Shown here: positions 1 through 64,000 of the stretch, one piece after another
Layout: each line of letters starts with the position of its first letter
How positions within the stretch are numbered: position 1 is the first letter of the stretch
Notes under the pieces: generated by a model
The model's database searches: none
Told to the model about the DNA's origin: nothing
What the model saw: the letters and a program-made list of their open reading frames with translations, nothing else
Virus record (IMG/VR): IMGVR_UViG_3300017722_002988
Span: 67,760-131,759 of that record
Source of the DNA: a virus
Taxonomy: Duplodnaviria > Heunggongvirae > Uroviricota > Caudoviricetes
Length of the DNA stretch: 64,000 bases
Direction: 5' to 3' (one strand)
Made by a program: the position numbers and the translations under genes

Positions 1-3
1 ACG

Positions 4-234
4 TTGGATGAAGAATACAATATGCCAAATGACTTTGTGGCGTACATGGCCCATTACAGCACGAAGTGGTTTGATGGGCAAATCGCCCCATACAATCTTG
101 AAACTGTGGTCCGCTTTAACGAAGCCATGGTGAAGACTGCTGCCATTGCAGTTGCCGCCGCCGAACTATCGGAAAAGATCATCAACGGCGAAATCGACCG
201 GCCCGACATTCTACAAGCTGCAACGGAAGCGTAA
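4..234 (+). CDS. C-terminal fragment of an unidentified protein (the ORF runs in from upstream of the window)
   Basis: Open frame to the window edge; ends 1 nt before the dCMP deaminase start; no recognisable motif. Confidence 0.35.
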   Translation: MDEEYNMPNDFVAYMAHYSTKWFDGQIAPYNLETVVRFNEAMVKTAAIAVAAAELSEKIINGEIDRPDILQAATEA

Positions 235-725
235 TGAAAAACTCTTGGAAGACCAAGTATCTCGATCTTGCTCAACACTTCTCTACGTGGTCCAAGGATC
301 CGAGTTCTAAAATCGGCGCCGTCACGGTTGCCGATGACGGCCGAGTTCTGACCCAGGGGTACAATGGTTTTCCAAGAGGCATTGCTGACACGCCTGAGCG
401 TCTGAACGATAGGCCTACCAAATATGGTCTAGTGGTTCATGCTGAAATGAACTGCATTTACAACGCGGCTGACATGGGCATTAGTCTGAGAGATTCGTCT
501 CTATTCGTGTATGGGCTTCCTGTATGCGATCATTGCTCGTTGGGCATCATTCAGGCCGGCATCAAGAAGGTCTACATGAGACCTAACTATGAAAAACTCA
601 CGCCTACGTGGTTGGCTTCCTTCCATAACACAGCCAATAACTTTGCAGAGGCTGGGGTTCATTGGGAAATCGAAGTCCCTCGCCTTGAGGGTGTTGAGTA
701 CCTGGAGCTTCATAGGTTCACATGA
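234..725 (+). CDS. cd: dCMP deaminase (zinc-dependent cytidine/deoxycytidylate deaminase)
   Basis: HAEMNC...PCDHC zinc-binding deaminase motif; 163 aa is typical of T4 Cd. Confidence 0.85.
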   Translation: MKNSWKTKYLDLAQHFSTWSKDPSSKIGAVTVADDGRVLTQGYNGFPRGIADTPERLNDRPTKYGLVVHAEMNCIYNAADMGISLRDSSLFVYGLPVCDHCSLGIIQAGIKKVYMRPNYEKLTPTWLASFHNTANNFAEAGVHWEIEVPRLEGVEYLELHRFT

Positions 726-1915
726 CAATCACACTGACTCCGTATTACGATGAGTTTCTCCGTTACCACGAACTGGCAAAGAAACAGCAGGATCTCTGCA
801 ATCTAGGATCTGAGTCGTATCTTGGCTCTGTAGGCGATCCGCTCATGGAGCACGTTGAGTTGTATGATGTGGTCGAACGGAAGTATGCCGGCTTTAGCCA
901 GATCGTTCATGATGTTTGGTACGGTTGGCGAAAAGATCACCCATACTGGGACAAGATGGCAGTCGGCAATGTTTCGCGGCAACGGGAGATGATTGCCAAG
1001 GACTGGACCGGGAAGCACATCGGTCTACCTGAGTTTCTTTATATGCTGATCCTTCACCGGGTCACGGGTTCTGGCATTAATTACGCCGCCAAACCATCTG
1101 GTTACCATAACTCGATTTTGATGCATCTTCATCAATGCCATAACGGTGATAATGTAATCACTATGAATAAGATGGTTGATTTCATCAAGCATTACCCATC
1201 CACGTTCATGACATCAGTCGGGTATCAGTTTCCTAAATTCCCTAAGAGCCCAAGTTCTGAATACCGTATTGGCGGAATTTATTATCTCTGTGAATTTGCA
1301 CCAAAGCTCGCTAGAGACCTGGCCACGATGCTTCAGGACATCCAAACTCCAGGGCTTGGAATCACTAAATTGACATTTAGACAGCTCGGTGAATGGATGC
1401 TCAACTGGAATCTAGAGCATGGCCTCGGGCGATATATATTCCAGTACGCGGCCGTGATCGCAGACATTGCTGATTGGCTACCGCAGTACGTAGACCATTC
1501 GAGCATGTTCTACTATGGGACTAATGCGGTTAACTGCATGGGTTTCATGGGAACGTCCACCAAACTCAAAGGCCAAGATCTCCTTGATGCAATCATGGAG
1601 CAGGCAGTTAAAGACACAGGCGGGCACCCGTATAATCTGGAAGACGTCATGTGTGACACGATCCGGTACGTAGAGAATTACTGTCGGCCCGGAGACGCTT
1701 ACGGGCACCTGGATCTTGATAAGGTCTGGAACACGTCCAAGATCATCCATCCTTACGGACGCCAAAAGGCTATGTTGGATCTAGGTCTGGTCAAGACGTT
1801 CAATGACATCAAACATCACCCCACCGGCGACTCTGTTATCGCAGCCGCCGGCATGAAACCACATGAATATATTGAGAAAGTGAAAGACCTGCATGGCACT
1901 ACGCAGTCACTCTGA
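722..1915 (+). CDS. hypothetical protein (397 aa), translationally coupled to cd
   Basis: Long ORF overlapping the cd stop by 4 nt; no motif recognised; sits in the nucleotide-metabolism cluster. Confidence 0.6.
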   Translation: MTITLTPYYDEFLRYHELAKKQQDLCNLGSESYLGSVGDPLMEHVELYDVVERKYAGFSQIVHDVWYGWRKDHPYWDKMAVGNVSRQREMIAKDWTGKHIGLPEFLYMLILHRVTGSGINYAAKPSGYHNSILMHLHQCHNGDNVITMNKMVDFIKHYPSTFMTSVGYQFPKFPKSPSSEYRIGGIYYLCEFAPKLARDLATMLQDIQTPGLGITKLTFRQLGEWMLNWNLEHGLGRYIFQYAAVIADIADWLPQYVDHSSMFYYGTNAVNCMGFMGTSTKLKGQDLLDAIMEQAVKDTGGHPYNLEDVMCDTIRYVENYCRPGDAYGHLDLDKVWNTSKIIHPYGRQKAMLDLGLVKTFNDIKHHPTGDSVIAAAGMKPHEYIEKVKDLHGTTQSL

Positions 1916-2786
1916 ACACGTCCTAGATGGGCTCAACCGAGATGTTGGTGTCATCGGTTGGGAAGCAGCCAAGGAATATTATCTGGGCCTAGCTGAAGGT
2001 TGGAAACCTTACAACCCAGATCCCATCACAAAAATCCACGAAGGTATTACTGTAGTTCGCGATGATCTCGTAGCCGGTACAAAAACTCGCGCCGCAGACC
2101 TTCTTCTGAGTAGGACACAAGCCGATCGCTTTGTATACGTTCAGCCCCGTACTGGACTTGCTGGGGTATCGCTGCTTCACGCTGCCAAGGTTCACAACCG
2201 CGACGTTACTCTCTTCATGCCATCCTCCAAGAGGATCAGTCTTCACCAGGCCTGCTGCATCGAACAGGGAGCGACTCCTATATTCGAGCGAATTGCGGCT
2301 ATGCCAAATCTCAACAAAATTGCAAAGGAATGGTCAGATGACAACAAAGCCTTCTTCATACCCCTCGGGCTTCGTCACGAACTCGCAACTGCGGCCATCG
2401 TCGCCGCCGCCTCCAGTATTCCTGAACCCGACGAAGTCTACGTTGCAATCTCAACTGGGGTTCTTACCAGATCTCTCCAAATCGCATGGCCCAATGCCAA
2501 GTTCACCGCGGTGGCGGTCGCTAGGAACCTGAAGGCTGGTGAGGCCGGTCCTTCAAAGATCATCTCAGAACCCCTCGAGTTTCAAACTAAGGAGAAGGAA
2601 GAAAACCTCCCTCCGTTCCCATGTGTAGAAACCTACGACGGGAAAGTCTGGAAATATATTCCGAAGAACACGGGCCGCAACATCTTGTTCTGGAACGTCG
2701 GGCAGAACCCAGTTCTGAAGGATGAAACCATATATGATCGTGTTAACTCGGTAAGAGAGTGGAAGAAGAAATGTCCGGTAGATTAA
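1893..2786 (+). CDS. putative PLP-dependent enzyme (fold-type II, Trp-synthase-beta / ACC-deaminase-like)
   Basis: GTKTRAADLLL resembles the PLP-lysine motif GxNKxRKLE of fold-type II enzymes; the assignment is tentative. Confidence 0.45.
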   Translation: MALRSHSEHVLDGLNRDVGVIGWEAAKEYYLGLAEGWKPYNPDPITKIHEGITVVRDDLVAGTKTRAADLLLSRTQADRFVYVQPRTGLAGVSLLHAAKVHNRDVTLFMPSSKRISLHQACCIEQGATPIFERIAAMPNLNKIAKEWSDDNKAFFIPLGLRHELATAAIVAAASSIPEPDEVYVAISTGVLTRSLQIAWPNAKFTAVAVARNLKAGEAGPSKIISEPLEFQTKEKEENLPPFPCVETYDGKVWKYIPKNTGRNILFWNVGQNPVLKDETIYDRVNSVREWKKKCPVD

Positions 2787-3331
2787 CAGTAACCTGCGGC
2801 CCGATGTTTGCCGGCAAATCTACGGCCCTCCAGAGTGACATCGAGCTGTTTGCTAGCCCATATCGGGTTTTCAAACCTGAGCTTGATACTAGAAGCCCAG
2901 GCCGAATCGTCTTGCATAACGGTAGCTATATTGACGCCATAGAGATAGATGCAACAGACGGGTCGCTGTGCGCACATCTAGATGAAGGTGTTAGAACCAT
3001 CTTTATTGACGAGATCCAGTTCTTCGGGCCCTGGATTACTCGTGAGATCATTTATTTGATCTTGGAGCAAAATATTGATGTACATGTTTATGGACTTGAT
3101 TTAGATTATAAAGGTGGGGCCTGGCCACGCATGTCGGAACTACTGCCGTTGGCAGATGAGGTCCACAAGCTGAAGGCTGTGTGTCAGATGTGTGGGAAGT
3201 TCGCTTCCAAGACTGTTCGCATCTCCCACGAAGAATACCAAAACCAGGTTATGGTCGGCGCAGCTGACCTGTATGAACCTAGGTGCAACCTCCACTTTGC
3301 AGAGCATTTTCATGAAGATATTGCTGACTAG
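2759..3331 (+). CDS. tk: thymidine kinase
   Basis: N-terminal P-loop CGPMFAGKST; C-terminal CxxC zinc ribbon; about 190 aa. Confidence 0.9.
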   Translation: MEEEMSGRLTVTCGPMFAGKSTALQSDIELFASPYRVFKPELDTRSPGRIVLHNGSYIDAIEIDATDGSLCAHLDEGVRTIFIDEIQFFGPWITREIIYLILEQNIDVHVYGLDLDYKGGAWPRMSELLPLADEVHKLKAVCQMCGKFASKTVRISHEEYQNQVMVGAADLYEPRCNLHFAEHFHEDIAD

Positions 3332-4388
3332 TCCGGTAACGCCTATCTCGGAATCCGAGTACTCGCACCGGTCTGCTCAAGCTGAGATTTATGCTCAGAT
3401 GATCTATGATACCTTCGACTGCCCTATCGGCAATTTAGAAGTGGTCATTAACTATCGGAACAAGATCAAGGACTATTCAGATTTTGATCTCGTCTACGTC
3501 TATCACGGCAATGACTGGGGTGGAGCGCTGAACCTATTCGGAGGTATCAGCGGTTTGTCAGATCCAGAGGGTTTGGTCGCTTTGCATAAACTCGACACCA
3601 AGAATGTGGTGTCTATTGCAATCCCAATGCCTGATTATGCTGGCCTTCTGAGAAAGAGGCTGAAGCCTGGTGAGAAGTTCGACTCTATTTTGGACGAACT
3701 CCCAGAGAATACCCCGATGACCTATGCGGTCACCCCAGTATCGTTCGAGGGAACGTCCAATCTGGTCATCGGGGACTCACACGCTATTTGCATGTACCGC
3801 CCTGGTTGGGAAGTTCTGTCGATTCCATTCAAAACTCTTCACGGTGCTATGACTGGTCCTGGTAGCATCCGTCAGTTGGTGGCAGATAAGTTTGCACACT
3901 CCGGCCATTTCGAAAACCTTGAATTCTATTTTGGCAACATCGACATTCGTCATCACTTGATGCGGCAGACGTCGCCGGAGGCTGCCACTATTCTTTTGGC
4001 CAAGCGCTACTTTGAAGAGGTTGAAGGCCGCTTCCCTAATGCACTGTCCAAAGCCATCTACGAACCGCTTCCGATTGAAGACGAATCTCGGAAGCTCCCC
4101 AAAACTGGCTATTACAAGGGTCTTCCTTTTTACGGAACGTGGGAAGAGCGCAACAATATACGAGAACTGTTCGCTGCCACCCTAGAGAAACTATGTGTGG
4201 GCAGCTCGGTCAAGTTCATTCGATGGACCGACTATCTCAAAAATGCGCAAGGCCAACTTGATTTCAAACACATGGAGAAACCTAGGTCTGTCCATTTGGC
4301 TCGTGCTTCGTATCCGCATTGGCAAGGCATGAACAAAATTCCTGAAGCCGTAACTCCAACCTCATCGCTCGAAGGCTTTTTCACTTGA
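3312..4388 (+). CDS. hypothetical protein with a GDS(H) hydrolase-like motif
   Basis: First internal ATG (MKILLTSP) after the tk overlap; VIGDSHAICMY resembles a GDSL/SGNH motif, but its position in the protein is atypical. Confidence 0.5.
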   Translation: MKILLTSPVTPISESEYSHRSAQAEIYAQMIYDTFDCPIGNLEVVINYRNKIKDYSDFDLVYVYHGNDWGGALNLFGGISGLSDPEGLVALHKLDTKNVVSIAIPMPDYAGLLRKRLKPGEKFDSILDELPENTPMTYAVTPVSFEGTSNLVIGDSHAICMYRPGWEVLSIPFKTLHGAMTGPGSIRQLVADKFAHSGHFENLEFYFGNIDIRHHLMRQTSPEAATILLAKRYFEEVEGRFPNALSKAIYEPLPIEDESRKLPKTGYYKGLPFYGTWEERNNIRELFAATLEKLCVGSSVKFIRWTDYLKNAQGQLDFKHMEKPRSVHLARASYPHWQGMNKIPEAVTPTSSLEGFFT

Positions 4389-4918
4389 TTGACTTTCTCA
4401 CCCAAATCAAACAAGACCTGCATCTCTCTGGTCAAATCGACGCACTAGTCGCTGAGCCAGAAAGCTCATGGGTCTGGCAGGTTCCTGCAGGCGGACTTGT
4501 TATGGGAGCTAAGGCTTTTGAGGTGACTATGGAAGTCAGAGACGGCGTCAATTCCGACGGTACCATTCATACCGCAGACGGCCTCACATTTCAAATCTAC
4601 AAACAACCCCGATCAAAGGAACCATCAATGACAGATACCCCATCAAAAGTCGAATATCGTTTTGATGAAGACAAACTTCTGGCTGAGATCGGGGAATATA
4701 TCGCTGGCACATACTCGAAACATTACGCAACCAACGGCGGCATTCAGGCAATGGATGCCATTACAGCTACGGGTGCAGGTGTAGGATTCTGCGTTGGCAA
4801 TATTCTGAAGTACGCTTGGCGGCTCGGTAAGAAAGACGGATTTAACAAACTTGACATCATGAAGGTGATTCACTATTCGATCATCCTGATGTTCATTATG
4901 AAGAAGGAAACCAAATAA
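4385..4918 (+). CDS. hypothetical protein
   Basis: ORF coupled to its upstream and downstream neighbours. Confidence 0.5.
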   Translation: MIDFLTQIKQDLHLSGQIDALVAEPESSWVWQVPAGGLVMGAKAFEVTMEVRDGVNSDGTIHTADGLTFQIYKQPRSKEPSMTDTPSKVEYRFDEDKLLAEIGEYIAGTYSKHYATNGGIQAMDAITATGAGVGFCVGNILKYAWRLGKKDGFNKLDIMKVIHYSIILMFIMKKETK

Positions 4919-5520
4919 TGAGAGCATATATACTATTAGACCGTTCGGGCAGCATGGCTGGACTCTGGAATGAAGCCATCGGCTCCATCAACGCTTACGT
5001 CAAGGGCCTTCCGGCGAAGGCCAAGGTTACAGCTGACCTGTTTGATACTGGCACGTACGGTCAATCAGATACATATGTCCGCGTCCGCGACACCACGGTC
5101 AACAACTGGCAGGACATCAGCACTACCGAATATTCGCCCCGCGGTGGCACTCCGCTGAATGACGCTGCTGGCCGTCTTCTGACCGAGGTTCTGGCAGCCA
5201 AGGACAAGAAGGCCGTCGTGATCATCATGACTGATGGCTACGAGAACGCCTCCAAGGAATTCACTCTGGCCCAGGTCAAGGAACTCATCAAGAAAGTCGA
5301 AGCCCGTGGTTTCGAGGTCATCTTCCTGGGTGCCAACTTCGATAACGCAGAACAACAAGCTGTCGGCTATGGCGTCGCTATGGACAAGACCATGAACATC
5401 TCCAAGGGCAATCTCGAGAGCACCATGCGTAGCATGTCTCAGATGACGATGGCCTATATGTCGGGATCCTCCGCTTCAATCACACTGGACGCTGGCACCA
5501 AAGCCGCAGCCGTTAAATAA
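4918..5520 (+). CDS. von Willebrand factor A (vWA) domain protein
   Basis: MIDAS motif DRSGSM near the N-terminus and a conserved VVIIMTDG segment. Confidence 0.7.
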   Translation: MRAYILLDRSGSMAGLWNEAIGSINAYVKGLPAKAKVTADLFDTGTYGQSDTYVRVRDTTVNNWQDISTTEYSPRGGTPLNDAAGRLLTEVLAAKDKKAVVIIMTDGYENASKEFTLAQVKELIKKVEARGFEVIFLGANFDNAEQQAVGYGVAMDKTMNISKGNLESTMRSMSQMTMAYMSGSSASITLDAGTKAAAVK

Positions 5521-5528
5521 GGAATAAC

Positions 5529-6392
5529 ATGTCATTTGAACTAACCGTCCAACGCGAAGACCTGAAGAAGCAAAAACTCTTCATCGCCACTCCAATGTAT
5601 GGTGGCATGTGTGCCGGCATGTATTGCAGATCCATCGCCGACCTGAGCGCCCTCTGCACTGCGTACGGCATTTCCCTCCAGATCTACTACCTCTTCAATG
5701 AGAGCCTGATCACCAGGGGCCGGAACTACTGCGTCGATGAATTCCTACGTTCTGGCGCCGACCATTTGATGTTCATTGACGCTGACATCGGCTTCGATCC
5801 GAAAGACGTCATCGCCCTCATGGCCATGCAGATGTCTGATCCTGCGAAGTACAACATTGTCTGCGGTCCTTATCCTAAGAAGTCCATCTCTTGGGAGAAG
5901 ATCAAGCTGGCCGTGGATAAGGGCTTTGCCGATGAAAACCCTAACGACCTCGACAAGTTCGTTGGTGATTACGTCTTCAACCCAAAGGGCGGAACGCAGT
6001 CTATCTCCCTTGGCGAACCAGCTGAAGTTATGGAAGCCGGCACCGGCTTCATGATGATTCACAAGGACGTGTTCCCTAAATATCGGGAAGCATATCCTGA
6101 GCTGAGCTACAAGCCGGACCACGTTCGCTCTGAGCATTTCGACGGCACCAGAGAAATCCACGCCTACTTCGACTGCATCATCGATCCTGATACCAGACGG
6201 TACCTCTCTGAGGACTACATGTTCTGCTATAACGTCAACAAGATGGGTGGTCACATCTGGCTCTGCCCATGGATGAGACTGCAACATGTCGGGACCATGA
6301 TCTTCGGCGGCTCTCTTGCTGATCTTGCGTCAATCGGTGCATCCGCCACAGCGGATCCGAAGGCGATCACGAAAAACAAGAGAAATCAATAA
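5529..6392 (+). CDS. putative glycosyltransferase (GT-A fold, DxD)
   Basis: IATPMYGG...NESLITRGRN...HLMFIDADIGF resembles a GT2-like DxD region; the assignment is tentative. Confidence 0.4.
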   Translation: MSFELTVQREDLKKQKLFIATPMYGGMCAGMYCRSIADLSALCTAYGISLQIYYLFNESLITRGRNYCVDEFLRSGADHLMFIDADIGFDPKDVIALMAMQMSDPAKYNIVCGPYPKKSISWEKIKLAVDKGFADENPNDLDKFVGDYVFNPKGGTQSISLGEPAEVMEAGTGFMMIHKDVFPKYREAYPELSYKPDHVRSEHFDGTREIHAYFDCIIDPDTRRYLSEDYMFCYNVNKMGGHIWLCPWMRLQHVGTMIFGGSLADLASIGASATADPKAITKNKRNQ

Positions 6393-6462
6393 GCTGTGTA
6401 CTTAAATGGGCTCAAGTGCTAAAATGGCACTTGAGCCCCGACCATTTGGAGAATATTTCGTA

Positions 6463-7122
6463 ATGAATCTAGACCCCCGCACGCTGCAGATCCTTAAGTC
6501 GTTCTCAGCCATCAACCCATCCATCCATTTCAATGACGGGAAGACTCTAAAGACCATCTCGCCTACGAAGACCGTGATGGCAAAGGCTACTCTTGATGAC
6601 GGGTTCGACCGGCCATTTGCCATCTACGACCTGTCCAGGTTCCTCGGCGTTCTCAGTCTGTTCGATAACCCCGAACTGACCATCACAGACACCGCCGTTG
6701 AGATCCGCGGCCGCAATGGCGACAGCATCAACTACGTCGTTGCCGACCCTTCAAACATCGTGACTCCTCCTGAGAAGGAAATCAAACTCCCTTCAGTTGA
6801 TGCTACCTTCTCGCTGAAGCAAGATGACTTCAACCGCGTGATCAAGGCGCTTTCTGTCCTCGGTCTCCCTGAGATTGCAGTGGTCGGCGACGGTGAAAAA
6901 GTCTTCCTGCAAGCTGCTGACTCCAAGAACCCGACCGGTGACGTATATAAGACTCCAGTCGGTGAAACTGACAAGACTTTTCGAGCCATCTTCAAGTCTG
7001 AGAACCTGAAGATCTTGTCGGGTGACTATGAGGTCTCCATCAGCAAAGCCGGCCTGAGCCACTTTGCTGGAGCTGGCATCGAATATTGGATCGCCATGGA
7101 AGGCACGTCCAAGTTCAACTAA
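6463..7122 (+). CDS. 45: DNA polymerase sliding clamp gp45
   Basis: Recalled similarity to T4 gp45 (LKSFSAINPSI, AIYDLSRFLGVLSL); start chosen at MNLDPRTLQIL with an upstream GGAG. Confidence 0.85.
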   Translation: MNLDPRTLQILKSFSAINPSIHFNDGKTLKTISPTKTVMAKATLDDGFDRPFAIYDLSRFLGVLSLFDNPELTITDTAVEIRGRNGDSINYVVADPSNIVTPPEKEIKLPSVDATFSLKQDDFNRVIKALSVLGLPEIAVVGDGEKVFLQAADSKNPTGDVYKTPVGETDKTFRAIFKSENLKILSGDYEVSISKAGLSHFAGAGIEYWIAMEGTSKFN

Positions 7123-7152
7123 GACTACCTTTTATCATGGAGCTATTTCATA

Positions 7153-8094
7153 ATGCGTGAGCAATTCCTCTACGTGGAAAAATACCGCCCTCACACGGTG
7201 GCGGATACCATTCTTCCAGAGAGTCTCAAAGCGACCTTCCAGTCCTACGTCGACAAGGGCAACATTCCAAACATGACCCTGGTCGGTGGACCAGGCATTG
7301 GTAAAACCACCATTGCCAAGGCAATGTGCGACGAGTTGGGTATCGACTATATCGTCATCAACGGTTCGCTCGATCTGAACAAAGATGCTCTGCGAAACGA
7401 GGTGCAGCAGTTCGCATCTTCAGTCTCCTTCACGGGCGGCCGCAAGATGGTCATCGTCGACGAAGCCGATGGTTTGCGCGGCGACGTTCAGGGAGCACTT
7501 CGTGCTTTCACTGAAGAGTTCTCGGCCAACTGCGGTTTCATCCTGACTGCCAACTTCGGCAATAAGATCATGGAAGCTCTCCGCAGCCGCTGTCCTCCGG
7601 TGAACCTGACTATCCGCAAGGATGACAAGCCACAGATGGCCATGCAGTTCATGAAGCGTTGCCTGTCCATCCTTGACAAAGAGGGTGTCACCTATTCCAA
7701 AGAGGCGCTCGCTGCTATCATCCAGAAATACTTCCCCGATTTCCGTCGGACTCTGGGAGTTCTGCAGGAATACGCTTCGGCCACTGGCACTATTGATTCT
7801 GGTGCCCTCGTCGATTTGGCAGATGAATCCATCGATGCTATCAAGAAGCTGATCAAGGAGAAGAACTTCTCTGGCATGCGGAAGTGGGTCGGCGAACATT
7901 CGGACATGGACACAACTGTCTTCTTCCGGGCCCTCTATGACAAGATCACTCCAGATCTAGAACCCAACTCGGCTCCACAACTGGTCTTGATCTTGGCTGA
8001 CTATCAGTATAAGGCGGCCTTCGTCGCCGACCAGGAGATCAACACGGCCGCGGCTCTGACTGAGATCATGGCCTCCGTCATCTTCAAGGGGTAA
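7153..8094 (+). CDS. 44: clamp loader large subunit gp44 (AAA+)
   Basis: Walker A LVGGPGIGKTT, Walker B VIVDEAD, SRC motif; 313 aa. Confidence 0.9.
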   Translation: MREQFLYVEKYRPHTVADTILPESLKATFQSYVDKGNIPNMTLVGGPGIGKTTIAKAMCDELGIDYIVINGSLDLNKDALRNEVQQFASSVSFTGGRKMVIVDEADGLRGDVQGALRAFTEEFSANCGFILTANFGNKIMEALRSRCPPVNLTIRKDDKPQMAMQFMKRCLSILDKEGVTYSKEALAAIIQKYFPDFRRTLGVLQEYASATGTIDSGALVDLADESIDAIKKLIKEKNFSGMRKWVGEHSDMDTTVFFRALYDKITPDLEPNSAPQLVLILADYQYKAAFVADQEINTAAALTEIMASVIFKG

Positions 8095-8096
8095 AT

Positions 8097-8492
8097 ATGG
8101 CCGGCAACCCCTTCGAATACATTAACAACCTCACGTCCGGCCGGCAGAACATGATTCGCGAGAGCGATGATCCGTTTGTCGCCGAAAAGGAATACCCAGC
8201 GTTCATGGCGAACCGGGGCCTCTCCTACTTCATCGACACGATCATGTATGCTAATGACATGAACAGGCACGCTTCGCTTGATAACATCATGCAGTACGAA
8301 TACCTCTACTATTCTGTTCCTAAGAAGAAGAGGTTTACAAAATGGTCCAAGCCTGACAAGTCTGAAGAGGTCGCATTGGTCTCGGAATACTATGGCTATT
8401 CAAAGAAGCGAGCAGAAGAAGCTCTGCGGCTGTTGACTCCAGATCAACTTGCCACTATCAGAAAGGTCTTGGACAAGGGCGGAAAGTCTTAA
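8097..8492 (+). CDS. 62: clamp loader small subunit gp62 (assigned by position)
   Basis: Immediately follows gene 44 with a 2-nt gap, as in T4; 131 aa. Confidence 0.55.
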   Translation: MAGNPFEYINNLTSGRQNMIRESDDPFVAEKEYPAFMANRGLSYFIDTIMYANDMNRHASLDNIMQYEYLYYSVPKKKRFTKWSKPDKSEEVALVSEYYGYSKKRAEEALRLLTPDQLATIRKVLDKGGKS

Positions 8493-8538
8493 TGCATAAA
8501 TATCAACAACGTCATGGAGTAATGATGAGTTAGGAAGT

Positions 8539-8955
8539 GTGCAAACCATGGTTGATCAAGATATATTCCGCGGTCTAGGTGTTGAAATCCAGATTGCCAA
8601 GGAAGATGACTTCCTTAAAATCAAAGAGACTTTGACTCGTATAGGCATCGCCTCTAAAAAAGACCAAAAACTGTTTCAGTCATGCCATATTCTCCACAAG
8701 CGTGGACGGTATGCCATCATGCATTTTAAGGAACTCTTCATCTTAGATGCAAAGAAGACTGATTTCACCGATGACGACCTTGGTCGTAGAAATACCATCG
8801 CTAGCCTGCTTGAGGAATGGGGCCTCATCAAGATAGCCAATCCTAAAATGTGTGAATCTCCCCGTGCCGACCTTCGTAACATTAAAATCCTCCCATTTTC
8901 TCAGAAGCGAGATTGGGAGTTGTGCTCTAAATATACCATAGGAAACAAGCAATGA
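8539..8955 (+). CDS. regA: translational repressor RegA
   Basis: Recalled T4 RegA similarity: FLKIKETLTRIGIA, QSCHILHKRG, C-terminal KYTIGN. Confidence 0.85.
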   Translation: MQTMVDQDIFRGLGVEIQIAKEDDFLKIKETLTRIGIASKKDQKLFQSCHILHKRGRYAIMHFKELFILDAKKTDFTDDDLGRRNTIASLLEEWGLIKIANPKMCESPRADLRNIKILPFSQKRDWELCSKYTIGNKQ

Positions 8956-9152
8956 TTAAACTAGAAATGACCACCATTCAGGCATCCGCATTCCTGCAGA
9001 TTCTTGATAGCGCTGTTCGTGCCAACGGCCTGAACGCTGCTGAGACTCTTGTCATCGTCCAGCCGGTTCTGGCTCAGCTGATCAACGATTACCGTCTTGC
9101 AGTAGAGACGGAACAGCTGGCCGCTCAAGCCCCGGCCGCTCCGGCTAAGTAA
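8952..9152 (+). CDS. hypothetical small protein (66 aa)
   Basis: ORF coupled to regA. Confidence 0.4.
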   Translation: MIKLEMTTIQASAFLQILDSAVRANGLNAAETLVIVQPVLAQLINDYRLAVETEQLAAQAPAAPAK

Positions 9153-9176
9153 GGCCTACCGCACTTTTTAGTGTAC

Positions 9177-9231
9177 AAAATATCCTAAGTGGTTTATGGT
9201 GGTTTATACCCGTCTAACACTTAGGATATTT
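9177..9231. repeat. perfect 15-nt inverted repeat (AAAATATCCTAAGTG / CACTTAGGATATTTT) flanking a GGTTTAT direct repeat
   Basis: Read directly in the intergenic region between the regA cluster and the 370-aa ORF, just after a GTGTACA box. Confidence 0.8.
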
Positions 9232-9235
9232 TCGT

Positions 9236-10348
9236 ATGAGCAAAGCTAGCCTTGACGGTCTGAACCTTACCGTTTTCGATGAGATTTACGTTCAGACTAA
9301 GGATCGAGTGCCTTTCAACACCAAGGCTCCGCCTTTGGCATTCGCGACTCAGACTGGTGTTGGTTTCGACAAGCGTAAGGAAACCGTTGACACTTGGTCC
9401 GGTCCGACGTACCGCTATGTCGATAAGCTAGACGAAAATGGTAAGCGCGTGATGCGCAAGGATTATCCGAGCGTCGCCGAACAAGTCCGCGTCGATGCCC
9501 CGATGACGCCCGGGATCTATCTGAAAAACCTGCCACAATCTGGCTTCACCTTCGAGAAGTCAGTCAGCCGTTGGTCAACCTCCAATAAGTGGTTCACCAT
9601 CAACGATCCACGTGGATTCCAGCTACAAATCGCAGCTGATAACCTCGGCGACATCCTTATCAATGCCGGCGTGCTTAATGGCGATCTTCAGGGAGAATAT
9701 GTCTGGGCTCGAAATAAGGCCAGCATCTTTTTGTGCCGCACGAGCCACCCGGCATACAGAGATTTTGTCTCACCTAAAATCACTCGGACCAACTTGATCC
9801 CTGGTGACGTCATCCTGATGGGTCAGGAGACAACCGAGTATGAATTTCTCGGGACTTATTACACGACCCGGCTCGGTACCGAATACCGCTATGTGCATAA
9901 TCAAACAGGGCAAATTATGCCAGACAACTGGCGCAACCCTTCTCATTGGAACTATAGAGCCACATCTGTTCATACGCAGCAGGGAGTCACTTTCAGCACC
10001 CAAGATTCCAAGCTGGTTTTCGTCTTCAAGGGTGAAGGCGGCCAACTGAAGGTCATGCGACAGAAGCCAACCAAGGTCAAAATGGTTCGTGAAGGTAATC
10101 CATCGGTTCTGCTGAAAACTGGGCAACCATACACTATTTGGTCGAATCTGCCAGCCTCAAGTGTCGCCCTGTTCTGGGATTCTGTGGAAGACATGGAGGA
10201 GCATGGTCCTGCGTTTATCGAGTCACACGTAGATACTATGAGTGCTGCCGAGAAATTCGGTGGGTATTCCTATAACAGGGAATCACGGATCTTTGGAGGT
10301 GATTATGCCTACGACAAGGCAAATAACAAGGTAGTCGATGCTCGTTAA
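9236..10348 (+). CDS. hypothetical protein (370 aa)
   Basis: Long ORF immediately downstream of the palindrome. Confidence 0.6.
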   Translation: MSKASLDGLNLTVFDEIYVQTKDRVPFNTKAPPLAFATQTGVGFDKRKETVDTWSGPTYRYVDKLDENGKRVMRKDYPSVAEQVRVDAPMTPGIYLKNLPQSGFTFEKSVSRWSTSNKWFTINDPRGFQLQIAADNLGDILINAGVLNGDLQGEYVWARNKASIFLCRTSHPAYRDFVSPKITRTNLIPGDVILMGQETTEYEFLGTYYTTRLGTEYRYVHNQTGQIMPDNWRNPSHWNYRATSVHTQQGVTFSTQDSKLVFVFKGEGGQLKVMRQKPTKVKMVREGNPSVLLKTGQPYTIWSNLPASSVALFWDSVEDMEEHGPAFIESHVDTMSAAEKFGGYSYNRESRIFGGDYAYDKANNKVVDAR

Positions 10349-10514
10349 TGATTCTGCACTTCCCGGCAACGTAAAGAGGGCCCTGATCGATGATCATGGG
10401 CCCTCGAGTACGATTGAAGAGATTGTGGCGAAGCCTGATGCTGAGCTTGTCAGGTCGGCTAATGTAGGCCGTAAAACGATTCGTCTGCTGCGGGAATACG
10501 CTGCGACTATTTGA
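10338..10514 (+). CDS. small helix-hairpin-helix protein (RNAP alpha-CTD-like), not listed in the ORF track
   Basis: 58-codon ORF overlapping the upstream stop; ELVRSANVGRKTIRLLREYA resembles an alpha-CTD HhH. Confidence 0.35.
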   Translation: MLVNDSALPGNVKRALIDDHGPSSTIEEIVAKPDAELVRSANVGRKTIRLLREYAATI

Positions 10515-11097
10515 TGGGGTTTCCCGCCTTACCTAGCATCACTTTCGTGTGCCAGTGGTCGCCAATTTTACGCTGATAGAAGTGATTCTTAAACTCAGGG
10601 TGCCTGGTAACTTCAGGATCATCATCTGGAGCGTGTCGGATCGGATCCTCATCGCCAAGGTGTTTCTTGACTTCGTCATGATCCATAGCGTGATGGTGAA
10701 GATCAGGTGTATGACGTTTCATGAAACTCAAGGACGGCCCAGATACTTCCTTGTAAGAAGTCCCATGTTCAATCTCTGATTTCATGATATGCTTCAGGCC
10801 ATGCTTGCCTTCATCGGAACCATCGGTCCCTACAGCAACGCTCTTACGACCGCCTTTGTCTTTATACATGACTGCCGCATGGACTTTGCCATCCTTTTTG
10901 TGGAGCTTCCACATAGGAATGTTCTTGACCATGTCGTCTGCGTCTTTGAATCCAGACCCGTGGATTCCGCCTATTTTTTCATAGGATTTTTGCATGAGGC
11001 CAAAGACCTCGTGTTTGTGGGCTTCTTTTTCAGCCTCGTGGTGTGGCAAGAGGTTAACGAAACGCTCTGCTAAGACAAATTCACCGAACGTTTTCAT
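10507..11097 (-). CDS. His-rich protein with an N-terminal capsid-targeting-like sequence (MKTFGEFVLAE)
   Basis: N-terminus matches the MKTFxxF(I/V)xE paralog family; shares an HKKDGKVH motif with the 61841 paralog. Confidence 0.6.
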   Translation of the reverse strand: MKTFGEFVLAERFVNLLPHHEAEKEAHKHEVFGLMQKSYEKIGGIHGSGFKDADDMVKNIPMWKLHKKDGKVHAAVMYKDKGGRKSVAVGTDGSDEGKHGLKHIMKSEIEHGTSYKEVSGPSLSFMKRHTPDLHHHAMDHDEVKKHLGDEDPIRHAPDDDPEVTRHPEFKNHFYQRKIGDHWHTKVMLGKAGNPIK

Positions 11098-11105
11098 GTA
11101 GTCCC

Positions 11106-11642
11106 CTAGTGCATCAAGTGCTTCTTCATGATATTTATCACAGGACCCATGTTAACAATCCGGTGGCCTTCACCTTTTAGCCACGTGACGTTTTTGAACT
11201 TCTTAGCAGCATAGTCAGGCTTGACAACGTCATCCTGGTCGCTCAGAAACACGTGGTGGTTCTTCGAAGGTTCGCCCTTGGCAAGATTAAACTCTGCGTA
11301 ATCTTGCAGGACTTTGGCCTCGAGGCCGAACTTGGTGAGGTTCTTAACCGGCTCAAGCGACGGGTTCAGAAGAACCATCCGCGAGCCTTGTTGCTTGGCA
11401 AAGTGATATGCCCACAAGCCGCCGGCGCTGTTGCCGACCAGGATCACGTCTTCAGGGTGATACGTATCGAAGATGGTGTTGATGGCTTTTTCAAGCTTGG
11501 CAGCGATCTTCGTCGGGCCTTCTTGGTGAACGATCGGATACGATAGCACTAGGTGTTCAGGGAAGGCTTGTTGGATGGCGACCTTGCTGTCTGCCTCCGG
11601 GCTCCCGTTAAATCCATGAAAGTATACGATACACTTAGACAC
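11106..11642 (-). CDS. alpha/beta hydrolase, YqiA-type esterase
   Basis: YFHGFNGSP and a GNSAGG nucleophile elbow; a minus-strand short-form promoter lies upstream. Confidence 0.7.
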   Translation of the reverse strand: MSKCIVYFHGFNGSPEADSKVAIQQAFPEHLVLSYPIVHQEGPTKIAAKLEKAINTIFDTYHPEDVILVGNSAGGLWAYHFAKQQGSRMVLLNPSLEPVKNLTKFGLEAKVLQDYAEFNLAKGEPSKNHHVFLSDQDDVVKPDYAAKKFKNVTWLKGEGHRIVNMGPVINIMKKHLMH

Positions 11643-11750
11643 GCTTAGCTCCTCTTACATTATCAATGTACACTTATAGGAAATGAAGTACACTGCCTTC
11701 TTAGCAATATTTATGTGTACATCATTTTCCTCGTGTCGTACATTGATAAA

Positions 11751-12395
11751 ATGAATCAGGACCGTTACAAGTACCCGAGCACGCCACACCTACCGTTGTC
11801 CAAAGGACGACAGTGGGATGACACCGCTCTTGACGGCTACGCAAACTTCATCGGCCACGAGGTCGTGATCACGGAGAAAATGGACGGTGAGAATGCTTCC
11901 CTTTACCATGACTACTATCACGCCAGATCCCTTGATTCTCGCCACCATCCTTCTCGTGATTGGATTAAGTCTTTTTGGGGTCGCGTTCGGTTTGACATTC
12001 CCGCCGGCTGGCGGTTCTGCGGTGAAAACCTCTACGCTGCTCACAGTGTCAAGTATGATTCTCTGCCTAGCTACTTTATGCTATTTAGCGTTTGGGGTCA
12101 TAACAATTATTCTCTGAGCTGGGATGAAGTCGAGTTCTGGGCAGATCTTCTGGGCATAGATACTGTGCCTGTCCTTTATCGTGGTCAATTTGACAAGACC
12201 ATCGTCGAGAAGATTGCTCGAGAACAGGATCCTGAGAAATCTGAGGGCTTCGTGATCCGGAATGCAGAGTCATTCCATTTTGATGACTTTGCCAAAAACA
12301 TGGGTAAGTACGTTCGAGTCAATCACGTACAAACCGACCAACATTGGATGTTCGCTGAGATCGTCCCAAACCAACTGAGAGACAGCAATGAGTGA
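11751..12395 (+). CDS. KxDG nucleotidyltransferase-superfamily ligase-like protein (putative RNA ligase)
   Basis: ITEKMDGENASL is a KxDG motif-I; start chosen at MNQDRYKY after the promoter box. Confidence 0.5.
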   Translation: MNQDRYKYPSTPHLPLSKGRQWDDTALDGYANFIGHEVVITEKMDGENASLYHDYYHARSLDSRHHPSRDWIKSFWGRVRFDIPAGWRFCGENLYAAHSVKYDSLPSYFMLFSVWGHNNYSLSWDEVEFWADLLGIDTVPVLYRGQFDKTIVEKIAREQDPEKSEGFVIRNAESFHFDDFAKNMGKYVRVNHVQTDQHWMFAEIVPNQLRDSNE

Positions 12396-12993
12396 GATCT
12401 TTTACACCTCTGACCTTCATTGGGGTCATGAGGCAACCTGCACCAAGTTTACCAGAAACGATGGGACTCCTCTTCGTCCATTCTCCTGTGCGCAAGAGAT
12501 GGACGAAGAGATGATCCGCCGTTGGAACGCAACTGTATCACCGAACGACAAAGTGTACGTGTTGGGCGATGTGGCTATGAGGAGCCAGCACCTGAAGACT
12601 ATGGGCCGGGTCAACGGCAAGAAGACTCTCATCCGGGGAAACCATGACATCTTCGACATCAGGGATTACCTGAAATACTTTTCCGAGGTCCATGCTATTC
12701 GGTATCCGGAAACCCGTGAGTTCGTCATGACGCATATTCCTCTGCACCCAGATTCGGTTCGTGAGAGGTATAAGTACAATATCCACGGGCATCTGCACGC
12801 CAACCGGGTGACTATCGAAGCCGAACGCACTATCAGAAAATATGCCGACGGATCCTTTGACAGTGAGATTGTTAGGGTCACTGACCCGATGTATTTGAAC
12901 GTGTGTGTTGAACACACCGACTACACTCCAATCTCACATGACGAGGTCCTCCGCCGGATTCGCCAACAGCAAGAGGATTTTAACAATGCCTGA
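12388..12993 (+). CDS. calcineurin-like metallophosphoesterase
   Basis: DLHWGH, GDV and GNHD motifs; coupled to the ligase-like gene. Confidence 0.8.
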   Translation: MSEIFYTSDLHWGHEATCTKFTRNDGTPLRPFSCAQEMDEEMIRRWNATVSPNDKVYVLGDVAMRSQHLKTMGRVNGKKTLIRGNHDIFDIRDYLKYFSEVHAIRYPETREFVMTHIPLHPDSVRERYKYNIHGHLHANRVTIEAERTIRKYADGSFDSEIVRVTDPMYLNVCVEHTDYTPISHDEVLRRIRQQQEDFNNA

Positions 12994-13297
12994 ACCAACC
13001 GTTATGATCATAGTGGCAAGTCTTGTTGTATTGGCCTGCTTGACGTTTCTGACATGGGTCCTGCTTATCAGGCCGGGTCATCTCACAAAGCTTCATGACC
13101 AAGTAGTCGATGAAACTACTTCGGCCGTGCTTGAAGCGTGTCTGTCTTATGGACAGAGCCAACTCTCGTCTAGCGAGTATGAGAGATTCAAGACCCTGCT
13201 GACTGCCGAAATCAGTGAAGGCGCAGGCGGCATTAGCCTGGCGGTTCTCGTTGAACGCTGCATTGCAGAAGCTAGAGAGGAATCCAATGAAGCGTGA
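12987..13297 (+). CDS. small membrane protein
   Basis: Hydrophobic N-terminal helix VMIIVASLVVLACLTFLTWVLLI. Confidence 0.45.
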
Positions 13298-13484
13298 ATG
13301 GACTCCCATCACTGAAGATCAAAAAGATGGACGCATCTATCTCTTAGGAATCCCAGATAAGAAGATCGGCCCTTGGATGGGTTATTTCTGGAAGAACGGC
13401 AACTGCTGGCTCCAATGCGATCTTCCAGCCCACGGCAAGATGCCCACCCATTACTATGACTTGACGGGATTGCTTTTCGAATGA
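13287..13484 (+). CDS. hypothetical small protein
   Basis: Start at the internal ATG (MKREWTPITEDQ) preceded by GAGG. Confidence 0.4.
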   Translation: MKREWTPITEDQKDGRIYLLGIPDKKIGPWMGYFWKNGNCWLQCDLPAHGKMPTHYYDLTGLLFE

Positions 13485-13729
13485 ACGCTCTTGAGTTTGA
13501 CCGCGACGTTTTCATGGAACAGGGGTTCCAGTTCACTAAAAGCGGTAACAGCTGGATGGTCTCTGTTTTAGAGTCGTGGACCTCTGAAGGGGAAACGTGG
13601 CGCTTCATCGGCCACACCATGGGCCGAGAGGATCGTTGGGCCTCAATCAATTTCCGTAGAACGACGATCGGGCACAAGAGCCGCCTTGAGGCTGCTCAGC
13701 AACTCGAGAGATTATTTTACGGTAAGTGA
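13481..13729 (+). CDS. hypothetical protein
   Basis: ORF coupled to its upstream neighbour. Confidence 0.45.
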   Translation: MNALEFDRDVFMEQGFQFTKSGNSWMVSVLESWTSEGETWRFIGHTMGREDRWASINFRRTTIGHKSRLEAAQQLERLFYGK

Positions 13730-13734
13730 ATTTA

Positions 13735-13777
13735 GTTGTGTACCTATTTTCCAGTTATCGTATTATGAGAATGTAAC
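13735..13777 (+). promoter_or_regulatory. phage promoter motif (TTGTGTAC, N17, TATTATGAGAATGTAA)
   Basis: Matches the recurrent consensus; lies upstream of ORF 13790. Confidence 0.6.
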
Positions 13778-13789
13778 TTGGAGCTACCT

Positions 13790-14059
13790 ATGATGATCAA
13801 CGTTCTGGATGGCCGGGACATTCGTTCGGTTTCTCGTGTGGAACTGCAGCGGATTTCTGAGCAGCTGATGAAGATCACGCGGACGCTGAACCAGGAAATC
13901 GGAATGCGCAACGCCTCGGACAGCTTCGTCTACGGCTGGAGAAACACGGACGGTAGCGGAACGTACACGACGTTCGATACGTTCCTGGAAGCTTGGGCCG
14001 AAGCTGAAAAGCAGCTTGGTTCGGGCGGAGGTTATCGAGTGCAGAACGTGCATCTGTAA
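13790..14059 (+). CDS. hypothetical protein
   Basis: ATG downstream of the promoter with a GGAG RBS. Confidence 0.5.
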   Translation: MMINVLDGRDIRSVSRVELQRISEQLMKITRTLNQEIGMRNASDSFVYGWRNTDGSGTYTTFDTFLEAWAEAEKQLGSGGGYRVQNVHL

Positions 14060-14064
14060 GAGAT

Positions 14065-14335
14065 TCAACCGGCGAGGCCGGGGTCATTGCAAAGGACCGG
14101 GTGCGAATCCCGGGGGCAATGGGTGCAACTCCCTAAGCCCGCACGTTAGCCGGTAGTGATTGGATAATGTCTGGACCCGAGGTTGCAGCCTTGGCCCTCC
14201 ACACATGCGAAAAGAGTAGTGAGACTAGCTTAAGCTGGATAGAGCGGGGACCCTGCGGTCCTAGGTACACGGGTTCGAGTCCCGATTCACTTTCGTCCCC
14301 CGAGGCACTGCAATGACTTGCGGGGCCTCTTTTCG
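14065..14335 (+). ncRNA. candidate structured non-coding RNA with two T-arm-like hairpins (CCGGGTGCGAATCCCGG; CGGGTTCGAGTCCCG)
   Basis: About 270 nt with no ORF, lying between a CDS and the next promoter; tRNA-like T-arm motifs; ends at a GC stem plus CTCTTTT. Confidence 0.35.
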
Positions 14336-14351
14336 TATGCGCCACTTTTTA

Positions 14352-14389
14352 TTGTACATATTTGTCAGACGGTGTAGGATAAGAATATG
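14352..14389 (+). promoter_or_regulatory. phage promoter motif (variant with TAGGATAAGAATATGAG -10)
   Basis: TTGTACA box plus the variant extended -10 shared with the 27725 copy. Confidence 0.5.
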
Positions 14390-14620
14390 AGAAATGTTGA
14401 CACACAAATTCACGCCGTCTTTGAGTCCGCTCTGGATGATATGTACGTCTTCCCTGACAACTCGACCCTGCGTCGCGAGTCTGGCAAGACTCCAAATGGC
14501 AATGACATGGATGGCCAATGGGTCTACCGTGACGCTAATGGGAATTTCCTTGACTACGGCTCGTACCGCCACGACCTGGCGGATCGCTTTAATCTCGTCC
14601 TCTATCCCAGAATCGTCTGA
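14387..14620 (+). CDS. hypothetical protein
   Basis: ORF downstream of the promoter. Confidence 0.5.
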   Translation: MRNVDTQIHAVFESALDDMYVFPDNSTLRRESGKTPNGNDMDGQWVYRDANGNFLDYGSYRHDLADRFNLVLYPRIV

Positions 14621-14725
14621 CATGAGAGTCATTAAAACCAAAATCGACCTGAGCATTCCGCTTGGGATCTTCTTCCGCTTTCCAGAGACCGGCTTCGTTC
14701 TCTGGACTCTGCTGGGGCGCGTGCT

Positions 14726-15850
14726 GTGAAATACCAATTTCCTGTCATCAACACGATCAATGACGTCCTTCCGCACCTCGATGGTCGGAAGGAGTTTGTC
14801 GTTGCCAACCGTGGTGACCACATCATCATCAACTACGCCGTGGCCTTCGCCGACACCTTCTGTCCGGTGACAACTCTCGGCGACGCGATCCGTCGTGAAT
14901 GCCGTGGCTTGATCTTTGATGCCAAGACCGGCAAGATCATCCGCCGTCCGTACCACAAGTTCTTCAATGTGGGCGAAAAGGAAGAGACCGACCCCAAGAT
15001 CATCGATGAACTGATCGACGCCATCTCGCTCGAGAAGCTCGATGGTTCGATGATCGCTCCTTATCCGGCCGCCGACGGTACGCTCCGTTGGGGCACCAAG
15101 ATGGGTGACACCGACGTGGCCAAGATGGTTCTTCCGTTCCTAACCGCGAACTCGAACTATGTTCAGTTCGCTCAGGTCGCTGTAGAATGTGGCCTTACTC
15201 CGATCTTCGAATTTTGCTCGCGTCAGCAGCGGATCGTCGTGGATTATGAGACCGAGCGCCTCGTTCTGACTGCGGTCCGCCATATGGAATCAGGTGCTTA
15301 TGTTGGCTATGACGGCCTGTGCGCTCTGGCCGATTCGTGGAGCATCGATGTCGTTGGGACCCTGGAGTTCGACAAAAACGCTGTCGGCGTCGAGGGTGTG
15401 GTCATCCGCCTGTCGGACGGCCACATGGCTAAGATGAAGGCCGAGTCATACATGCGTATCCACAAGGCCAAGGACAAGATCACGGTTGAGAAGAATGCCG
15501 TGGACGCCATCCTGAACAACGAGATCGATGACCTTCTGCCTGAACTTGGTCAGGAAGACCGTGACCGTGTTGTGGCTCTTGATGTTGCTCTTCATCGGTT
15601 TTTGGACAGCCGCTCGAAGATGTTGGCTTTAGAGGTGGCTGAAGACGTGGAGCTCTTCAAGGATAAGAAGACTTACGCTCTTGAGGCTCAACGCCCACAA
15701 TATATCAAGGCGGCTGTTTTCAAGATGTGGGATGAGCCGGAAGGTGCTTACGAGTACCTTATGGCCCAACTCACCAAGAGCCTGGGTAAGGAAGTCAACT
15801 ACGCTGACTTCAAGCGCATGTGGGGCTTCGACTATGACTATTCTCAGTAA
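14726..15850 (+). CDS. rnlA: RNA ligase 1 (T4 gp63 / Rnl1 family)
   Basis: 374 aa, matching T4 Rnl1 length; motif-I-like EKLDGSMIAPY, EGVVIR and the C-terminal HMAKMKAESYMRIHKAKD resemble Rnl1. Confidence 0.75.
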   Translation: MKYQFPVINTINDVLPHLDGRKEFVVANRGDHIIINYAVAFADTFCPVTTLGDAIRRECRGLIFDAKTGKIIRRPYHKFFNVGEKEETDPKIIDELIDAISLEKLDGSMIAPYPAADGTLRWGTKMGDTDVAKMVLPFLTANSNYVQFAQVAVECGLTPIFEFCSRQQRIVVDYETERLVLTAVRHMESGAYVGYDGLCALADSWSIDVVGTLEFDKNAVGVEGVVIRLSDGHMAKMKAESYMRIHKAKDKITVEKNAVDAILNNEIDDLLPELGQEDRDRVVALDVALHRFLDSRSKMLALEVAEDVELFKDKKTYALEAQRPQYIKAAVFKMWDEPEGAYEYLMAQLTKSLGKEVNYADFKRMWGFDYDYSQ

Positions 15851-16031
15851 GATCCTAGACCGGTTTCAAGGCCCGAAAATATACATGGTCGTGGATGATG
15901 AGGGTGACGCTATGGCCCTCCATCCCGGCCGTGTGTTGAAAACCGACACTGTTATCTCTGGACCATTTCGTTATGCAAAGGCTCGGAAAATAGCCAGAGC
16001 CATCAACAAGGAAAACACCAATGCAGATTGA
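15834..16031 (+). CDS. hypothetical small protein
   Basis: Internal ATG (MTILSKILD) overlapping the rnlA stop. Confidence 0.4.
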   Translation: MTILSKILDRFQGPKIYMVVDDEGDAMALHPGRVLKTDTVISGPFRYAKARKIARAINKENTNAD

Positions 16032-16530
16032 ATCTCAGTTTCTGGCCGCCGGAATGATGTCGGCCTTCTTTGATTCTGGTGTTTATGAAAACGCACCAGC
16101 ACCTGTCAAAGCGAACATGCGGACCCTGGTTATGAAGGGATACGAGATCGCCTGCTCTATGCAGACAGCCGCTGATGTTGAACAAGAGCGCGAAAGGGAG
16201 CTGGCCGCGATTGAGAAGGAAGTGGAGTTCATCCTGAGCATTTGTGATCAGCTCAAGCGTAACCCCATTAACTCTGATTCGATCAACCTTCTTATCGCCA
16301 GCTTGCCCTGCGAGTGCGACCATCGCGATCTGATGCTGAACTACACTGGTGATTCTGCAGCTGTCACTGATTTTCTGCTGCGCCTCTTAGGGCGCCAATA
16401 TCAGGGTCACGTTTATGACACCTTCCGCTCACTGCGGGCTAACCCTTGCATTAGCGGACCAGACTCCGTACTGCTTCTTCTGGTCGGCTTATCGCAGCAC
16501 GGCTTCAATCTGAAACAGCAGTTTACGTAA
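16021..16530 (+). CDS. hypothetical protein
   Basis: Coupled ORF. Confidence 0.5.
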   Translation: MQIESQFLAAGMMSAFFDSGVYENAPAPVKANMRTLVMKGYEIACSMQTAADVEQERERELAAIEKEVEFILSICDQLKRNPINSDSINLLIASLPCECDHRDLMLNYTGDSAAVTDFLLRLLGRQYQGHVYDTFRSLRANPCISGPDSVLLLLVGLSQHGFNLKQQFT

Positions 16531-16574
16531 ACGCAGTCGAACTCATAAATATCCCTATAACAGGGGCACTAGCT

Positions 16575-16961
16575 ATGGGTACTACAGTACGAACTAAATG
16601 TAAGCATCGCACTTTGAAGCTATTGGCGAAAATGGCTGTAGGTACCGCATGGTTGTTAAGTCCCAGCGCAATCATGTTTGCTGTTGGGATTCTAGTGGGT
16701 CCATATATGCACTGGACCACGGATATGATTTATCTAGCTGCCACGAATGCGTTCATACTATGGGCTTCTATACTAATAACGTTTCTGGGCTGCATGCGTC
16801 ACATGCGCCACGAAATTAGATCTGATATCGAAGACTATCACGATCAGTTTGTGGCACTGCGCTATTGGACTGCGGAACCTGGCTCTCCAAAAACGGATTT
16901 GGATACACTGAAATCTCTTAAACAAAAACTACTAGCAAGCGCAAGCAATGCAAGCTCCTAG
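16575..16961 (+). CDS. integral membrane protein
   Basis: Several hydrophobic segments. Confidence 0.5.
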   Translation: MGTTVRTKCKHRTLKLLAKMAVGTAWLLSPSAIMFAVGILVGPYMHWTTDMIYLAATNAFILWASILITFLGCMRHMRHEIRSDIEDYHDQFVALRYWTAEPGSPKTDLDTLKSLKQKLLASASNASS

Positions 16962-17397
16962 ACTTGACGGGTTTGTCCCTATTTTCATCGCAGGAACTAT
17001 AGTCCTTGGCGCCGCTTGGTTTTTAGCACCTGCTGCCATTGTGTTCGCTGCCTGCTTTATTGTTTTGGGATTGTCTATGTCTCTCTCAAAACTGTTAGCC
17101 ATATGGGCTTGCGGCGTTTGGATTCTAGGCCATGGTATATTCTGGCTCTATATCAGGTTCCATGATTGGGTCGTTCTAAAAATCTATGAACGCAAGCATG
17201 AAGATTTCATGCGCATCAGGGATATATTTTACTATCCCACCGCGTGTTGCGCGGAATCTTATGAAGCTCTAAAAGAGCGTGAAAGGAATTGGCAAGATGG
17301 CAAAGGGCCGGGTTGTAACGTGCCGTACTCCGCACTGCGGTGCGAAAGTGAACTACGAGACGAGGTGGGTTCGTGGCTGGAGTTCGCCGGGGACTAG
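16948..17397 (+). CDS. integral membrane protein
   Basis: Several hydrophobic segments. Confidence 0.5.
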   Translation: MQAPRLDGFVPIFIAGTIVLGAAWFLAPAAIVFAACFIVLGLSMSLSKLLAIWACGVWILGHGIFWLYIRFHDWVVLKIYERKHEDFMRIRDIFYYPTACCAESYEALKERERNWQDGKGPGCNVPYSALRCESELRDEVGSWLEFAGD

Positions 17398-17521
17398 TGG
17401 CGAGTTCAACGTAACGAGTAACGTAAAAGAGCATCATTGCCCAATATGCAACAAGCCGCTCTTAACGCCTGAAGAAGATGCCGCAACTCCGATCAGACAG
17501 TACTATTCTAGTACCATGTGA
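17279..17521 (+). CDS. small zinc-ribbon protein
   Basis: CRTPHC...HHCPIC cysteine/histidine pairs; the start may instead be the internal MAKGRVV. Confidence 0.45.
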   Translation: MKGIGKMAKGRVVTCRTPHCGAKVNYETRWVRGWSSPGTSGEFNVTSNVKEHHCPICNKPLLTPEEDAATPIRQYYSSTM

Positions 17522-17547
17522 AAAGGGACCCCGTAGGGTCCCTTTCT
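17522..17547. terminator. bidirectional rho-independent terminator (AAAAGGGACCC-CGTA-GGGTCCCTTT)
   Basis: Perfect GC stem flanked by A/T runs, between convergent genes. Confidence 0.8.
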
Positions 17548-17553
17548 TCGTTC

Positions 17554-18063
17554 TTAGGCTTCGTTGGTCGAGACCTTGCCGGCGGCCGACCTTCTGATCA
17601 CCTTTGCAGGTGGTAGAGGCGCTTCTAGCGGCCAGCGCATGCCGCCCTCAGTCAGGCGACTCTTAGCAATCATAGTCTCGGAAACCGAGTTACCCTGATT
17701 GCCGCCTAGTACCCAATAATGGGTCGCCGTCTCGCCGGCATAAAAGCCAACATGTCCACCACCATCGCGAGTAAAGACCAGAACCGCACCAGCACGTGGC
17801 TCAGTTAGCTGCCGACCCCAGGTCGCCCATGCCTTAGCACGGACAGCGATAGGAGCAGTCTTAAGACCGGCAGTATCGATACAGTGGGCTACGAACGTGC
17901 CACACCAAGGAGTCTCGTCATCCTTGACAGCAATACCGAGCTTGTTGCCGAGGCGCTTTGCCCAAGCCATAATTGTAGGGTTATGCTTCGAGCCTGGGTA
18001 TTCCTTCAGGCCAATCCACTTACGGGCTTCGGTGTACCAAGCCGGATCAATAGTCTTTGTCAT
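17554..18063 (-). CDS. cell-wall hydrolase, CHAP / NlpC-P60-like (TIGR02594-like)
   Basis: Candidate catalytic Cys (WCGTFVAHC) and His (GGHVGFY); GGAG RBS on the minus strand. Confidence 0.6.
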   Translation of the reverse strand: MTKTIDPAWYTEARKWIGLKEYPGSKHNPTIMAWAKRLGNKLGIAVKDDETPWCGTFVAHCIDTAGLKTAPIAVRAKAWATWGRQLTEPRAGAVLVFTRDGGGHVGFYAGETATHYWVLGGNQGNSVSETMIAKSRLTEGGMRWPLEAPLPPAKVIRRSAAGKVSTNEA

Positions 18064-18101
18064 TATGTTTCTCCATTTTATATGACGTCCGAAGTTATTT
18101 A

Positions 18102-18143
18102 TGTGTACGTATTTTCTAGTTATCGTATTATGAATGAATGAGA
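18102..18143 (+). promoter_or_regulatory. phage promoter motif
   Basis: TGTGTAC box, then TATTATGAATGAATGAG. Confidence 0.5.
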
Positions 18144-18383
18144 GGCAGGAAGTTTGCCTCGTTTTGGAATGAAGCCATGTTTAAGATGAAACCGAAGCGT
18201 TGGCACCTGACGCTCATGCTGAAATACGGTCATGTGATCGAGGCCACCGTGGATACTTTTGAGTTTATCCGGGCTCCTGAAGGCCACATCACTAAGTGGT
18301 CGGTTACCGGAGTCAAAACCGGGTCTTTCGGCGTCAACCCTATGGACATCGTCGGTTATGAGGCCCGGCCTATCTACTTTTAA
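18138..18383 (+). CDS. hypothetical protein
   Basis: ORF after the promoter. Confidence 0.4.
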   Translation: MRGRKFASFWNEAMFKMKPKRWHLTLMLKYGHVIEATVDTFEFIRAPEGHITKWSVTGVKTGSFGVNPMDIVGYEARPIYF

Positions 18384-18391
18384 GGAGCGCT

Positions 18392-18661
18392 ATGCGATAC
18401 GCAGCTATTGAGACCACCACGACCCAGACTTGGGTTCCTGGTGATGAACGGAGCCGTACTAACCCAGGGCATGGTTACCCTGAGGGGTATGAAACGCACA
18501 CCACGATCACCATGCACGAGTTCGACACGATCGAACAGCTGACCGCATGGCTGACCCGTCAACAGCAGAGCACGTACAGCCGAGACCGCAAGTATCGGCT
18601 CATTCAGTTCGATGAGCTGCAGGCTCAAACGACCATCTCGGTTGCTGTGGTGCCGGCGTGA
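18392..18661 (+). CDS. hypothetical protein
   Basis: ORF. Confidence 0.45.
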   Translation: MRYAAIETTTTQTWVPGDERSRTNPGHGYPEGYETHTTITMHEFDTIEQLTAWLTRQQQSTYSRDRKYRLIQFDELQAQTTISVAVVPA

Positions 18662-18927
18662 CTCGGCTTCAGCCCGGTGATCGTCATTACGCCGTTCACA
18701 TGAACCATTGTAATGAGGGTGAGTGTTTCCGAATCTGTAAATACGGAGAATCGGACATTTGCCCGGCTTTGGAAGGAATCCTGCCGGACCCGGACCCAGA
18801 ATATGTGGTCAAGACTCTGACCCATATGGCTGAGCAGATGGAACGGCAGAACCCAGAATACATCAACAACATCTATCGTCAGGCAATCATCCTGATCGAT
18901 TATCATGGACACTATCATGAGTATTGA
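18658..18927 (+). CDS. hypothetical Cys/His-rich small protein
   Basis: ORF containing HCNEGEC...HGHYHEY. Confidence 0.45.
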   Translation: MTRLQPGDRHYAVHMNHCNEGECFRICKYGESDICPALEGILPDPDPEYVVKTLTHMAEQMERQNPEYINNIYRQAIILIDYHGHYHEY

Positions 18928-19080
18928 ACTTGAAGACCTCATTTCCGCTTTAGAACAAGGCGGCAAATCCGACGGTCGAGGCATCCGCCTCACGTCGTAT
19001 GACTCTCGCTTCACCGCTAAGGAAGCCAGACTTGAAATCATTGAACATTTGGCCCGTCTGAAAGATCTTCTCGATTAAGG

Positions 19081-19120
19081 GTGTACATAATATTCTAGTA
19101 TCGTATTATGTAATTGTAAG
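19081..19120 (+). promoter_or_regulatory. phage promoter motif
   Basis: GTGTACATAA, then TATTATGTAATTGTAAG. Confidence 0.55.
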
Positions 19121-19132
19121 GAGAGACTCTGA

Positions 19133-19585
19133 ATGACCCGCGGTGAGATGCTTGGAAAGATGCTGGTTCTGGCCACGACTGGTCACGCTGGCCAGTTCGA
19201 CAAGGGCGGCAAGCCCTACATCCTCCACCCTCTGGCGGTCATGAACATCCTCAACACGGATGACGAAGAGCTCCAGTGCATCGCCCTCGGCCACGACCTG
19301 ATCGAGGACACGGCTGCCACCTACCAAGATCTCCGCGATGCCGGAATGACCGAACGGGTCATCGACGGAATCCGCAGAATGACCAAGCAGCCCGGTCAAA
19401 CGCTGGACGAATACAAGGCGGTCATCTTCGAAAGCACTGACGCCATGCTGGTCAAGCAGGCCGACCTGACCCACAACTCGGACATTCGCCGACTGAAGGG
19501 GGTCTCCGAGAAGGACATTCAGCGGATGGCAAAGTACCACCGCTTCTACCTGGAAATCAGACAGAGACTGGAAGAGAAGAAGTGA
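19133..19585 (+). CDS. HD-domain phosphohydrolase, small alarmone (ppGpp) hydrolase-like
   Basis: HPLAVMNIL...ALGHDLIEDT matches the SpoT/Mesh1 HD motif. Confidence 0.7.
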   Translation: MTRGEMLGKMLVLATTGHAGQFDKGGKPYILHPLAVMNILNTDDEELQCIALGHDLIEDTAATYQDLRDAGMTERVIDGIRRMTKQPGQTLDEYKAVIFESTDAMLVKQADLTHNSDIRRLKGVSEKDIQRMAKYHRFYLEIRQRLEEKK

Positions 19586-19908
19586 AACCGTATAGCCTCG
19601 AATCTAAGGTTCAACATCAGACCAATGTCTTCGTCAGCGACCTGCTTGGCGGCGCCTATTCTGTGTCGAGCGGCATCACCAATCTGGTGATTGAAGGCCT
19701 CTCATTCGGCTATTACAATCCGGACGGCGCCACCAACCACATCCTCGGTGTAACTTTCCAAAGCCAAGAGGAAATTGAAGAGTATGCCCGTGAGCGTTTC
19801 TTCGAGGTCCTGACTGGTAAGATGGCGATCGGCAAGTTTTGTGAAGAGATTTTCACTTGCGCTGCAGTGTTCCGCCGTGAGACTCGTAAGAAGGAAGACG
19901 CTAAGTGA
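19582..19908 (+). CDS. hypothetical protein
   Basis: Coupled ORF. Confidence 0.45.
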   Translation: MKPYSLESKVQHQTNVFVSDLLGGAYSVSSGITNLVIEGLSFGYYNPDGATNHILGVTFQSQEEIEEYARERFFEVLTGKMAIGKFCEEIFTCAAVFRRETRKKEDAK

Positions 19909-20159
19909 GACCCTATTTCTTCAATCGCCGCATCCTAGTTCCGTTCTATCGGCTGCGCTATAGGCTGTTTGGCCCCAGGCCGCAGAAAGCGTACATGTGC
20001 CAAGTGGACTACGACCATCACCTTGATGGTGACAGCTATGGTTGCAAGGTTTTTGGCGATATCGAAGACCTTCGGAAGCATAAGCCATGTGTGTCCGCCT
20101 GCGGAATCGTCGAGGTCAAAATTGTTCGGACTAAGATCGTCCAGCCATCAAAGCACTGA
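19905..20159 (+). CDS. hypothetical protein
   Basis: Coupled ORF. Confidence 0.4.
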   Translation: MRPYFFNRRILVPFYRLRYRLFGPRPQKAYMCQVDYDHHLDGDSYGCKVFGDIEDLRKHKPCVSACGIVEVKIVRTKIVQPSKH

Positions 20160-20217
20160 TATATAAACATGTGCATCGGGATAGACCCACGCACCTCATA
20201 GCCCTAAGGAGTTTAGG

Positions 20218-21237
20218 ATGAAAGAATATAAGACTGCGGTCGTGATCATGCGAGCACAACCGCCACACATCGCCCACGTTGAGCTAATCCGTGAGGCATA
20301 TGACATCGCCGATCACGTCATTTTGATTTTTGGCAGTTCGTATCTCCCCCGATCCTACAAGAACCCATTTACTTTCGATGAGCGTAAGAGCATGATGCTC
20401 GACGCCCTCTATGATGCTGGTATGCCAGCCTTTAGCGGTTTCGAGTATCACGGTTCGCCGGACTTCAATGACAACAACGCTTGGGCAGCCAACATTCAAG
20501 AGTTGGTCGGCGACAGCGGCAAGACGGTTCTCGTCGGACACATGAAGGACAACTCGAGCTTCTATCTCGACATGTTCCCCCAATGGGATCGCTTTGACCC
20601 CGGCCTGGTTCATCCCCTGAATGCGACGGACGTGCGAGATCTCTATTTCCGCAAGGACTGCAATCTCCGTTATTTCTCAGACGTTCTGCCAACCTCTGTC
20701 ATTTCGTTCCTGCGTGCTTTCAAAGCAACCGAGGAATATCAGCAGGTCATCCGCGAGCGCGAACATATCGAAATGTATCGTCGCCAGTATGAACATCTCC
20801 CATACGCTCCAGTCTTCGTGACGGTTGACAACGTCATTTTCCAATGCGGTCACATCCTGATGGTCAAGCGTCGCTCGGAACCGGGCAAAGGGCTCTGGGC
20901 TCTACCCGGTGGATTCCTGAACGCGGCGACCGATCATTCTCTTGAGGATGCTGCCATCCGAGAACTGAAGGAAGAGACCAAGATCAAGATCCCTGTTCCT
21001 GTTCTCAAGGGTTCCATCAAGGGCAGCAAAGTCTTTGATGCGATCAACCGCTCGGCACGTGGACGGACCATCACTCACGCCTTCCACTACGTTCTTCCTG
21101 ACGGCGAACTGCCTAAGGTTCGTGGTGCTGACGACGCTGAGAAGGCCGTGTGGATTCCGATCTCGCAAGTCAATCGTGAAGAGTGCTTTGAAGACCACTA
21201 CCTCATCATCCAACACTTCGTGGGAGCCACAAAATGA
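20218..21237 (+). CDS. natV: bifunctional NMN adenylyltransferase / Nudix hydrolase (NadM/NatV-like)
   Basis: N-terminal nucleotidyltransferase PPHIAH; C-terminal Nudix box GGFLNAATDHSLEDAAIRELKEETKI. Confidence 0.8.
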   Translation: MKEYKTAVVIMRAQPPHIAHVELIREAYDIADHVILIFGSSYLPRSYKNPFTFDERKSMMLDALYDAGMPAFSGFEYHGSPDFNDNNAWAANIQELVGDSGKTVLVGHMKDNSSFYLDMFPQWDRFDPGLVHPLNATDVRDLYFRKDCNLRYFSDVLPTSVISFLRAFKATEEYQQVIREREHIEMYRRQYEHLPYAPVFVTVDNVIFQCGHILMVKRRSEPGKGLWALPGGFLNAATDHSLEDAAIRELKEETKIKIPVPVLKGSIKGSKVFDAINRSARGRTITHAFHYVLPDGELPKVRGADDAEKAVWIPISQVNREECFEDHYLIIQHFVGATK

Positions 21238-21506
21238 GAGTCTTTGTCTGGGTAGGCTATGGTAACAGTAGCGTCTATTACGCTGAGACACAAGAAGATC
21301 TTCGCAAGATCTACAACGAGGTTCGTAACGCTCTTCGGGACTTTTATACTCCTGAAGAATTCATCGAGACCTTTGGTCCTGAGCCTGATCTTCTCAGCCA
21401 CATTCGTGAGAGAGACGTTTGCGACATGATCGAACGCTTCGGCGGCTTCGGTCAGCACGACTCATTCGAATGGGGTACCGAATTCACCAAACTGCTGGGT
21501 CGATAG
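21234..21506 (+). CDS. hypothetical protein
   Basis: Coupled ORF. Confidence 0.45.
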   Translation: MRVFVWVGYGNSSVYYAETQEDLRKIYNEVRNALRDFYTPEEFIETFGPEPDLLSHIRERDVCDMIERFGGFGQHDSFEWGTEFTKLLGR

Positions 21507-21539
21507 ACGACCTCGCTTAAACCGCAAAGGAGCTTTGCA

Positions 21540-22907
21540 ATGCTAAACGAAAACAACATCATCTTCAACTCGGATTCCTACAAGTACAGTATGTACCTCC
21601 AGTATCCGCCAGAAACGAAAACCGTCTATTCTTACATCGAGAGCCGCGGAGGCAAGTGGGATTCGACTGTTTACTTCGGCCTCCAGGCTTTCATCAAGAA
21701 GTATCTGTTGACTCCGGTCACTATGGAAGACATTGATGAAGCCGAAGCAGTTATTCTGGCACACGGTGAACCATTCAATCGTGCCGGCTGGGAATACATT
21801 GTCAACGCTCACGGAGGCCGCTTGCCGATCGTGATCCGTTCGGCTCCTGAGGGTTCTATCATCCCCGGCAAGAACGTCCTGCTGGTTATCGAGAACACCG
21901 ACCCGGAATGCTTCTGGCTGACGACCTTCCTCGAGACGGCTCTGCTTCGTGCCATTTGGTATCCGACTACGGTCGCTACAAACTCTTATGAGTCCAAGAA
22001 GGAGATCTTGTCCTACCTCGAGAAGACCGGTGATCCTGAATCGATCGGCTTCAAGCTGCACGACTTTGGTGCACGTGGTGTGTCTTCCAAGGAATCTGCC
22101 GGCCTCGGCGGCATGGCTCACCTTGTGAACTTCAACGGCACCGACACTGTGATGGGTCTTGTCTACGCTCGCAACTTCTACGGTGCCGATATGGCCGGCT
22201 TCTCCATCCCTGCTGCCGAGCACAGCACCGTCACGTCGTGGGGCAAGGAGAACGAAGTTCTGCCTTATCGGAACATGCTGAAGCAGTTTGCTCGTGAGGG
22301 AACGGTTGTGGCGGTTGTTTCGGACAGCTATGACATCTTCAATGCTTGCGAGCTTTGGGGAACCGAACTGAAGCAAGAGGTGATTGACTCGGGTGCAACT
22401 GTCGTCATCCGTCCGGACTCCGGCAATCCTCCTGAGGTTGTTCTGTCGTGCGTTCAGATCTTGGACAAGAACTTTGGACACACGCTCAACGCGAAGGGCT
22501 ACAAAGTCCTGAACAACGTGCGTGTCATCCAGGGTGACGGCATCGACAAGCAGATGATCCGTGCCATCCTCTACACTCTGACTCTGGCCGGCTACTCGGC
22601 TGATAACGTTGCCTTCGGTCAAGGTGGAGCCCTCTTGCAGATGGTCAACCGTGACGACCTGGCTTTCGCCATGAAGTGCTCGGCCATTCAAATCGGTGAC
22701 CGTTGGGTTGAGGTTTTCAAAGACCCGATCACTGACCAGGGTAAGAAATCTAAGAGAGGTCGTGTTACCCTCTATCAAGAGAAGGATGGGACCTTCCACT
22801 CCGGCGTCGAGGATTGGCAAACGCCGGCCCTTGATGAGGTCTACCGAGACGGGGTTCTCGTCAAGGAAACCACCTGGGATGAGGTCACTGCTCGGGCAAG
22901 AAAATAA
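21540..22907 (+). CDS. nadV: nicotinamide phosphoribosyltransferase (NAMPT/NadV)
   Basis: 455 aa; NAMPT-family similarity (YSIPAAEHST, GDGID); paired with natV as in KVP40-type phages. Confidence 0.85.
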   Translation: MLNENNIIFNSDSYKYSMYLQYPPETKTVYSYIESRGGKWDSTVYFGLQAFIKKYLLTPVTMEDIDEAEAVILAHGEPFNRAGWEYIVNAHGGRLPIVIRSAPEGSIIPGKNVLLVIENTDPECFWLTTFLETALLRAIWYPTTVATNSYESKKEILSYLEKTGDPESIGFKLHDFGARGVSSKESAGLGGMAHLVNFNGTDTVMGLVYARNFYGADMAGFSIPAAEHSTVTSWGKENEVLPYRNMLKQFAREGTVVAVVSDSYDIFNACELWGTELKQEVIDSGATVVIRPDSGNPPEVVLSCVQILDKNFGHTLNAKGYKVLNNVRVIQGDGIDKQMIRAILYTLTLAGYSADNVAFGQGGALLQMVNRDDLAFAMKCSAIQIGDRWVEVFKDPITDQGKKSKRGRVTLYQEKDGTFHSGVEDWQTPALDEVYRDGVLVKETTWDEVTARARK

Positions 22908-22915
22908 GACGGAAA

Positions 22916-22936
22916 GGAGCCTTCGGGCTCCTTTTT
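22916..22936 (+). terminator. rho-independent terminator (GGAGCC-TTCG-GGCTCC-TTTTT)
   Basis: Perfect stem, a TTCG tetraloop and a T-run after nadV. Confidence 0.8.
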
Positions 22937-22937
22937 C

Positions 22938-22979
22938 GTTGTACACAATTAGCAGACTGCTTATTATAGGAATGTAAGC
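22938..22979 (+). promoter_or_regulatory. phage promoter motif (TTGTACA, then CTGCTTATTATAGGAATGTAAG)
   Basis: Consensus match. Confidence 0.6.
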
Positions 22980-22991
22980 AAGGAAACGAAC

Positions 22992-23279
22992 ATGCTCCCC
23001 ATTTCAGATGAAGCTCGTGCGGTCGCTGCCACTGGCGGTTATAGCGAAGATCGCTATCGCAGCTGGCCTGCTGTCGCGCAAGCCCTCCTCGACCGCGGTT
23101 ATACCGCACAGGAAGCCGAAGCCATCATGCGGTCTAAGTGGACTCGCTGGGCTGCTGACGTGTCTGATGCTCCGTACGGCCAAGCGACGGCCGACATGCT
23201 GATCCGGTTCATTGAGAGCTCGCCGCGTCATTACGGCCCGGGTGCTGTCGCTGCGCTGGTTCAGGAAACCTTCGGATGA
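22992..23279 (+). CDS. hypothetical protein
   Basis: ORF after the promoter. Confidence 0.5.
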   Translation: MLPISDEARAVAATGGYSEDRYRSWPAVAQALLDRGYTAQEAEAIMRSKWTRWAADVSDAPYGQATADMLIRFIESSPRHYGPGAVAALVQETFG

Positions 23280-23524
23280 TCCAGATTCGTTCGAGCCAGT
23301 TCGACTCGTTTGTCGATGATGGCGTGAAGGTTCTGACTGCTGAGATCTCCGAGCTTGAGCTTGCGGGATTCCCGGCCCAGTTCCAACTCATCACTTCGGC
23401 TGGTCTGAAAGTGATGTTCGAAATTGTCGACACCACTCGGAATGAAGGTGACATTGTTATGGTCACCTATAAGCCGATGAGCCCTGCGTTCGGCTCCGCT
23501 CAGGTGGTCATTTTCAATGATTGA
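23276..23524 (+). CDS. hypothetical protein
   Basis: Coupled ORF. Confidence 0.45.
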   Translation: MIQIRSSQFDSFVDDGVKVLTAEISELELAGFPAQFQLITSAGLKVMFEIVDTTRNEGDIVMVTYKPMSPAFGSAQVVIFND

Positions 23525-23578
23525 AAAATAAAGGTGTACAAATAAGTCGAATCAAGTTAGAATGGCATAATCGACCTG

Positions 23579-23586
23579 TATAAATA
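23579..23586 (+). promoter_or_regulatory. T4-type late promoter -10 box (TATAAATA)
   Basis: Exact TATAAATA about 25 nt upstream of a small ORF ATG. Confidence 0.4.
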
Positions 23587-23610
23587 AGATACCTGAGAGT
23601 GAGGCGTACG

Positions 23611-23769
23611 ATGGAAGACTTTGACATCATTAAGCAACTGGACGCCAATCTCAAGAAGTTTGTTGGTGATACCAACGTGGATGCAGTTTTTGCTGACCCG
23701 AAGCGATACCGTCGCCTCGCGGATCAGTTCTGGAATACCAAAGTGGTCAAGCCGTCTAAGGCTGCCTGA
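23611..23769 (+). CDS. hypothetical small protein (52 aa, not listed in the ORF track)
   Basis: ATG with a GAGG RBS downstream of the TATAAATA box. Confidence 0.3.
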   Translation: MEDFDIIKQLDANLKKFVGDTNVDAVFADPKRYRRLADQFWNTKVVKPSKAA

Positions 23770-23776
23770 CCCTTTT

Positions 23777-23847
23777 AGGGGTGTGTTGTACGGGAGCATG
23801 CGGGCCTCCAAAACCTTGCGGCGGGGGTTCGAATCCCTCCACCCCTG
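23777..23847 (+). tRNA. tRNA-Trp(CCA)-like with a degenerate anticodon stem
   Basis: Acceptor AGGGGTG/CACCCCT; CTCCAAA loop; GGGGGTTCGAATCCCTC T-arm; encoded CCA; resembles E. coli tRNA-Trp. Confidence 0.5.
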
Positions 23848-23909
23848 CCATTGTGTAGCCACCTTCGGGTGATAAAAGAAATGGGCGTGCTACCGTCCTA
23901 TTTTATTTT

Positions 23910-23981
23910 GGGCCTATAGTGATAACGGTAGCACTGTAGCTTTGCAAGCTTCAAGTCGGGGTTCGATTCCCCGTGGGTCCA
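23910..23981 (+). tRNA. tRNA-Ala(TGC)
   Basis: G3:U70 pair, TTTGCAA anticodon loop, canonical T-arm, CCA. Confidence 0.7.
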
Positions 23982-23992
23982 CCAAACACACC

Positions 23993-24065
23993 GCTCCTAT
24001 GGTGATACTGATGTGCATGAGCCCTTGGTACGGGTTAGGTAGAGGTTTGACTCCTCTTGGGAGCA
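23993..24065 (+). tRNA. tRNA-Thr(GGT)
   Basis: Acceptor GCTCCTA/TGGGAGC; anticodon stem AGCCC/GGGTT; TTGGTAC loop. Confidence 0.65.
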
Positions 24066-24075
24066 CCATTTTTGT

Positions 24076-24143
24076 GCCGAGGTGAACAGGGTTCACGCTG
24101 GGTTGTGTCCCCGGCGGGCACGGTTCGATACCGTGTCTCGGTT
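24076..24143 (+). tRNA. tRNA-like, anticodon GTG?, atypical D-arm
   Basis: Acceptor with G:U pairs; CTGGG-TTGTGTC-CCCGG arm; CACGGTTCGATACCGTG T-arm. Confidence 0.4.
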
Positions 24144-24152
24144 CCATTTCTT

Positions 24153-24226
24153 CCCGCCTTAGTGATAGCTGGTTAGCACGCTGGATTGTGGATCCGGTAG
24201 GCTGGGTTCGAATCCCAGGGGTGGGA
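24153..24226 (+). tRNA. tRNA-His(GTG)
   Basis: Anticodon arm CTGGA-TTGTGGA-TCCGG; T-arm CTGGGTTCGAATCCCAG. Confidence 0.55.
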
Positions 24227-24259
24227 CCATCTCATATATACTATGTAACATCAAATAAT

Positions 24260-24333
24260 CCGAGTGTAGGCCAGCCTGGTAGGTCGCTCCGTTTGGGTCG
24301 GAGAAGTCGTGAGTTCGAATCCCACCTCTCGGA
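24260..24333 (+). tRNA. tRNA-Pro(TGG)
   Basis: C1:G72 pair; arm CTCCG-TTTGGGT-CGGAG; D-arm GGCCAGCCTGGTAGGTC. Confidence 0.65.
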
Positions 24334-24379
24334 CCATTTTTAGTGTGTAGTGCTTGAAGTTTGAAGCATAAATATCTGC

Positions 24380-24838
24380 ATGACTATAGCAGATATGATC
24401 ACGAAGAAGCCTTGTATGTATTGCTCCAGAGAAATATCTTTGGGTAACATAGCAAAACATGAAAGGTCTTGTATAAAAAATCCTGGCAATGCCAAGATCT
24501 GTCCTTCGTGCTCTAAGCCATTCTTCTCTTCAGGCACTACATGCTCTTATGCCTGTTCAAATAAACATTTCCGGTCTGGATCGAATCATCCTAACTGGAA
24601 GCCAGATGGTTATAAGAACATGTGCTGGGAACATCATGGCAAGAAGTGTCTTGTTTGTGGTGAAGAAAAGATTGTTACGGTCCATCATGTAAATGAGGAT
24701 CACGATGATAATAGGCCTGAGAATGTAGTTCCGCTTTGTCCGACGCACCATCACTATGTGCACAGCCGATACAAGAACGAAGTTCAACCTATTATCGAAG
24801 AATATTTACATACGTTTCAACTGAGTCGACGAGGCTAG
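24380..24838 (+). CDS. HNH homing endonuclease
   Basis: N-terminal CxxC...H...C zinc finger; HHVNEDHDDNRPENVVPLCPTHHHYVH HNH motif. Confidence 0.7.
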   Translation: MTIADMITKKPCMYCSREISLGNIAKHERSCIKNPGNAKICPSCSKPFFSSGTTCSYACSNKHFRSGSNHPNWKPDGYKNMCWEHHGKKCLVCGEEKIVTVHHVNEDHDDNRPENVVPLCPTHHHYVHSRYKNEVQPIIEEYLHTFQLSRRG

Positions 24839-24892
24839 GACATCTCTCACGTTTGGAGCGTGGGAAGCCGGGTGCGATCCCCGGGACTCAGA
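24821..24892 (+). tRNA. tRNA (anticodon TGG?), overlapping the 3' end of the HNH ORF
   Basis: Acceptor CTGAGTC/GACTCAG; arm TCACG-TTTGGAG-CGTGG; T-arm CCGGG-TGCGATC-CCCGG (non-canonical loop); CCA. Confidence 0.5.
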
Positions 24893-24916
24893 CCATTTTC
24901 ATCTTAGGAGACACAT

Positions 24917-25171
24917 ATGCCTGAAGCAAATAAAGTAGTAGCCGCCACCGTCACAAAAGCAATCGAATCTGTCAAGCCAGCTGCAACTCCAGCCACTAAG
25001 ACGGTAAAGGTCGCCGACATTGTTGGCCCTATGGATGACGCAGAAGTGGTTGATGGTATCAACGCCCTTCTAGCTGAGTGGTCCGAGCAGAATCAGGGAG
25101 TTGCCAAGGTTGATCTTCAACTTGGAGCCTTCCGTACGATTCTGCAGACAGCACGAATCCCGGCCGAGTAA
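24917..25171 (+). CDS. hypothetical protein
   Basis: Strong RBS TAGGAGACACAT ahead of the ATG. Confidence 0.55.
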   Translation: MPEANKVVAATVTKAIESVKPAATPATKTVKVADIVGPMDDAEVVDGINALLAEWSEQNQGVAKVDLQLGAFRTILQTARIPAE

Positions 25172-25319
25172 GACAGAGAAAACCCAAGCGTCTGGAGCCA
25201 TGGGCGAGGCCAGTAAATAGCCTGTGTGTATCTCAAAGGGGCAGCTTCGTGGTCTCGAGCTGTTGTGGAGGTTCGCTCTCCGTATTTTATAAATACAGGA
25301 TAACACTAGAGGATCCTGC

Positions 25320-25700
25320 ATGAAAACGTTCAGACAACACATCGTAGAAGCCGTCGTTACCAGAAGTCTTCATGACATTTTGACTAAGGATCACGGATTC
25401 AAGCACGAAGAAGTTCACGGCGAAGGGTGGAGAAGCCCTCACTCTAGAGGTGTTGATCAATATCATACCTCAGAAATGCTTGAACCTGAGGATACACATA
25501 AGATTCTCACTAAAGCTGGTTACACGCATCTAACAAGATCCAAGGCCGATTCTAGAGTTTCTCTCGACAAGCATGTTCATTACGAAAAAGAACAGCTAGG
25601 TAGCAGACATTCTGTAACTGTGCATCATGAAACTGGGTTTGGCGATGCTCCTAAAGAAGTTAGCCACATTACGGCCCAGTGGCATACCACAAGAGATTAA
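25320..25700 (+). CDS. His-rich protein with a capsid-targeting-like N-terminus (MKTFRQHIVEA)
   Basis: Member of the MKTFxQ(H/F)(I/V)xE paralog family. Confidence 0.6.
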   Translation: MKTFRQHIVEAVVTRSLHDILTKDHGFKHEEVHGEGWRSPHSRGVDQYHTSEMLEPEDTHKILTKAGYTHLTRSKADSRVSLDKHVHYEKEQLGSRHSVTVHHETGFGDAPKEVSHITAQWHTTRD

Positions 25701-25707
25701 GAACAAC

Positions 25708-25779
25708 GCCTCCGTAGTGATAATGGTAGCACGGGTGTTTCGTAATCATCCAGTCGGGGTTCGATCCCTCGCGGGGGCA
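25708..25779 (+). tRNA. tRNA-Thr(CGT)
   Basis: Acceptor GCCTCCG/CGGGGGC; arm GGTGT-TTCGTAA-TCATC (T:T closing pair); canonical T-arm. Confidence 0.55.
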
Positions 25780-25796
25780 CCAACCAGGAATACCGA

Positions 25797-26459
25797 ATGA
25801 AGTCTTTTAGAGAACACATCGTCGAAGCCAAGGGCGTCACTCACTCAGCCCTCAGCAAACAGGTTGAGAAGCTATACGACGCCCATAAGGCTGGCAGTAA
25901 TGACCATGAAGTTGTTCATGTGAAGAAGAATGCCCACACGGGAGCATCTAGTTATAGCAGTGGTTCTGTCAAAGCCAATACACTAGCTTACCGACATAGA
26001 GCTGGTGTGAAGTACGTCGGTCACCCGATGAAGGACGATGTCCAGAAGCTGATTAAGAAGCACGGCGGGACCTCTACAGGATCTTCGGCTAACGGCAACG
26101 AGGGTGGCTATATTGACACCTCGGACGGCTATCGCCACCATTTCACTCGTCAGCTTGGGTCGAACTACAATACGTTCGACCATGAGGTTCACAAGAAGCA
26201 AATCTCTGAAGAGATGACTGACGACGAGATCGATGCGCATAACGATAGCTTCAATGAGAAGGTTGCTTCTGCTCACGATAAGTACATCACCAAGCATTTT
26301 GGTAAAAATGCCGATGTGAACTGGGGTTCAGGTCATGATGAAGACGGTGAACACGGAATGTTTACCTCTAAAGTCTTCCATCCAGATCATGGCCGAGTTT
26401 ATGTAACGACACATTATAACACCAAGACGCACAAAGTGCTCAAGCACGAAGAAGAATAA
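25797..26459 (+). CDS. His-rich protein with a capsid-targeting-like N-terminus (MKSFREHIVEA)
   Basis: Paralog of 25320, 60831 and 61841. Confidence 0.6.
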   Translation: MKSFREHIVEAKGVTHSALSKQVEKLYDAHKAGSNDHEVVHVKKNAHTGASSYSSGSVKANTLAYRHRAGVKYVGHPMKDDVQKLIKKHGGTSTGSSANGNEGGYIDTSDGYRHHFTRQLGSNYNTFDHEVHKKQISEEMTDDEIDAHNDSFNEKVASAHDKYITKHFGKNADVNWGSGHDEDGEHGMFTSKVFHPDHGRVYVTTHYNTKTHKVLKHEEE

Positions 26460-26466
26460 GATTTAA

Positions 26467-26538
26467 GCCTCTGTAGTGGTAATGGTAGCACGGGTGTTTT
26501 GTACTCACCCAGTCGGGGTTCGATTCCTCGGGGAGGCA
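26467..26538 (+). tRNA. tRNA-Thr(TGT)
   Basis: Near-duplicate of the Thr(CGT) gene; arm GGTGT-TTTGTAC-TCACC. Confidence 0.6.
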
Positions 26539-26667
26539 CCATACGGCTTCGGCCGCTCGGTTCTTCGGAACCACACCCTTAGCAGGACTTAAGAAACCGC
26601 TAAGGGTCAATATTTGGAACCGTGGCAGAGTGGACTATCGCACTGTCTTGATTTGCATAAATAACTA

Positions 26668-27297
26668 ATGCAAACACTCTGTCAATTCTGCGATAAAAGC
26701 TCTAGTAACCCTGGGGCATTAGCAAAACATCAAAAACACTGTAAAAACAATCCCGGCTACGTTAAGGCTTTTAGGAGTCCTAGAGCTGGGGCAAAAAAGG
26801 GTAGTACTCCTTGGAATAAAGGGAAATCTGGAGTTTACTCTTCTACAACCCTTGACAAAATGCGATCTTCTGGAGGACACCTTCATACCGAAGAGACCAA
26901 AAACAAGTTAAGTGTCATCGCTAAAAATAGCGGCCTCGGCGGATATACAAAAAATGGAGGTCGAGGCAAAAAAGGATATTTCAAAGGTATATGGTGTGAT
27001 AGCTCGTGGGAACTGGCCTATGTCATTTTCAATCTTGATCATGGGCATAAGATAGAGAAAAACTCTAAAGGCTTTCCTTACGAGCATGAAGGAAAAACAA
27101 AGAATTATATACCGGATTTTGTTTTAGAAGATGGCACATACGTAGAAATCAAAGGTTATTCTACTGAACAATGGCTACACAAGCAACACCACTTCAGTTA
27201 TCCATTGGTTACGCTATATAAAAGCGATATGAATACATACCTTTCTTATGTTATCGAAAAATACGGAAAGAATTTCATAGATCTTTACGAGAAATAA
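26668..27297 (+). CDS. putative homing endonuclease (Zn finger, NUMOD3-like, PD-(D/E)xK-like)
   Basis: CQFCDK...HQKHC finger shared with the HNH ORF; HTEETKNKLS NUMOD3-like repeat; IPDFVLEDGTYVEIKG. Confidence 0.5.
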   Translation: MQTLCQFCDKSSSNPGALAKHQKHCKNNPGYVKAFRSPRAGAKKGSTPWNKGKSGVYSSTTLDKMRSSGGHLHTEETKNKLSVIAKNSGLGGYTKNGGRGKKGYFKGIWCDSSWELAYVIFNLDHGHKIEKNSKGFPYEHEGKTKNYIPDFVLEDGTYVEIKGYSTEQWLHKQHHFSYPLVTLYKSDMNTYLSYVIEKYGKNFIDLYEK

Positions 27298-27298
27298 T

Positions 27299-27386
27299 GG
27301 ATGCGGTTCCCTGATGGTGAGGGGCGTCGCCTGGAAAGCGCACGGTAGGCAGCAATGTCTACGGAGTTCGATTCTTCTCGCATCCG
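27299..27386 (+). tRNA. tRNA-Ser(GGA), type II
   Basis: 88 nt; CTGGAAA anticodon loop; long variable arm; acceptor GGATGCG/CGCATCC. Confidence 0.55.
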
Positions 27387-27414
27387 CCATTATTTAATGT
27401 GCATCGAATAATAG

Positions 27415-27455
27415 TTGTGTACTTAATATCCCAGCCGATTAGAATGGGAAGATAA
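27415..27455 (+). promoter_or_regulatory. phage promoter motif upstream of the tRNA block
   Basis: TTGTGTAC, then TTAGAATGGGAAGATAAATA. Confidence 0.4.
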
Positions 27456-27468
27456 ATACAGACTTAAT

Positions 27469-27545
27469 GCTCGCGTATCTCCTCTGGCTACGAACCAGTT
27501 GAAAGAGTAACTGGATACATGGAGGTTCGACTCCTCTCGTGAGCG
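27469..27545 (+). tRNA. tRNA-like with an atypical 8-10-nt anticodon loop
   Basis: Perfect acceptor GCTCGCG/CGTGAGC; T-arm GGAGGTTCGACTCCTCT; CCAGTT-GAAAGAGT-AACTGG arm. Confidence 0.4.
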
Positions 27546-27559
27546 CCAATTCAAACAAT

Positions 27560-27631
27560 ACCAGTGAGTCCGAAAAGTGAGGGCCAGAGCTGATAACTCT
27601 GTGGTAGGTGGAGCGTTACCACCCGCTGGTA
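27560..27631 (+). tRNA. tRNA-like (anticodon GAT) with the non-canonical T-loop AGCGTTA
   Basis: Arm CAGAG-CTGATAA-CTCTG; T-arm GGTGG-AGCGTTA-CCACC; CCA. Confidence 0.4.
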
Positions 27632-27642
27632 CCAAATTCTGA

Positions 27643-27714
27643 CGGCCTGTCTTCCAATGGTCAGGAAACCCGGCCGATAACCGGGCAATGGTGGTTCAAG
27701 TCCACTCAGGCCTA
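27643..27714 (+). tRNA. tRNA-Ile(GAT)
   Basis: D-arm TTCC/GGAA; arm CCCGG-CCGATAA-CCGGG; T-arm GGTGGTTCAAGTCCACT. Confidence 0.6.
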
Positions 27715-27724
27715 CCAACTTTCT

Positions 27725-27765
27725 TGTGTACATATTATTCCTACGGTGTAGGATGAGAATATGAG
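27725..27765 (+). promoter_or_regulatory. phage promoter motif (variant)
   Basis: TTGTGTACA, then GGTGTAGGATGAGAATATGAG. Confidence 0.5.
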
Positions 27766-27912
27766 TAATGAAGATTATCTTGATGGTTACGATGCTGGCT
27801 GGGAGTTCCATATGGGATCCGGCCAGAGGGAAGAGCCTTCGGACGCCGTATGGCGGGATGATCAACGCCTTGCCAACTGGCAGCGCGGCTTCAATGACGC
27901 AGGAGACGACTC

Positions 27913-28125
27913 GTGATTATCACTCGCACTTCCATGATTAGTGGTAAGACCCACTCTCTGGACCTCGATGTGTCTGAAGCCCAACTGAACCGGTATCACT
28001 CCGGCTCTGGTTACCTTCAGGACATCTTCTCGAACCTGTCGGCAGATGAACGGGAGTTCATCAAGACGGGCATCACGGCTGCTGAATGGAACGATGTGTT
28101 CAACCGCGCCGAAGAAGATGCATAA
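27913..28125 (+). CDS. hypothetical protein
   Basis: ORF. Confidence 0.45.
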   Translation: MIITRTSMISGKTHSLDLDVSEAQLNRYHSGSGYLQDIFSNLSADEREFIKTGITAAEWNDVFNRAEEDA

Positions 28126-28141
28126 ATAAAAAAACCTAATG

Positions 28142-28213
28142 CCTAGGTAGCTCAGGGGTAGAGCAAGGGACTGAAAATCCCTGTGTCGGTGGTTCGAGAC
28201 CGCCTCTAGGCGC
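28142..28213 (+). tRNA. tRNA-Phe(GAA)
   Basis: GCCTAGG/TCTAGGC acceptor; AGGGA-CTGAAAA-TCCCT arm; canonical D- and T-arms. Confidence 0.8.
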
Positions 28214-28224
28214 CATACATTATG

Positions 28225-28297
28225 CCGCTCTGGTGAAGCTGGGGCTCACATCGGCTTGAAACCCCGAAGATAGAGGTTCGATCCCTCTGGGCGGCAC
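28225..28297 (+). tRNA. tRNA (anticodon uncertain, loop TTGAAAC)
   Basis: Acceptor GCCGCTC/GGGCGGC; T-arm AGAGGTTCGATCCCTCT; CCA. Confidence 0.5.
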
Positions 28298-28313
28298 CAT
28301 AACATTTACTGCT

Positions 28314-28386
28314 GGGGAGTAGGGCAACGGTAGTTCGGTCTGATTCTGAGTCAGAAAGGTGTGGGTTCGAATCCTACCTCCCCATC
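28314..28386 (+). tRNA. tRNA-Gln(CTG)
   Basis: U1:A72 pair; arm TCTGA-TTCTGAG-TCAGA. Confidence 0.7.
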
Positions 28387-28405
28387 CAACATTAAAGGCT
28401 ATATC

Positions 28406-28660
28406 ATGGACGAACCTGAAGTCTTCGAAATTACTGACGAACAGATTGAGCAGATTGATCTTTATCAAATGCTCCAGTTTCATCAGACTGGAGAAGGTGT
28501 TCAGATCTCTGTCGTTCAAGTCCCGGTGCCACGGGTTCTCATTGAGAACTTCCAGAAGCAGTTCGGGGAAGAGATGGCTAAAGTCAATTTGAAGCTGGTC
28601 ACCTATAAGGGGCAGGTCTTCTTAGCTCCGGTTAAGACGACCTCTCTGATCGGCATCTAA
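28406..28660 (+). CDS. hypothetical acidic protein
   Basis: ATG (MDEPEVFEIT) just past the tRNA. Confidence 0.45.
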   Translation: MDEPEVFEITDEQIEQIDLYQMLQFHQTGEGVQISVVQVPVPRVLIENFQKQFGEEMAKVNLKLVTYKGQVFLAPVKTTSLIGI

Positions 28661-28669
28661 CCATATTAC

Positions 28670-28742
28670 CCCGGCGGACCCAGCTGGTGACGGGAGCCGC
28701 TTGTCAGGCGGATGCAGGGGAGTTCGATCCTCCTCGTCGGGG
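28670..28742 (+). tRNA. tRNA-Asp(GTC)
   Basis: TTGTCAG anticodon loop; T-arm GGGAGTTCGATCCTCCT; CCA. Confidence 0.6.
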
Positions 28743-28936
28743 CCATAAGTTTGGAGTTACTCAGGAAGGGTGTCGCGACCTCTGAGAATAGTCTTAGACA
28801 ATGTTGGGTGCAACACCAACCTCCGAAGCCAATCATAGAGCTGCACCATGGTGGTGGCTAGCGTCTCATAAGCGCTAAGGTCGGGATCGTTACCCGATGG
28901 CTCTTCTCTAAAAAGTTCTGAGAAAATGCATTTTAG

Positions 28937-28976
28937 CTGTGTACATAATAACCAGCCAGTGTATATTGGGAGAATG
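28937..28976 (+). promoter_or_regulatory. phage promoter motif
   Basis: GTGTACATAATAA, then TATATTGGGAGAATGAG. Confidence 0.5.
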
Positions 28977-29047
28977 AGTTGAGCATCTAATGTTCCTCCT
29001 CTTCCACGGCAGCCCATCGGGTTGACGGCTTAGGATGAGACTGCCCT

Positions 29048-29077
29048 GGCAGACGGCTTGATAATAGTCTGCCACCA
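29048..29077 (+). ncRNA. acceptor-like mini-helix with encoded ACCA (GGCAGAC, 12-nt loop, GTCTGCC-ACCA)
   Basis: Perfect 7-bp stem followed by ACCA, then the AAGTTTAC spacer. Confidence 0.4.
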
Positions 29078-29085
29078 AAGTTTAC

Positions 29086-29160
29086 GGAGATGTCGTCTAA
29101 GACCGAGGACACCAGCGTAGAGCTGGAAATGGGGGTATCGAAATCCACCCTTCTCCACCA
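29086..29160 (+). ncRNA. degenerate tRNA-Glu-like unit with encoded CCA
   Basis: Acceptor GGAGATG/CTTCTCC; Glu-type D-arm TCGTCTAAGACCGAGGACACC; 5-nt-loop hairpin in place of the anticodon arm; GGTATCGAAATCC in place of the T-arm. Confidence 0.45.
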
Positions 29161-29168
29161 AAGTTTAC

Positions 29169-29242
29169 GGGCGGGTCGTCTAACATTTAGGACACCGGCA
29201 TTTGAGCCGGCAATGGTAGTGAAAATCTGCCCCCGCCCACCA
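29169..29242 (+). ncRNA. degenerate tRNA-Glu-like unit with encoded CCA
   Basis: Perfect acceptor GGGCGGG/CCCGCCC; D-arm TCGTCTAACATTTAGGACACC; preceded by the same AAGTTTAC spacer. Confidence 0.45.
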
Positions 29243-29450
29243 AATCAGCGATAGAGCCGGTTCGAGTCCGGCCCTGGGGTCAGCCCCGGGACTCTACTGG
29301 AGAGATGTGGCTGCTAGGAGCTAACCTAGAGGGAGTAACTGAGACAACCCTCGAACTGTTGGACTGCTGGAAAATCCGATAACCGCCTTCTCAGGCTGTG
29401 CAGGACCAGAGAGTTAGCTTCGAAACTATTTGTTAGTTCTGATAAAATAG

Positions 29451-29490
29451 TTGTGTACATTAAATCAGAACTGCTTAGAATGAGAATATA
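29451..29490 (+). promoter_or_regulatory. phage promoter motif driving a non-coding region
   Basis: TTGTGTACAT, then CTGCTTAGAATGAGAATATAAG; no ORF follows. Confidence 0.5.
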
Positions 29491-30190
29491 AGATTGAGGC
29501 AGGGTGATGAACCCGTTAAGTCCTCCCAAGTTCGTGCTGCCGGGTTCGAAACCGCCAGTAAGAAGAAAGCGTCCTCCTGTAGGAACCCTCGAGGGAGATC
29601 GGGGTTGCGACTGTCGCAGGGAGGATGGGGTAAAAGTCCTCACGAGATCCCACCATTTCGCTCGAATGAGCAAACAAGATTGAATGAACGTGTGTGCGCA
29701 ACGGGCCACATGTAACCCTCGGTTGGGGTTCATTCATAAGATTGCCGTGTGCGGCAAAAGTCTGGGTAACCAGATGACAGGGAACGCCTCCCATAGGCCT
29801 CCCGACCTCTCCGGAGGGTAAAGCACACCGAACGGGCTACGAGAGGAGACTCTCGGCTTCATGTACCAATCATGGAGATACGTCCTAAGGATGGGAACTG
29901 AAAAGCCGGCCCCTAGCCGATGGTGGGGGGTTCTAACGGCAGGTCCGCAAGACCTAGGTTCACGCAAACCATTCTAAGACCGATGGCAAACGTTCAGAGG
30001 GTACCGCAAGTCCGAGGCCGCAACCAAGGGCAGGTATCATATCGATAGGAGACGGGCATACGGGCCGAAGGGTTCTGAGGAGACGTCATCTAGAAGATTT
30101 TTCGAGTAACTCGCAAGGTGAAAGGAATGAGTCGTGTTGCATTCTGTAGGGTAAAAGCCTTATGGAACAACTGGTCAAGCACGACTTGGT
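29491..30190 (+). ncRNA. large structured non-coding RNA candidate (about 700 nt) rich in C-GCAA-G hairpins
   Basis: No + strand ORF; recurrent CGCAAG GNRA-type hairpins (AGGTCCGCAAGACCT, CTCGCAAGGTG and others); promoter upstream. Confidence 0.4.
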
Positions 30191-30195
30191 GGGTT

Positions 30196-30267
30196 CCAAA
30201 CATAGCTCATTGGTAGAGCAATCGCATTGAACGCGATAGGCTGTGGGTTCGATCCCCACTGTTTATT
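30196..30267 (+). tRNA. tRNA with anticodon TGA (type I body); acceptor pairs only partially
   Basis: Canonical D-arm AGCTCATTGGTAGAGCA, arm ATCGC-ATTGAAC-GCGAT and T-arm GTGGGTTCGATCCCCAC. Confidence 0.5.
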
Positions 30268-30609
30268 TAAAAAAGCAAAGACTTGACCGAGAGTAAGTGT
30301 AAGAAGCCAAATGCCACAGCCGTAAGGTAATGTGGTCACTTGAAGCTCGCAAGGCGGACGGTGTTGATGTACGGAAGTTCGTAAGGGGTTAGCGCCCTTG
30401 AGTGGCTCGCAAGGTCAGCGGATGGAAAGATGTCGAGTAGCTTGCTCTGCATGTTGGATGGTCACCAACTCAAAAACGACTGGCTTTGATCGGATACCCT
30501 ATCATGTATATAGGTGTGGAGATCTAGGGAATATGCCGGGTCGCACTGGCAGAATAATCCTAGGAGACTGATCATTTAAGCGAGTAACTCTCATCGCTTT
30601 ACAAACGAT

Positions 30610-31167
30610 TTAGGCACCCTCGGGTGTCTTTTTTCGTATTTGGGGGCTAATTCCTCTAAGCTTCATAGTAGCTGAAATTTTAGCTTTACGTTCTTCAGAA
30701 AATGGTTTGCCAATCATCAGTTTTCTTGCTGCTGAGATCTTAGCCTTTGCCTCTTCACTCATTGGTTTGGTGTTGCGGCGTGGTTTGCCAGTTTTAGATT
30801 TAGAAATCTTGGCCTTTGTTTCTTCAGAATGTCTATACACTTTGAGTTGCTCCACAACATTTTGTTTCACCGATTCATAAAATTTGGAACCACGCAGAGT
30901 CATCATTTTGATTGCCCTAGTTTGGCTACCTCCATATGTTTTCCATAACAAAAGATGTGCCACATAGTGTTCGCGTGGTGTTAGATCAATTCGATTCCAT
31001 GGATGGTCATAAAAACTTCCGTATTCTGGAAAGAGATCCTTTGCTCTTGGGCAAATATGGTGCTTTTCAATTGGACCGCTCTTAGGGGTTCTTGTTTCTA
31101 TGAATTTCACATAGCGGGCGAGTTGTCGCCCGTCGTGTGGTTTAGTTCTAAGAATTTCAGCTATCAT
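30610..31167 (-). CDS. HNH-type homing endonuclease with NUMOD3 repeats
   Basis: HHICPRAKD...N...H core; triple SEE(T/A)KAKIS NUMOD3-like repeats. Confidence 0.6.
   Translation of the reverse strand: MIAEILRTKPHDGRQLARYVKFIETRTPKSGPIEKHHICPRAKDLFPEYGSFYDHPWNRIDLTPREHYVAHLLLWKTYGGSQTRAIKMMTLRGSKFYESVKQNVVEQLKVYRHSEETKAKISKSKTGKPRRNTKPMSEEAKAKISAARKLMIGKPFSEERKAKISATMKLRGISPQIRKKTPEGA
30613..30636. terminator. rho-independent terminator (GGCACCC-TCG-GGTGTC-TTTTTT)
   Basis: GC stem plus T-run at the end of the non-coding transcript, abutting the 3' end of the minus-strand endonuclease gene. Confidence 0.65.
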
Positions 31168-31303
31168 GGGAATCTCCTGAGATATTTATGTTCTTCTCAT
31201 CCCTAGGCGCCTTTTTTGTATGTACCTATTTAATGCTATGGCTTAAAGTGAGCCTACGGACGATCATGTCCGAATCACCAACTTCATTATGAGGATCCAT
31301 TTA

Positions 31304-32758
31304 ATGGACATTGCAACCATTCTCTTGCTCGCCGGTATCGCCCTTGGCGTTTTCGTCGCGCTTTGCCTGACGGTGTGGGTTATCACCAAACGACGGGTCG
31401 TTCCGACCAATATGACGCACATCGTGCAGCGAAAGAAGACCACCACTCTCTACGGACAAGGTCAAGTCGCCGGCAACGTTTACTACCACTGGCCAAAATG
31501 GATGCCGATCATCGGTATCGACGTTTCTGTCTTCCAAGGCTCAATCTTCGACGTGACGCTGAAAGACTATGAGGCATATGACGCAGGTCGACTGCCTTTC
31601 GTGGTTGACGTAAAGGCCTTCTTCCGAGTCGACGATGCTGATGTCGCTGCTAAGCGAGTCTCGACCTTCGAGGAGCTGAAAACCCAGCTGACCGCCGTCC
31701 TGCAAGGTTCGGTTCGTCGCATTCTGGCCACTAACGACCTCGAGACCATCATGCAAGACCGTTCCAAGCTGGGCGGCGAGTTCACTACCGAAGTGGATGA
31801 GCAGCTCAAGGAGTGGGGCGTGAAAACCGTCAAGTCTATCGAGTTCATGGATATCCGTGACTCCGGAGGCTCGAACGTCATCGACAACATCATGGCTAAA
31901 GAGAAGTCGCGTATCGACCGTGAATCTCGTGTGGCAGTTGCCGAGAACAACCGTGCTGCTGAGGAAAAGGAAATCGAGGCACGCCGTCAAGTCGAGCTTC
32001 AACGCCAAGACGCCGAACAACAAGTCGGCATTCGTACGGCTATGAAGGAACAAGTCGTGGGTCAAGCCGAGGAGCAATCCAAGCAAGAGATCTTGCTGCA
32101 GGCCAAGGTCACGACCGAACGCGACATGGACGTTAAGAAGGTGCAAGAGGTCCGTGCGGCCGACATCGCCAAGGACGTCGCCGTGGTTCGAGCCAATCAG
32201 GAAAAAGAGGTCCAGATCGTGGCCGCTAACGCTGCCAAGGAGCAGACCATCATCTCGGCTAACGCCACGAAGACGGAAACTGAGACCGTGGCTGCGGGTA
32301 ACCTGACGGCTGCCAAACTGTCCGCCGAAGGCACTCTCGCCACCGGTACGGCCGAAGCTGAGTCGCGCAAGCTGATGGAACTGGCACCCGTCCAAGCTCA
32401 GATCACGCTGGCTCAGGAGATCGGTGACAACGAAGGTTATCAGACCTACCTGCAAACCATCCGCCAGATCGAGGCCTCTCAGGCTGTCGGTATCGAACTG
32501 GCCGGCGCGATGGCCAAGGCCGACCTGAAGGTCATCGCCAACGCTGGAGACCCCCAATCGGGAGTCGCCAAGCTTGGTGACCTGTTCACCACGAGCGGAG
32601 GCACCGGGTTGACCGGAATGTTGACCGCTTTGTCTCAGACTCCTGAAGGCGCCGCTCTTGTGGAACGCGTTACCGGCAAGAAGGGCCCGACCCTGAATGC
32701 TGATGACATTGCTGAGGCAGTCATCGAAAAGGCAAGCGCCAAACGTCCTACCAAATAG
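31304..32758 (+). CDS. SPFH/band-7 (flotillin-like) membrane protein
   Basis: N-terminal transmembrane helix; SPFH core (VDVKAFFRV...LETIMQDR); long Ala/Glu/Gln-rich coiled coil; start chosen at the second ATG, which has an AGGA RBS. Confidence 0.7.
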   Translation: MDIATILLLAGIALGVFVALCLTVWVITKRRVVPTNMTHIVQRKKTTTLYGQGQVAGNVYYHWPKWMPIIGIDVSVFQGSIFDVTLKDYEAYDAGRLPFVVDVKAFFRVDDADVAAKRVSTFEELKTQLTAVLQGSVRRILATNDLETIMQDRSKLGGEFTTEVDEQLKEWGVKTVKSIEFMDIRDSGGSNVIDNIMAKEKSRIDRESRVAVAENNRAAEEKEIEARRQVELQRQDAEQQVGIRTAMKEQVVGQAEEQSKQEILLQAKVTTERDMDVKKVQEVRAADIAKDVAVVRANQEKEVQIVAANAAKEQTIISANATKTETETVAAGNLTAAKLSAEGTLATGTAEAESRKLMELAPVQAQITLAQEIGDNEGYQTYLQTIRQIEASQAVGIELAGAMAKADLKVIANAGDPQSGVAKLGDLFTTSGGTGLTGMLTALSQTPEGAALVERVTGKKGPTLNADDIAEAVIEKASAKRPTK

Positions 32759-32780
32759 GTAACGGACATCTCGACGAAAA

Positions 32781-32803
32781 AGGGCCCTTCGGGGCCCTTT
32801 TTC
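32781..32803 (+). terminator. rho-independent terminator (GGGCCC-TTCG-GGGCCC-TTTTT)
   Basis: Perfect stem plus T-run. Confidence 0.8.
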
Positions 32804-32804
32804 A

Positions 32805-32845
32805 ATTGTACTTAATATCAGGACTTTGTATTATGAGAATGTAAG
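32805..32845 (+). promoter_or_regulatory. phage promoter motif
   Basis: TTGTACTTAAT, then TGTATTATGAGAATGTAAG. Confidence 0.6.
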
Positions 32846-32858
32846 AAGGAACACCGCT

Positions 32859-33038
32859 ATGACCTCGATTGAAGCTGCTACTGATCTGCGGGCCATCCTT
32901 GATGTCTTGACAGCCCATCTTTTGACAAGCCCAGAGATTGGCCCTGGCGAGATGGTCATCATGTCCGTCACCGAGGAACTGGAGGAGATCATGCTTGGTC
33001 TTCTGCCTACTCAAGAAGAGTCATACGATGAAACATAA
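32859..33038 (+). CDS. hypothetical small protein
   Basis: ATG after the promoter (MTSIEAATDL). Confidence 0.4.
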   Translation: MTSIEAATDLRAILDVLTAHLLTSPEIGPGEMVIMSVTEELEEIMLGLLPTQEESYDET

Positions 33039-33133
33039 CGTCGCCGCTAAGGCGCTGGCTTCACCCCAGTTCCGCCAGCAAATCGTCAAGCCTAAGAAGG
33101 GCAAGGGTTCTTTCAAACGGACCCGCACTTTTT

Positions 33134-33175
33134 AGTGTACATAAATGCCCAATGGCTTACTATGAGATAGTAAGC
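33134..33175 (+). promoter_or_regulatory. phage promoter motif
   Basis: TAGTGTACATAAAT, then TACTATGAGATAGTAAG. Confidence 0.5.
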
Positions 33176-33188
33176 TGAGGACGAGACT

Positions 33189-33419
33189 ATGTGGATCAAG
33201 ACCGTTAACAAAGCGATCGCCGCCGAGGGTATCAACCTCGAGCTGGTTGCCGGTGACGGCTATTTCTACTTCGTCGGTCCTGGGTCTGAGAACCTGAGCA
33301 CTGCTTCGGTTATGGTCTATCGGCTGAACGAGCTTAGCCTTGATCAATGGATGACCGAAGCCCGCGAAGTGGCTCGGCTGATTACCAACTATGAGGATGA
33401 ACGTGATGGAAAATATTGA
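33189..33419 (+). CDS. hypothetical protein
   Basis: ORF after the promoter. Confidence 0.45.
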   Translation: MWIKTVNKAIAAEGINLELVAGDGYFYFVGPGSENLSTASVMVYRLNELSLDQWMTEAREVARLITNYEDERDGKY

Positions 33420-33672
33420 AGAAACCTACGACTTCGTTCGCGTTCGCGTTCGCGAGCCGTTTCAGATCACCGCCTACAAAGCGCTGGCCGGCGAAGGTCA
33501 AGCCCTCAAGGAGGCCCTGACCGCAGCTCTCTCGCTCTCCGATGGAGAGTACGAGATCGAGCTGTTTAACAGCGCCGAGGTCGATGATGTCATCACGGCT
33601 TCCAATGATCTTCACAAGCGCCTGAAGGCAGAAACTGCCAACGGCGACGACATTCCGCCCATCGTGGCTTAA
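33406..33672 (+). CDS. hypothetical protein
   Basis: Coupled ORF starting at MENIEE. Confidence 0.4.
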   Translation: MENIEETYDFVRVRVREPFQITAYKALAGEGQALKEALTAALSLSDGEYEIELFNSAEVDDVITASNDLHKRLKAETANGDDIPPIVA

Positions 33673-33682
33673 GGAAACACTA

Positions 33683-33919
33683 ATGCACCTCTATGAATGC
33701 AAGATTGGAACTCTGGTAACTCAAAAAGAGTATCCAAAGTTTGTCGGCTATATTTCTGGCATGGAATGGAATGGTTTGGAAACCATTCCAGTGGTCACTT
33801 GGCCTATTCCTGAGCCGCACCGAATGGTTGATCTTAAATCTAAATATATGTGCGTGCCGTGGATTCAGCTCGATTTGCGAACTCAGGCAATTCACCAAGA
33901 TAATCTGGAACCCTACTAA
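33683..33919 (+). CDS. hypothetical protein
   Basis: ORF. Confidence 0.45.
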   Translation: MHLYECKIGTLVTQKEYPKFVGYISGMEWNGLETIPVVTWPIPEPHRMVDLKSKYMCVPWIQLDLRTQAIHQDNLEPY

Positions 33920-34801
33920 ATGCTACTCCACACTCTAGAAAAGGACAAGTTGATCTCGCCGCCTCGTTGGCTGCCAGACAACACCGCCTATCTGACCGCC
34001 ATGGGCTCTGTTGCTTATGGCGTCAGCGGCGACATGTCCGACGTGGACATCTACGGATTCGCTATGCCTCCTAAGGATATGGTGTTCCCACATCTGGCCG
34101 GCCATATCCCTGGTTTCGGTCCTGCACCTCCGAAGTTCGAGTGCTGGGAGCAACACCACGTTCAGGATAAGAGCGGTAAGAAGGAATACGATTTCCAAGT
34201 CTTCTCCATAGTTCGGTTCTTCCACCTTCTGGTCGAGAACAACCCGAACATGACTGACTCGCTCTTCACTCCGGATCGTTGCGTTCTGCATCAGACTCGA
34301 GTGGCTCAGCTGGTCCGTGAGAACCGGAAGCTGTTCCTGCATAAGGGTGCCTACCACAAGTTCCGTGGGTACGCCTATCAGCAACTCAAGAAGGTTCAGG
34401 CAAAGACGCCTTCCAATCCGAAGCGTCAAGCTCTGGTCGATGCCTATGGCTACGACACCAAGTTCGCCTACCACATCGTTCGCCTAGCGCTCGAGTGCGA
34501 GGAGATCTTGACTCAGGGTAATCTGACTCTGGACGCGAACGTGGCGGTTCTGAAGGCTGTCCGTGAAGGACAGTGGACTTTGGAGCGGCTTGAGCAGTGG
34601 TTCGAAGGTAAGGAACTGCAACTCGAGCAGGCCAAGATGGACTCTAAGCTTCCAGAAGGTCCGAACTATGACGTGATCAAAGTGCTGCTCTTGCAGTGCC
34701 TGGAACAACACTACGGCGATCTGTCCAAGGCCGTTGCCAAGGATAACGGTGGCCAAAATGTCATCAACGAGGTCCAGGCTGTTCTGGATAGATATAGGTA
34801 G
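33920..34801 (+). CDS. Pol-beta-superfamily nucleotidyltransferase
   Basis: GSVAYGVSGDMSDVDIYG is a GS...D(x)D nucleotidyltransferase motif. Confidence 0.6.
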   Translation: MLLHTLEKDKLISPPRWLPDNTAYLTAMGSVAYGVSGDMSDVDIYGFAMPPKDMVFPHLAGHIPGFGPAPPKFECWEQHHVQDKSGKKEYDFQVFSIVRFFHLLVENNPNMTDSLFTPDRCVLHQTRVAQLVRENRKLFLHKGAYHKFRGYAYQQLKKVQAKTPSNPKRQALVDAYGYDTKFAYHIVRLALECEEILTQGNLTLDANVAVLKAVREGQWTLERLEQWFEGKELQLEQAKMDSKLPEGPNYDVIKVLLLQCLEQHYGDLSKAVAKDNGGQNVINEVQAVLDRYR

Positions 34802-34806
34802 GGGCA

Positions 34807-34992
34807 ATGTTTACTGCAATCGTTTGGACTGTTCTGGGCATCTGCGGAGCCCTTGTTCTCTTCGGCCTCATATTCCCGTTTGTGCTCGTCAATCGGTGCG
34901 ATCACATCTGGGAAGTGATTTCTAGCGACGACCGCTCGTTCACCAAAGAGTGCCGTCGTTGCCACAAAACCAAAATGGAGAAACGCGCTTGA
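34807..34992 (+). CDS. small membrane protein with a C-terminal Cys/His cluster
   Basis: TM helix plus CDH...CRRCH. Confidence 0.4.
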   Translation: MFTAIVWTVLGICGALVLFGLIFPFVLVNRCDHIWEVISSDDRSFTKECRRCHKTKMEKRA

Positions 34993-35288
34993 GTATCAAT
35001 ATTGACCTGCTGCTGCGGGAAACCGTCAGCCCGATCCACTCAGATGTGTATAGTATGCAGGTGAAGCTCAATGAGAGTTTCGCCGCCGACTATCATATCG
35101 CCTACGCCTATGGCAATGAGAACTCGCCTGAAGAGGTTCACAAGAAGGTGGCTGCCGTCGGCGCCGAACAATTGGATATGCCGGTGGAAGATTACCTCCG
35201 GCTGTGGACCGAGGCTGTAGAGTGCATCCTTCAATTCCATGAAGTGCCTGCACAGTTTCAGGACGAACGGTATCTGATCAATGACTGA
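34950..35288 (+). CDS. hypothetical protein
   Basis: ORF. Confidence 0.45.
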   Translation: MPSLPQNQNGETRLSINIDLLLRETVSPIHSDVYSMQVKLNESFAADYHIAYAYGNENSPEEVHKKVAAVGAEQLDMPVEDYLRLWTEAVECILQFHEVPAQFQDERYLIND

Positions 35289-35453
35289 ACGTGAGATGTT
35301 CGAACGGTCATTCCAACGGCCCTGCAACTTTATGGATCTAGGTCCATCGGAGCAGTGGGAGATCGATAAGAGTCTCGGCATTCTCGATTGGGAAGGAACG
35401 GGTCTTAACGAAGAGGACCTTAAGAGGTTCAACGCTCACTACCGCAAATAAGC

Positions 35454-35492
35454 TGTGTACATAATATCCCGGTGCTGTATATTGGGATTATG
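35454..35492 (+). promoter_or_regulatory. phage promoter motif
   Basis: GTGTACATAATA, then TGTATATTGGGATTATGAG. Confidence 0.5.
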
Positions 35493-35702
35493 AGCAATCA
35501 ATCCTGCACCCACTTCGTCGGCTTCAAAGGCGAAGAGTTTCATCGGGCGATCGCCGTGTTCGGCAAGCCTGATTTCATCCATCGTCAGAATGACGGCCGT
35601 TGCCGTTCGATGATCATGGATGAGGACGTGGCTGTTTATGCAAACGGGGCCGAAGTGCCCCACTCGAGCGTTTTTTCGTTCGATGATAGCTCTGTGATGT
35701 AA
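35490..35702 (+). CDS. hypothetical protein
   Basis: ATG within the extended -10 region (MSNQSCTHF). Confidence 0.4.
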   Translation: MSNQSCTHFVGFKGEEFHRAIAVFGKPDFIHRQNDGRCRSMIMDEDVAVYANGAEVPHSSVFSFDDSSVM

Positions 35703-35729
35703 TTAATCTCGGAGCCTAGTCGCGCCGAG

Positions 35730-35737
35730 TATAAATA
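35730..35737 (+). promoter_or_regulatory. T4-type late promoter box (TATAAATA) 14 nt upstream of a tRNA cluster
   Basis: Exact TATAAATA immediately 5' of tRNA-Asn. Confidence 0.4.
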
Positions 35738-35751
35738 AACCACAAGTTCAT

Positions 35752-35825
35752 TCCTAACGGTCCCTCTCGGTGAGGGAACGACACTGTTAATGTCGACGCG
35801 TCAGGTTCGATCCCTGAGTTAGGAG
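35752..35825 (+). tRNA. tRNA-Asn(GTT)
   Basis: Perfect acceptor TCCTAAC/GTTAGGA; arm CGACA-CTGTTAA-TGTCG; T-arm TCAGGTTCGATCCCTGA. Confidence 0.7.
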
Positions 35826-35834
35826 CCAATTCAT

Positions 35835-35906
35835 TCTTCAGTAGCTCAATGGTAGAGCTTCCGATTGTTAATCGGACGGTTGTTGGTTCGAGTCCAGCCT
35901 GGAGAG
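35835..35906 (+). tRNA. tRNA-Asn(GTT), second copy
   Basis: D-arm GCTCAATGGTAGAGC; arm TCCGA-TTGTTAA-TCGGA. Confidence 0.65.
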
Positions 35907-35910
35907 CCAC

Positions 35911-35981
35911 GCGGGTATGATGTAGTGGTAGCCTGTGACCTTGCCAAGGTCAACGTCCGGATTCGATTTCCGGTACCCGCT
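35911..35981 (+). tRNA. tRNA-Gly(GCC)
   Basis: Perfect acceptor GCGGGTA/TACCCGC; arm TGACC-TTGCCAA-GGTCA; T-arm CCGGATTCGATTTCCGG. Confidence 0.7.
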
Positions 35982-35990
35982 CCAATAGAC

Positions 35991-36057
35991 TAACCTCGTC
36001 TTTACAGGGGTCGTAGACGTCAGCGTTAGGCGTGACCGGGGGAGAGTCTCCACCAAA
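35991..36057 (+). ncRNA. degenerate tRNA-like unit ending in CCACCA, followed by an AAATTTC spacer
   Basis: GTCGTAGACGTCAGCG... GGAGAGTCTCC-ACCA; same architecture as the 29086-29242 units. Confidence 0.35.
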
Positions 36058-36062
36058 TTTCT

Positions 36063-36135
36063 GCGGGTATGGTGTTTAACGGTAGCACAGCAGCCTTCCA
36101 AGCTAAAAGTCCCGATTCGAATTCGGGTATCCGCT
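36063..36135 (+). tRNA. tRNA-Gly(TCC)
   Basis: Same acceptor as the Gly(GCC) gene; CTTCCAA loop; T-arm CCCGATTCGAATTCGGG. Confidence 0.6.
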
Positions 36136-36154
36136 CCAAAAATCTAAGAATCCT

Positions 36155-36240
36155 GGGTGGGTTCAATAAGGCTCGGAAGTCCGGGCAACCGGCTGTAAAC
36201 CGGTTCCGTAAGGCATGGGGAGCGTTACCTCACCCACCTA
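36155..36240 (+). tRNA. tRNA-Tyr(GTA)-like, type II, with the AGCGTTA T-loop and a 6-bp D-stem
   Basis: Acceptor GGGTGGG/CCCACCT; arm ACCGG-CTGTAAA-CCGGT; T-arm TGGGG-AGCGTTA-CCTCA; CCA. Confidence 0.45.
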
Positions 36241-36248
36241 CCATTTAT

Positions 36249-36337
36249 GCGGCTGTCGTCTAAGACAGGACACCCTGATGAACCTCCCCGAGGTCATTCC
36301 GGCGCGGGGAGATCAGGTATCAAATCCTGCGGCTGCA
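36249..36337 (+). ncRNA. degenerate tRNA-Glu-like unit with encoded CCA
   Basis: Acceptor GCGGCTG/CGGCTGC with G:U pairs; Glu-type D-arm TCGTCTAAGACAGGACACC; hairpins in place of the anticodon arm; T-arm-like CAGGTATCAAATCCTG. Confidence 0.4.
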
Positions 36338-36352
36338 CCATTTTGAGATGAT

Positions 36353-36527
36353 CATGTCTGATAAGAAGATTGAAAAGAAGCGTCGTAAACTGCAAGAGCA
36401 GATCGATCTACTTGAAAATCAAGTTCGCAGTTCCCTCGGTAAGAAGGACAGCAGAACTGATGAGATCAATGTTCCAGATCTGATGAGAAAAATTGCGGAT
36501 TATCGAGCACAGATAACCCGTCTATAA
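36353..36527 (+). CDS. small coiled-coil protein (58 aa, not listed in the ORF track)
   Basis: ATG-initiated ORF between tRNA-like units (MSDKKIEKKRRKLQEQIDLLENQ...). Confidence 0.3.
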
Positions 36528-36532
36528 GTTAC

Positions 36533-36606
36533 GCCTCTGTACTCCAACTGGCAGAGAGAGCAGGTCGAGAGCCTGTCCAGTGTCGGTTCGAATCCGACTA
36601 GGGGCA
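36533..36606 (+). tRNA. type-I tRNA with Leu anticodon GAG (A73)
   Basis: Acceptor GCCTCTG/TAGGGGC; arm GCAGG-TCGAGAG-CCTGT; T-arm GTCGGTTCGAATCCGAC; short variable loop. Confidence 0.5.
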
Positions 36607-36616
36607 CCAAAGTTTG

Positions 36617-36687
36617 TGCAGGTAGGATGCGGTATCCCACTCGGGCTCATAACCCTTGCTACGTCGGTTCGACTCCGACACCTGCTT
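36617..36687 (+). tRNA. initiator-like tRNA-fMet(CAT)
   Basis: Unpaired 1:72; three G:C pairs closing the anticodon stem (GGG/CCC); CTCATAA loop. Confidence 0.5.
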
Positions 36688-36695
36688 CATATAAT

Positions 36696-36769
36696 GCCTT
36701 TGTACCCCAACTGGTAGAGGGAGCGGTCTTAGAAACCGTACAGTGTCAGTTCGAATCTGACCAGAGGCA
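36696..36769 (+). tRNA. type-I tRNA with Leu anticodon TAG (A73)
   Basis: Paralog of 36533; arm GCGGT-CTTAGAA-ACCGT. Confidence 0.5.
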
Positions 36770-36787
36770 CCAATCAAGGAGACCAGC

Positions 36788-36937
36788 TTGAACCATAAGC
36801 GTGGAAAGCCTAAGAACGCCAGGAGCGGTTGCCTGATGTGCAAACCCTGGAAAGTCAATGGCTGCTGCATGGATAAGCACTCCGATGCTATAAGGAAAGA
36901 GTCTGCTAAGGATCAGATTCGTTTCATCTGCGAATAA
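36788..36937 (+). CDS. Cys-rich small protein (TTG start, 49 aa, not listed in the ORF track)
   Basis: AAGGAG sits 7 nt upstream of the TTG; CLMC...GCC...FIC. Confidence 0.25.
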   Translation: MNHKRGKPKNARSGCLMCKPWKVNGCCMDKHSDAIRKESAKDQIRFICE

Positions 36938-36938
36938 C

Positions 36939-37013
36939 GCCCCTGTAGTCCAACTGGCAGGAGACAGCGGTTTCAAAAGCCGCACAGTGTCGGTTCGAAT
37001 CCGACTGGGGGCA
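36939..37013 (+). tRNA. type-I tRNA with Leu anticodon CAA (A73)
   Basis: Cleanest member of the family: GCGGT-TTCAAAA-GCCGC arm, 5-nt variable loop, canonical T-arm. Confidence 0.55.
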
Positions 37014-37021
37014 CCAATAAC

Positions 37022-37096
37022 GCCTGAGTACTCCAACGGAAGAGAGCCCGGTCTTAAAAACCGTGGAACGTGTGGGTTCGAATCTCACCTTAGGCA
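37022..37096 (+). tRNA. type-I tRNA with Leu anticodon TAA (A73)
   Basis: Paralog; CTTAAAA loop. Confidence 0.5.
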
Positions 37097-37106
37097 CCAT
37101 TCTACA

Positions 37107-37185
37107 GCCCGCCTCCATGGGCAAATTGGCAAAGTCGCTGTGTTCAGATCGCAGAGTTTTCCCGGTTCGACTCCGGGTGGGGGCA
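37107..37185 (+). tRNA. tRNA-like with Leu anticodon CAG (A73) and an extended D-region
   Basis: Arm CTGTG-TTCAGAT-CGCAG; T-arm CCCGGTTCGACTCCGGG. Confidence 0.4.
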
Positions 37186-37240
37186 CATCGGCGTCAAATG
37201 CATAAATAGAGTAGAATCTATTTGCACGCGAGGCCCGCTA

Positions 37241-37864
37241 ATGTTGTACACCATCTATCGCGTGACTCATCTAGAATCCGGGAAGTGCTACATTGGAAAA
37301 CATCAGACTAGGGACCCTAATGATGGATACATGGGTTCCGGTCAACTTATAAGACGTGCCGTCAAGAAGCATGGATTGAGCGCCTTCAAGAAAGAGGTTC
37401 TTCATGTCTTCGAAACGGAGTCCGAGATGAACGCTAAGGAGGCCGAAATGGTCACCGAGGAGTTTTGTGCTAGAGACGACACGTATAACGTGTGCCCAGG
37501 AGGGCAAGGTGGTTGGGGCTATGTGAATCGTACAATTTTAAGTCCAGCTGAGAGATATAAGAGAAGCTCAAAAGGCGGTAAAGCTGCTTTTGAAAAGTTT
37601 CCTGATTCTTTCAAGAAAGCGTGTATCGCCGGCGGAAAGTCCACCGGAGCTAAGAACGGAAGCAAAAATCAAGCATCAACACTTACTGAATCTGCGAGAC
37701 TAAAGCGAAAAGCGACCATGAAAGCCAATAGGCATATGTGTGGAGCTAAGAATAGTCAGTTTGGAACTTGCTGGATTACAGACGGGGTCTCTTCTAAAAA
37801 GATCCAAAAATCAGAAATTGAAAACCATCCTGGCTGGGAAAGAGGCCGGGTTATTAGAGGATGA
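37241..37864 (+). CDS. GIY-YIG homing endonuclease (Seg-like)
   Basis: IYRVTHLESGKCYIGKH...YMGSG GIY-YIG motif. Confidence 0.8.
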   Translation: MLYTIYRVTHLESGKCYIGKHQTRDPNDGYMGSGQLIRRAVKKHGLSAFKKEVLHVFETESEMNAKEAEMVTEEFCARDDTYNVCPGGQGGWGYVNRTILSPAERYKRSSKGGKAAFEKFPDSFKKACIAGGKSTGAKNGSKNQASTLTESARLKRKATMKANRHMCGAKNSQFGTCWITDGVSSKKIQKSEIENHPGWERGRVIRG

Positions 37865-38055
37865 ATAACATGAGCGATAAGAACACCTTCGTAGTTCGTT
37901 TTGAAGATATGCCAGAACGACAGATTGAAGCCGATGGCTTTCAAATCTATGACCGTGGAGATCTTGTGTTCTTCAATCAAGGTGAGAATCAATATGACCA
38001 AGACTGCTCGGCAGCTTTTGCCGGCGGCAAATGGATCTCAGTCAACAAGGTTTAA
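37861..38055 (+). CDS. hypothetical protein
   Basis: Coupled ORF. Confidence 0.45.
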   Translation: MNNMSDKNTFVVRFEDMPERQIEADGFQIYDRGDLVFFNQGENQYDQDCSAAFAGGKWISVNKV

Positions 38056-38060
38056 TAAAT

Positions 38061-38129
38061 ACCCTCGGTAGCGGATCTACCACCGGGCCTCCGAAGCTTG
38101 GATGGGTGGTTCGATTCCACTCGAGGGCG
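38061..38129 (+). tRNA. tRNA-Arg(CCG)
   Basis: Arm CGGGC-CTCCGAA-GCTTG; T-arm GGTGGTTCGATTCCACT; CCA. Confidence 0.5.
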
Positions 38130-38216
38130 CCAACTAATAAATAGGACTATGATGACTTTCAACCAACGACAGCAAAGCCAAAGTTAAGCCACTGGGACAC
38201 ACCTCCCAGTGAATGC

Positions 38217-38287
38217 TGGGGACTGGTGTAATGGTAGCATAACACGCTTTGAACGTGTTGGTTCAGGTTCGAGCCCTGGGTCCCCAT
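38217..38287 (+). tRNA. tRNA-Gln(TTG)
   Basis: U1:A72 pair; perfect acceptor TGGGGAC/GTCCCCA; arm ACACG-CTTTGAA-CGTGT. Confidence 0.75.
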
Positions 38288-38294
38288 CCAATTT

Positions 38295-38366
38295 GTCTTC
38301 GTAGTTTAACGGATAGAACGAGAGTTTCCTAAACTTTTGGCGGGGGTTCGATTCCCTCCGAAGACG
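38295..38366 (+). tRNA. tRNA-Arg(CCT)
   Basis: Perfect acceptor GTCTTCG/CGAAGAC; TTCCTAA loop; T-arm GGGGGTTCGATTCCCTC. Confidence 0.65.
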
Positions 38367-38387
38367 CCATAATGAGAAAAGTGATAC

Positions 38388-38996
38388 ATGCTTGAAACCA
38401 TTTGCGAAGTCCTCTCTGAGGCGTATAAGAGAAACTGGATCACGGCAAGAGACGGCAATGCCTCCTTGCGATTCGCAAATGACCACAAGATCTACGTAAC
38501 TCCATCTGCAGTCAGGAAGCAAACCATGCAGCCTGGTATGTTCAAGATCATTGACGCCAGGTCAGGTGCAGAGCTTGAAGGCTGTCCTATCCAAGTCGGC
38601 CTGCGTCCGACCGGAGAGCTACCTCTCCACTATGGCCTTCAGAAGGTCATCGACGAAGACGTTAGAGTCGTCCTCCATCTTCATCCCACTTACACAATCG
38701 CCGCCATGTTGGCTGGCATCGACCTGAGCAAGCTAGTGAATGAGTTCCCAGAGCTTGGTCGCTATACGTCCGTGGCACCTACGGTGCCTGACGTTCCTCC
38801 GATCAGCCAAGAGCTGGCCGATGCGTGTATGGAAAACCTTGTGCTCGATGGTAAAGGTTCCATCCGCTATAACATAGTTGGCATTGATCGGCATGGTGTT
38901 GTAGCCATTGCCAACACCCCGTGGAGAGCCATGGAACATATCGAACGTCTCGAACATATCTGCAAGATCGCTCTTGCATCTAGAACCACTTTTTAG
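38388..38996 (+). CDS. class II aldolase / adducin-family protein
   Basis: NW...GNASLR...YVTPSA and HLHP (zinc ligands), typical of the fuculose-phosphate aldolase family. Confidence 0.6.
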   Translation: MLETICEVLSEAYKRNWITARDGNASLRFANDHKIYVTPSAVRKQTMQPGMFKIIDARSGAELEGCPIQVGLRPTGELPLHYGLQKVIDEDVRVVLHLHPTYTIAAMLAGIDLSKLVNEFPELGRYTSVAPTVPDVPPISQELADACMENLVLDGKGSIRYNIVGIDRHGVVAIANTPWRAMEHIERLEHICKIALASRTTF

Positions 38997-39005
38997 GAGA
39001 TACCC

Positions 39006-39305
39006 ATGCAAGCAACCCTAGATCGCCTCATCGTTGAAAAGGAATCCAAGCCTGAGAAGATTGGTTCGATCATCTTGACCGACACTGCTCGTCAGCCGTT
39101 TGCCACTGGTGTGGTTTTCCGGGCTGGGCCTGGAACCCCGTCAGCCAATGGTGACACCATCTACAACAACATCGTAGAAGGTGATAGGATCTTGTTTGCT
39201 GCCAACGTCGGCACGGAGATCACCCTGAATGGCACCACCTATCTCTTGATGCGAGAGATCGACGTCATCGCTGTCCTCGAAAAGGATGACCGCATCGGCT
39301 CATAA
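39006..39305 (+). CDS. groES: co-chaperonin GroES homolog
   Basis: DRLIVEKES...IGSIILTDTA... aligns with the GroES mobile-loop region; 99 aa. Confidence 0.8.
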   Translation: MQATLDRLIVEKESKPEKIGSIILTDTARQPFATGVVFRAGPGTPSANGDTIYNNIVEGDRILFAANVGTEITLNGTTYLLMREIDVIAVLEKDDRIGS

Positions 39306-39306
39306 A

Positions 39307-39349
39307 GTTGTGTACTTACTTTCTTAACTGGTTATGATAAGAAAGTAAG
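39307..39349 (+). promoter_or_regulatory. phage promoter motif
   Basis: TTGTGTACTTAC, then TGGTTATGATAAGAAAGTAAG. Confidence 0.55.
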
Positions 39350-39359
39350 GAGACACACA

Positions 39360-39614
39360 ATGTCTGTTGATCTGACCAAAACCCCGACTGCTGAACTCAT
39401 TCTGGCCCGACTGCTGCTTGTTCCGTCGAACAAGTGCCTCATTCAGGATGACATGGAGAACGATCTTTCCCTCGGCGAGGACGAGATCATTCCGTTCATC
39501 ACTGATGTTTTCCAGGCTCTGTCTGAGGCCGACCTGATTGATCGTCAGGTTTATGATGGTGACCTGCGGGTCCGCGGTCAAGGCCCTGCCAAATACGGCC
39601 GCTACACGAGCTAA
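39360..39614 (+). CDS. hypothetical protein
   Basis: ORF after the promoter. Confidence 0.45.
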   Translation: MSVDLTKTPTAELILARLLLVPSNKCLIQDDMENDLSLGEDEIIPFITDVFQALSEADLIDRQVYDGDLRVRGQGPAKYGRYTS

Positions 39615-39621
39615 ACTTTTC

Positions 39622-39662
39622 GTTGTACATAAATCCACAACTGCTTATGATAAGAAAGTAAG
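39622..39662 (+). promoter_or_regulatory. phage promoter motif
   Basis: TTGTACATAAAT, then CTGCTTATGATAAGAAAGTAAG. Confidence 0.55.
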
Positions 39663-39676
39663 CTAGGAAAACGGAA

Positions 39677-40102
39677 ATGATTGACAAGAAGCAACTCTCG
39701 AAGATGATGCTGGAAATGGCTGCTGTCGGCGCCAAGTACGGCTACAAGGTCACCCCGAACGGCGGAAGCCTTGGAACCGGTCTGACCGACGCGAAGATCA
39801 AGTTCAATGTCCTGACCATGGTCACCTCGGGTGAAGGTAAAGCCGCTGTCGCTGTGAGCGGCCGGGCCACGCAAGAAGCCAAGTTCGCCGGCATCGACAT
39901 TACCAAGTCCTTCAAGGACAGCAAGGGTAAGACGCACCGCGTCATCGATTACCGCCCTCGGGCTTACAAGTCCCCTTGGGTGACTGAAGCTTCGGACGGC
40001 AAGACCTACATCTGGCCGACGACTGCGCTGAAGAGCGCTATGTCGCCTCTGATGGCGGCCGCCAAAACCAGTGGTGTGGACGGGCTGTCCCACCTCCTCT
40101 AG
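39677..40102 (+). CDS. hypothetical protein
   Basis: ORF after the promoter. Confidence 0.5.
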   Translation: MIDKKQLSKMMLEMAAVGAKYGYKVTPNGGSLGTGLTDAKIKFNVLTMVTSGEGKAAVAVSGRATQEAKFAGIDITKSFKDSKGKTHRVIDYRPRAYKSPWVTEASDGKTYIWPTTALKSAMSPLMAAAKTSGVDGLSHLL

Positions 40103-40115
40103 GAAGGGATAACCT

Positions 40116-40562
40116 ATGAACCTTACTTTCAACGAAGCACACACTTGCTCCGATTCGTACTCGAGCAATGAGCAGTACGGCGACTGGTGGGCTCACTACG
40201 ACTTCGCCGCTCCGAGCTATGCATGGTCTCTAAACGAGTCCAGCTACCGGTCGTATCCGTACGCCGGGCCTGACATCGAACCGGGAACTCCGCTCTTCGT
40301 TGTTTATGCTGTTTGGTCCTCAGGAGACAGCTTTGGTTCCGATACTCGGGGTAACTATGAGTTCATGTCTGTTACGACTGATATGAACCGTGCTTTGCGG
40401 AACATGGAGGCCCTTCGTAAGGAGGGTAAGGCTGTGCTCGAGAACGACAACGGAACCACCATGGAAATGGGTTGGAAGCCGTGGGCCGGTTATTTCGAAT
40501 CGCTCGATGAGCTGTCTATCGCCACTGTGATGTTCATGGGTCCGAAGTCGGCCTACGAATAG
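40116..40562 (+). CDS. hypothetical protein
   Basis: ORF with a GGAAGGG RBS. Confidence 0.5.
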   Translation: MNLTFNEAHTCSDSYSSNEQYGDWWAHYDFAAPSYAWSLNESSYRSYPYAGPDIEPGTPLFVVYAVWSSGDSFGSDTRGNYEFMSVTTDMNRALRNMEALRKEGKAVLENDNGTTMEMGWKPWAGYFESLDELSIATVMFMGPKSAYE

Positions 40563-40584
40563 GACTCATATATAATTCAGATAC

Positions 40585-40656
40585 GTTCCATTGGCAGAGT
40601 GGCTGATGCGGGGGCCTGCAAAGCCTCATACGGGGGTTCGATTCCCTCATGGAACT
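40585..40656 (+). tRNA. tRNA-Cys(GCA)
   Basis: Perfect acceptor GTTCCAT/ATGGAAC; CTGCAAA loop; T-arm GGGGGTTCGATTCCCTC. Confidence 0.7.
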
Positions 40657-40677
40657 CCATTATAAGAGAGAAGCACC

Positions 40678-40848
40678 ATGTCCTCATGCAGAATTAGAGA
40701 TATTCCCGAAGGCTGGGGTGGTAACGGCTGTTCTGAAGGATTCGGTGGCCTGCGCATCGGTGATGGCGGCTCAGAGTTCGTCGAAGGCGACAACGGCCTC
40801 GGCGGCATTGAAGGCTGGCCAGATCTCAGCGCTACAGAATCAATTTAA
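40678..40848 (+). CDS. Gly-rich small protein (56 aa, not listed in the ORF track)
   Basis: Its stop overlaps the next ATG (TAATG); preferred over the listed 40649 ORF, which starts inside the tRNA. Confidence 0.3.
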   Translation: MSSCRIRDIPEGWGGNGCSEGFGGLRIGDGGSEFVEGDNGLGGIEGWPDLSATESI

Positions 40849-41153
40849 TGAAACCCTTCAAAGACTTCATTACTGAATCTGCCGACATTCATAAAGCCGT
40901 CGGCGATAGAGACACCTATGATGTGACCCATGCGCCGGATTGTGATCGCAAGCACATCACTCTTGGCCATGGCCATGGCATTAAAGTTGTCGTCCATAGT
41001 GACGAGACCGATGATAAGACAGCCTCGGAACACCGTGAGATTGTCAAGAAGAACTTGGCAGCTGCAGGACATCGAGTAGCTCATGTCGGCATTTTGCATT
41101 CTTCCCCGGAAGAGAGATCTTTCCATCTTACCGTGTTCGGTAAGGACAAATAG
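40848..41153 (+). CDS. His-rich protein with a capsid-targeting-like N-terminus (MKPFKDFITES)
   Basis: CTS-like N-terminus; HGHGIKVVVH. Confidence 0.5.
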   Translation: MKPFKDFITESADIHKAVGDRDTYDVTHAPDCDRKHITLGHGHGIKVVVHSDETDDKTASEHREIVKKNLAAAGHRVAHVGILHSSPEERSFHLTVFGKDK

Positions 41154-41159
41154 GCTTAT

Positions 41160-41232
41160 GCCCCTCTAGCTCAAAAGTCAGAGCGCTGCATTGACATTGC
41201 AGAGGCACCCGGAGCGTTACCGGGGAGGGGCA
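41160..41232 (+). tRNA. tRNA-Val(GAC) with the non-canonical T-loop AGCGTTA
   Basis: Perfect acceptor GCCCCTC/GAGGGGC; arm CTGCA-TTGACAT-TGCAG; T-arm CCCGG-AGCGTTA-CCGGG. Confidence 0.6.
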
Positions 41233-41239
41233 CCATTTC

Positions 41240-41629
41240 ATGGAGTTTGTTATGACTACACCTCTAATCGCATCTAACATCGCTAGAATCTGTCATGAGG
41301 TCAACAAGGCCTTCTGTCATTCGATCGGCGATGACTCCCAGCCAAGTTGGGATGCCGCTCCTGAGTGGCAAAAAGAATCTGCAATCTCAGGTGTTCTCGG
41401 TATCATCTCAGGCGAGATTCAAACTCCTTCAGACTCCCACAAATCGTGGATGAAGCAGAAGGAAGCTGACGGTTGGATCTATGGAGATCTTAAGAATCCT
41501 GATGCCAAGCCACCTACCCATCCTTGCATGGTACCCTACGACAAGCTGCCCGTGACCCAGCAAACCAAGGACTATCTGTTCTTCGCCGTGGTCCGCAGCT
41601 ATTTGGACGGAGTTAATTCGGGAGAATAA
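41240..41629 (+). CDS. RyR-domain-like protein
   Basis: KSWMKQKEADGWIYGDLKNPDAKPPTHPCMVPYDKLP resembles the RyR (PF02026) signature. Confidence 0.5.
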   Translation: MEFVMTTPLIASNIARICHEVNKAFCHSIGDDSQPSWDAAPEWQKESAISGVLGIISGEIQTPSDSHKSWMKQKEADGWIYGDLKNPDAKPPTHPCMVPYDKLPVTQQTKDYLFFAVVRSYLDGVNSGE

Positions 41630-41810
41630 GCCGATGCAGTTTGAAGACAAGGTCATCAATGCTCTTAAAAGTCATATGACAACAGGGCTTTTTAGACGGT
41701 GTCTACAGGAGTATTTGTTCGCGACTGGTCATCTCGCCTTGGAGCCACGAACCGGCTTGCTTCTTTATCGTGGGCATGTTGCGTGGTGGTTCTAAAATCG
41801 CACAAAGTGA

Positions 41811-41850
41811 TGTACACATATTTCAGACAGTGTATATTGGTAATGAGAGT
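41811..41850 (+). promoter_or_regulatory. phage promoter motif driving a single tRNA
   Basis: TGTACACATATTT, then TGTATATTGGTAATGAGAG directly 5' of the tRNA. Confidence 0.5.
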
Positions 41851-41853
41851 TAC

Positions 41854-41925
41854 GCACCTATGGCCTAATGGTTAAGGCAGGGGTCTCTAAAACCTTGAAT
41901 CCGGGTTCGAGCCCCGGTAGGTGCA
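41854..41925 (+). tRNA. tRNA with anticodon CTA (amber-reading, suppressor-type)
   Basis: Perfect acceptor GCACCTA/TAGGTGC; D-arm GCCTAATGGTTAAGGC; arm GGGGT-CTCTAAA-ACCTT; T-arm CCGGGTTCGAGCCCCGG; CCA. Confidence 0.6.
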
Positions 41926-42181
41926 CCAAGTTTCAGTTTTCCCCTCAAGAGGGGAGATGGAGACCACAAAGGAGAGTGCTATCATGGACTAATCTGACTC
42001 TGTAGAGATAGAATGATTTTTGATAGATAAAGTTTAATTGGTAAGAACACCGTCCTCGAGACGAAAAGGAAAAAGATATGCATTCGTAGAATCGCTGTCA
42101 ACATGACCCTCCGTGATGTAAAGATCACATTACACTAAGACCACTTATGGTAACACCATCTTTACATTACGGAGACGTCAA

Positions 42182-42559
42182 ATGCAAAATCAAATCATCA
42201 CGACCTGGAAAGCCCTTGCTCGTGCTAAACAGGCCACCGCTGCGGATACGCTTAGCTATATCCTTATTCGAGCTGATGGCCCTACCGAGGCCCTGTACCA
42301 TATTCGTCGGGCCTTTTCTCCTGTCCGGAACAAGACTAAGTTGGCCAACGGCCGTTCTGCTTACGATTGCCTCTGGACGAACGAGAACTATCAACTTGGG
42401 TACTTGCTCAATCCGTTTATGATGAGCCCTCTTCGGAGGACCATGTTGACGAACCAAATCCGCTTGCGATTCCAAAAGTTTGGGATTGAACCCACCGAAG
42501 AACAGATTCAACAGTTCGAGGCCAACTACCTCTACTGCTGCAAAAGTCTGGGAGCTTGA
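42182..42559 (+). CDS. hypothetical protein
   Basis: ORF with a GGAG RBS after an AT-rich region. Confidence 0.5.
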   Translation: MQNQIITTWKALARAKQATAADTLSYILIRADGPTEALYHIRRAFSPVRNKTKLANGRSAYDCLWTNENYQLGYLLNPFMMSPLRRTMLTNQIRLRFQKFGIEPTEEQIQQFEANYLYCCKSLGA

Positions 42560-42945
42560 TTATGACAGACACCAAATACTACTACTGCTTCCTGCGGAAG
42601 GATCTGTATCCCTTCGGTCCGGAAAACCCGGCCTACCTGATCATCCAAGCGTCTCACGCTTGTTTCGAGATGGCGCGTCGACTGCCTGCTCCGGCTCCCG
42701 GTGAACAGCCCGCTTCGATGGTTCTGTTCGAGGTTGCCAATGAAGAGGAGCTGTTCCAGACGTACCGCTACCTGAAGTTCAACGGCCTGATTGAGAACGA
42801 GGACTTCCATGTCTTCTTCGAACCCGACCATGGCACTGGCTTTACCGCCATCTGCACTCGGCCCTTCGAAGGACGACAGAAGATGTTCAATGATTTTCAG
42901 CTGTTCGGCTCTCCGGAGTGCATTCAAGAAGATCTGCAAGGCTAA
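42556..42945 (+). CDS. hypothetical protein
   Basis: Coupled ORF. Confidence 0.5.
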   Translation: MIMTDTKYYYCFLRKDLYPFGPENPAYLIIQASHACFEMARRLPAPAPGEQPASMVLFEVANEEELFQTYRYLKFNGLIENEDFHVFFEPDHGTGFTAICTRPFEGRQKMFNDFQLFGSPECIQEDLQG

Positions 42946-43202
42946 TGAAGAAGCGTCAATACCAATCCCCCTTCGAGGTTGTGGTGCGGCGGCCAGGCAA
43001 CGATGACATCGCCCTGGCCGCCGCGTGGCGGTTCAACTCTGATGAAACCATCCGGCGTGAAATCGCCAAAGAGCTGGCGGACATTAGTCTTCTGCAGGAT
43101 TGGAGGCCTATCAACCACAATCTTCTAAACGCTAAGAAGGTTCGCGTCCATAAGATGCGGCGAGTGCAGGCCATCAGATCGGCCGAAATCATTTCAAAAT
43201 AG
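42918..43202 (+). CDS. hypothetical protein
   Basis: ORF. Confidence 0.4.
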   Translation: MHSRRSARLMKKRQYQSPFEVVVRRPGNDDIALAAAWRFNSDETIRREIAKELADISLLQDWRPINHNLLNAKKVRVHKMRRVQAIRSAEIISK

Positions 43203-43245
43203 TTGTGTACTTAAATCCCAGACTGCTTATGATGGGAAAGTAAGA
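43203..43245 (+). promoter_or_regulatory. phage promoter motif
   Basis: TTGTGTACTTAAAT, then CTGCTTATGATGGGAAAGTAAG. Confidence 0.55.
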
Positions 43246-43264
43246 GTTAAGGAGATATATAATC

Positions 43265-43396
43265 ATGTTCCTGCAGTTCACGCAAGACGGCCGTTGGTAC
43301 CTTCGCAATGAGGTTGGCCAGATTGTCTCGAAGCTGTTCCTCTGCTATGAGGATCTGATCGACCATCTGGAAGGTCGAGTTCTGCAAGAAGTGTAA
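43265..43396 (+). CDS. hypothetical small protein (43 aa, not listed in the ORF track)
   Basis: AAGGAG RBS followed by ATG after the promoter. Confidence 0.35.
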   Translation: MFLQFTQDGRWYLRNEVGQIVSKLFLCYEDLIDHLEGRVLQEV

Positions 43397-43399
43397 GTC

Positions 43400-44215
43400 T
43401 GCACTCTGTTCTGGAGTGTGCAACATAATAGCCGAGTGGCGAGGCACCCCGCAACGGGGACGTTGGTTCAGTTCAGGATCGCTACCTGACAGCAGAAGGG
43501 TCGCACCCAAACGCTGATGAATAGCTAGGTTCGAATCCTAGATCCAGAACTGAATGCAGATAGAGCCTCGGCTCTGGTAGGTGCAATGTTGATTGAACCG
43601 GTGCGCAAGCAGCGGCCCTAGACTGGGGAGTCTGGGAGGGTGTCCTCAAGCAGAGGGAGTGCCTGGTCAAATCCCCCTTTGCGCCTTCCTGAACCGAAGT
43701 ATCAGAATTGGTAAGAGTAGTGAGTAAGGCCGGATAAAGCCCGGTGAGGAACACCAGAAACCCATTAGGGAGACGGCCTCAAGCTCTTGCCAACTAAACA
43801 GGTGAAGTCGCGAGGGACGCGGGATCGGAATGCTAGCCGCCCGAGCTTCGAGGCTTCACCTACCTAACGTAGAGAGCAAGCAAAGCTGAAGGTCGGAGAA
43901 AGTCCGATGTGGAGAGTCCATCTCGACGGAGATGGCGGACACCACGAAGCTCTCTACCATTCTATGTGACTGAGACGAAGCTATTTCCCCCTGTGCTATA
44001 CGCCGGCAATGCGAATGGGGGCGGTTCGAAACCTTATCCGGCGTTGCTGTCCTCAGTCACTACATTTTTGGGCGCCTAGTGTGAACTGGCCTAACACGCC
44101 GATAGGATCGTGCCGATCGTAAGCGCTTACGATCCAAGCAAACGAGGACTGTACACCCTCGGCGATACCGTTGGAAATCCTGGTTCGATTCCGGGGGTGT
44201 CCACCATTTTTTTAT
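43400..44215 (+). ncRNA. structured non-coding region (about 800 nt) ending in a tRNA-like T-arm, acceptor and CCA plus a T-run
   Basis: No ORF; contains CTAGGTTCGAATCCTAG and CCTGGTTCGATTCCGGGGGTGTCCACCA followed by TTTTTTT; a type-II-like D-arm AGCCGAGTGGCGAGGCA; a CCCCGCAACGGGG hairpin. Confidence 0.35.
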
Positions 44216-44306
44216 ACCCCTCCCTATAGGCGGTCTGACTCGTACGGCGTTCCGGAAGACGTTGAGTCGGTGGCAGTGCAAGTCTGGCCAAGGGGTGTCA
44301 ATTTTA

Positions 44307-44347
44307 TTGTACATAATTGTGCAACTGCTTATTATGGGAATGTAAGA
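44307..44347 (+). promoter_or_regulatory. phage promoter motif
   Basis: TTGTACATAATTGTG, then CAACTGCTTATTATGGGAATGTAAG. Confidence 0.6.
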
Positions 44348-44358
44348 AGGAATTCGAC

Positions 44359-44634
44359 ATGACCCAATATGCAGCTCCTCATAGTGCTATGGAAGCTCGT
44401 TTCAACCAAGCTTCGCTTTTCGATGAGGTCGATGACTCGGTTGAACTGTACTTTAAGGGCAAGGAAGTTGCCCACGTTCAGATCATGCGCGGCGCCGATT
44501 ACGGCGGCCGGACGCAGTATGCCGCTAGCATCTGGCTGACTGAAACCACTATGTGGATGGGCGTTCATCGCCTGACCTATAAAGAAGCGGCGAGCGATGC
44601 ACTGATTAAGTTGATCGGTCTCGGTCGTTACTAA
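44359..44634 (+). CDS. hypothetical protein
   Basis: ATG after the promoter (MTQYAAPHS). Confidence 0.5.
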   Translation: MTQYAAPHSAMEARFNQASLFDEVDDSVELYFKGKEVAHVQIMRGADYGGRTQYAASIWLTETTMWMGVHRLTYKEAASDALIKLIGLGRY

Positions 44635-44650
44635 TAAATAACCTTATCAT

Positions 44651-44721
44651 GCCCCTGGCGATGGAGTCGCGCGGATCCTTTACACGGAACCGGTCATTCA
44701 GTTCAATCCTGAATAGGGGTA
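44651..44721 (+). tRNA. tRNA-Val(TAC)
   Basis: TTTACAC loop; T-arm TTCAGTTCAATCCTGAA; CCA. Confidence 0.55.
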
Positions 44722-44729
44722 CCAATCAT

Positions 44730-44813
44730 GGAAGGTACCGGCAAGGTGTCAAACTGGACTTGAAATCCAGGGGCACGTGATGAGCGTGCGGGTTTCGATT
44801 ACTCTACCTTCCT
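44730..44813 (+). tRNA. tRNA-Ser(TGA), type II
   Basis: Perfect acceptor GGAAGGT/ACCTTCC; arm CTGGA-CTTGAAA-TCCAG; variable-arm hairpin GCACG...CGTGC. Confidence 0.55.
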
Positions 44814-44822
44814 CCACATTTT

Positions 44823-44895
44823 GGACCCATCGTCTAACAGCCTAGGATGACTGCCCCTCAAGCAGTAGATGCCGGTGCGACTCCGGTTGGGTCTT
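44823..44895 (+). tRNA. tRNA-Glu(CTC)
   Basis: Glu-type D-arm GTCTAACAGCCTAGGATG; arm ACTGC-CCCTCAA-GCAGT; T-arm GCCGG-TGCGACT-CCGGT. Confidence 0.55.
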
Positions 44896-44904
44896 CCATA
44901 TTAT

Positions 44905-44977
44905 GCTCCCGTCGACTAGCGGTCTAGGTCGCCGCCCTTTCAAGGCGTAAACGCCGGTTCGAATCCGGTCGGGAGTA
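44905..44977 (+). tRNA. tRNA-Glu(TTC)
   Basis: Arm CCGCC-CTTTCAA-GGCGT as in E. coli tRNA-Glu; T-arm GCCGGTTCGAATCCGGT. Confidence 0.65.
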
Positions 44978-44993
44978 CCAATCAGGAGTGATT

Positions 44994-45263
44994 ATGAAGC
45001 GCCTAACTGCAGATGCGTATGCGGAGCTAATCCTCCGAGGGGATGATCTTAAGCTTTCCCAAGACACAATCAAGGAACTGAGGGCGTGCGATAAAGCCGA
45101 CCTTATTCGATACCATTCTTCCCTAGGAAGGGCGATTCGAAACTCTCTTGGCCTCTGGCAAATCCCCTGGAAGCCGAGAATTAAAGATGGGGTTGATGTT
45201 TCTAAGGACCATCCGGACGCATTGTCCATGGCAATCTTGGAGGCAATACACAAGAAGTTGTAG
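44994..45263 (+). CDS. hypothetical protein
   Basis: AGGAG RBS followed by ATG. Confidence 0.5.
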   Translation: MKRLTADAYAELILRGDDLKLSQDTIKELRACDKADLIRYHSSLGRAIRNSLGLWQIPWKPRIKDGVDVSKDHPDALSMAILEAIHKKL

Positions 45264-45269
45264 AAATAT

Positions 45270-45353
45270 GGAGGGACGGTGCGCTGGGCGCTAACGGGCT
45301 TGCTAAGCCTGCCCAAGGTGAAAGTCTTGAGGGTTCGATTCCCTGCCCCTCCT
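45270..45353 (+). tRNA. tRNA-Ser(GCT), type II
   Basis: 84 nt; arm CGGGC-TTGCTAA-GCCTG; long variable arm. Confidence 0.55.
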
Positions 45354-45379
45354 CCAAACAATATGAAGAGGAATTAATC

Positions 45380-45826
45380 ATGGCCGACACGATGGACAAA
45401 GCAAGAGACGCAATCGCTGCAAGCTCGCCACAATCCGCAGTCTACATCGGCTGTGACTCAATCCGTTTCAAGAAGGGTGGACGTTGGTTCGCCAAGTATT
45501 CGGTCGTTGTGATCCTGCACATGGATCAAAGACACGGCTGCAAGCTCTTCCATAGGACTGAGATCCAACCAGACTATGGCAACCTGAGAATGCGTCTGAT
45601 GACCGAAGTTGGGTACGCCGTTGAGACCGCTCTGGAACTGGTCGATGTGATCGGCGACAGGGTCTTCCAGGTTCACTTGGACATCAACCCCGATGAGAAG
45701 CACAAGTCCTACGTGGCTTTGAAAGAAGCCCAGGGCTATGTTCGTGGTGTGATGGGCTTCGATCCTCACGTGAAGCCTGACGGCTTCGCAGCAACTCACG
45801 CGGCCGACCATGTCGTTAGACATTAG
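45380..45826 (+). CDS. hypothetical protein
   Basis: ORF. Confidence 0.5.
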   Translation: MADTMDKARDAIAASSPQSAVYIGCDSIRFKKGGRWFAKYSVVVILHMDQRHGCKLFHRTEIQPDYGNLRMRLMTEVGYAVETALELVDVIGDRVFQVHLDINPDEKHKSYVALKEAQGYVRGVMGFDPHVKPDGFAATHAADHVVRH

Positions 45827-46052
45827 GCTGACTGACGAGGAAGAAAAGTTCCTCCATATCATGGCACGTAAGATCTACCCGACCGCTTGGGGTGCTGGTT
45901 CTTTTTATACAGAGAACCATCAAGCTACAGCGGTCGGGCATGTTCGTGCTGCTTTCTTGGATGCCTGCAAAGGATCCAATGTGAAAATCACTCGAAAGAG
46001 AAAGACTAAACCATGTCGCCCATCTACGAAACCATCAAAAGAGACAGCCTAA
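45810..46052 (+). CDS. hypothetical protein
   Basis: Coupled ORF. Confidence 0.4.
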   Translation: MSLDIRLTDEEEKFLHIMARKIYPTAWGAGSFYTENHQATAVGHVRAAFLDACKGSNVKITRKRKTKPCRPSTKPSKETA

Positions 46053-46453
46053 CCGCCCGCAAAGCCGGCGACAAGGCTACAGCATCCCTTCTTGTTACTC
46101 TAGCGTCTGAGATTCAGGCAGCAGGTAGATCTGTTGAAGAGCGTGAGAACCCGTCGAACGATGTGGCTATCGCTACGATTAAGAAGTTCATTAAGAACGC
46201 TTACATCACTGTGGAAGCTAATAAAAACAGCAGAGACAGGGAGACGGCTGCAATGCGAGAAGTTGAGATTTTGGAATCGTATCTGCCTAAGCAGCTAACC
46301 GAAACCGAAATCAAGGTGATCATCGCTGGGCTCAAGGCTAAGCCTGGCGAAGCCAACATCATGGAACCCACCATGGGTAACATTATGGGGTATTTCAAGA
46401 CGATGTATCCTGGGCGATACGACGGAGCTTTGGTAGCCAAGCACGCCAGATAA
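46013..46453 (+). CDS. GatB/YqeY-domain protein
   Basis: EILESYLPKQLTETE...MGNIMGYF...GRYDGALVAKHAR matches the YqeY pattern. Confidence 0.65.
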   Translation: MSPIYETIKRDSLTARKAGDKATASLLVTLASEIQAAGRSVEERENPSNDVAIATIKKFIKNAYITVEANKNSRDRETAAMREVEILESYLPKQLTETEIKVIIAGLKAKPGEANIMEPTMGNIMGYFKTMYPGRYDGALVAKHAR

Positions 46454-46493
46454 AGGTGTCATCATTTTCTAATCAGTGTACTATTTGATTATG

Positions 46494-46811
46494 AAACAGA
46501 TGTGGGAAATCCTGGTCCCTACCCAGCTTAACTGTGGGAAGCCGATCAGAACAAGACAGCACAGAGAATGGGACAGTCGGGTTCGTAAGATCACCGGCGG
46601 TCTTACTGTTCTGTCACCAGCTAAAGGCCAGTGGGTTGCGCCAGACGGGGTTCTCTTCACAGAGAGGATGATTCCTGTCCGGATTATCGCCACGAGGGAA
46701 GAGATCGATAAGATCATCGATATCACCATGGTCTTCTACGACCAGCTGGCCATTCTGTGTTATAAGGTGTCCGACGAGGTCATTTTGAAGCACAGGGTAA
46801 CGACTCTTTAA
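46494..46811 (+). CDS. hypothetical protein
   Basis: ATG after a short-form promoter box. Confidence 0.45.
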   Translation, partial: KQMWEILVPTQLNCGKPIRTRQHREWDSRVRKITGGLTVLSPAKGQWVAPDGVLFTERMIPVRIIATREEIDKIIDITMVFYDQLAILCYKVSDEVILKHRVTTL

Positions 46812-47094
46812 CCGCTTGTGGTGTACTATGGGATAGTAAGCCATGGAGACCATTATGTTCGACTTCCTCATCTGCCTTCCTATGATCTTCGTCGGTTTCG
46901 TCCTGCTGGGCGTGGCTGCTAAGATTTGGGGTCCTTATATTCTGGACAAGTTTGTATGAGCGAGGATTATCGTAGAGGGCAATGGGCCGCTCTAGATCGT
47001 GTCTTGCAGCTCCTTAACACTATCGAGGAGCGGCATATTGATCGCTCTAAATTGTATGCTATGATTCTTGATCTGCGGCCTCGTTGATCTTTCT

Positions 47095-47135
47095 AGTGTA
47101 CATTTAATTCAGACAGTGTACATTGGATAAATAAG
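47095..47135 (+). promoter_or_regulatory. phage promoter motif upstream of a tRNA block
   Basis: TAGTGTACATTTAAT, then AGTGTACATTGGATAAATAAG. Confidence 0.5.
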
Positions 47136-47142
47136 AGACTGA

Positions 47143-47216
47143 TCGCCCTTAGCTTAATTGGCCAGAGCCAGCTGCTCATAACAGCTCAGATGTCGGTTCG
47201 AGTCCGACAGGGCGTA
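47143..47216 (+). tRNA. tRNA-Met/Ile2(CAT), elongator type
   Basis: D-arm GCTTAATTGGCCAGAGC; arm AGCTG-CTCATAA-CAGCT; T-arm GTCGGTTCGAGTCCGAC. Confidence 0.65.
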
Positions 47217-47297
47217 CCATTTAAGAAGTGCAGGGTGATGATCCCATAAGTCATTTCGTGAGTCCTGGGCAAGGACGTTAAAAGGCCCAACAGATTT

Positions 47298-47373
47298 GCG
47301 TCCGTATCGGAACCGCCTTCTAAGCGGTAGTACCGTAAGTGGAACGATGGGGGTTCGAGTCCCTCCGGGCGCG
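47298..47373 (+). tRNA. tRNA-like (anticodon TCT) lacking a D-arm, with a long variable region
   Basis: Acceptor GCGTCCG/CGGGCGC; arm ACCGC-CTTCTAA-GCGGT; T-arm GGGGGTTCGAGTCCCTC; only about 5 nt between the acceptor and anticodon stems. Confidence 0.4.
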
Positions 47374-47383
47374 CCATATTTCT

Positions 47384-47468
47384 GGACGAGTTGGACAATT
47401 GGTTGGTCCGCGGGACTCTTAATCCCGTTCGCGAAAGCGGCTTGTGGGTTCGAACCCCACCTCGTTCA
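47384..47468 (+). tRNA. type-II-shaped tRNA with Lys anticodon CTT
   Basis: Acceptor GGACGAG/CTCGTTC; D-arm GGACAATTGGTTGGTCC; perfect arm CGGGA-CTCTTAA-TCCCG; 16-nt variable arm with a GAAA tetraloop. Confidence 0.5.
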
Positions 47469-47472
47469 CCAT

Positions 47473-47542
47473 CCAGCCGTAGTGTAGGTTTGCACGGCAC
47501 CCATTTGGGGGTGTTAGACTAGGTTCAACTCCTAGCGGCCGG
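47473..47542 (+). tRNA. tRNA-like with a 6-nt anticodon loop
   Basis: Acceptor CCAGCCG/CGGCCGG; CACCC-ATTTGG-GGGTG; T-arm CTAGGTTCAACTCCTAG; CCA. Confidence 0.35.
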
Positions 47543-47741
47543 ACCAAGACCCGTCCTAAGGATTCTGTGGGACGTTAAATCACTAGGAATCGGGCTTTCT
47601 CTCCTTTGCCTTAAGAAAGGAGACTGGAATCAGCCTAGAAGAGCTGGTCGAAGTCCCGTAATGTGGCACCGCCTCCGTCCGGGCGACCCTCGCAAAGGGT
47701 TAAGAGATCGGCATGGTAACCGAAATCAGGCTTCCAATTTA

Positions 47742-47825
47742 GGACGCGTCACCTCAGCAGCGAGAGGCCGGGCCTTTTAAGCCCACGGAGAAATCCCATC
47801 GGGGGTGCGAGTCCCTCCGCGTTCA
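47742..47825 (+). tRNA. type-II-shaped tRNA with Lys anticodon TTT
   Basis: Acceptor GGACGCG/CGCGTTC; CTTTTAA loop; variable arm GGAGAAATCC (GAAA tetraloop); T-arm GGGGG-TGCGAGT-CCCTC. Confidence 0.45.
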
Positions 47826-47969
47826 CCAAATTTGATGCGGACCACCTCGGACGTGGTTGCCAAGTCTGGCCAGACGGTAGAAGCCCTCGGCCGAGGGCGG
47901 ACACTTATAAAGTGATTTGGGTAGGTGGTTCGAATCCGCCCACTTTGATGGCAACGCATCAACTCATTC

Positions 47970-48042
47970 GGGTTCATAGCTCAATGGCGTAGAGCAGCGG
48001 GTTTTTACCCCGTAGATCTCGGTTCAAATCCGAGTGGACCCT
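47970..48042 (+). tRNA. tRNA-Lys(TTT), canonical type I
   Basis: Acceptor GGGTTCA/TGGACCC; D-arm GCTCAATGGCGTAGAGC; arm GCGGG-TTTTTAC-CCCGT. Confidence 0.75.
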
Positions 48043-48082
48043 CCAGATAAATAAGACAGAACCCTCAAAGCAGAGAAGCAAA

Positions 48083-48295
48083 ATGAAACTGAGAAACACC
48101 CTTATCGCAGTAGTCGCTGGTCTTGCGCTTGCTGCTGGCCATGCTTCCGCAGCAAGCACCGTAGTGATCGATCGCGTAGGTGTTACCGCAGAAGACTCAG
48201 GAATGTCCTCAGTGACGCTTGTGGGCCTCGCCGGTGGCATTCTTACCACCGTATTGGTCAACAGCTCTCGTGCTGACGAAGCGGAATCTGCATAA
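48083..48295 (+). CDS. small secreted protein (signal peptide)
   Basis: MKLRNTLIAVVAGLALAAGHASA followed by a mature Thr/Val/Ser-rich region. Confidence 0.5.
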   Translation: MKLRNTLIAVVAGLALAAGHASAASTVVIDRVGVTAEDSGMSSVTLVGLAGGILTTVLVNSSRADEAESA

Positions 48296-48419
48296 TCACG
48301 CTGCAACTAGTGTAATGGAAGCACACGTGCCTGAAGACTTGGCGGTTCAATCCCGTCTTAAATGGTGGTCCAGGTCGTACACGTAGAGCCGTTCGATCCG
48401 GCAGGCGGCACCAAATAAA

Positions 48420-48446
48420 GGCCCTAGGATTCCCTAGGGCCTTTTT
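48420..48446 (+). terminator. rho-independent terminator (AAAGGCCCTAGG-ATTC-CCTAGGGCCTTTTT)
   Basis: Perfect 10-bp stem plus T-run closing the tRNA region. Confidence 0.85.
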
Positions 48447-48458
48447 CGTGAGTAGAAT

Positions 48459-48740
48459 ATGAAACACGTCGGCCACTGTAAGAAGGAAGCCTATGACGTC
48501 TATATCGGCAGACCGTCGGTATGGGGCAACCCATTCGTGGTTGGAGTCGATGGTACGCGCTCTGAGGTGATTCGAAAGCATGCTGAGTGGATTGTCACCC
48601 AACCAGATCTCATGGCTCGCATCCATGAGCTAAGAGGTAAGAGGCTTGGGTGTTGGTGTTCTCCTAAAACGTGTCATGGTGACATTCTCGCAAAGCTGGC
48701 GAATGATTCCAGCCTGACCGCTTTTTTCGATGTACAATAA
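48459..48740 (+). CDS. DUF4326-like protein
   Basis: YDVYIGRPSVWGNPF...LRGKRLGCWCSPKTCHGD pattern. Confidence 0.5.
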   Translation: MKHVGHCKKEAYDVYIGRPSVWGNPFVVGVDGTRSEVIRKHAEWIVTQPDLMARIHELRGKRLGCWCSPKTCHGDILAKLANDSSLTAFFDVQ

Positions 48741-48770
48741 TAGCAGATAGCTTATTATAGGAATGTAAGT
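48730..48770 (+). promoter_or_regulatory. phage promoter motif
   Basis: TGTACAATAATAG, then CAGATAGCTTATTATAGGAATGTAAG. Confidence 0.55.
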
Positions 48771-48787
48771 CAGAACCCAAATAGGAT

Positions 48788-49015
48788 TTGAAAATGGCTA
48801 TTCGTCAAAAACAACCTCGCCAGGGCAAGATCGAGATCGACATCTCTGGTCCGGCTGGCAACGCCTTCGCCCTCATGGGCTATGCTCGCCAGTACGCCAA
48901 GCAACTCAGCATGGATCCGAAGCCGATCATCGAAGAGATGATGTCTGGTGACTACGAGAACCTGCTGGAGGTCTTCGACAAGAACTTCGGCGACTACATC
49001 GATCTTGTGCGCTGA
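48788..49015 (+). CDS. hypothetical protein
   Basis: ORF after the promoter. Confidence 0.45.
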   Translation: MKMAIRQKQPRQGKIEIDISGPAGNAFALMGYARQYAKQLSMDPKPIIEEMMSGDYENLLEVFDKNFGDYIDLVR

Positions 49016-49380
49016 TGGGAGTCGACACGCGCCCTTGGATGGGCCTCGGCTATATGCTCCGTAAGGAAACCGCCGAAGATTTCAAGATCATGGACTACGA
49101 AAAGATCTATGATGAACTGATGGATCGTCAGCACGAAATCGAGGAAGAAACCAGTATTGCCTGGATTTCTTCAGATTGTTATTGCGGGGACTGGGTCTTC
49201 TTTGGCGTATCTCGATACGGCTCAGAAGACACTATAGAACAGATTCCTTACGGCGAGCGAGGGTATCTGTTCTCAAACGGTGACGATATCGACATCGATA
49301 TCAAGCAAGTTCTGGGAGCCGATCACCCCTTCCTCAAACACGCCACATTCGGTTTCTATTTCGGAACAGATTACACATGA
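49015..49380 (+). CDS. hypothetical protein
   Basis: Coupled ORF. Confidence 0.5.
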   Translation: MGVDTRPWMGLGYMLRKETAEDFKIMDYEKIYDELMDRQHEIEEETSIAWISSDCYCGDWVFFGVSRYGSEDTIEQIPYGERGYLFSNGDDIDIDIKQVLGADHPFLKHATFGFYFGTDYT

Positions 49381-49673
49381 GCTATATGAAGCCCGACGGC
49401 GATGGCCGTCAATATATCTACATGGACACCAGCGGCAAGGTCATTCAAAGCCTGCCGAATGAGCCAGGTTACCCGAAAGTAATCTATGGTCAGAATCCGC
49501 AGAGTATCAATGAGGCAATGGCCCTGATGTCTGCGATGAGAGACTTTCTGGAGTCCAATGGTGTCAAGGTGACTCTTGGCCGTAACTGGAAATTTAAGAA
49601 GGATCTCCGGTTCAACGGCCGCACGTGGTTCGACATCAACAATTTGCTACACACCCTCAGATACGGAAAGTAG
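49377..49673 (+). CDS. hypothetical protein
   Basis: Coupled ORF. Confidence 0.5.
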   Translation: MSYMKPDGDGRQYIYMDTSGKVIQSLPNEPGYPKVIYGQNPQSINEAMALMSAMRDFLESNGVKVTLGRNWKFKKDLRFNGRTWFDINNLLHTLRYGK

Positions 49674-49679
49674 AATCAC

Positions 49680-50003
49680 ATGCGTGAAGTCACATATCAA
49701 CTGAGCTGCCCTGAATACCCAGGGCTCGCTAAGGTAATCGAAGAGAGTGGTGAAATCGGACAGGTCTTTGGAAAGATCATGTCGAACGGTGGGCATCGTT
49801 TCGACCCTTGGGTTGGCAATGACCTTGGCGCCAAGCTAGACGAGGAAGCCGCCGACCTGTTGGCTGCTCTTTCGTTTATGGTCACATACTGCCCGCATAT
49901 TGATGAAAACATTGTGGGCGACAGGGTGGCCCGAAAATTCAAGTTGTTCGAAGAATGGGCAGCTGGACGAACTGATACCCGATACGATGATATTGTGCTA
50001 TAG
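49680..50003 (+). CDS. MazG-like nucleotide pyrophosphohydrolase
   Basis: EESGEIGQVFGKI...EEAADLLAAL resembles the MazG EExxE and metal-binding helices. Confidence 0.6.
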   Translation: MREVTYQLSCPEYPGLAKVIEESGEIGQVFGKIMSNGGHRFDPWVGNDLGAKLDEEAADLLAALSFMVTYCPHIDENIVGDRVARKFKLFEEWAAGRTDTRYDDIVL

Positions 50004-50188
50004 TGCTTGCTAGACTCTACGACATAACTACTTGGAAAGAAGGTGTTGAACACGGCATCTTCTGCGATCCTGACGGTTATGGCGAGGGTCTAGACGCGCT
50101 TTTTAACAAGATTGATCCCTACGTTAAACCATCAGACATTGATGTCTTGAGCAAAAACATTCGCCACATTCGGTGGTATGGAGAATAA
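50003..50188 (+). CDS. hypothetical protein
   Basis: Coupled ORF. Confidence 0.4.
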   Translation: MLARLYDITTWKEGVEHGIFCDPDGYGEGLDALFNKIDPYVKPSDIDVLSKNIRHIRWYGE

Positions 50189-50379
50189 ACATGTCAGACC
50201 AAGTTTTTGTCATCCTGCGGGTTGACTACAGTCCTTCGGCAAAGCAAGAAATTGCCGTTGGGTATGTTCATTACGAGTTCGATGCCAAGAGGGTTATCGA
50301 TAAGCTCAAAATTGAAAATGGCGCTGAATATACCTTCCGTCCCATTCCGTGTTTGACGACTATTCCTGGGCACTGCTGA
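50173..50379 (+). CDS. hypothetical protein
   Basis: ORF. Confidence 0.4.
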   Translation: MVWRINMSDQVFVILRVDYSPSAKQEIAVGYVHYEFDAKRVIDKLKIENGAEYTFRPIPCLTTIPGHC

Positions 50380-50384
50380 TTGGC

Positions 50385-50422
50385 GGTGTACTTAATTACC
50401 AATCGTTATAGTATGAGAATAT
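50385..50422 (+). promoter_or_regulatory. phage promoter motif
   Basis: GTGTACTTAATTACC, then TATAGTATGAGAATATGAC. Confidence 0.5.
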
Positions 50423-51479
50423 GACAATGATCAAATTTCCTTCCATCGAGCAGCTGCGGACGGTCGTAAAGAACGTCCAGCACCAGTCTCGATTTGCCGG
50501 TGTCGATGACACCGGGGAGCCCATCTTTGACAGCACTCGGCCCATCCCGACCCTTCGGTTTGTTGGCACGGTGAAGCTACATGGCACAAACGCCGGTATC
50601 GTTCTGGATCGTACCGGAACTGACTTCATCTACCAGTCCCGTGAGCGTGTTCTGACTCTTGAAGCTGACAACGCTGGTTTCATGGCCCATATGCAGGCTA
50701 ATCAGGACAGCGTCGATACGCTGTTCGCAACTGTCATGCTGCAGATTGAAGATCTCGACTCAGTCAAGTTCATCTGCATCTACGGCGAATGGTGTGGCGG
50801 AAACATTCAAAAAGGGGTCGGCATCTCCGGTCTTCCCAAGATGTTTGTGGTGTTCGGTATCAAGGTCATCTACGAGACTGACGATGACGGCTCCGAAGGT
50901 GTGTGGATTCCGGTTCAAAACATCCAATACGAAGACAAGGATGCTGGCATCTACAATGTCCATCAGTTCGGTTCTTGGACGATCGACATCGACTTCAACC
51001 ATCCCCAACTGTCTCAGCCCAAGCTCATCGAGCTGACCGAGATGGTTGAGGCTGAGTGCCCTGCCGGCAAGTTCTTCGGAAACACTGGTATCGGCGAGGG
51101 CATCGTCTGGCACTGTGAAGAGCCTGGCTTTACCTCTAGCCGCCTGTGGTTCAAGGTGAAGGGCGAGAAGCACTCTGTCTCCAAGGTCAAGACGCTGGCT
51201 CCGGTCGATGTTGAGGCCTACAAGAAGCAGCAGGACTTCATCGACTCTGTCGTGACCGAAGCTCGGCTGGAACAAGGCATTCAGAATCTCATCAACGAAC
51301 AGCAGAAGCCGTTCGAGATGGCGTCCATGGGTGACTTCATTCGTTGGGTCTTCAATGACATCGTCAAGGAAGAGACTGACACAATCGAGGCCAACGGCTT
51401 TGACTCTAAGAAGCTCGGTGGTCCTATTGCCAATAAGGCACGGCCCTGGTTCATTCAGCGGCTGAACAGCGAAGGTTAA
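50421..51479 (+). CDS. rnlB: RNA ligase 2 (T4 Rnl2 family)
   Basis: Motif I KLHGTN (T4 Rnl2 has KIHGTN); IYGEWCGGNIQKGVGI resembles VFGEFAGPGIQKNVDY; FVVFGI resembles FYVFDI; 352 aa. Confidence 0.75.
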   Translation: MTMIKFPSIEQLRTVVKNVQHQSRFAGVDDTGEPIFDSTRPIPTLRFVGTVKLHGTNAGIVLDRTGTDFIYQSRERVLTLEADNAGFMAHMQANQDSVDTLFATVMLQIEDLDSVKFICIYGEWCGGNIQKGVGISGLPKMFVVFGIKVIYETDDDGSEGVWIPVQNIQYEDKDAGIYNVHQFGSWTIDIDFNHPQLSQPKLIELTEMVEAECPAGKFFGNTGIGEGIVWHCEEPGFTSSRLWFKVKGEKHSVSKVKTLAPVDVEAYKKQQDFIDSVVTEARLEQGIQNLINEQQKPFEMASMGDFIRWVFNDIVKEETDTIEANGFDSKKLGGPIANKARPWFIQRLNSEG

Positions 51480-51482
51480 GCT

Positions 51483-51950
51483 ATGAAAATCGACTTGTTT
51501 TCTCTAATAGTGCCCACCATTGCAATTGTGGCAGTGGGCACTTCTACGATTATGACGCATAAGGATCGTTATCCCGATCCAGTCGGCGCTGTGGCAGTTG
51601 AACAGTATCCTGGGTCGACCATCGACTATTCGCCGGACCGTGAGCACGGCGCTTCTGGGCCCGACGACTACAGTCTGATGTGGTCGTGCAGCCGTACCAA
51701 TTCCAACGGCTCAGGGACTGTTCCTTGCATTATCGTCCGCGAGGTGAATAACATTGTCTTCAACTTTACGGATGATGCTGACATCACCTTCTGGCACGGT
51801 CCAGTGGAAGGCAACTCCGCGGAAGTTTCCGGAGTTCAAGCCGAGGGTTCTTACAGAGAGCAGGCCTTTGGGTTCTGCGAGTTCATTGGTGACGGCGCCC
51901 GCTGCCGCGCATCCAACGGCCCCGAGATGGTTGAGTACGAAGCCCAATGA
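51483..51950 (+). CDS. membrane-anchored hypothetical protein
   Basis: N-terminal TM helix LFSLIVPTIAIVAVG. Confidence 0.5.
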   Translation: MKIDLFSLIVPTIAIVAVGTSTIMTHKDRYPDPVGAVAVEQYPGSTIDYSPDREHGASGPDDYSLMWSCSRTNSNGSGTVPCIIVREVNNIVFNFTDDADITFWHGPVEGNSAEVSGVQAEGSYREQAFGFCEFIGDGARCRASNGPEMVEYEAQ

Positions 51951-52156
51951 TGGTTGATAAGAACGGCCGGTGGGTTATCAACGGCCGTGGTAGGTGTGTT
52001 GGGTTTCAAAGTCACATACCCAAGGACCTGGGAGGGTTCATCAACTATTACATCTTCAATCTAAAATATAAGACCATCTGGGAACGAGGTGGGGAACGAA
52101 CCACTCGCCTCGCCACCCGTGATGACATTATTAGAGACGTTCACGAGTACCCATGA
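51947..52156 (+). CDS. hypothetical protein
   Basis: Coupled ORF. Confidence 0.4.
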   Translation: MMVDKNGRWVINGRGRCVGFQSHIPKDLGGFINYYIFNLKYKTIWERGGERTTRLATRDDIIRDVHEYP

Positions 52157-52623
52157 AAACCATCGAATGCACTTATAGATCTGACGCTTCCGGCAGGAAG
52201 CTGTCGAACCTGTATCCATATCAATTCGATCTGGACGGGTTTCGTTGTGCCTCAATGGAGGGATTTCTGCAGTCTCTTAAATGCAACACTGTCGAAGGAT
52301 CTGCTTCGCTTAGAGCCATGTCTGGTGTTGAGGCTTGGAAAGAAGGTCAGGCGTTTACTCGCAAGTGGCAAGAGTCGCAGACGCTTTATTGGCAGGGCAA
52401 GCCGTACAACCGCCAATCAGCTGGTTACTTCAATCTAATCAAGAGAGCCTACGATGCGCTGGCTTGGAATCAACAGTTCGCCAACGCTCTGATGCTTACA
52501 ACTGATAACGAGCTTGCGCATTCTATTGGAAACAACGACAGTACTTTGACTGTACTAACACAAGCTGAGTTTCTCTTTAATCTTTACAGGATCCGGTCGA
52601 TCCTGCTCAGTATCAACGCCTAA
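52153..52623 (+). CDS. NADAR (YbiA-like) domain protein
   Basis: LSNLYPYQFDLDGFRCASMEGFLQSLKC resembles the NADAR signature (SNFYP...F...DG...S.EH..QA.KF). Confidence 0.5.
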   Translation: MKTIECTYRSDASGRKLSNLYPYQFDLDGFRCASMEGFLQSLKCNTVEGSASLRAMSGVEAWKEGQAFTRKWQESQTLYWQGKPYNRQSAGYFNLIKRAYDALAWNQQFANALMLTTDNELAHSIGNNDSTLTVLTQAEFLFNLYRIRSILLSINA

Positions 52624-52646
52624 TCATTACGAATCGCTAAAGGTTT

Positions 52647-52669
52647 AGGGCCATAACTGGGCCCTTTTC
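52647..52669 (+). terminator. rho-independent terminator (GGGCC-ATAACT-GGGCCC-TTTT)
   Basis: GC stem plus T-run after the NADAR gene. Confidence 0.7.
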
Positions 52670-52671
52670 CT

Positions 52672-52712
52672 ATGTACACTATTGATTCGCCAGTGTAATA
52701 TGGGAGAATAGG
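52672..52712 (+). promoter_or_regulatory. phage promoter motif upstream of the DNA polymerase gene
   Basis: TATGTACACTATTG, then GTGTAATATGGGAGAATAGGAATG. Confidence 0.5.
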
Positions 52713-52724
52713 AATGGAGACCTA

Positions 52725-55280
52725 ATGACAGAACCCTATTTTTACACAGCAGTAGATCAGGCCAAGAATGGTGACCTTCTCGTTAGAGGTTATCAGAATG
52801 GCAAGCGCTTCATGCGCAAAGTTCAATACCGGCCACATCTCTTCGTTCCCACCAAAGGCGAGTCTAAGTACCGCACTCTTGATGGGAAGCCAGTCAAGCG
52901 GATGGACTTTGAGTCCATCAAGGAAGCCAAGACTTTCATCTATGACTATAAGGAAGTTCAGAACTTCGAGATATTCGGCCAAGACAAGTTTGCCTACTCG
53001 TACATCAATGATGAGTTTTACGGCGAGATCAACTTTGACCCTCAGCTAATCTCCGTGGTCGGTCTCGACATTGAGACCAAGACCGTGTCCGATGATGGCA
53101 AGAAGGGTTTCCCAGACATCGCCAAGGCTTCTCACCCGATCACGGCTATCACCATGAAGAAGTTCGGTGGCCCGACCTATATGTTCGGTCTGAAGGATTA
53201 TCGGCCGAAGGATAAGACTGTCACGTATTTCAAATGTGTGGACGAAGCATCCCTGCTGGCTGCCTTCATTGAACTGTGGGATGGTGAGGAGATGACTCCT
53301 GACATTCTCACCGGCTGGAACATCGAGTTCTTCGACATTCCCTATCTGGTCAACCGGATCACTAAGATCTTGGGTCCGACCATGGCCAAAATGCTGAGCC
53401 CGTGGCGTATCCTTGAAGAATATGAGGTTCTGGCTCGTGGCCGTACGCAAATGGCATTCCGCCCTGTCGGTGTGTCTTGTATGGACTACCTTCCCCTCTA
53501 CAAGAAGTTCAGCTTTAAGAACCAGGAGTCCTTTACCCTCGAGTACATCTCACAGGTGGAACTCAAGGAAGGCAAGACTGATACGTCAAACTATAAAGGT
53601 CTGGATGACCTGTACGAAAGAAACCCGACTCTCTACTATGACTACAACCTTCGAGATGTCCTTCTCATCGAACGACTGGAAGCCAAGCTCGGATTCATTG
53701 CGATGGTCGAGGCCTTCGCCTATGATGCCAAGGTGAACTACAACGACACTTTGGCAACCGTGAAGCCGTGGGACGTCATCATCTCGAACTTCCTTCTCGG
53801 CCGTAACATCGTGGTCCCGCAGTTCCGTCCGAAGCACCAAGAGAAGACGATCGTCGGCGGCTATGTCAAAGAACCCGTGCTTGGTATGTCCAAATGGGTC
53901 GTGTCTTTCGACTTGAATTCCCTGTATCCGTCTCTCATCATGGCTTACAACATCGGCCCTGACACCTTCATCGAGCAACTCGAAGAGGAAGATGATCTAG
54001 AGATGACCAATGCTAAGGTCGTCGAGATCATGAACGGTAAGCTGAACCAAAAGTATCAAGACGCACTTAGAGAAGACAACGTCTGCATCACAGCCAACAT
54101 GGCTCTGTATTCCAAGAAGAAGATCGGCTTTATGGCCGAACTCATGCAGCAGAAGTACGATCAGCGTAAGATCTATCAGGCTAAGCTCAAGGAAGCCAAG
54201 AAGGAATATGCCAAGACGAAGGATCCGGCTCAGGCTATTCTCATCAGTCGGTATCATGCGCTTCAGTTGTCCAAGAAGATCCAGATCAACGCCTTCTATG
54301 GTTCGATCGCCAACAAATATTGCCGTTGGTTCTCCCTGATCAACGCTGAGGCCATTACCACGACCGGCCAGCTGACCATCCAGTGGGTTCAGAAGGACAT
54401 CAACAAGTACCTGAACAAGGTGCTCGAGACTGAGGGTCTCGACTTCGTCATTGCTTCTGATACTGACTCCGCTTACATCACACTTGACAAGTTCGTTGAG
54501 AAGTTCTGTCAGAGTATGGATGACGGAGCTATCACTGACATGTTGGATAAGGTCTGCAAGACCAAGCTCCAAGACGTGATCAACAAGTCGTTCGAGCAAC
54601 AAGGCATCTATACTAACGCCTTTGACGCCACCAAGCTAGTCATGAAGCGTGAGTCCATTGCCTCCAAAGGTATCTGGGTTGCCAAGAAGCGCTACATCCT
54701 TTACGTCTGGGATAATGAGGGCATCCGTTATGAAGAGCCTGAGATCAAGATCACTGGTCTCGAGGTTGTGAAGTCCTCAACCCCGGGCGTATGCAAGAAG
54801 GCTATGAAGGAATGCTTTAAGCTGATCTTGACCAGGCCAGAGGATGAGCTCCACAGTTACATCGATGACTTCTATTCTCGGTTCATGGAACTACCATTCG
54901 AAGAAGTTGCTTCGCCACGTGGTATCTCTGACATGGACAAGTGGGTAGATCCTGCCACTATCTTCAAGAGTGGAACGCCGATGCATGTGAAGGGTGCCAT
55001 CATGTGGAACCATGCAATCTCTAAGAAAGGTCTTGATGATCGGCTGCCGACTCTTTATAACGGCGACAAGATCAAATATTCCTATCTGAAGAAACCCAAT
55101 CCCCTTAACGTAAACGTAATTTCTACCCCTGGTAATCTGCCATCAGAGCTGGGTCTGGACTCATACATAGATCGGGATATACAATTCCAAAAGACATTCA
55201 TCGATCCAATGAAATTGGTCACAGATGTCATCGGATGGACGCCCCAAAAAACGTATACACTCGATTCATTTTTTAGCTAG
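52725..55280 (+). CDS. 43: DNA polymerase gp43 (family B)
   Basis: Exonuclease motif DIETK; SLYPSLI; motif B KIQINAFYGS; motif C IASDTDSAYI; 851 aa. Confidence 0.95.
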   Translation: MTEPYFYTAVDQAKNGDLLVRGYQNGKRFMRKVQYRPHLFVPTKGESKYRTLDGKPVKRMDFESIKEAKTFIYDYKEVQNFEIFGQDKFAYSYINDEFYGEINFDPQLISVVGLDIETKTVSDDGKKGFPDIAKASHPITAITMKKFGGPTYMFGLKDYRPKDKTVTYFKCVDEASLLAAFIELWDGEEMTPDILTGWNIEFFDIPYLVNRITKILGPTMAKMLSPWRILEEYEVLARGRTQMAFRPVGVSCMDYLPLYKKFSFKNQESFTLEYISQVELKEGKTDTSNYKGLDDLYERNPTLYYDYNLRDVLLIERLEAKLGFIAMVEAFAYDAKVNYNDTLATVKPWDVIISNFLLGRNIVVPQFRPKHQEKTIVGGYVKEPVLGMSKWVVSFDLNSLYPSLIMAYNIGPDTFIEQLEEEDDLEMTNAKVVEIMNGKLNQKYQDALREDNVCITANMALYSKKKIGFMAELMQQKYDQRKIYQAKLKEAKKEYAKTKDPAQAILISRYHALQLSKKIQINAFYGSIANKYCRWFSLINAEAITTTGQLTIQWVQKDINKYLNKVLETEGLDFVIASDTDSAYITLDKFVEKFCQSMDDGAITDMLDKVCKTKLQDVINKSFEQQGIYTNAFDATKLVMKRESIASKGIWVAKKRYILYVWDNEGIRYEEPEIKITGLEVVKSSTPGVCKKAMKECFKLILTRPEDELHSYIDDFYSRFMELPFEEVASPRGISDMDKWVDPATIFKSGTPMHVKGAIMWNHAISKKGLDDRLPTLYNGDKIKYSYLKKPNPLNVNVISTPGNLPSELGLDSYIDRDIQFQKTFIDPMKLVTDVIGWTPQKTYTLDSFFS

Positions 55281-55292
55281 GAACATACAATC

Positions 55293-56399
55293 ATGACTGA
55301 CTTCTTCCGTGGACTCGCTGAGTCCGTGAAGGACGCCGACACGTCCATCGTTGCCGACGGCCTTGGTGCCGCTGAGTTTGAGGGCTATGTCGACACCGGC
55401 TGCTACATGCTCAACGCAGTCCTTTCAGGCTCACTTTATGGTGGTCTGGCCTCCAACAAAATCACAGGACTTGCCGGTGAAAACTCCACCGGCAAAACGT
55501 TCATCGCCCTCGGTATGGTGAAGAACTTCCTCGAAGCCGATCCCCAAGCCGGGGTCATCTACTACGATACCGAAGCCGCTATCACTCGCGAGATGATGGA
55601 AGAGCGTGGCATCGATACTCGCCGGGTCATCCTGGCTGAACCTGATACAGTTCAAAAGTTCCGTCACCACGCAATCAAGCTGGTTGACAAGTATATTGAA
55701 ACCCCGAAAGCCAAGCGTCCTAAGATGCTGATGGTCCTTGACTCTCTCGGCATGCTCTCTACGACTAAGGAAGTTGAGGACTCCGCCGAGGGCAAAGAGA
55801 CCAAAGACATGACGCGGCCTGCCATCATCAAGGCTGCTTTCCGTATTCTCACCCTCAAACTAGCCCGTGCTGGCATCCCAATGGTTGTAACGAACCACGT
55901 GTATGCGGCAATGGGTTCCATGTATCCCACCAATGAAGTTGCCGGTGGTTCCGGTCTGAAATACTCGGCATCCTCTATCGCAGTTCTTGGCAAGGCCAAA
56001 GACAAAGACGGTACTGAGGTTGTCGGTAACTTCATCAGGGTCAAGATGCTGAAGAGCCGTCTCTCGAAGGAAAACTCCGAGGTTCGTCTGCGTCTCAGCT
56101 ACAAGACCGGTCTCGACCGTTTCTATGGTCTGCTGGACTTGGCAGAAGAGTTCAAGATCTTCAAGAAGGTTTCAACCCGCTTTGAACTGCCGGATGGCCG
56201 CAAGGTATTTGGCAAGGAGATCAACGACAACCCTGAAAAGTACTACACCCCAGAGATCATGGCGAGGCTGGAAGAAGCAGCACGTCGCAAGTTCTCGTAC
56301 GGCGATACTGACGATGGTGAGGCGGATCCTCACTTTAACCTTGATGATGGAGATGATGATGTTCGAGACGTTCAACCGGACGGAGGAGTCGTGGGGTAA
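55293..56399 (+). CDS. uvsX: UvsX recombinase (RecA-like)
   Basis: Walker A GLAGENSTGKTF; RecA fold; acidic C-terminal tail. Confidence 0.9.
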   Translation: MTDFFRGLAESVKDADTSIVADGLGAAEFEGYVDTGCYMLNAVLSGSLYGGLASNKITGLAGENSTGKTFIALGMVKNFLEADPQAGVIYYDTEAAITREMMEERGIDTRRVILAEPDTVQKFRHHAIKLVDKYIETPKAKRPKMLMVLDSLGMLSTTKEVEDSAEGKETKDMTRPAIIKAAFRILTLKLARAGIPMVVTNHVYAAMGSMYPTNEVAGGSGLKYSASSIAVLGKAKDKDGTEVVGNFIRVKMLKSRLSKENSEVRLRLSYKTGLDRFYGLLDLAEEFKIFKKVSTRFELPDGRKVFGKEINDNPEKYYTPEIMARLEEAARRKFSYGDTDDGEADPHFNLDDGDDDVRDVQPDGGVVG

Positions 56400-56706
56400 G
56401 GTTGCCCATGTTAAGCCCGAGGATCTAGGTCGTATCCTAGCCTCGGGCGACAGCCTGAAGAAACTAGCAATCGGGAAAGGTCACAAACCTTTCAAAGTCA
56501 CGCTGACCGAGACTCTTGAGATTAAAAGAAAGAGTGAACCAGCAATTGTCTACGCTACATCACAGGACAGAGTGACTGCTGCTGCACAGGACGTCACTTT
56601 CGACATGATTCCAAGCCAAGTGTATGAGGATGTTCAGGCGCTCCTTAAGCAATACGGTTTGGAAGTTCGTCCTAGGACTGTCTATTCCATTCAAAGGACC
56701 ACATGA
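56353..56706 (+). CDS. hypothetical protein at the position of T4 gene 40
   Basis: ORF overlapping the uvsX stop; its real start lies among the clustered ATGs after GGAG and is uncertain. Confidence 0.4.
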   Translation: MMMFETFNRTEESWGKVAHVKPEDLGRILASGDSLKKLAIGKGHKPFKVTLTETLEIKRKSEPAIVYATSQDRVTAAAQDVTFDMIPSQVYEDVQALLKQYGLEVRPRTVYSIQRTT

Positions 56707-58100
56707 AACTAGAACACGTCATATTCAGCAACCTGGTTTCAAACGAGGATTACCTGCGTAAGGTGTTTCCGTTCATCCAGAGGGATTACTTTTCAGACAC
56801 ATCTGACAAAGTAATCTTCGAGCTGATCCACGATTACATTACAAAATACAATAGGGCTCCGTCAAAGGAAGCTCTTAAAGTCGACCTGCAACTCAAAGAC
56901 AGCATCTCAGGAGATGTTTACTCGAACGTTGAAAAGACGATCGATGAACTGGCTCCTGATGCTATGACTAACATGAACTGGTTGGTGGATAACACCGAGA
57001 AGTTCTGTCAAGACAAGGCACTCTACAATGCTGTCCTAGAGTCTATCAAGATCATGGATGACAATCAGACACAGATTCCTAGGTCTGCTATTCCTAAGAT
57101 CCTGCAAGACGCACTGGGTATTTCGTTCGACTCTCAGATCGGCCACGACTTCATTGAGGATGCCGACGAACGCTTCGAGTTCTATCATCGTCATGACTCT
57201 AGATTGCCGTTCGACATTGAACTGCTGAACAAGATCACAGGCGGTGGTCTGCCTCCGAAGTCTCTGTCAGTCCTTCTGGCCGGCACGGGAGTCGGTAAGT
57301 CTCTAGCCATGTGTCATATGGCCTCTGCCAACCTGATGCTCGGCAAAAACGTCCTCTACATCACGATGGAGATGTCTGAGGAGAAGATTGCCGAACGTAT
57401 CGATGCCAACCTGATGAACACTCCTATTCAGGAGATGCTCCTCATGGACAAAGAGACGTTCGACCGTAAGATCGCACGCATCAAGTCCAAAACCGTCGGC
57501 AAGCTTGTTGTCAAGGAGTATCCTACGGCTTCGGCAGGGTCTGCAAACTTCAGACACCTGCTGAATGAACTGAAGATGAAGCGGAACTTTGTTCCTGACG
57601 TCATCTACATCGACTACCTGAACATCTGCACCAGCTCGCGTATTAAAGCCGGTGCCAATGTCAACTCCTACACGATGATCAAGGCGATCGCTGAAGAGCT
57701 TCGTGGTTTGGCTGTTGAGTTCAACGTTCCGATCATCACTGCCACCCAGATCAATCGTACTGGCTTTGCCAGTTCAGATCCTGAACTGACCGATACCTCT
57801 GAGTCATTTGGTCTGCCGGCCACGGCCGACTTCATGATTGCTATGTCTCAATCCGAGCAACTCGCTGAACTTGGTCAGATCATGTTCAAGCAGCTGAAGA
57901 ACCGCTACAACGACATCAACTATTATAAGAGGTTCGTGGTTGGTGTTGACAAATCTAAGATGAGACTGTTTGATATTGACCAAGATGAAGCCAACACGGA
58001 AGATAAACCGCTGATGGATAAGACTGAGTTCGGTCAACAAGACTTTGATCGGAAGAAACCTAAGAGTAAGTTCGCTAACAAGTTTGGAGATTTCAAATAA
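56703..58100 (+). CDS. 41: replicative DNA helicase gp41 (DnaB-like)
   Basis: Walker A AGTGVGKS; DnaB-family RecA-like core; 465 aa. Confidence 0.9.
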   Translation: MKLEHVIFSNLVSNEDYLRKVFPFIQRDYFSDTSDKVIFELIHDYITKYNRAPSKEALKVDLQLKDSISGDVYSNVEKTIDELAPDAMTNMNWLVDNTEKFCQDKALYNAVLESIKIMDDNQTQIPRSAIPKILQDALGISFDSQIGHDFIEDADERFEFYHRHDSRLPFDIELLNKITGGGLPPKSLSVLLAGTGVGKSLAMCHMASANLMLGKNVLYITMEMSEEKIAERIDANLMNTPIQEMLLMDKETFDRKIARIKSKTVGKLVVKEYPTASAGSANFRHLLNELKMKRNFVPDVIYIDYLNICTSSRIKAGANVNSYTMIKAIAEELRGLAVEFNVPIITATQINRTGFASSDPELTDTSESFGLPATADFMIAMSQSEQLAELGQIMFKQLKNRYNDINYYKRFVVGVDKSKMRLFDIDQDEANTEDKPLMDKTEFGQQDFDRKKPKSKFANKFGDFK

Positions 58101-58306
58101 TGGCTCGTAACCCTATCAACTATTCTGTGACTCATGAGAATGATGGAGTCTTTGATGTCTTCGAGAACAACACCAAGCAAGTCATCAGTTCACATAACCA
58201 TCATGATACAGCGCATGCGATGAAAAAGTTCCTTAATCTCGGAGGCGCTTTTGATGGAAACACCCCTGAGTTCTTCTTGCATACTGGCCCAGTGTTGGTT
58301 AAATAA
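58100..58306 (+). CDS. hypothetical protein
   Basis: Coupled ORF. Confidence 0.45.
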   Translation: MARNPINYSVTHENDGVFDVFENNTKQVISSHNHHDTAHAMKKFLNLGGAFDGNTPEFFLHTGPVLVK

Positions 58307-58455
58307 CGAAACTTTAATCTGAAAAATCCGTGCTCCAATGCATAAATAAGTGCACACATGATACGTGTCCAGCCTTCGGGCTAGAGGCAAGAGTTTTGAA
58401 CTAAGGAAGTGGCGAGACAAATGGTGGAGGTTCCACTCGCTCACGTATCGAGAAA

Positions 58456-58480
58456 ATAGCGGCTTCGGCCGCTATTTTCG
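58456..58480 (+). terminator. rho-independent terminator (ATAGCGGC-TTCG-GCCGCTAT-TTTCG)
   Basis: Perfect stem with a TTCG loop and a T-run. Confidence 0.8.
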
Positions 58481-58481
58481 T

Positions 58482-58520
58482 ATGTACTTAATATCGTGGT
58501 ATCGTATTATAGGAATATAA
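58482..58520 (+). promoter_or_regulatory. phage promoter motif
   Basis: TATGTACTTAATATCG, then TATCGTATTATAGGAATATAAC. Confidence 0.55.
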
Positions 58521-58534
58521 CCTGGAGAGAGATT

Positions 58535-58732
58535 ATGTTCCTCGAAATTGGTCGGACCACGCATCTGGTTCACACTGTGAAAGAAGCTGTCGAAATCTTC
58601 GAAGCTGAACGTGACGCCTCTTACGAAGGCGCTTCGACTTGGCCTGATGGCATTCTTTGCCAAGGCAAGACGCCTTTCGCCCGCATCAGCTACAACGGCC
58701 GGGTTTGGAATCTGGATGGGAGCGAATTTTGA
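58535..58732 (+). CDS. hypothetical protein
   Basis: ATG after the promoter with a GGAGAGAG RBS (MFLEIGRTTH). Confidence 0.45.
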   Translation: MFLEIGRTTHLVHTVKEAVEIFEAERDASYEGASTWPDGILCQGKTPFARISYNGRVWNLDGSEF

Positions 58733-58947
58733 ATGAATTAACCTTTCTACTTTCAGTGTATGGCGCGGTGATTTACGCCTTAGTCGGATTGGGAACGTTC
58801 GCCAGTGTGACATCAAGCTGGACGAACCCGTGGCCTGGCGATAAAGCTTTTGCACTCGCTGCTCTTTGGCCAGTATGGTTAGTTCTCTTCCTCAGTAAGA
58901 GTCTGATCATGGGAACTAAAAAGCTGGCTAAGGAGCTTGTCAGTTGA
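58657..58947 (+). CDS. small two-TM membrane protein (start uncertain; probably an internal TTG near 58723)
   Basis: Hydrophobic LTFLLSVYGAVIYALVGLGTFA and ALAALWPVWLVLFL. Confidence 0.35.
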   Translation: MPRQDAFRPHQLQRPGLESGWERILNELTFLLSVYGAVIYALVGLGTFASVTSSWTNPWPGDKAFALAALWPVWLVLFLSKSLIMGTKKLAKELVS

Positions 58948-59198
58948 TCTACGCTCCATTTGTATTTCTCGGCATTCTGTGTTATGTCGTTGTGGCTGGG
59001 TTCGTTTGGACTGTAGAGCGGGATTCTGCATACAGCCCGGACCTTGCTGAACGTCAGGCCATATTGGGTAGAGCCATTTGGTGGCTCCCCTGCCTGATCT
59101 ATTGGGGGGTCACGAGCATTTTCAAACTCGTGATCTTTGTGATTCGTAGCTTCTACAATGCTACGTATCAGATGCTTCTCTCGGAGTTCGGAAAATGA
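58944..59198 (+). CDS. small membrane protein
   Basis: Two hydrophobic helices. Confidence 0.45.
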   Translation: MIYAPFVFLGILCYVVVAGFVWTVERDSAYSPDLAERQAILGRAIWWLPCLIYWGVTSIFKLVIFVIRSFYNATYQMLLSEFGK

Positions 59199-59452
59199 AA
59201 TGGACTCCAATCGAGACGCCGCTTGAAGACGGCCGAGACCCAAAAAACGCCGGGGTCCTTCTCCTGAGGGGGACCCTCGATCATTCTACCCTTACCGGGC
59301 CGGGGGAAGAAATGTTCCCTCGCCAAACTGTCAGAACCGTAGGATACTGGGATTCTCTAGATGAGGCCTGGGCCCTGACTACCACTCCGTGGTACGGACC
59401 TTTCTTTAACCCAACCCACTATGCTGTCTTTCCAGATAGCCTTGATTTGTAG
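59195..59452 (+). CDS. hypothetical protein
   Basis: Coupled ORF. Confidence 0.45.
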   Translation: MKWTPIETPLEDGRDPKNAGVLLLRGTLDHSTLTGPGEEMFPRQTVRTVGYWDSLDEAWALTTTPWYGPFFNPTHYAVFPDSLDL

Positions 59453-59460
59453 GAGCACAC

Positions 59461-59670
59461 ATGAGCCAACTCATTCTTAACGACGGCCAGAACACCCAAG
59501 TCGTCACCACTGACCTGTTTCTGGACGCTTTCCGCCAGGCAAACATGTCTGACCCGTCCGGCATTGCCGAGACTCTGGTCAACATCTTCCGTAAGCACGC
59601 TAGCCCTGAAGAGGTCCAGCAACTGGAAGAGATTGCTGCCCAGTCCACTGCGCAATATCTCGAAGGCTAA
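59461..59670 (+). CDS. hypothetical protein
   Basis: ORF. Confidence 0.45.
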   Translation: MSQLILNDGQNTQVVTTDLFLDAFRQANMSDPSGIAETLVNIFRKHASPEEVQQLEEIAAQSTAQYLEG

Positions 59671-59694
59671 TAGACCTTCCAAAACACACTCGTG

Positions 59695-59730
59695 AAGCCC
59701 GCTGGATCGTTCTGGCGGGCTTTGCTTTTT
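59695..59730 (+). terminator. rho-independent terminator (AAGCCCGC, loop, GCGGGCTT-TGCTTTTT)
   Basis: 8-bp stem plus T-run. Confidence 0.75.
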
Positions 59731-59769
59731 ATGGACGATAAATACCACATGAACTGAGGCAAGGAATCT

Positions 59770-60834
59770 ATGGACTACAAAGTTGTAGGCGCAGCATTGA
59801 CAGAAGCAGTTAAGGCCTACAACTTTCAAGTGGGCCCGAAAGCGATTGGCGGTAAGCCTGGCAAGAACATTAAAAACATGAGGGAGTACCGTCTCCAGCT
59901 CATTAACAAACATGACGACACCTCAGACAAACTGAAGGCGGACCTCAAGGGTATTCTGGAGAAGACATTTGGCGGGGCCATCAGTCACCTCAAATTCAAC
60001 CCGGTGTCTCCTAACAGCTCCAAATACTCTAGCTATTCGTTTGAGCTAACTAACCAAATGTATGATGTGGTTATTGCACGGGGAGCCAACAAAGGTGAAA
60101 ACTTTGAAGTTGTTACTACCAATAACCTAGCCGCTGCATTTCATACAAGGGGTGGAACAACGGAGTTCCACAAATTGATTGAGCAACTCAATAATGCTCA
60201 CGATGGATTCGAGCAGGTAGAGATCTCTAAGGTTGAACAGCGCAAGGGAAGCACCCGCAAAACTGGGGTCCCTCTAGAGCGCCTAGGTGAAGTCATCGGC
60301 GATATTATTCTCACTGATGAGAATAACCACAAGTGGTTCGTTAGCCTGAAAGACGTCAACGGTATTACCTTCTCCGCTTTCCCCGGCGGCGGCACTCTAT
60401 TTGATAAGCAGGGCAATCTTCAGCCTAGATCAGACGGCGCCAAGTTTCTACAGGCCTTCGGCGTAGATCTGGCCAAGGTCCAAGATGGATTTGACGAACG
60501 CCGTGGTAGCATCGAGAATGCTAATAACCGTGAAAACATTCCTACAGGTGGAAGGCCTGATCTAGCCAAGATCAAAGCCCTCTTTGAACAGGCCTGGGGC
60601 ATGAACTATTTCTACGTACGAAAGAAGTCATTTGGATGGGAAGTGTTTTGGCTAGATAGGGCGATGCTCACAAAGCTTGCATCGAATATCAGGATCGAAG
60701 AGATCCGGTACCCTAGCAAAAAGTCAAAATCGATAATGATTCTGTGTACAAACCAATACAAGAAGTATAAGGTGGAAATGCGAAACTCTGCGGGTAGGGA
60801 ATACCCGAACGATATTAAGTTTAGTGTCCGATGA
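59770..60834 (+). CDS. hypothetical protein (354 aa)
   Basis: Long ORF with an AGGAATC RBS; no recognised motif. Confidence 0.55.
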   Translation: MDYKVVGAALTEAVKAYNFQVGPKAIGGKPGKNIKNMREYRLQLINKHDDTSDKLKADLKGILEKTFGGAISHLKFNPVSPNSSKYSSYSFELTNQMYDVVIARGANKGENFEVVTTNNLAAAFHTRGGTTEFHKLIEQLNNAHDGFEQVEISKVEQRKGSTRKTGVPLERLGEVIGDIILTDENNHKWFVSLKDVNGITFSAFPGGGTLFDKQGNLQPRSDGAKFLQAFGVDLAKVQDGFDERRGSIENANNRENIPTGGRPDLAKIKALFEQAWGMNYFYVRKKSFGWEVFWLDRAMLTKLASNIRIEEIRYPSKKSKSIMILCTNQYKKYKVEMRNSAGREYPNDIKFSVR

Positions 60835-61841
60835 AAACATTTGCCCAATTTGTAACCGAGAGCCTGGGTCGCATGACGACCTATGACGAAATTGTGCACG
60901 CCATTGCTGCCTATAAGAAAGCCGGAGAGATTCCGAATCCTGTATATCAGGATCTCGGCAGCCAAGCTCGCCGTGTTTTTGGAAAAGAAGCAGGAGCCGG
61001 ACGGGACTTGATCCTTAAAGTCATGCATGCTGGTGACGGTGCACAAAACCGAGATGATGACATCTCTGACTTGTATTATGCATGGCCGAGCGATTCATTC
61101 CAAGGCCTTATCAAGTTCGAGAAGATTCTCCTCAAAGTCGAGAAGATGAACAAGCCGAATATGGCCCCTGTCATTAAAGCCGGCAAGGACGTTCTAGCTA
61201 ACTGGAAACCAGTAGCAGATGACCTGAAAGTCTTGAAGGACAAGATCGTCAAGATGACCACCAAGCGTGCTGAAGCCAAAGAGGTCGCAGCCAAAGAGAT
61301 GGGTGCAAAGTTTGCTGATTCATCCTCGTTGATCAAGGTTCTTGAGAGCCATCTCGGCGAATACAAAGCTGCTGCTCATCAGCGGGCAGTTGAGTTCATC
61401 AAGTCCAAGCTTGACTTCCTCATGAAGCATGATTGGGATCTCAATAAAGCTGTGCCTCGCCACACGGGTCATTACGGAACTGCTTACAAGATGACCGAAA
61501 GCCAGCGGTCTCTTTATCGGTCTATTACGAGGAGCAAGTCGGCCAGCCTCCGTGTTGGAGAGCCTGATATTCGTGAGCCGGACCAACACCTAATCGACCG
61601 CTATGTTCTAGCCAGTGTCGCAGGTGCTGAAGCTAGTTATCGTGAATTCATGCACAAGATGATTACGAAGATCGGTAAGCCGGTTGTTAACGCCAAAATG
61701 ATTGGCAACATCTGGACTAATGCTATCCTGACAGTTACGACCAATGACGGTGAAGAGCAAGTCTGGAACACGAAGATGATCCTGAACTTCTCGAAATATC
61801 AAACCATGTTCAACCAGTTCCCATCCCGCAGGAAGAAATAA
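60831..61841 (+). CDS. protein with a capsid-targeting-like N-terminus (MKTFAQFVTES)
   Basis: Paralog family; start overlaps the upstream stop (ATGA). Confidence 0.6.
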   Translation: MKTFAQFVTESLGRMTTYDEIVHAIAAYKKAGEIPNPVYQDLGSQARRVFGKEAGAGRDLILKVMHAGDGAQNRDDDISDLYYAWPSDSFQGLIKFEKILLKVEKMNKPNMAPVIKAGKDVLANWKPVADDLKVLKDKIVKMTTKRAEAKEVAAKEMGAKFADSSSLIKVLESHLGEYKAAAHQRAVEFIKSKLDFLMKHDWDLNKAVPRHTGHYGTAYKMTESQRSLYRSITRSKSASLRVGEPDIREPDQHLIDRYVLASVAGAEASYREFMHKMITKIGKPVVNAKMIGNIWTNAILTVTTNDGEEQVWNTKMILNFSKYQTMFNQFPSRRKK

Positions 61842-62776
61842 TGAAGACGTTCGCACAGTTTGTAGCCGAGGCGTCCATTCGTCAAGGTCTGCCCCACATC
61901 ACGACCATGAACCATGAGCAGTTCAAAAACCTTCTCCATAAAGACGGCAAGGTTCACATTCACGATGTGACTGAAAAGACCGATGGTATGACCCACGTGA
62001 TGGGCCACGACGAACATGGGTTCTACACTCAATCGTCTGGATCAGGCAACGAGAAAATGCGTAGCCCTGAGGATTTCCACACGCGCGCCAAGCGCCGTGC
62101 TGAGGAAACTGGGAAGCCTTACAACCCTACTGCTGCCAACGCCTTTGGCCACGTCCACAAGATGATGCAGTCTAACAAGGCCGTAACCGATCACCTGGCA
62201 GCCGCGCATGCTAAGCACGGTGAGACCAGGATCCGCGGTGAGGTTTTCTACAAGCCGCTAGGCACTCCATCTGAGACCCACAAGCACGAGATCAAGTTCG
62301 TAGGAACCTCGTACGATCCGTCCCACATGGCTGAGCATGGCAAGTACGTCATTCACACAAAGCTGCCTGACAACCACCACGTGGACGCTGAGGCATTCAA
62401 GAGGCACTCTACGGCTCACATCAACTTCGATGATGACAAGACTCACATCACGACCGGACACGTCGACGCCTCGGATGAACACAAAGAGTTCCACAAACTC
62501 GATCATGACTTGATCAACTCGCGGACTGTTCCGAAGAACAAGGAAGCCAAGATGGCTGAGCTGGCCAAGATGGCTCACATCCAGAAGCGGGTTGCTGATA
62601 AGGTTGATGATCACGTCAAAAAGTTAGGTGTTACGCCTAAATGGGGTTCTGGCAGTGAAGGACTTGTGATACATCCATCTAAGCATAACCCAAATGCTCC
62701 GAGGTTCAAGGTAACCTCTGACGCATTCCGGGCCTATCGGGCCGACCCTAAGACTAAGGACAAGTGGAAGAAATGA
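61841..62776 (+). CDS. His-rich protein with a capsid-targeting-like N-terminus (MKTFAQFVAEA)
   Basis: Paralog family; shares HKDGKVH with the 10507 protein. Confidence 0.6.
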   Translation: MKTFAQFVAEASIRQGLPHITTMNHEQFKNLLHKDGKVHIHDVTEKTDGMTHVMGHDEHGFYTQSSGSGNEKMRSPEDFHTRAKRRAEETGKPYNPTAANAFGHVHKMMQSNKAVTDHLAAAHAKHGETRIRGEVFYKPLGTPSETHKHEIKFVGTSYDPSHMAEHGKYVIHTKLPDNHHVDAEAFKRHSTAHINFDDDKTHITTGHVDASDEHKEFHKLDHDLINSRTVPKNKEAKMAELAKMAHIQKRVADKVDDHVKKLGVTPKWGSGSEGLVIHPSKHNPNAPRFKVTSDAFRAYRADPKTKDKWKK

Positions 62777-64000
62777 AAACCTTTATCTCCTACATCGCTG
62801 AAGGCGGTAACATCAAAGTAGGTGAGCACGAAGCTGCTCCCTTCACAATGACCGCTCAGAACCGCGACTCACGGGTCAAAGACATCCACGACTCTATGCA
62901 TGAGCTAAACAAGTCGTTCCACGCTGAGCATGGTCATGACCTGTTCCATGGCGGCAAAGCCCACTATGGTGGTTCCTCCATGCAGCTGATGGACAAGAAC
63001 ATTCCAGCGGCTGAGTTCGCAAAGCACAAGCCACAGGTTGGTGATGTTGACGTTCATGTTCCTCATGAGCACGGGGACAAGCTACATGCCCATCTGAAAA
63101 CTGGAGCACGCTTCGGCAAGTACACCGTTGCAGGAACCAAGAAACACGGCATCGACGTTTCGGCTGTGATGCAGCATGACAATGGCGAACTGCATCAAAT
63201 CGACTTCATCAAAGGCAAGCACGGGCGTGCTGAGCAATCCTTCTTGCATTCGTCTCACTGGGACGACGTCAAGCGTGGTGTGAAGGGTTCTCACCACAAG
63301 CTGCTCCTTAACGTGGCAGCAGGCGACACGCACAAGTTCTCCATCTCCGGCGGACTGAAGTCCAGAACCGATGAAGACGACAAGGGGCACCAACACCCTG
63401 AGAAGATCTCTAAAGCCCTGTTTGGTAAGGATGCTGACCACTCGAAGATCCATTCGTTCCATGGGTTGGCTGAGCTGGTTCGTGATCACATTCCTGCATC
63501 TAAGCATCAGGACATCTACAACCGGTTCAAGTCGTCCACCGATCGTGCTGGCCGTGATACCGATCACACCAAGGCAATCGCCCATCTGAAGAAGACTCTG
63601 AATGCCAAGGATGAAGTGAAAGAATCTCTCGATGAAGAAAAGATCCGCTGCGAATCCTGCAAAGGCCGTGGAATGAGAATCAAGTTCACGAAGTCAGGGC
63701 CTCTAAAGGTTCCTTGCGGTATCTGTCTATCTACTGGGAGTCTTGAACATAGGACCAAGGCACTAGCTGAAGAAACTGAGCACCACGCTTCAGTCATTCC
63801 TTTGGTTGGTTTCTCCCCCATCTCCCATATGGGTCACGCCCATGATCTCGGTGGAGCCATGAAGAAACTACCTGGCAAAAAGCACATCGGTATCTCTCAG
63901 AAGGACGACGTGTTTTCGCCTGAGGAACGCTCCCACATCATGAAGAAACAGTGGGCCCAAGAAGGCGTCAATCACCACTTCACGAAGTCCGGTGGTGACA
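62773..64000 (+). CDS. His-rich protein with a capsid-targeting-like N-terminus (MKTFISYIAEG), 3'-truncated by the window edge
   Basis: 409 codons read by hand with no stop; C-terminal CxxC...CGIC; absent from the ORF track because there is no in-window stop. Confidence 0.55.
   Translation, partial: MKTFISYIAEGGNIKVGEHEAAPFTMTAQNRDSRVKDIHDSMHELNKSFHAEHGHDLFHGGKAHYGGSSMQLMDKNIPAAEFAKHKPQVGDVDVHVPHEHGDKLHAHLKTGARFGKYTVAGTKKHGIDVSAVMQHDNGELHQIDFIKGKHGRAEQSFLHSSHWDDVKRGVKGSHHKLLLNVAAGDTHKFSISGGLKSRTDEDDKGHQHPEKISKALFGKDADHSKIHSFHGLAELVRDHIPASKHQDIYNRFKSSTDRAGRDTDHTKAIAHLKKTLNAKDEVKESLDEEKIRCESCKGRGMRIKFTKSGPLKVPCGICLSTGSLEHRTKALAEETEHHASVIPLVGFSPISHMGHAHDLGGAMKKLPGKKHIGISQKDDVFSPEERSHIMKKQWAQEGVNHHFTKSGGD

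What the first reader, a model, noticed from the sequence alone, without database searches (positions are those of the whole stretch)
29048..29242. Tandem degenerate tRNA-Glu-derived units with genomically encoded CCA, separated by a fixed AAGTTTAC spacer
A mini-helix (29048-29077, ending ACCA) is followed by two units (29086-29160 and 29169-29242). Each has good acceptor stems, an E. coli tRNA-Glu-type D-arm (TCGTCTAA...GGACACC), short hairpins in place of the anticodon arm, an aberrant T-arm (GGTATCGAAATCC) and an encoded ACCA, each followed by AAGTTTAC. Similar units lie at 35991-36057 and 36249-36337, while true tRNA-Glu(CTC and TTC) genes are at 44823 and 44905. Anticodon-less tRNA mimics with CCA ends may be processing-punctuation elements, CCA-adding or RNase P/Z decoys, or baits for host tRNA-targeting defence nucleases.
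Basis: seen in the sequence. Interest (0 to 1): 0.6.

Follow-up and report, generated by a model that had tools for sequence, protein, structure and literature searches.

The report
Anticodon-dead tRNA-like array beside GOLLD
A T4-like freshwater phage carries, under its own promoter and just upstream of its giant GOLLD RNA, a CCA-tailed mini-hairpin followed by a variable number of tRNA look-alikes that keep the tRNA body and CCA end but cannot read codons, and their role is unknown, possibly as mimics or decoys rather than adaptors.

Summary
29048-29077 is a 7-bp hairpin ending in ACCA. 29086-29160 and 29169-29242 are cloverleaf tRNA-like units with a Glu-type D arm, a 4-nt variable loop and an encoded ACCA, but anticodon loops of 5 and 6 nt. 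AAGTTTAC precedes each unit.

- Only unit 1 has the GGTATCGAAATCC T arm.
- Unit 2 is not followed by the spacer.
- 35991-36057 is not a unit, whereas 36249-36340 is.

Seven related metagenomic phage loci (eight genomes with the window) keep the same layout: promoter P1, leader hairpins, minihelix-ACCA, then 1-4 units, lying upstream of the GOLLD RNA. Stems are kept through compensatory changes. Anticodon loops vary freely (5, 6 or 7 nt, mostly 6), and so do copy number and some acceptor pairs.

CCA ends and A/U-rich spacers are shared with the phage's genuine tRNA genes, so the units are probably processed like tRNAs. I read them as functional, non-decoding tRNA mimics (about 0.4). Their most likely role is as decoys for factors that bind the acceptor end or tRNA body, in a phage that carries three RNA ligases and RlaP. 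Neutral duplication-and-decay (0.25) and RNase P punctuation (0.2) remain live. They are a new variant of the pseudo-tRNA or tRNA-like kind, and the lineage is narrow.

The parts
28936..28967 (+). Promoter-like element P1 (-35 TGTACA at 28940, 16-nt spacer, -10 TATATT ending at 28967), one of a phage promoter family
   Evidence: Promoter scan. The motif GCTGTGTACATAATAA recurs at 35452, with weaker copies at 27414 and 29449 ahead of other RNA genes. The -35 is invariant except for one base (L033) and the -10 is invariant in 4 aligned genomes.
28968..29047 (+). Leader: hairpin H1 (28968-29005), hairpin H2 (29007-29027) and a linker
   Evidence: Consensus fold of 7 genomes. H2 has compensatory changes at two pairs.
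29048..29077 (+). Acceptor-like minihelix: 7-bp stem GGCAGAC/GTCTGCC, 12-nt loop, 3' ACCA
   Evidence: Fold z -3.45. Present in all 8 genomes. L033 has GAGGAG/CTCCTC and L176 has GGGAGG/CCTCCC with an identical loop, which is three compensatory pairs. All carry ACCA plus an A/U-rich spacer.
29078..29085 (+). Spacer AAGTTTAC
   Evidence: Exact 8-mer at 29078 and 29161. Similar trailers and leaders flank genuine tRNAs of this phage.
29086..29160 (+). Unit 1: tRNA-like, Glu-type D arm, 5-nt anticodon loop GUAGA, degraded T arm (9-nt loop), ACCA
   Evidence: Identical in L157, L169 and L170; absent in L177, L032 and L176. The closest paralogue is L033 uB, which has a canonical T arm.
29161..29168 (+). 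Spacer AAGTTTAC
29169..29242 (+). Unit 2: perfect cloverleaf, 6-nt anticodon loop AUUUGA, T loop UGAAAAU, D loop without GG, ACCA
   Evidence: Rfam tRNA 41 bits; fold z -3.85. Orthologues in 7 genomes: 95.9% of cells paired and 6 pairs with changes on both sides, reached by 0 of 500 shuffles.
29243..29452 (+). Constant downstream block: T-arm-like hairpin 29256-29272, GC hairpin 29273-29290, then a nearly invariant structured core. Probably part of the same transcript.
   Evidence: Alignment and consensus fold of 5 genomes, with covariation in the T-arm-like hairpin. No Rfam family. Absent in L032.
29454..29481 (+). Promoter-like element P2 (TGTACA, 16-nt spacer, TAGAAT)
   Evidence: conserved in relatives.
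29738..30600 (+). GOLLD RNA (Rfam match 30129-30597) with an embedded CCA-less tRNA-like at 30196-30267. Context for the array, not part of it.
   Evidence: RF02032 173.5 bits. The block is 92-96% conserved from 29738 onward in L032, L033, L157, L170, L176 and L177. A terminator-like hairpin plus T run lies at 30612-30640.
36249..36340 (+). Unit 3: the same D arm and ACCA, with a 26-27-nt insertion (hairpin plus tail) in the anticodon loop and an 8-nt T loop UAUCAAAU
   Evidence: Unit-model hit, with orthologues in L032, L033, L157 and L170. The T stem covaries (A-U, C-G, U-A), and so do the acceptor stem and the insert hairpin.
44823..44898 (+). Genuine phage tRNA-Glu(CUC), the closest in-genome D arm to the units
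   Evidence: Rfam 45.4 bits; sequence.
44905..44980 (+). Genuine phage tRNA-Glu(UUC)
   Evidence: ARAGORN and Rfam 57.3 bits.

Best explanation
The region is a small RNA operon of a T4-like phage. A phage promoter (P1) drives a structured leader, an acceptor-stem minihelix ending in ACCA, and then one to four tRNA paralogues. These paralogues keep the tRNA body (acceptor, Glu-type D arm, 4-nt variable loop, T arm) and an encoded ACCA, but their anticodon loops are 5, 6, rarely 7, or about 27 nt long and not conserved. They cannot act as adaptors.

Shown here:
- the anatomy
- the conservation of the layout in eight genomes
- compensatory maintenance of the stems
- the free variation of the anticodon loops
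- the shared flanks with genuine tRNA genes

Inferred:
- The units are cut out like tRNAs. RNase P would cleave at G+1 of each unit, which also frees the upstream module. 3' trimming would run back to the ACCA, and the A/U-rich AAGUUUAC spacer would serve as the cleavage context. The products would be stable 30-nt and roughly 75-nt CCA-ended RNAs.
- The array arose and changes copy number by segmental duplication and cassette exchange in a tRNA island rich in homing endonucleases.

Most likely role (inference, about 0.4 in all): every module shares only a G-started helix running into ACCA on a tRNA-shaped body. They would therefore act off the ribosome as mimics or decoys for host factors that recognise the acceptor end or tRNA shape. 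Examples are abortive-infection toxins that modify the CCA end or cut the acceptor stem. This would happen during the tRNA-centred conflict for which this phage also carries three RNA ligases, a phosphoesterase and RlaP.
For: Anatomy and statistics.

The same architecture (P1, leader, minihelix-ACCA, 1-4 units) is found in L169, L157, L170/L171, L177, L032, L033 and L176.

Structure is kept by compensatory change:
- Unit-2 orthologues: 95.9% of cells paired; 6 pairs changed on both sides against 1.4 in shuffles (0 of 500); D, anticodon and T stems 97-100% paired.
- Minihelix: GAGGAG/CTCCTC against GGGAGG/CCTCCC with an identical loop.
- L176 against L033 uA: four substitutions in the T stem and none in the T loop UUAAACU.
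- Unit 3: the T stem appears as A-U, C-G and U-A, and the insert hairpin covaries.
- A site-2 unit keeps its 6-nt loop UUAGCG while its stem covaries.

Other support:
- ACCA is present in 11 of 12 distinct units and in all minihelices.
- The promoter hexamers are invariant or nearly so (one -35 base differs in L033) and belong to a family that precedes other RNA genes.
- Genuine tRNAs of the phage share the encoded CCA and AAGTTT-type flanks.
- Context: an Rnl1-like ligase, two Rnl2-type ligases, a metallophosphoesterase, RlaP and several homing endonucleases.

Literature:
- Antiphage toxSAS enzymes bind the universal CCA end and read acceptor pairs 1, 2, 4 and 5 (PMC11559606).
- MenT toxins extend acceptor ends (PMC10435456).
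- Phages escape tRNA-targeting defences through tRNA genes and SegB-driven tandem amplification (PMC11555353, PMC13096335).
Against: - There are no expression or processing data.
- Four of seven unit-2 orthologues carry acceptor mismatches: G3.A70 in L157, G2.A71 plus A3.G70 in L170, A5.C68 in L177 and U2.U71 in L176.
- Unit 1 has a G.A mismatch and a 9-nt loop in its T arm, where its relative uB is canonical.
- L032 u1' lacks CCA.
- Copy number changes between phages whose flanking protein is at least 98% identical.
- Part of the apparent covariation could have been imported by recombination between paralogues.
- The whole tRNA island is mosaic, so variability is not special to the units.
- tRNA-likes with 6-nt loops occur at low frequency in many phage tRNA islands.
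- The locus is confined to a narrow lineage. Relatives whose SPFH protein is 63-64% identical have neither GOLLD nor the array there.
- No target of the proposed mimicry is known.
Confidence: 0.4

Rival explanations
1. Neutral birth-and-death. The units are redundant copies thrown up by segmental amplification or cassette exchange in the tRNA island. They lost decoding through small indels in the anticodon loop and are on their way out. They persist only because they are young and sit inside a transcribed block.
For: - Copy number is 1-4 and the set of units differs between very close relatives.
- There are acceptor mismatches in 4 of 7 unit-2 orthologues.
- Unit 1 has a degraded T arm, and L032 u1' lacks CCA.
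- The island is mosaic even for genuine tRNAs.
- 35991-36057 looks like the 3' remnant of a unit.
- tRNA-likes with 6-nt loops are scattered in unrelated phage tRNA islands: 5 of 86 and 10 of 1014 ARAGORN calls.
- SegB-type amplification of tRNA segments has been shown experimentally in T6 (PMC13096335).
Against: - At least one unit and the minihelix are retained at the same place in all 8 genomes, down to about 84% nucleotide identity.
- Internal stems are 97-100% paired, with changes on both sides and no breaks.
- Stems change while loops stay fixed (minihelix and T arm of L033 against L176), which is the opposite of neutral decay.
- Unit 3 is conserved in 5 genomes with three Watson-Crick variants at one T-stem pair.
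- ACCA is kept in 11 of 12 units.
- Indels are confined to the anticodon loop rather than spread over the gene.
Confidence: 0.25
2. Processing punctuation. The tRNA shape is kept only as an RNase P (and 3'-trimming) signal that releases and stabilises the co-transcribed constant RNAs, namely the leader-minihelix upstream and the constant block or GOLLD precursor downstream. This would work as mascRNA does for MALAT1, or as the tRNA-like parts of herpesvirus TMERs do. The excised units themselves would be by-products.
For: - The units sit exactly between conserved structured RNAs under one promoter.
- One unit is enough (L176), and extra copies vary freely.
- The anticodon region is unconstrained, while the acceptor, D and T stems and the ACCA, which favour bacterial RNase P, are kept.
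- The 8-nt spacers resemble those between genuine tRNAs of the phage.
- A second cassette site between P2 and GOLLD holds further tRNA-likes in L032, L033 and L176.
Against: - L032 lacks the downstream constant block yet keeps two units.
- The idea does not explain why the leader should end in a hairpin plus ACCA.
- It does not explain why unit 3 carries a conserved structured insertion.
- It does not explain why one site-2 unit keeps a fixed 6-nt loop.
- Genuine tRNAs nearby could do the same job.
- P2 gives GOLLD its own promoter.
Confidence: 0.2
3. Partners or cargo of GOLLD. The free CCA-ended tRNA-likes, together with the tRNA-like covalently embedded in GOLLD, would form one functional system with the GOLLD nanocage.
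For: - The array lies 500 nt upstream of GOLLD in every genome that has it.
- GOLLD itself carries a tRNA-like whose anticodon also varies freely between close relatives.
- GOLLD genes are typically found in phage tRNA islands, and tRNAs occur in the GOLLD linker. The cryo-EM paper speculates that the cage may hold phage tRNAs (PMC12286853).
Against: - Adjacency may only reflect the general placement of GOLLD inside tRNA islands.
- The phiCbK GOLLD locus has no comparable array.
- No complementarity or covariation between the units and GOLLD was found or systematically tested.
Confidence: 0.07
4. Non-ribosomal aminoacyl carriers. The units would be charged (for example with Glu, through the Glu-type augmented D helix) and donate the amino acid to a phage enzyme, as the non-proteinogenic tRNA-Gly does in cell-wall synthesis or as in tRNA-dependent DNA hypermodification.
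For: - U11-A24, U13.G22, A46 and the 4-nt variable loop of tRNA-Glu are kept in all units.
- The weakened D-loop/T-loop elbow resembles tRNAs that avoid EF-Tu (established knowledge; not tested here).
- tRNA-dependent DNA modification by a phage enzyme exists (PMC13219725, title and abstract only).
Against: - GluRS depends strongly on the anticodon (established knowledge), which is absent here.
- The acceptor stems are not conserved between units.
- No candidate transferase was seen in the window.
- The minihelix has no obvious identity element (no G3.U70).
Confidence: 0.04
5. Unusual decoding tRNAs (frameshift or doublet decoding) with 6-nt anticodon loops.
For: ARAGORN calls several orthologues as tRNAs with two-base anticodons.
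Against: - Loop length (5, 6, 7, about 27 nt) and sequence change between close relatives.
- U33 is often missing.
- The T and D loops lack the conserved elbow residues.
Confidence: 0.02

Closest known systems
Phage-encoded tRNA genes and 'pseudo-tRNA' or undetermined tRNA calls in the tRNA islands of T4-like and jumbo phages
   Same: - Cloverleaf structure, encoded CCA and A/U-rich flanks.
- Location inside a homing-endonuclease-rich tRNA island.
- The D arm and 4-nt variable loop of the phage's own tRNA-Glu(CUC).
- Similar anticodon-defective Glu/Gln-type tRNA-likes exist in unrelated IMG/VR contigs, for example L179, L191, L197, L221 and L212.
   Different: - Anticodon loops of 5 or 6 nt, with no fixed anticodon.
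- Non-canonical T and D loops.
- Arranged as a promoter-driven array that begins with a minihelix-ACCA.
- Layout and stems are conserved by compensatory change in eight genomes.
tRNA or pseudo-tRNA embedded in, or next to, GOLLD RNA (Rfam RF02032; PMC12286853, PMC6582537)
   Same: - A tRNA-like element tied to a GOLLD locus in a phage tRNA island.
- A variable anticodon.
   Different: - The embedded element (30196-30267) lies inside GOLLD, has a 7-nt loop, an A/U-rich acceptor stem and no CCA.
- The array units are separate genes about 500 nt or more upstream of GOLLD, behind another promoter, and each has ACCA and tRNA-type spacers.
tRNA-like processing elements: mascRNA at the MALAT1 3' end, and the tRNA-like parts of murine gammaherpesvirus 68 TMERs (established knowledge, from memory)
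   Same: - tRNA-shaped, not used for decoding, and carrying a CCA end.
- They serve as RNase P/Z cleavage signals for a neighbouring non-coding RNA.
   Different: - Those are eukaryotic or herpesviral, and their CCA is added after transcription.
- Here the CCA is encoded, the units are tandem and variable in number, and no cleavage has been shown.
Small stable RNAs C and D (species 1 and 2) of the phage T4 tRNA operon (from memory)
   Same: - Non-tRNA stable RNAs co-transcribed and co-processed with tRNAs in a T4-type tRNA cluster.
- Function still unknown.
   Different: No sequence relation was tested. The T4 RNAs are not anticodon-shortened tRNA-Glu paralogues and are not arranged behind a minihelix.
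Non-decoding bacterial tRNAs: Bacillus cereus tRNA-Other and the Staphylococcus non-proteinogenic tRNA-Gly (from memory)
   Same: - tRNA paralogues kept for a role off the ribosome.
- Altered T-loop and D-loop elbow residues.
   Different: Those keep a 7-nt anticodon loop, and the tRNA-Gly species are aminoacylated. Here the loop length itself is broken and charging is unknown.
Acceptor minihelix or microhelix substrates of RNase P, the CCA-adding enzyme and some synthetases, and tRNA-like structures at viral RNA 3' ends (from memory)
   Same: A short helix running into ACCA. In L033 and L176 the loop is complementary to an upstream stretch, which could form a pseudoknot next to the ACCA.
   Different: - A natural, DNA-encoded, promoter-proximal element in a phage.
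- No G3.U70 or other known identity element.
- No pseudoknot in the window's version.

Membership tests
Canonical decoding tRNA (Rfam RF00005) | Cloverleaf with 7-bp acceptor, 4-bp D, 5-bp anticodon and 5-bp T stems | tested here: met
   Unit 2 forms a perfect cloverleaf. Unit 1 forms a cloverleaf with one acceptor mismatch and a poor T stem. Across 13 distinct units plus genuine Glu tRNAs, 91.5% of cells are paired.
Canonical decoding tRNA (Rfam RF00005) | Score at or above the Rfam gathering threshold (29 bits) | tested here: inconclusive
   Unit 2 scores 41 bits with lax filters but is not reported in the two larger searches. Unit 1 gives no match at E up to 10. ARAGORN calls neither.
Canonical decoding tRNA (Rfam RF00005) | 7-nt anticodon loop with U33 and a 3-nt anticodon | tested here: not met
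   Loops are GUAGA (5 nt) and AUUUGA (6 nt). Orthologues and paralogues have 6-nt loops (AUUUGC, AUACGA, UUCGGU, GGACAC, GUUAAC, GUUCAG) or 7-nt loops (CGUUGGG, AUUAGAG), and unit 3 has about 27 nt.
Canonical decoding tRNA (Rfam RF00005) | Conserved elbow residues (G18 G19 in the D loop; T54 Psi55 C56 ... A58 in the T loop) | tested here: not met
   Unit 2 has D loop AACAUUUA and T loop UGAAAAU. Unit 1 has D loop AAGACCGA and T loop UAUCGAAAU.
Canonical decoding tRNA (Rfam RF00005) | 3' CCA end after a discriminator base | tested here: met
   ACCA is encoded in both units, the minihelix and unit 3, as in about 33 of 38 tRNA genes of the window.
Canonical decoding tRNA (Rfam RF00005) | Aminoacylation and use on the ribosome | not testable with these tools
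   Needs charging assays or tRNA sequencing.
tRNA-Glu isoacceptor | Augmented D helix (U11-A24, U13.G22, A46, no residue 47), from established E. coli identity work | tested here: met
   D stem GUCU/GGAC and a 4-nt variable loop with A at the third position in all units. The same D arm also occurs in phage tRNA-Gln genes of IMG/VR, so it is Glu/Gln-type.
tRNA-Glu isoacceptor | Anticodon YUC in a 7-nt loop | tested here: not met
   See the loops listed above. The genuine Glu tRNAs are at 44823 and 44905.
GOLLD RNA (RF02032) | Lies within the GOLLD transcript or model | tested here: not met
   The Rfam match is 30129-30597 and the conserved GOLLD block starts near 29738. The array ends at 29242, and a second promoter-like site lies at 29454-29481 in between.
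tmRNA (standard or permuted) | tRNA-Ala-like acceptor with G3.U70, a tag reading frame, and detection by ARAGORN or Rfam | tested here: not met
   There is no tmRNA call in or near the array and no tmRNA match in 28880-30140 at E up to 10; the only tmRNA-model match in the window overlaps tRNA-Trp at 23777 at 20.9 bits, below the gathering score of 47. The third pair of the minihelix is C-G. By contrast, the phiCbK GOLLD locus does hold a permuted tmRNA.
YrlA / Y RNA-like tRNA mimics (RF02553) | Rfam match; tRNA-like module joined to a Ro-binding stem | tested here: not met
   No match in the window at gathering or E-value thresholds.
Decaying tRNA pseudogene | No selective maintenance: stems break at the same rate as loops change, and the element is not retained in relatives | tested here: inconclusive
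   Against decay: internal stems are 97-100% paired with 4-6 changes on both sides, and the element is retained in 8 of 8 genomes. For decay: acceptor mismatches in 4 of 7 orthologues, a degraded T arm in unit 1, and copy-number flux.
tRNA-like processing signal (mascRNA / TMER type) | RNase P cleavage at the 5' end of the element generates the mature end of the neighbouring RNA | not testable with these tools
   Only the position between conserved RNAs and the tRNA-type flanks could be shown.

The most novel reading that the evidence does not exclude
The P1 array and GOLLD form one RNA-only counter-defence system. The phage would flood the cell with anticodon-dead, CCA-ended acceptor mimics (the minihelix plus the tRNA bodies), possibly displayed or gathered by the GOLLD nanocage, which carries its own variable tRNA-like. 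These would titrate abortive-infection enzymes that recognise the CCA end, acceptor stem or tRNA body (toxSAS such as CapRel and FaRel2, MenT/AbiEii-type nucleotidyltransferases, acceptor-stem tRNases) without disturbing translation. The fast turnover of acceptor stems, loops and copy number would be the trace of that arms race.
Probability: 0.08. Interest if true: 0.9.

Novelty: new variant of a known kind. Interest (0 to 1): 0.55.

Why it matters
Phage tRNA genes are now known to be weapons against tRNA-targeting immunity, but annotation discards tRNA-likes whose anticodon loop is the wrong length as pseudogenes. This locus shows such elements organised as a promoter-driven array headed by a CCA-tailed minihelix. 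Their stems are kept by compensatory change while the anticodon region runs free. The array sits directly beside GOLLD, a giant phage RNA whose function is a long-standing open question.

If the units are functional mimics, they would be an RNA-based counter-defence or regulatory class that current pipelines miss. A quick survey found comparable Glu/Gln-type tRNA-likes with 3- to 10-nt loops in unrelated viral contigs. They would also offer a concrete handle on what GOLLD loci do.

If they are only decaying duplicates, they still document how fast tRNA islands turn over in T4-like phages.

Tried and rejected
- **Known phages.** Megablast of 25 kb against the phage collection found nothing. Distant blastn matched only the GOLLD 3' domain of Caulobacter phiCbK-like phages, whose locus has no comparable array.
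- **IMG/VR, D-arm pattern.** A fixed-spacing pattern gave 5 unrelated hits.
- **IMG/VR, CCACCAAAGTTTAC.** The 14-mer gave 120 chance hits, none next to a Glu-type D arm.
- **IMG/VR and genome collection, other patterns.** Patterns for unit 3 and for the constant block found nothing in IMG/VR. The constant-block pattern also found nothing in the genome collection.
- **Distant protein relatives.** Relatives of SPFH or RlaP (25-63% identity in IMG/VR and JGI, 63-64% in ENA and Logan) lack the locus.
- **tmRNA or two-piece tmRNA reading of leader plus minihelix.** Rejected: no G3.U70, and no ARAGORN or Rfam support.
- **Intron reading of the unit-3 insertion.** Rejected: removing the hairpin leaves 8-9 nt with no common anticodon.
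- **Long-stem fold that RNAfold gives for unit 3.** Rejected: the covarying position pairs within the T stem, not with the invariant CCCTGAT.
- **Kissing between unit loops and other loops.** Unit 2's AUUUGA is complementary to unit 3's T loop UCAAAU in the window. This does not hold in L157 or L032, so I treat it as chance.
- **Coding reading.** ORF 29090-29254 (54 aa) is rejected, because whole units come and go between relatives.
- **Ranking the units' parent tRNA by overall identity.** No discrimination, all about 0.6-0.67.
- **Genomic copies of tRNAs repaired after wobble-base excision (RloC type).** Considered from memory as an explanation for the 6-nt loops. There is no evidence for it, and the encoded CCA is general in this phage.
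Full report
**What the window is.** All 38 ARAGORN tRNA calls lie on the + strand between 23.7 and 48 kb. Rfam adds a GOLLD RNA at 30129-30597 with a tRNA embedded in it.
- The proteins are T4-like: gp45 clamp, gp44 clamp loader, UvsX/RecA, family-B polymerase and a DnaB-type helicase.
- There are also NAMPT and a NadR-like enzyme, several homing endonucleases and a notable RNA-repair set. That set comprises an Rnl1-like ligase, two PF09414 ligases, a metallophosphoesterase and RlaP.
- The polymerase is 44% identical to those of Sinorhizobium phiM12-type phages and cyanomyoviruses.
- No catalogued phage matches at the DNA level.

**The observation.**
- 29048-29077 is a 7-bp hairpin (GGCAGAC/GTCTGCC) with a 12-nt loop followed by ACCA. 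It folds far better than shuffles (z -3.45).
- Unit 1 (29086-29160) and unit 2 (29169-29242) fold as cloverleaves (z -2.36 and -3.85).
- Both have a D arm of the E. coli tRNA-Glu type (UC GUCU ... GGAC A), a 4-nt variable loop, a normal 5-bp anticodon stem and an encoded ACCA. Their anticodon loops are 5 nt (GUAGA) and 6 nt (AUUUGA).
- Unit 2 reaches 41 bits on the Rfam tRNA model when the filters are lax. ARAGORN and the filtered Rfam runs miss it. Unit 1 does not reach any Rfam threshold.
- The D-arm motif occurs three times in 64 kb against 0.08 expected. The exact spacer AAGTTTAC occurs at 29078 and 29161 and only once elsewhere.

- The GGTATCGAAATCC T arm belongs to unit 1 only.
- Unit 2 is not followed by the spacer.
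- 35991-36057 is not a unit (fold z 0.10, no model hit, not conserved).
- 36249-36340 is a unit.
- The encoded CCA and AAGTTT-type flanks are shared with the genuine tRNA genes of this phage. Examples are ACCA-AAGTTTG after tRNA-Leu(GAG) and AGTTAC|G leaders. The flanks therefore say 'treated like a tRNA gene', not 'special punctuation'.
- 'tRNA-Glu-derived' rests on the D arm and variable loop. The closest in-genome D arm is tRNA-Glu(CUC) at 44823, but whole-length identity does not single out Glu. In IMG/VR the same D arm serves both Glu and Gln tRNAs.

**Relatives.** The flanking SPFH/flotillin gene (31304-32758) led to related loci from Logan, ENA and JGI assemblies. These are L169 (98.6% nucleotide identity over the locus), L157, L170 (identical to L171 over the array), L177, L032, L033 and L176. 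All keep one architecture:
- a promoter-like site P1 (-35 TGTACA, -10 TATATT; both invariant in four aligned genomes apart from one -35 base in L033)
- a leader with two hairpins, H2 showing covariation
- the minihelix ending in ACCA
- a variable set of units

The sets of units are:

| Genome | Units after the minihelix |
|---|---|
| window, L169, L157 | u1 + u2 |
| L170 | uX + u1 + u2 + u4 |
| L177 | uX + u2 |
| L032 | u1' + u2 |
| L033 | uA + uB + uC |
| L176 | a single uA-type unit |

Downstream come a nearly invariant structured block (29243-29452, absent in L032) and a second promoter-like site P2. A second cassette site follows, empty in the window but holding further tRNA-likes in L032, L033 and L176. 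Then come GOLLD (conserved from about 29738) and a terminator-like hairpin at 30612.

P1 belongs to a promoter family that also precedes other RNA genes at 27414 and 35452. SPFH relatives at 63-64% identity have ordinary genes there instead, so the locus is confined to a narrow lineage.

**Evidence that structure is selected.**
- Among seven unit-2 orthologues, 95.9% of pair cells are standard pairs. Six pairs show changes on both sides, against 1.4 in shuffles (0 of 500). The D, anticodon and T stems are 97-100% paired.
- L176 against L033 uA has four substitutions in the T stem (GGUAG/CUGCC to GGGGG/CCUCC) and none in the odd T loop UUAAACU.
- The minihelix of L033 against L176 has three compensatory pairs (GAGGAG/CUCCUC against GGGAGG/CCUCCC) around an identical 10-nt loop.
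- Unit 3 (36249-36340) is conserved in five genomes. One T-stem pair appears as A-U, C-G and U-A. The acceptor pairs change on both sides. The 26-27-nt insertion in the anticodon loop keeps a hairpin through covariation (UGAaCCUC..GAGGUCA, UAACCUC-UUCG-GAGGUUA, AACCUC..GAGaGUU). All five end in ACCA.
- A site-2 unit keeps its 6-nt loop UUAGCG while its stem changes from CUCAC/GUGAG to CCCAU/AUGGG.
- ACCA is present in 11 of 12 distinct units and in every minihelix.

**Evidence for relaxed constraint.**
- The anticodon loops differ in length and sequence between close relatives. Six nucleotides is the commonest length.

| Unit | Anticodon loop |
|---|---|
| u1 | GUAGA |
| u2 | AUUUGA, AUUUGC, CGUUGGG |
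| uA | AUACGA, GUUCAG |
| uB | UUCGGU |
| uC | AAACAA |
| uX | GGACAC |
| u1' | GUUAAC |
| u4 | AUUAGAG |

- Four of seven unit-2 orthologues carry acceptor mismatches.
- Unit 1's T arm looks like a damaged version of uB's canonical one.
- L032 u1' has lost CCA.
- Copy number changes between phages whose SPFH proteins are at least 98% identical.
- The whole island is mosaic: genuine tRNAs are also only 70-100% identical between relatives.
- Some 'covariation' could have been imported by recombination among paralogues.

**How general is this?** A scan of IMG/VR for TCGTCTAA-N5-9-GGACACC stopped at 120 loci (121 matches).
- Seventy matches are canonical Glu, Gln or Lys tRNAs. Two have 10-nt loops.
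- Among the 49 that ARAGORN does not call, about 15 are clear tRNA-likes. They have loops of 3, 4, 6 or 9 nt or aberrant T loops, usually an AAAT or AGAT variable loop, and often CCA. One contig has two degenerate copies in tandem.
- ARAGORN calls with two-base anticodons make up 5 of 86 tRNAs in viral loci fetched for unrelated reasons, and 10 of 1014 in the loci selected by D arm. Several tRNA types are involved.
- Anticodon-defective tRNA-likes are thus a recurrent, low-frequency feature of phage tRNA islands. The new points here are the organised, promoter-driven array headed by a minihelix, its maintenance across a lineage and its place beside GOLLD.
- Literal literature searches found no description of such arrays. 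tRNAs or pseudo-tRNAs inside GOLLD are known (PMC12286853, PMC6582537).

**How it most likely works.** Three things are shown: the modules are tRNA-shaped, CCA-ended, flanked like real tRNA genes and placed behind a conserved promoter; their stems are maintained; their anticodon region is not.

Two things are inferred. First, they are excised by the tRNA maturation enzymes. RNase P would cut at each G+1, which with 8-nt spacers also frees the upstream module. That is how some E. coli polycistronic tRNA transcripts are separated (from memory). AAG|UUU also fits the RNase E preference, again from memory. Second, they then accumulate as RNAs that cannot decode.

The only feature common to the minihelix, the short-loop units and unit 3 is a G-started helix running into ACCA on a stable body. 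I therefore favour a role through the acceptor end or tRNA shape, as mimics or decoys for host factors. The context fits:
- The phage invests heavily in tRNA repair.
- Antiphage toxSAS enzymes bind the CCA end and read acceptor pairs 1, 2, 4 and 5 (PMC11559606).
- MenT toxins extend acceptor ends (PMC10435456).
- Phages answer tRNA-directed defences with tRNA genes and with tandem amplification driven by a homing endonuclease (PMC11555353, PMC13096335). That mechanism also offers an origin for the array and its copy-number flux.

None of this is direct evidence, so I put the statement at 0.4.

**Rivals.**
- Neutral birth-and-death (0.25) explains the turnover, the mismatches and the damaged unit 1. 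It does not explain retention in 8 of 8 genomes, stems changing while loops stay fixed, or unit 3.
- RNase P punctuation for the flanking constant RNAs (0.2) explains why one unit suffices and why anticodon loops are free. It does not explain the ACCA-tailed minihelix, the units kept in L032 without the downstream block, or the conserved insertion of unit 3.
- A functional tie to the GOLLD cage (0.07), aminoacyl carriers (0.04) and unusual decoding (0.02) are not excluded but lack support.

**Comparison and novelty.** The units fail the defining decoding features of a tRNA (7-nt loop with U33, elbow residues). They meet the cloverleaf and CCA features, so they are tRNA-like, not tRNAs. They are not part of the GOLLD model, not tmRNA and not YrlA.

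Functionally the nearest analogies are tRNA-like processing elements (mascRNA, herpesvirus TMERs), the unexplained stable RNAs of the T4 tRNA operon and non-decoding bacterial tRNAs. I rate this a new variant of a known kind, of moderate interest (0.55). It is real, structured and conserved, and it bears on both phage tRNA warfare and the GOLLD question. However, it is lineage-restricted, partly degenerate and without functional data.

Noticed in passing
window 29738-30600 (embedded element 30196-30267); L157, L032, L033, L155, L169, L177: The GOLLD RNA carries an embedded, CCA-less tRNA-like. Its 7-nt loop differs between close relatives whose GOLLD is 92-96% identical: UGA (window, L169, L170, L177), CUU (L157), UUA (L032), UUC (L033), and an 8-nt loop in L155. 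In phiCbK-like Caulobacter phages the same embedded tRNA is annotated as Lys in some records and Gly in others.
   Followed up: partly
window 29243-29452: A nearly invariant structured RNA block lies between the array and P2. It has a T-arm-like hairpin with an A-U/G-C covariation, a GC hairpin and a core of about 110 nt. It matches no Rfam family, is more conserved than the units, and is absent in L032.
   Followed up: partly
window 36249-36340: A tRNA-like with the same Glu-type D arm and ACCA carries a 26-27-nt insertion (hairpin plus 7-8-nt tail) in the anticodon loop and an 8-nt T loop. It is conserved in five genomes with covariation in the T stem, acceptor stem and insert hairpin, and it lies directly upstream of a small ORF (36348-36527).
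   Followed up: yes
window 27414-27445, 28936-28967, 29449-29481, 35452-35483: A family of promoter-like sites (TAG-yTGTGTACwTAATAw ... TAkAwT-GGGA) lies ahead of RNA genes and one small ORF. It is probably the phage promoter type that drives the tRNA island.
   Followed up: partly
window 41854-41928: A tRNA with anticodon CUA (an amber-suppressor type, which ARAGORN labels Pyl) scores 65 bits on the Rfam tRNA model and is conserved in L170, L171 and L172. I did not examine whether TAG is read through or reassigned in this phage.
   Followed up: no
window 11715-12395, 12388-12993, 14726-15850, 33920-34801, 50421-51479: The window holds an unusually rich RNA-repair set: two PF09414 RNA ligases, a metallophosphoesterase, a T4 Rnl1-like ligase and an RlaP nucleotidyltransferase. 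This suggests strong pressure from tRNA- or RNA-cleaving host defences.
   Followed up: partly
window 27469-27548, 28837-28906, 47473-47546, 47874-47947: Further odd tRNA-likes:
- An 80-nt element with a good acceptor stem and GCCA but an abnormal core, right after the promoter at 27414.
- A Met-like gene without CCA and with T loop AUCGUUA.
- A tRNA-like of a different D-arm type with a 6-nt loop AUUUGG and ACCA.
- A 'Tyr(AUA)' call without CCA.
   Followed up: partly
L033 1872-2029, L032 5303-5383, L176 2825-2982 (equivalent to window about 29680-29738, empty there): A second cassette site between P2 and GOLLD holds other tRNA-likes in relatives. One type has a long variable region, GCCA and a conserved 6-nt loop UUAGCG with stem covariation. 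Another (GGTTCTT...ACCA) has a 6-nt loop in L033 and a 7-nt loop in L176.
   Followed up: partly
L033 1160-1205, L176 2270-2313: In these two relatives the minihelix loop (CAGUUGUGGA) is complementary to an upstream stretch (UCCACAA or CCACAA). This could form a pseudoknot right next to the ACCA end, reminiscent of the tRNA-like 3' ends of plant viruses. The window's version shows no such complementarity.
   Followed up: no
IMG/VR loci L179, L181, L191, L197, L212/L227, L221, L263, L266, L284; also L004, L005: Unrelated viral contigs carry Glu/Gln-type tRNA-likes with anticodon loops of 3, 4, 6, 10 or about 22 nt, AAAT or AGAT variable loops, aberrant T loops and often CCA. L181 has two degenerate copies in tandem. 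This points to a wider, unannotated class.
   Followed up: partly
window 30610-31167 (- strand); L170 8619-9887, L171 6857-8125: The slot between GOLLD and the SPFH gene holds a 185-aa NUMOD3 homing-endonuclease-like ORF in the window and an unrelated 422-aa ORF in L170, L171 and L172. Together with the SegE-like and NUMOD3-type genes at 37241 and 26668, this fits endonuclease-driven mosaicism of the island.
   Followed up: no
L171 10162-10281, L173, L174, L176 6090-6200: Some relatives carry a small ORF matching ArfA (alternative ribosome-rescue factor, PF03889) between the SPFH and RlaP genes. Cpn10 and a class II aldolase are conserved nearby.
   Followed up: no
L178 (Caulobacter phage phiCbK 101468-108852), 2657-3096 on the - strand: The phiCbK GOLLD locus lies next to a permuted (two-piece) tmRNA gene and two tRNA-Met genes, and a tRNA-Cys just after GOLLD is not annotated in the record. 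GOLLD loci thus seem to gather several translation-related RNAs.
   Followed up: partly

Follow-up and report, generated by a model that had tools for sequence, protein, structure and literature searches.

The locus described here raises the question of what a phage makes from a promoter-to-terminator stretch of roughly 1.1 kb that offers no obvious gene and carries a tRNA in its middle. The stretch comes from an uncultivated T4-like phage, where it belongs to the tRNA island, and was studied in a window of 64,000 nt, by which we mean the whole piece of DNA analysed (one strand, positions 67,760 to 131,759 of IMGVR_UViG_3300017722_002988). An initial annotation had described it as a large structured non-coding RNA with an embedded tRNA, had proposed a group I or group II intron remnant or a ribozyme as candidates, and had named a cmscan search against Rfam as the appropriate check. 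This search settled the family, which the initial annotation had not named. Window positions 30129-30597 on the + strand match GOLLD RNA (RF02032) over the entire model (positions 1-416 of 416) and score 173.5 bits where the gathering threshold is 150 (E 5e-47). The general description was thus borne out, and the flagged stretch is almost certainly a further example of GOLLD RNA, with an embedded tRNA-like element. What is new here is one more locus, GOLLD itself being an already known giant structured phage RNA. Judged from its signals, window 29489-30636 (+) reads as a single non-coding transcription unit of about 1.15 kb, with the following features:

29454..29481, + strand: promoter TGTACA-N16-TAGAAT, from a consensus scan
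29489..29745, + strand: lineage-specific 5' extension, assigned to the RNA by promoter position only
29746..30128, + strand: conserved structured 5' core of 383 nt, from alignment and covariation
30129..30597, + strand: GOLLD 3' domain, the universally conserved half (RF02032)
30196..30267, + strand: tRNA-like cloverleaf with anticodon UGA in the variable linker J13/15 (ARAGORN; Rfam tRNA, 54.3 bits)
30289..30298, + strand: 5' strand of a long-range pairing, GAGAGUAAGU, a pseudoknot in the Rfam model (cmscan alignment)
30440..30449, + strand: 3' strand of the same pairing, GCUUGCUCUG (cmscan alignment)
30612..30636, + strand: intrinsic terminator, a 7-bp hairpin (30612-30629) with a T run reaching approximately 30636

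The most informative comparison comes from two metagenomic contigs, L017 (Ga0181351_1000338) and L018 (Ga0181350_1016404, the sequence of which ends at about window 29900), that are approximately 95% identical to the window across the GOLLD gene and share its promoter motif and the gene order of its tRNA island. In the 3' domain, L017 is 100% identical to the window over 30275-30575 (301 nt) and again over 30129-30195 (67 nt), that is, on both flanks of the tRNA-like element. The 10-nt long-range pairing, which joins the 3' end of the linker (30289-30298) to a loop further downstream (30440-30449), is intact, with 9 of 10 positions paired; phiCbK has another sequence at the aligned positions, with only one non-standard pair flagged. 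Kretsch et al. report that a pairing between L20 and J13/15, originally detected by covariation, acts as an intermolecular bridge in the 14-mer (PMC12286853), and from the text of that paper we infer that the Rfam pseudoknot corresponds to this intermolecular kissing bridge (B7).

Directly upstream of the 3' domain lies a structured, less conserved 5' domain, as expected of a GOLLD RNA. Its core (29746-30128) aligns with L017, with contigs L011 and L005, and with phiCbK and Karma, and is thus common to the GOLLD RNAs of Caulobacter phiCbK-like phages and of three metagenomic phages. In this alignment of six sequences from four lineages, from which the structure itself was also derived, 91.6% of the cells of the 88 predicted pairs are paired, compared with 34-48% when the partners are slid, and 45 of the 88 pairs show changes on both sides, compared with 7-16 when slid; the observed values were reached by none of 500 shuffles. 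Again, comparison with L017 revealed double compensatory substitutions in the stems 29943-29953, 30109-30119 and 30581/30596. Against a relative that is 95% identical, the invariant 301 nt together with the compensating stems indicate that the structure of the RNA is under selection. A profile of the 5' core also detected weak homology upstream of the 3' domains in Roseobacter phage DSS3P8 and Mesorhizobium phage Cp1R7A-A1, while the same profile gave no match at the locus of Mycobacterium phage PegLeg and, by nhmmer, none in env-38 (searched in a PDF-derived copy of 815 nt instead of 833 nt). A MAFFT alignment of the 5' domain with env-38 was unreliable and gave no usable homology, and the published Stockholm alignment of GOLLD, being confined to the 3' domain, was of no use for the 5' domain. 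Folding energies did not discriminate between the parts of the RNA (MFE z-scores: extension, -1.1 to -1.9; 5' core, -0.5; 3' domain, -1.9), and we regard them as uninformative since the proven 3' domain scores equally weakly.

Repeated C-GCAA-G hairpins had been pointed out in the initial annotation. Indeed, 5 copies of the hexamer CGCAAG fall within 29491-30600, compared with 21 in the remaining 62.9 kb of the + strand, an approximately 13-fold enrichment (Poisson P ~5e-5). The loops are nevertheless not the GNRA tetraloops that had been described, at least in the one hairpin checked across relatives (29942-29956), which has a CGCAA pentaloop on a covarying closing stem. Strict GNRA tetraloop hairpins with a stem of at least 4 bp number two in the region, not above shuffles, and because such a search misses the CGCAA pentaloop the hexamer count is the valid test. 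The region had also been called GC-rich, but its 51.8% is not notable next to the 50.4% of the window.

The limits of the unit are well marked. The promoter, which had been placed at 29451, is present at 29454-29481, and predicts a transcript start near 29488-29491; position 29243, where the annotated transcript region began, lies approximately 245 nt upstream of this start, in a different unit that holds odd tRNA-like genes. The corresponding motif, GTGTAC(A/T)-N15-17-TAnA(A/T)T, occurs 10 times on the + strand and once on the - strand of the window, compared with about 0.2 per strand expected by chance (our own estimate, assuming equal base frequencies), and most of the + strand copies stand before tRNA clusters. 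It is kept in both L017 and L018, and the homology to L017 restarts at AGATTGAGG (29491), 9 nt past the -10 element. At the other end, the terminator reported at 30613-30636 was confirmed as the hairpin and T run listed above. Homology to L017 stops at this terminator, and both L017 and L011 have terminator-like hairpins of unrelated sequence at the same position, the former with a T run. The layout of L011 matches that of the window, with the same promoter, an RNA of approximately 1.07 kb and a terminator.

The surroundings also fit the assignment. ARAGORN finds 38 tRNAs at 23.7-48 kb of the window, and an HNH homing endonuclease, absent from this position in L017, follows immediately downstream of the GOLLD unit. 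A tRNA array with an adjacent HNH homing endonuclease is a typical context for GOLLD, as in mycobacterial tRNA arrays (PMC6582537). The DNA polymerase encoded in the window is T4-like and about 44% identical to those of Sinorhizobium phage phiM12 and cyanomyoviruses, while window positions 1-24000 have no nucleotide match in the GenBank phage collection that was searched. As a separate observation, the island contains a CUA suppressor tRNA, which might hint at recoding of TAG; TAG terminates 24 of 63 long frames, and there is therefore no sign of such recoding.

Among named phages, the closest counterparts that we compared are the phiCbK-like phages (Shapirovirus; e.g., JX100813.1 102288-102774), which are included in the published GOLLD alignment (Kretsch et al. 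2025). They score 165-171 bits with the same Rfam family (phiCbK, 165.3), share 71% nucleotide identity over window 30054-30440, have a 5' core of the same type, whose helices covary, and likewise carry the RNA in the tRNA region of a large phage genome, with a tRNA-like element of imperfect acceptor stem at the same linker position. The window, with its T4-like DNA polymerase, nevertheless comes from a different phage. Its tRNA-like element has the anticodon UGA instead of UCC, its HNH homing endonuclease lies directly downstream, and its 5' extension is longer, since a permuted tmRNA on the other strand leaves at most about 125 nt upstream of the core in phiCbK. The two GOLLD RNAs with known structures, env-38 (PDB 9MEE, 833 nt, a D7 14-mer) and that of Streptococcus agalactiae (PDB 9L0R, 700 nt, a 12-mer), belong to the same 3' domain family and resemble the window RNA in having two domains, a variable linker behind the first 3'-domain hairpin, and the 10-nt long-range complementarity. 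The window RNA differs in its length of about 1.1 kb and in its tRNA-like linker element, the linker of env-38 being a disordered 42 nt. The GOLLD RNAs of mycobacterial tRNA arrays (Behra 2019 and Morgado 2020, as cited in PMC12990946) similarly sit within large tRNA arrays, have an HNH endonuclease close by and contain a tRNA or pseudo-tRNA (PMC6582537; PMC12990946), but these are bacterial chromosomes or prophage-derived arrays, in contrast to the T4-like phage genome of the window. ROOL RNA (RF03087), another large, ornate phage- or tRNA-associated RNA that forms RNA-only cages (PMC12286853), is unrelated in sequence and secondary structure, and has no Rfam match in the window.

Could the locus be something other than a single GOLLD RNA? 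A degenerate group I or group II intron, another known ribozyme or a housekeeping RNA (RNase P, tmRNA or 6S) is extremely improbable: all it has in its favour is the size and the number of GNRA-like loops, and large structured RNAs in general share these. At E<=1, on both strands of 28900-30700, the Rfam matches are limited to GOLLD, tRNA (twice) and, at chance level, poplar-1 (16.6 bits, gathering score 110.5), so that the proposed introns and ribozymes find no match there, and the initial failure to recognise RNase P, tmRNA or 6S RNA by eye proves to have been right; neither these nor ROOL or introns reach the gathering threshold anywhere in the window. Moreover, the unit has its own promoter and terminator, interrupts no gene, and shows the same stand-alone layout in relatives. 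A more serious question is where the RNA begins. The GOLLD RNA might comprise 29746-30597 only, with 29489-29745 being a separate leader, a small RNA, or the mRNA of a co-transcribed protein of 59-73 aa. In keeping with this, the extension could not be aligned to L011, phiCbK or L005, has no covariation support, and has an unimpressive fold z-score. The initial annotation saw no plausible + strand ORF, but two exist within the extension, of 73 aa (TTG start, 29494-29715) and 59 aa (GTG start, 29504-29683), the latter with a GAGG about 5 nt upstream, as read by eye, and both frames are open in L017. The three longest internal ORFs, two on the + strand and one on the - strand, have no match in PHROGs, and the 135-aa - strand ORF (29326-29733) has none in Pfam and no comparably long counterpart in L017. 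Against the relatives, 4 of 5 substitutions alter the amino acid in the GTG frame, where an in-frame ATG at 29507 is ACG in both, and 2 of 5 do so in the TTG frame, a pattern that, over only 5 informative substitutions, gives no sign of coding constraint. The TTG start would lie at +4 of the transcript and has no ribosome-binding site. The extension is 96% identical to L017 over 29491-29681, and 29000-29900, which overlaps it, is about 94% identical to L018, but in L017 the first AGATTGAGG is followed by a 115-nt insert, flanked by a direct repeat of AGATTGAGG, and about 236 nt stand in place of the 47 nt at 29682-29728, a replacement that alters the C-termini of both frames. Close relatives thus differ in the 5' extension, which is modular; variation in the 5' regions of GOLLD RNAs has been described (PMC12286853), and in L011, too, approximately 150 nt separate the promoter from the 5' core. 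Taken together, we find it quite unlikely that the extension is a separate element, and treat it as part of the GOLLD RNA.

The embedded element poses a different alternative, namely that the RNA serves mainly as the precursor of a tRNA, in which case the GOLLD scaffold would store or deliver a functional tRNA that RNase P and RNase Z free from the linker. An idea of this kind, "inhibited storage", has been raised for the GOLLD RNA of Mycolicibacterium (PMC12990946). The cloverleaf annotated as a tRNA at 30196-30267 is indeed recognised by ARAGORN and Rfam, with the 54.3 bits given above. Its D, anticodon and T arms are present, it occupies linker columns that are unpaired in the GOLLD model, and it does not stand alone, as a tRNA-like element is found at the same site in every relative examined and the promoter is of the type shared with the tRNA operons. 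Compared with L017, 19 of 72 positions differ, with compensatory changes that maintain the D and T stems and an anticodon loop rewritten from UGA in the window to CUU. However, the top two acceptor pairs of the window element, 1:72 (C1/T72) and 2:71 (C2/A71), do not form, which is why we call the element only tRNA-like. The same two pairs are mismatched in L017, and the acceptor stem is imperfect in all five relatives in which ARAGORN finds the element. CCA is not encoded. The anticodon UGA would make the element a tRNA-Ser, and bacterial seryl-tRNA synthetase needs a long variable arm, which the cloverleaf is missing. A canonical elongator tRNA would have all 7 bp of its acceptor stem paired and identity elements in keeping with its anticodon, features that the element lacks. 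Six lineages have six different anticodons (UGA, CUU, UCU, UUG, UCC and GCA), and thus no particular decoding need is served. Furthermore, the pseudo-tRNA embedded in the Mycobacterium RNA was undetected as a separate RNA (PMC6582537), and the linker of many GOLLD RNAs, that of env-38 among them, contains no tRNA. On balance, a functional tRNA precursor is unlikely. We also considered whether the element was a recent copy of another tRNA of the island, and rejected this at a best identity of 67%.

The picture we favour is therefore that of a GOLLD RNA of about 1.1 kb that would be driven by its own phage-type promoter and stopped at an intrinsic terminator, and would consist, from 5' to 3', of a lineage-specific extension, a structured core and the universally conserved 3' domain, with the tRNA-like cloverleaf placed in the variable linker, past that domain's first hairpin. 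By homology with the two GOLLD RNAs solved by cryo-EM, such an RNA most likely folds free of protein, and 10-14 copies of it would assemble into a homo-oligomeric cage of dihedral symmetry. There the 3' domains would form the rings and the 5' domains the caps, and the linker, together with the tRNA-like element, would face the cavity. The published cages are 12- or 14-mers; the linker of GOLLD RNAs faces the cavity and sometimes holds a tRNA (PMC12286853; PMC12990946). The 5' domain sets the stoichiometry at 10, 12 or 14 (PMC12990946); the 5' core of the window has no detectable sequence similarity to the 5' domain of env-38, and therefore neither the architecture of the caps nor the stoichiometry can be transferred with confidence.

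We know of no catalytic activity of GOLLD. RNA-only homo-oligomeric cages have been solved (PMC12286853), and GOLLD expression is reported, as cited in the same paper, to rise during lytic phage growth. Our best guess is that the RNA serves as a phage-encoded compartment or scaffold, co-expressed with the phage tRNAs and acting on tRNA or translation during infection. A more speculative idea, to which we attach little probability, is that the linker element is a fast-evolving or exchangeable cassette, neither a decoding tRNA nor a passive spacer. The cage would then display or hide 10-14 copies of a tRNA mimic, the anticodon loop of which tracks a host factor, and the modular 5' extension, with its segments bounded by AAGATTG repeats, would tune the geometry of the caps. 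Such a cassette might act as a decoy or sponge that draws off anticodon nucleases or other defences aimed at tRNA; alternatively, it might be a reserve of caged tRNA, freed when the cage opens.

GOLLD is among the largest non-coding RNAs of bacteria and phages, and its cage structure was solved in 2025. The present locus adds a well-delimited example, with promoter, terminator and a length of approximately 1.1 kb, and is in itself an annotation rather than a discovery. Its value lies in the clean comparison with the near-identical L017, where the 3' ring domain is frozen and the stems compensate, while the linker cassette and the 5' extension change, a contrast that suggests which parts are structurally constrained and which may be adaptive. 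This contrast should be useful for designing deletion and swap experiments in tractable relatives, e.g., phiCbK and Caulobacter. Lastly, of 15 viral contigs from a first pattern scan, only 5 carried a full GOLLD RNA. L019 and L020, which came from the metagenome pattern scan, were discarded as chance matches: at E<=0.001 Rfam matches neither, and the 5' core profile gives a weak match in L020 alone (E 0.0013).

The locus is a correctly observed member of a known RNA class and deserves annotation as GOLLD, here a two-domain structured RNA that lies in a tRNA island, has a promoter and a terminator of its own and carries a tRNA-like element in its linker. The features referred to below are:

29454-29481, + strand: sigma-70-like promoter, TGTACA-N16-TAGAAT (scan of the region)
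30612-30636, + strand: terminator, hairpin plus T run (scan of the region)
30196-30267, + strand: tRNA-like element, 72 nt (ARAGORN, Rfam)
30610-31167, - strand: HNH/NUMOD3 homing endonuclease gene, immediately downstream of GOLLD
3079, 6397, 11716, 23535, 27418, 28940, 29454, 35456, 41811 and 47097, + strand: promoter motif copies (motif search)
11692, - strand: promoter motif copy (motif search)
within the 5' extension (29489-29745), + strand: longest ORFs of that strand in the region, 73 aa (TTG start) and 59 aa (GTG start) (ORF scan)
29326-29733, - strand: ORF of 135 aa (ORF scan)

Searching the whole window with cmscan (Rfam 15), we found the GOLLD model (RF02032) to be the sole non-tRNA match over gathering score. 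The match at 30129-30597 (+) scored 173.5 bits (gathering threshold 150, E 5e-47) and spans the entire 416-position model, which represents only the conserved 3' half of the RNA. In the alignment, nine of the ten pairs of the model's 10-nt long-range pairing are kept (30289-30298 with 30440-30449), and the tRNA occupies the variable, unpaired segment that follows the model's first long hairpin. Introns, RNase P, tmRNA, 6S and ROOL also stayed unmatched in a permissive Rfam scan (E<=1, 28900-30700, both strands). The large structured RNA proposed in the initial annotation is a GOLLD, while the intron considered there, like RNase P, tmRNA and 6S, found no match. The promoter, terminator and embedded tRNA described there were all recovered, as was a repeated C-GCAA-G motif: CGCAAG occurs five times in 29491-30600 against 21 times in the other 62.9 kb (+ strand), by our calculation an approximately 13-fold enrichment (Poisson P ~5e-5). 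The region is not GC-rich as had been described, at 51.8% GC versus 50.4% for the window. Beyond an ordinary GOLLD, the locus offers only a sharply diverged linker cassette and a modular 5' extension.

We place the transcription unit at approximately 29489-30636, with an RNA proper of about 1.1 kb, because there is promoter evidence in the window and its near-identical metagenomic relatives L017 (Ga0181351_1000338) and L018 (Ga0181350_1016404), terminator evidence in the window and L017, and the same layout in L011, another IMG/VR GOLLD locus. The L018 promoter is identical to that of the window and the L017 version reads TGTACT-N16-TAGAAT; in the window and L017 alike, AGATTGAGG comes 9 nt after the -10 element. 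L017 carries a different hairpin and T run at the position of the window's terminator. L011 independently shows this layout, with a promoter at 7143-7116, the GOLLD 3' end at 6074 and a terminator at 6059-6038, giving an RNA of ~1.07 kb. The start at 29243 in the initial annotation falls ~245 nt upstream of the transcript. At ~1.1 kb the RNA is long for the family, compared with 833 nt for env-38, a GOLLD solved as a 14-mer, and 700 nt in S. agalactiae (PMC12990946). The promoter motif, GTGTAC(A/T)-N15-17-TAnA(A/T)T, recurs ten times on the + strand and once on the - strand, against ~0.2 per strand expected by chance in our estimate. Most copies (23535, 27418, 28940, 35456, 41811, 47097) stand in front of tRNA clusters and one in front of GOLLD, and the motif is probably the phage's own promoter class for its RNA genes.

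Relatives of the RNA were found by several routes. With blastn against GenBank phages, 18 Caulobacter phiCbK-like records matched window 30054-30440 at 71% identity, and all of them have a tRNA annotated beneath the match. As in the window, the phiCbK locus holds GOLLD (165.3 bits) and a tRNA-like element in its linker; phiCbK-like phages are among the entries of the published GOLLD alignment. More GOLLD loci with a tRNA in the linker (L005, L011, L016, L013, L014) came from IMG/VR with a pattern taken from the 3' domain's first hairpin, and L017 and L018 with one taken from the 5' region. The 5' domain core, 29746-30128, could be aligned to L017, L011, phiCbK, Karma (L013) and L005, and RNAalifold predicted 88 pairs in it, 45 of them with compensatory changes, in a sample of only six sequences from four lineages and with the structure derived from the same alignment. 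Paired cells amounted to 91.6%, as opposed to 34-48% when partners were slid by 1-3 columns; sliding also reduced the pairs with compensatory changes from 45 to 7-16, and none of 500 column shuffles reached the observed values. A profile of the core gave weak matches directly upstream of the GOLLD 3' domain in two further phages, at E 4e-8 in Roseobacter phage DSS3P8 and at E 5e-7 in Mesorhizobium phage Cp1R7A-A1, whose GOLLD linker also holds an annotated tRNA. Vibrio phage PG07, Mycobacterium phage PegLeg and env-38 gave no match. From the covariation, the slid and shuffled controls and the profile matches, we therefore conclude that the 5' domain is real and structured. Alphaproteobacterial phages and metagenomic contigs are so far the only places where this type has been detected, which fits the published lower conservation of GOLLD 5' regions (PMC12286853).

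The 5' extension is 96% identical to L017 over 29491-29681, and ~94% identity to L018 was observed over the overlapping stretch 29000-29900. It is unalignable to relatives more distant than these two. We infer that it belongs to the GOLLD RNA from the position of the promoter and from the ~150 nt that separate promoter and 5' core in L011, and it is the least certain part of the unit. The initial annotation saw no plausible + strand ORF here; ORFs of 73 and 59 aa do exist, but neither these nor the 135-aa - strand ORF match PHROGs, and the latter has no Pfam match. Of five substitutions in the GTG frame, four are nonsynonymous, and both relatives have ACG where its in-frame ATG stands; the TTG frame, which has no ribosome-binding site, has two nonsynonymous substitutions out of five. 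The extension holds three copies of AAGATTG in a span of 250 nt (29490, 29676, 29738, +); they lie at the borders of the segments that differ from L017 and could mark recombination or insertion sites, or be a structural motif.

Differences between the window and L017 fall into four classes: double changes in hairpin stems, the tRNA-like element, the terminator and segments of the 5' extension. Doubly compensated stem changes (window to L017) are GGTC/GACC to GACC/GGTC at 29943-29953, ACT/GT to GTC/AC at 30109-30119, and C30581G with G30596C. In the extension, L017 has a 115-nt insert (L017 9353-9238) with the 9-nt direct repeat AGATTGAGG on both sides, and ~236 nt in place of the 47 nt at 29682-29728. 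The tRNA-like element differs at 19 of 72 positions, while the 67 nt preceding it and the 301 nt at 30275-30575 are identical. Its changes include compensation in the D-stem (C30206T with G30218A) and T-stem (GTGGG/CCCAC to ACGGG/CCCGT) and a rewritten anticodon loop, ATTGAAC (UGA) becoming CTCTTAA (CUU).

The window element has mismatches at acceptor positions 1:72 (C/T) and 2:71 (C/A), encodes no CCA and, despite its UGA anticodon, lacks the long variable arm typical of tRNA-Ser. Wherever ARAGORN calls the element in a relative, the acceptor stem is again imperfect, and each lineage has its own anticodon (CUU, UCU, UUG, UCC, GCA). A recent copy of another island tRNA was ruled out, the best identity being 67%. 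GOLLD linkers sometimes contain phage tRNAs (Kretsch et al., PMC12286853), as also in a Mycolicibacterium GOLLD (2026 review, PMC12990946), and in Mycobacterium a pseudo-tRNA within GOLLD had no detectable expression of its own (PMC6582537).

In env-38, the 5' domain comprises residues 1-420 and the 3' domain 421-833, with a disordered linker (497-538) directed into the cage (PMC12286853). By analogy with solved homologues (PMC12286853, PMC12990946), 10-14 copies of the RNA would self-assemble without protein to form a dihedral cage, in which 3' domains would form the rings and 5' domains the caps that set copy number, and the cloverleaf would be turned toward the cavity. That GOLLD and the tRNA operons share a promoter type suggests a role tied to tRNA or translation during infection.

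The source is an uncultivated T4-like phage. Its DNA polymerase (851 aa) has ~44% identity to Sinorhizobium phiM12-like phages and cyanomyoviruses, and window 1-24000 had no megablast match among GenBank phages. The stop codon of the homing endonuclease gene overlaps the GOLLD terminator. This gene is missing from L017 and is a mobile insertion relative to it, because homology stops at 30599 in the terminator region and restarts at 31206. A weaker NUMOD3/endonuclease I-like ORF lies at 26668-27297. Within the island are also a Band 7/SPFH-domain protein (31289-32758, +) and a homologue of RlaP, an RNA repair pathway nucleotidyltransferase (33920-34801, +), which may be related to tRNA repair.

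The island contains more than 40 tRNA-type genes, since Rfam adds three (44823-44895, 47298-47373, 47742-47825, +) to the ARAGORN calls. Two odd tRNA-like units at 29085-29155 and 29169-29239 (+), each with CCACCAAAGTTTACGG ahead of it, have their own upstream promoter (28940). With the Rfam tRNA model the second reaches 41 bits; ARAGORN calls it 'tRNA-??? (tt)' only at lowered threshold, and it reads as having an anticodon loop of 6 nt (ATTTGA) together with an atypical T loop (TGAAAAT). Another 'tRNA-??? (tt)' of this kind is found at 47473-47546. The second unit is kept in L017 and L018, and the first is identical in L017 and replaced by another sequence in L018. The 33 nt at 29247-29279 (+), with a perfect T-arm-like hairpin, GCCGGTTCGAGTCCGGC, are present in the window and L018, absent from L017, and may be a tRNA fragment. 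A well-formed CUA-anticodon tRNA of amber-suppressor type at 41854-41928 (+; ARAGORN 'Pyl', Rfam tRNA 65.4 bits) has its own promoter copy (41811); we saw no sign of TAG recoding, TAG terminating 24 of 63 long stop-to-stop frames. ARAGORN also called a tRNA-Tyr at 47874-47947 (+) whose anticodon, AUA, is unusual. Lastly, in phiCbK (JX100813.1, locus positions 1748-2066) the strand opposite to GOLLD carries a permuted tmRNA (RF04321, 71.4 bits) immediately upstream of the GOLLD gene, unannotated in the examined part of that record, and the same situation is found in Karma.
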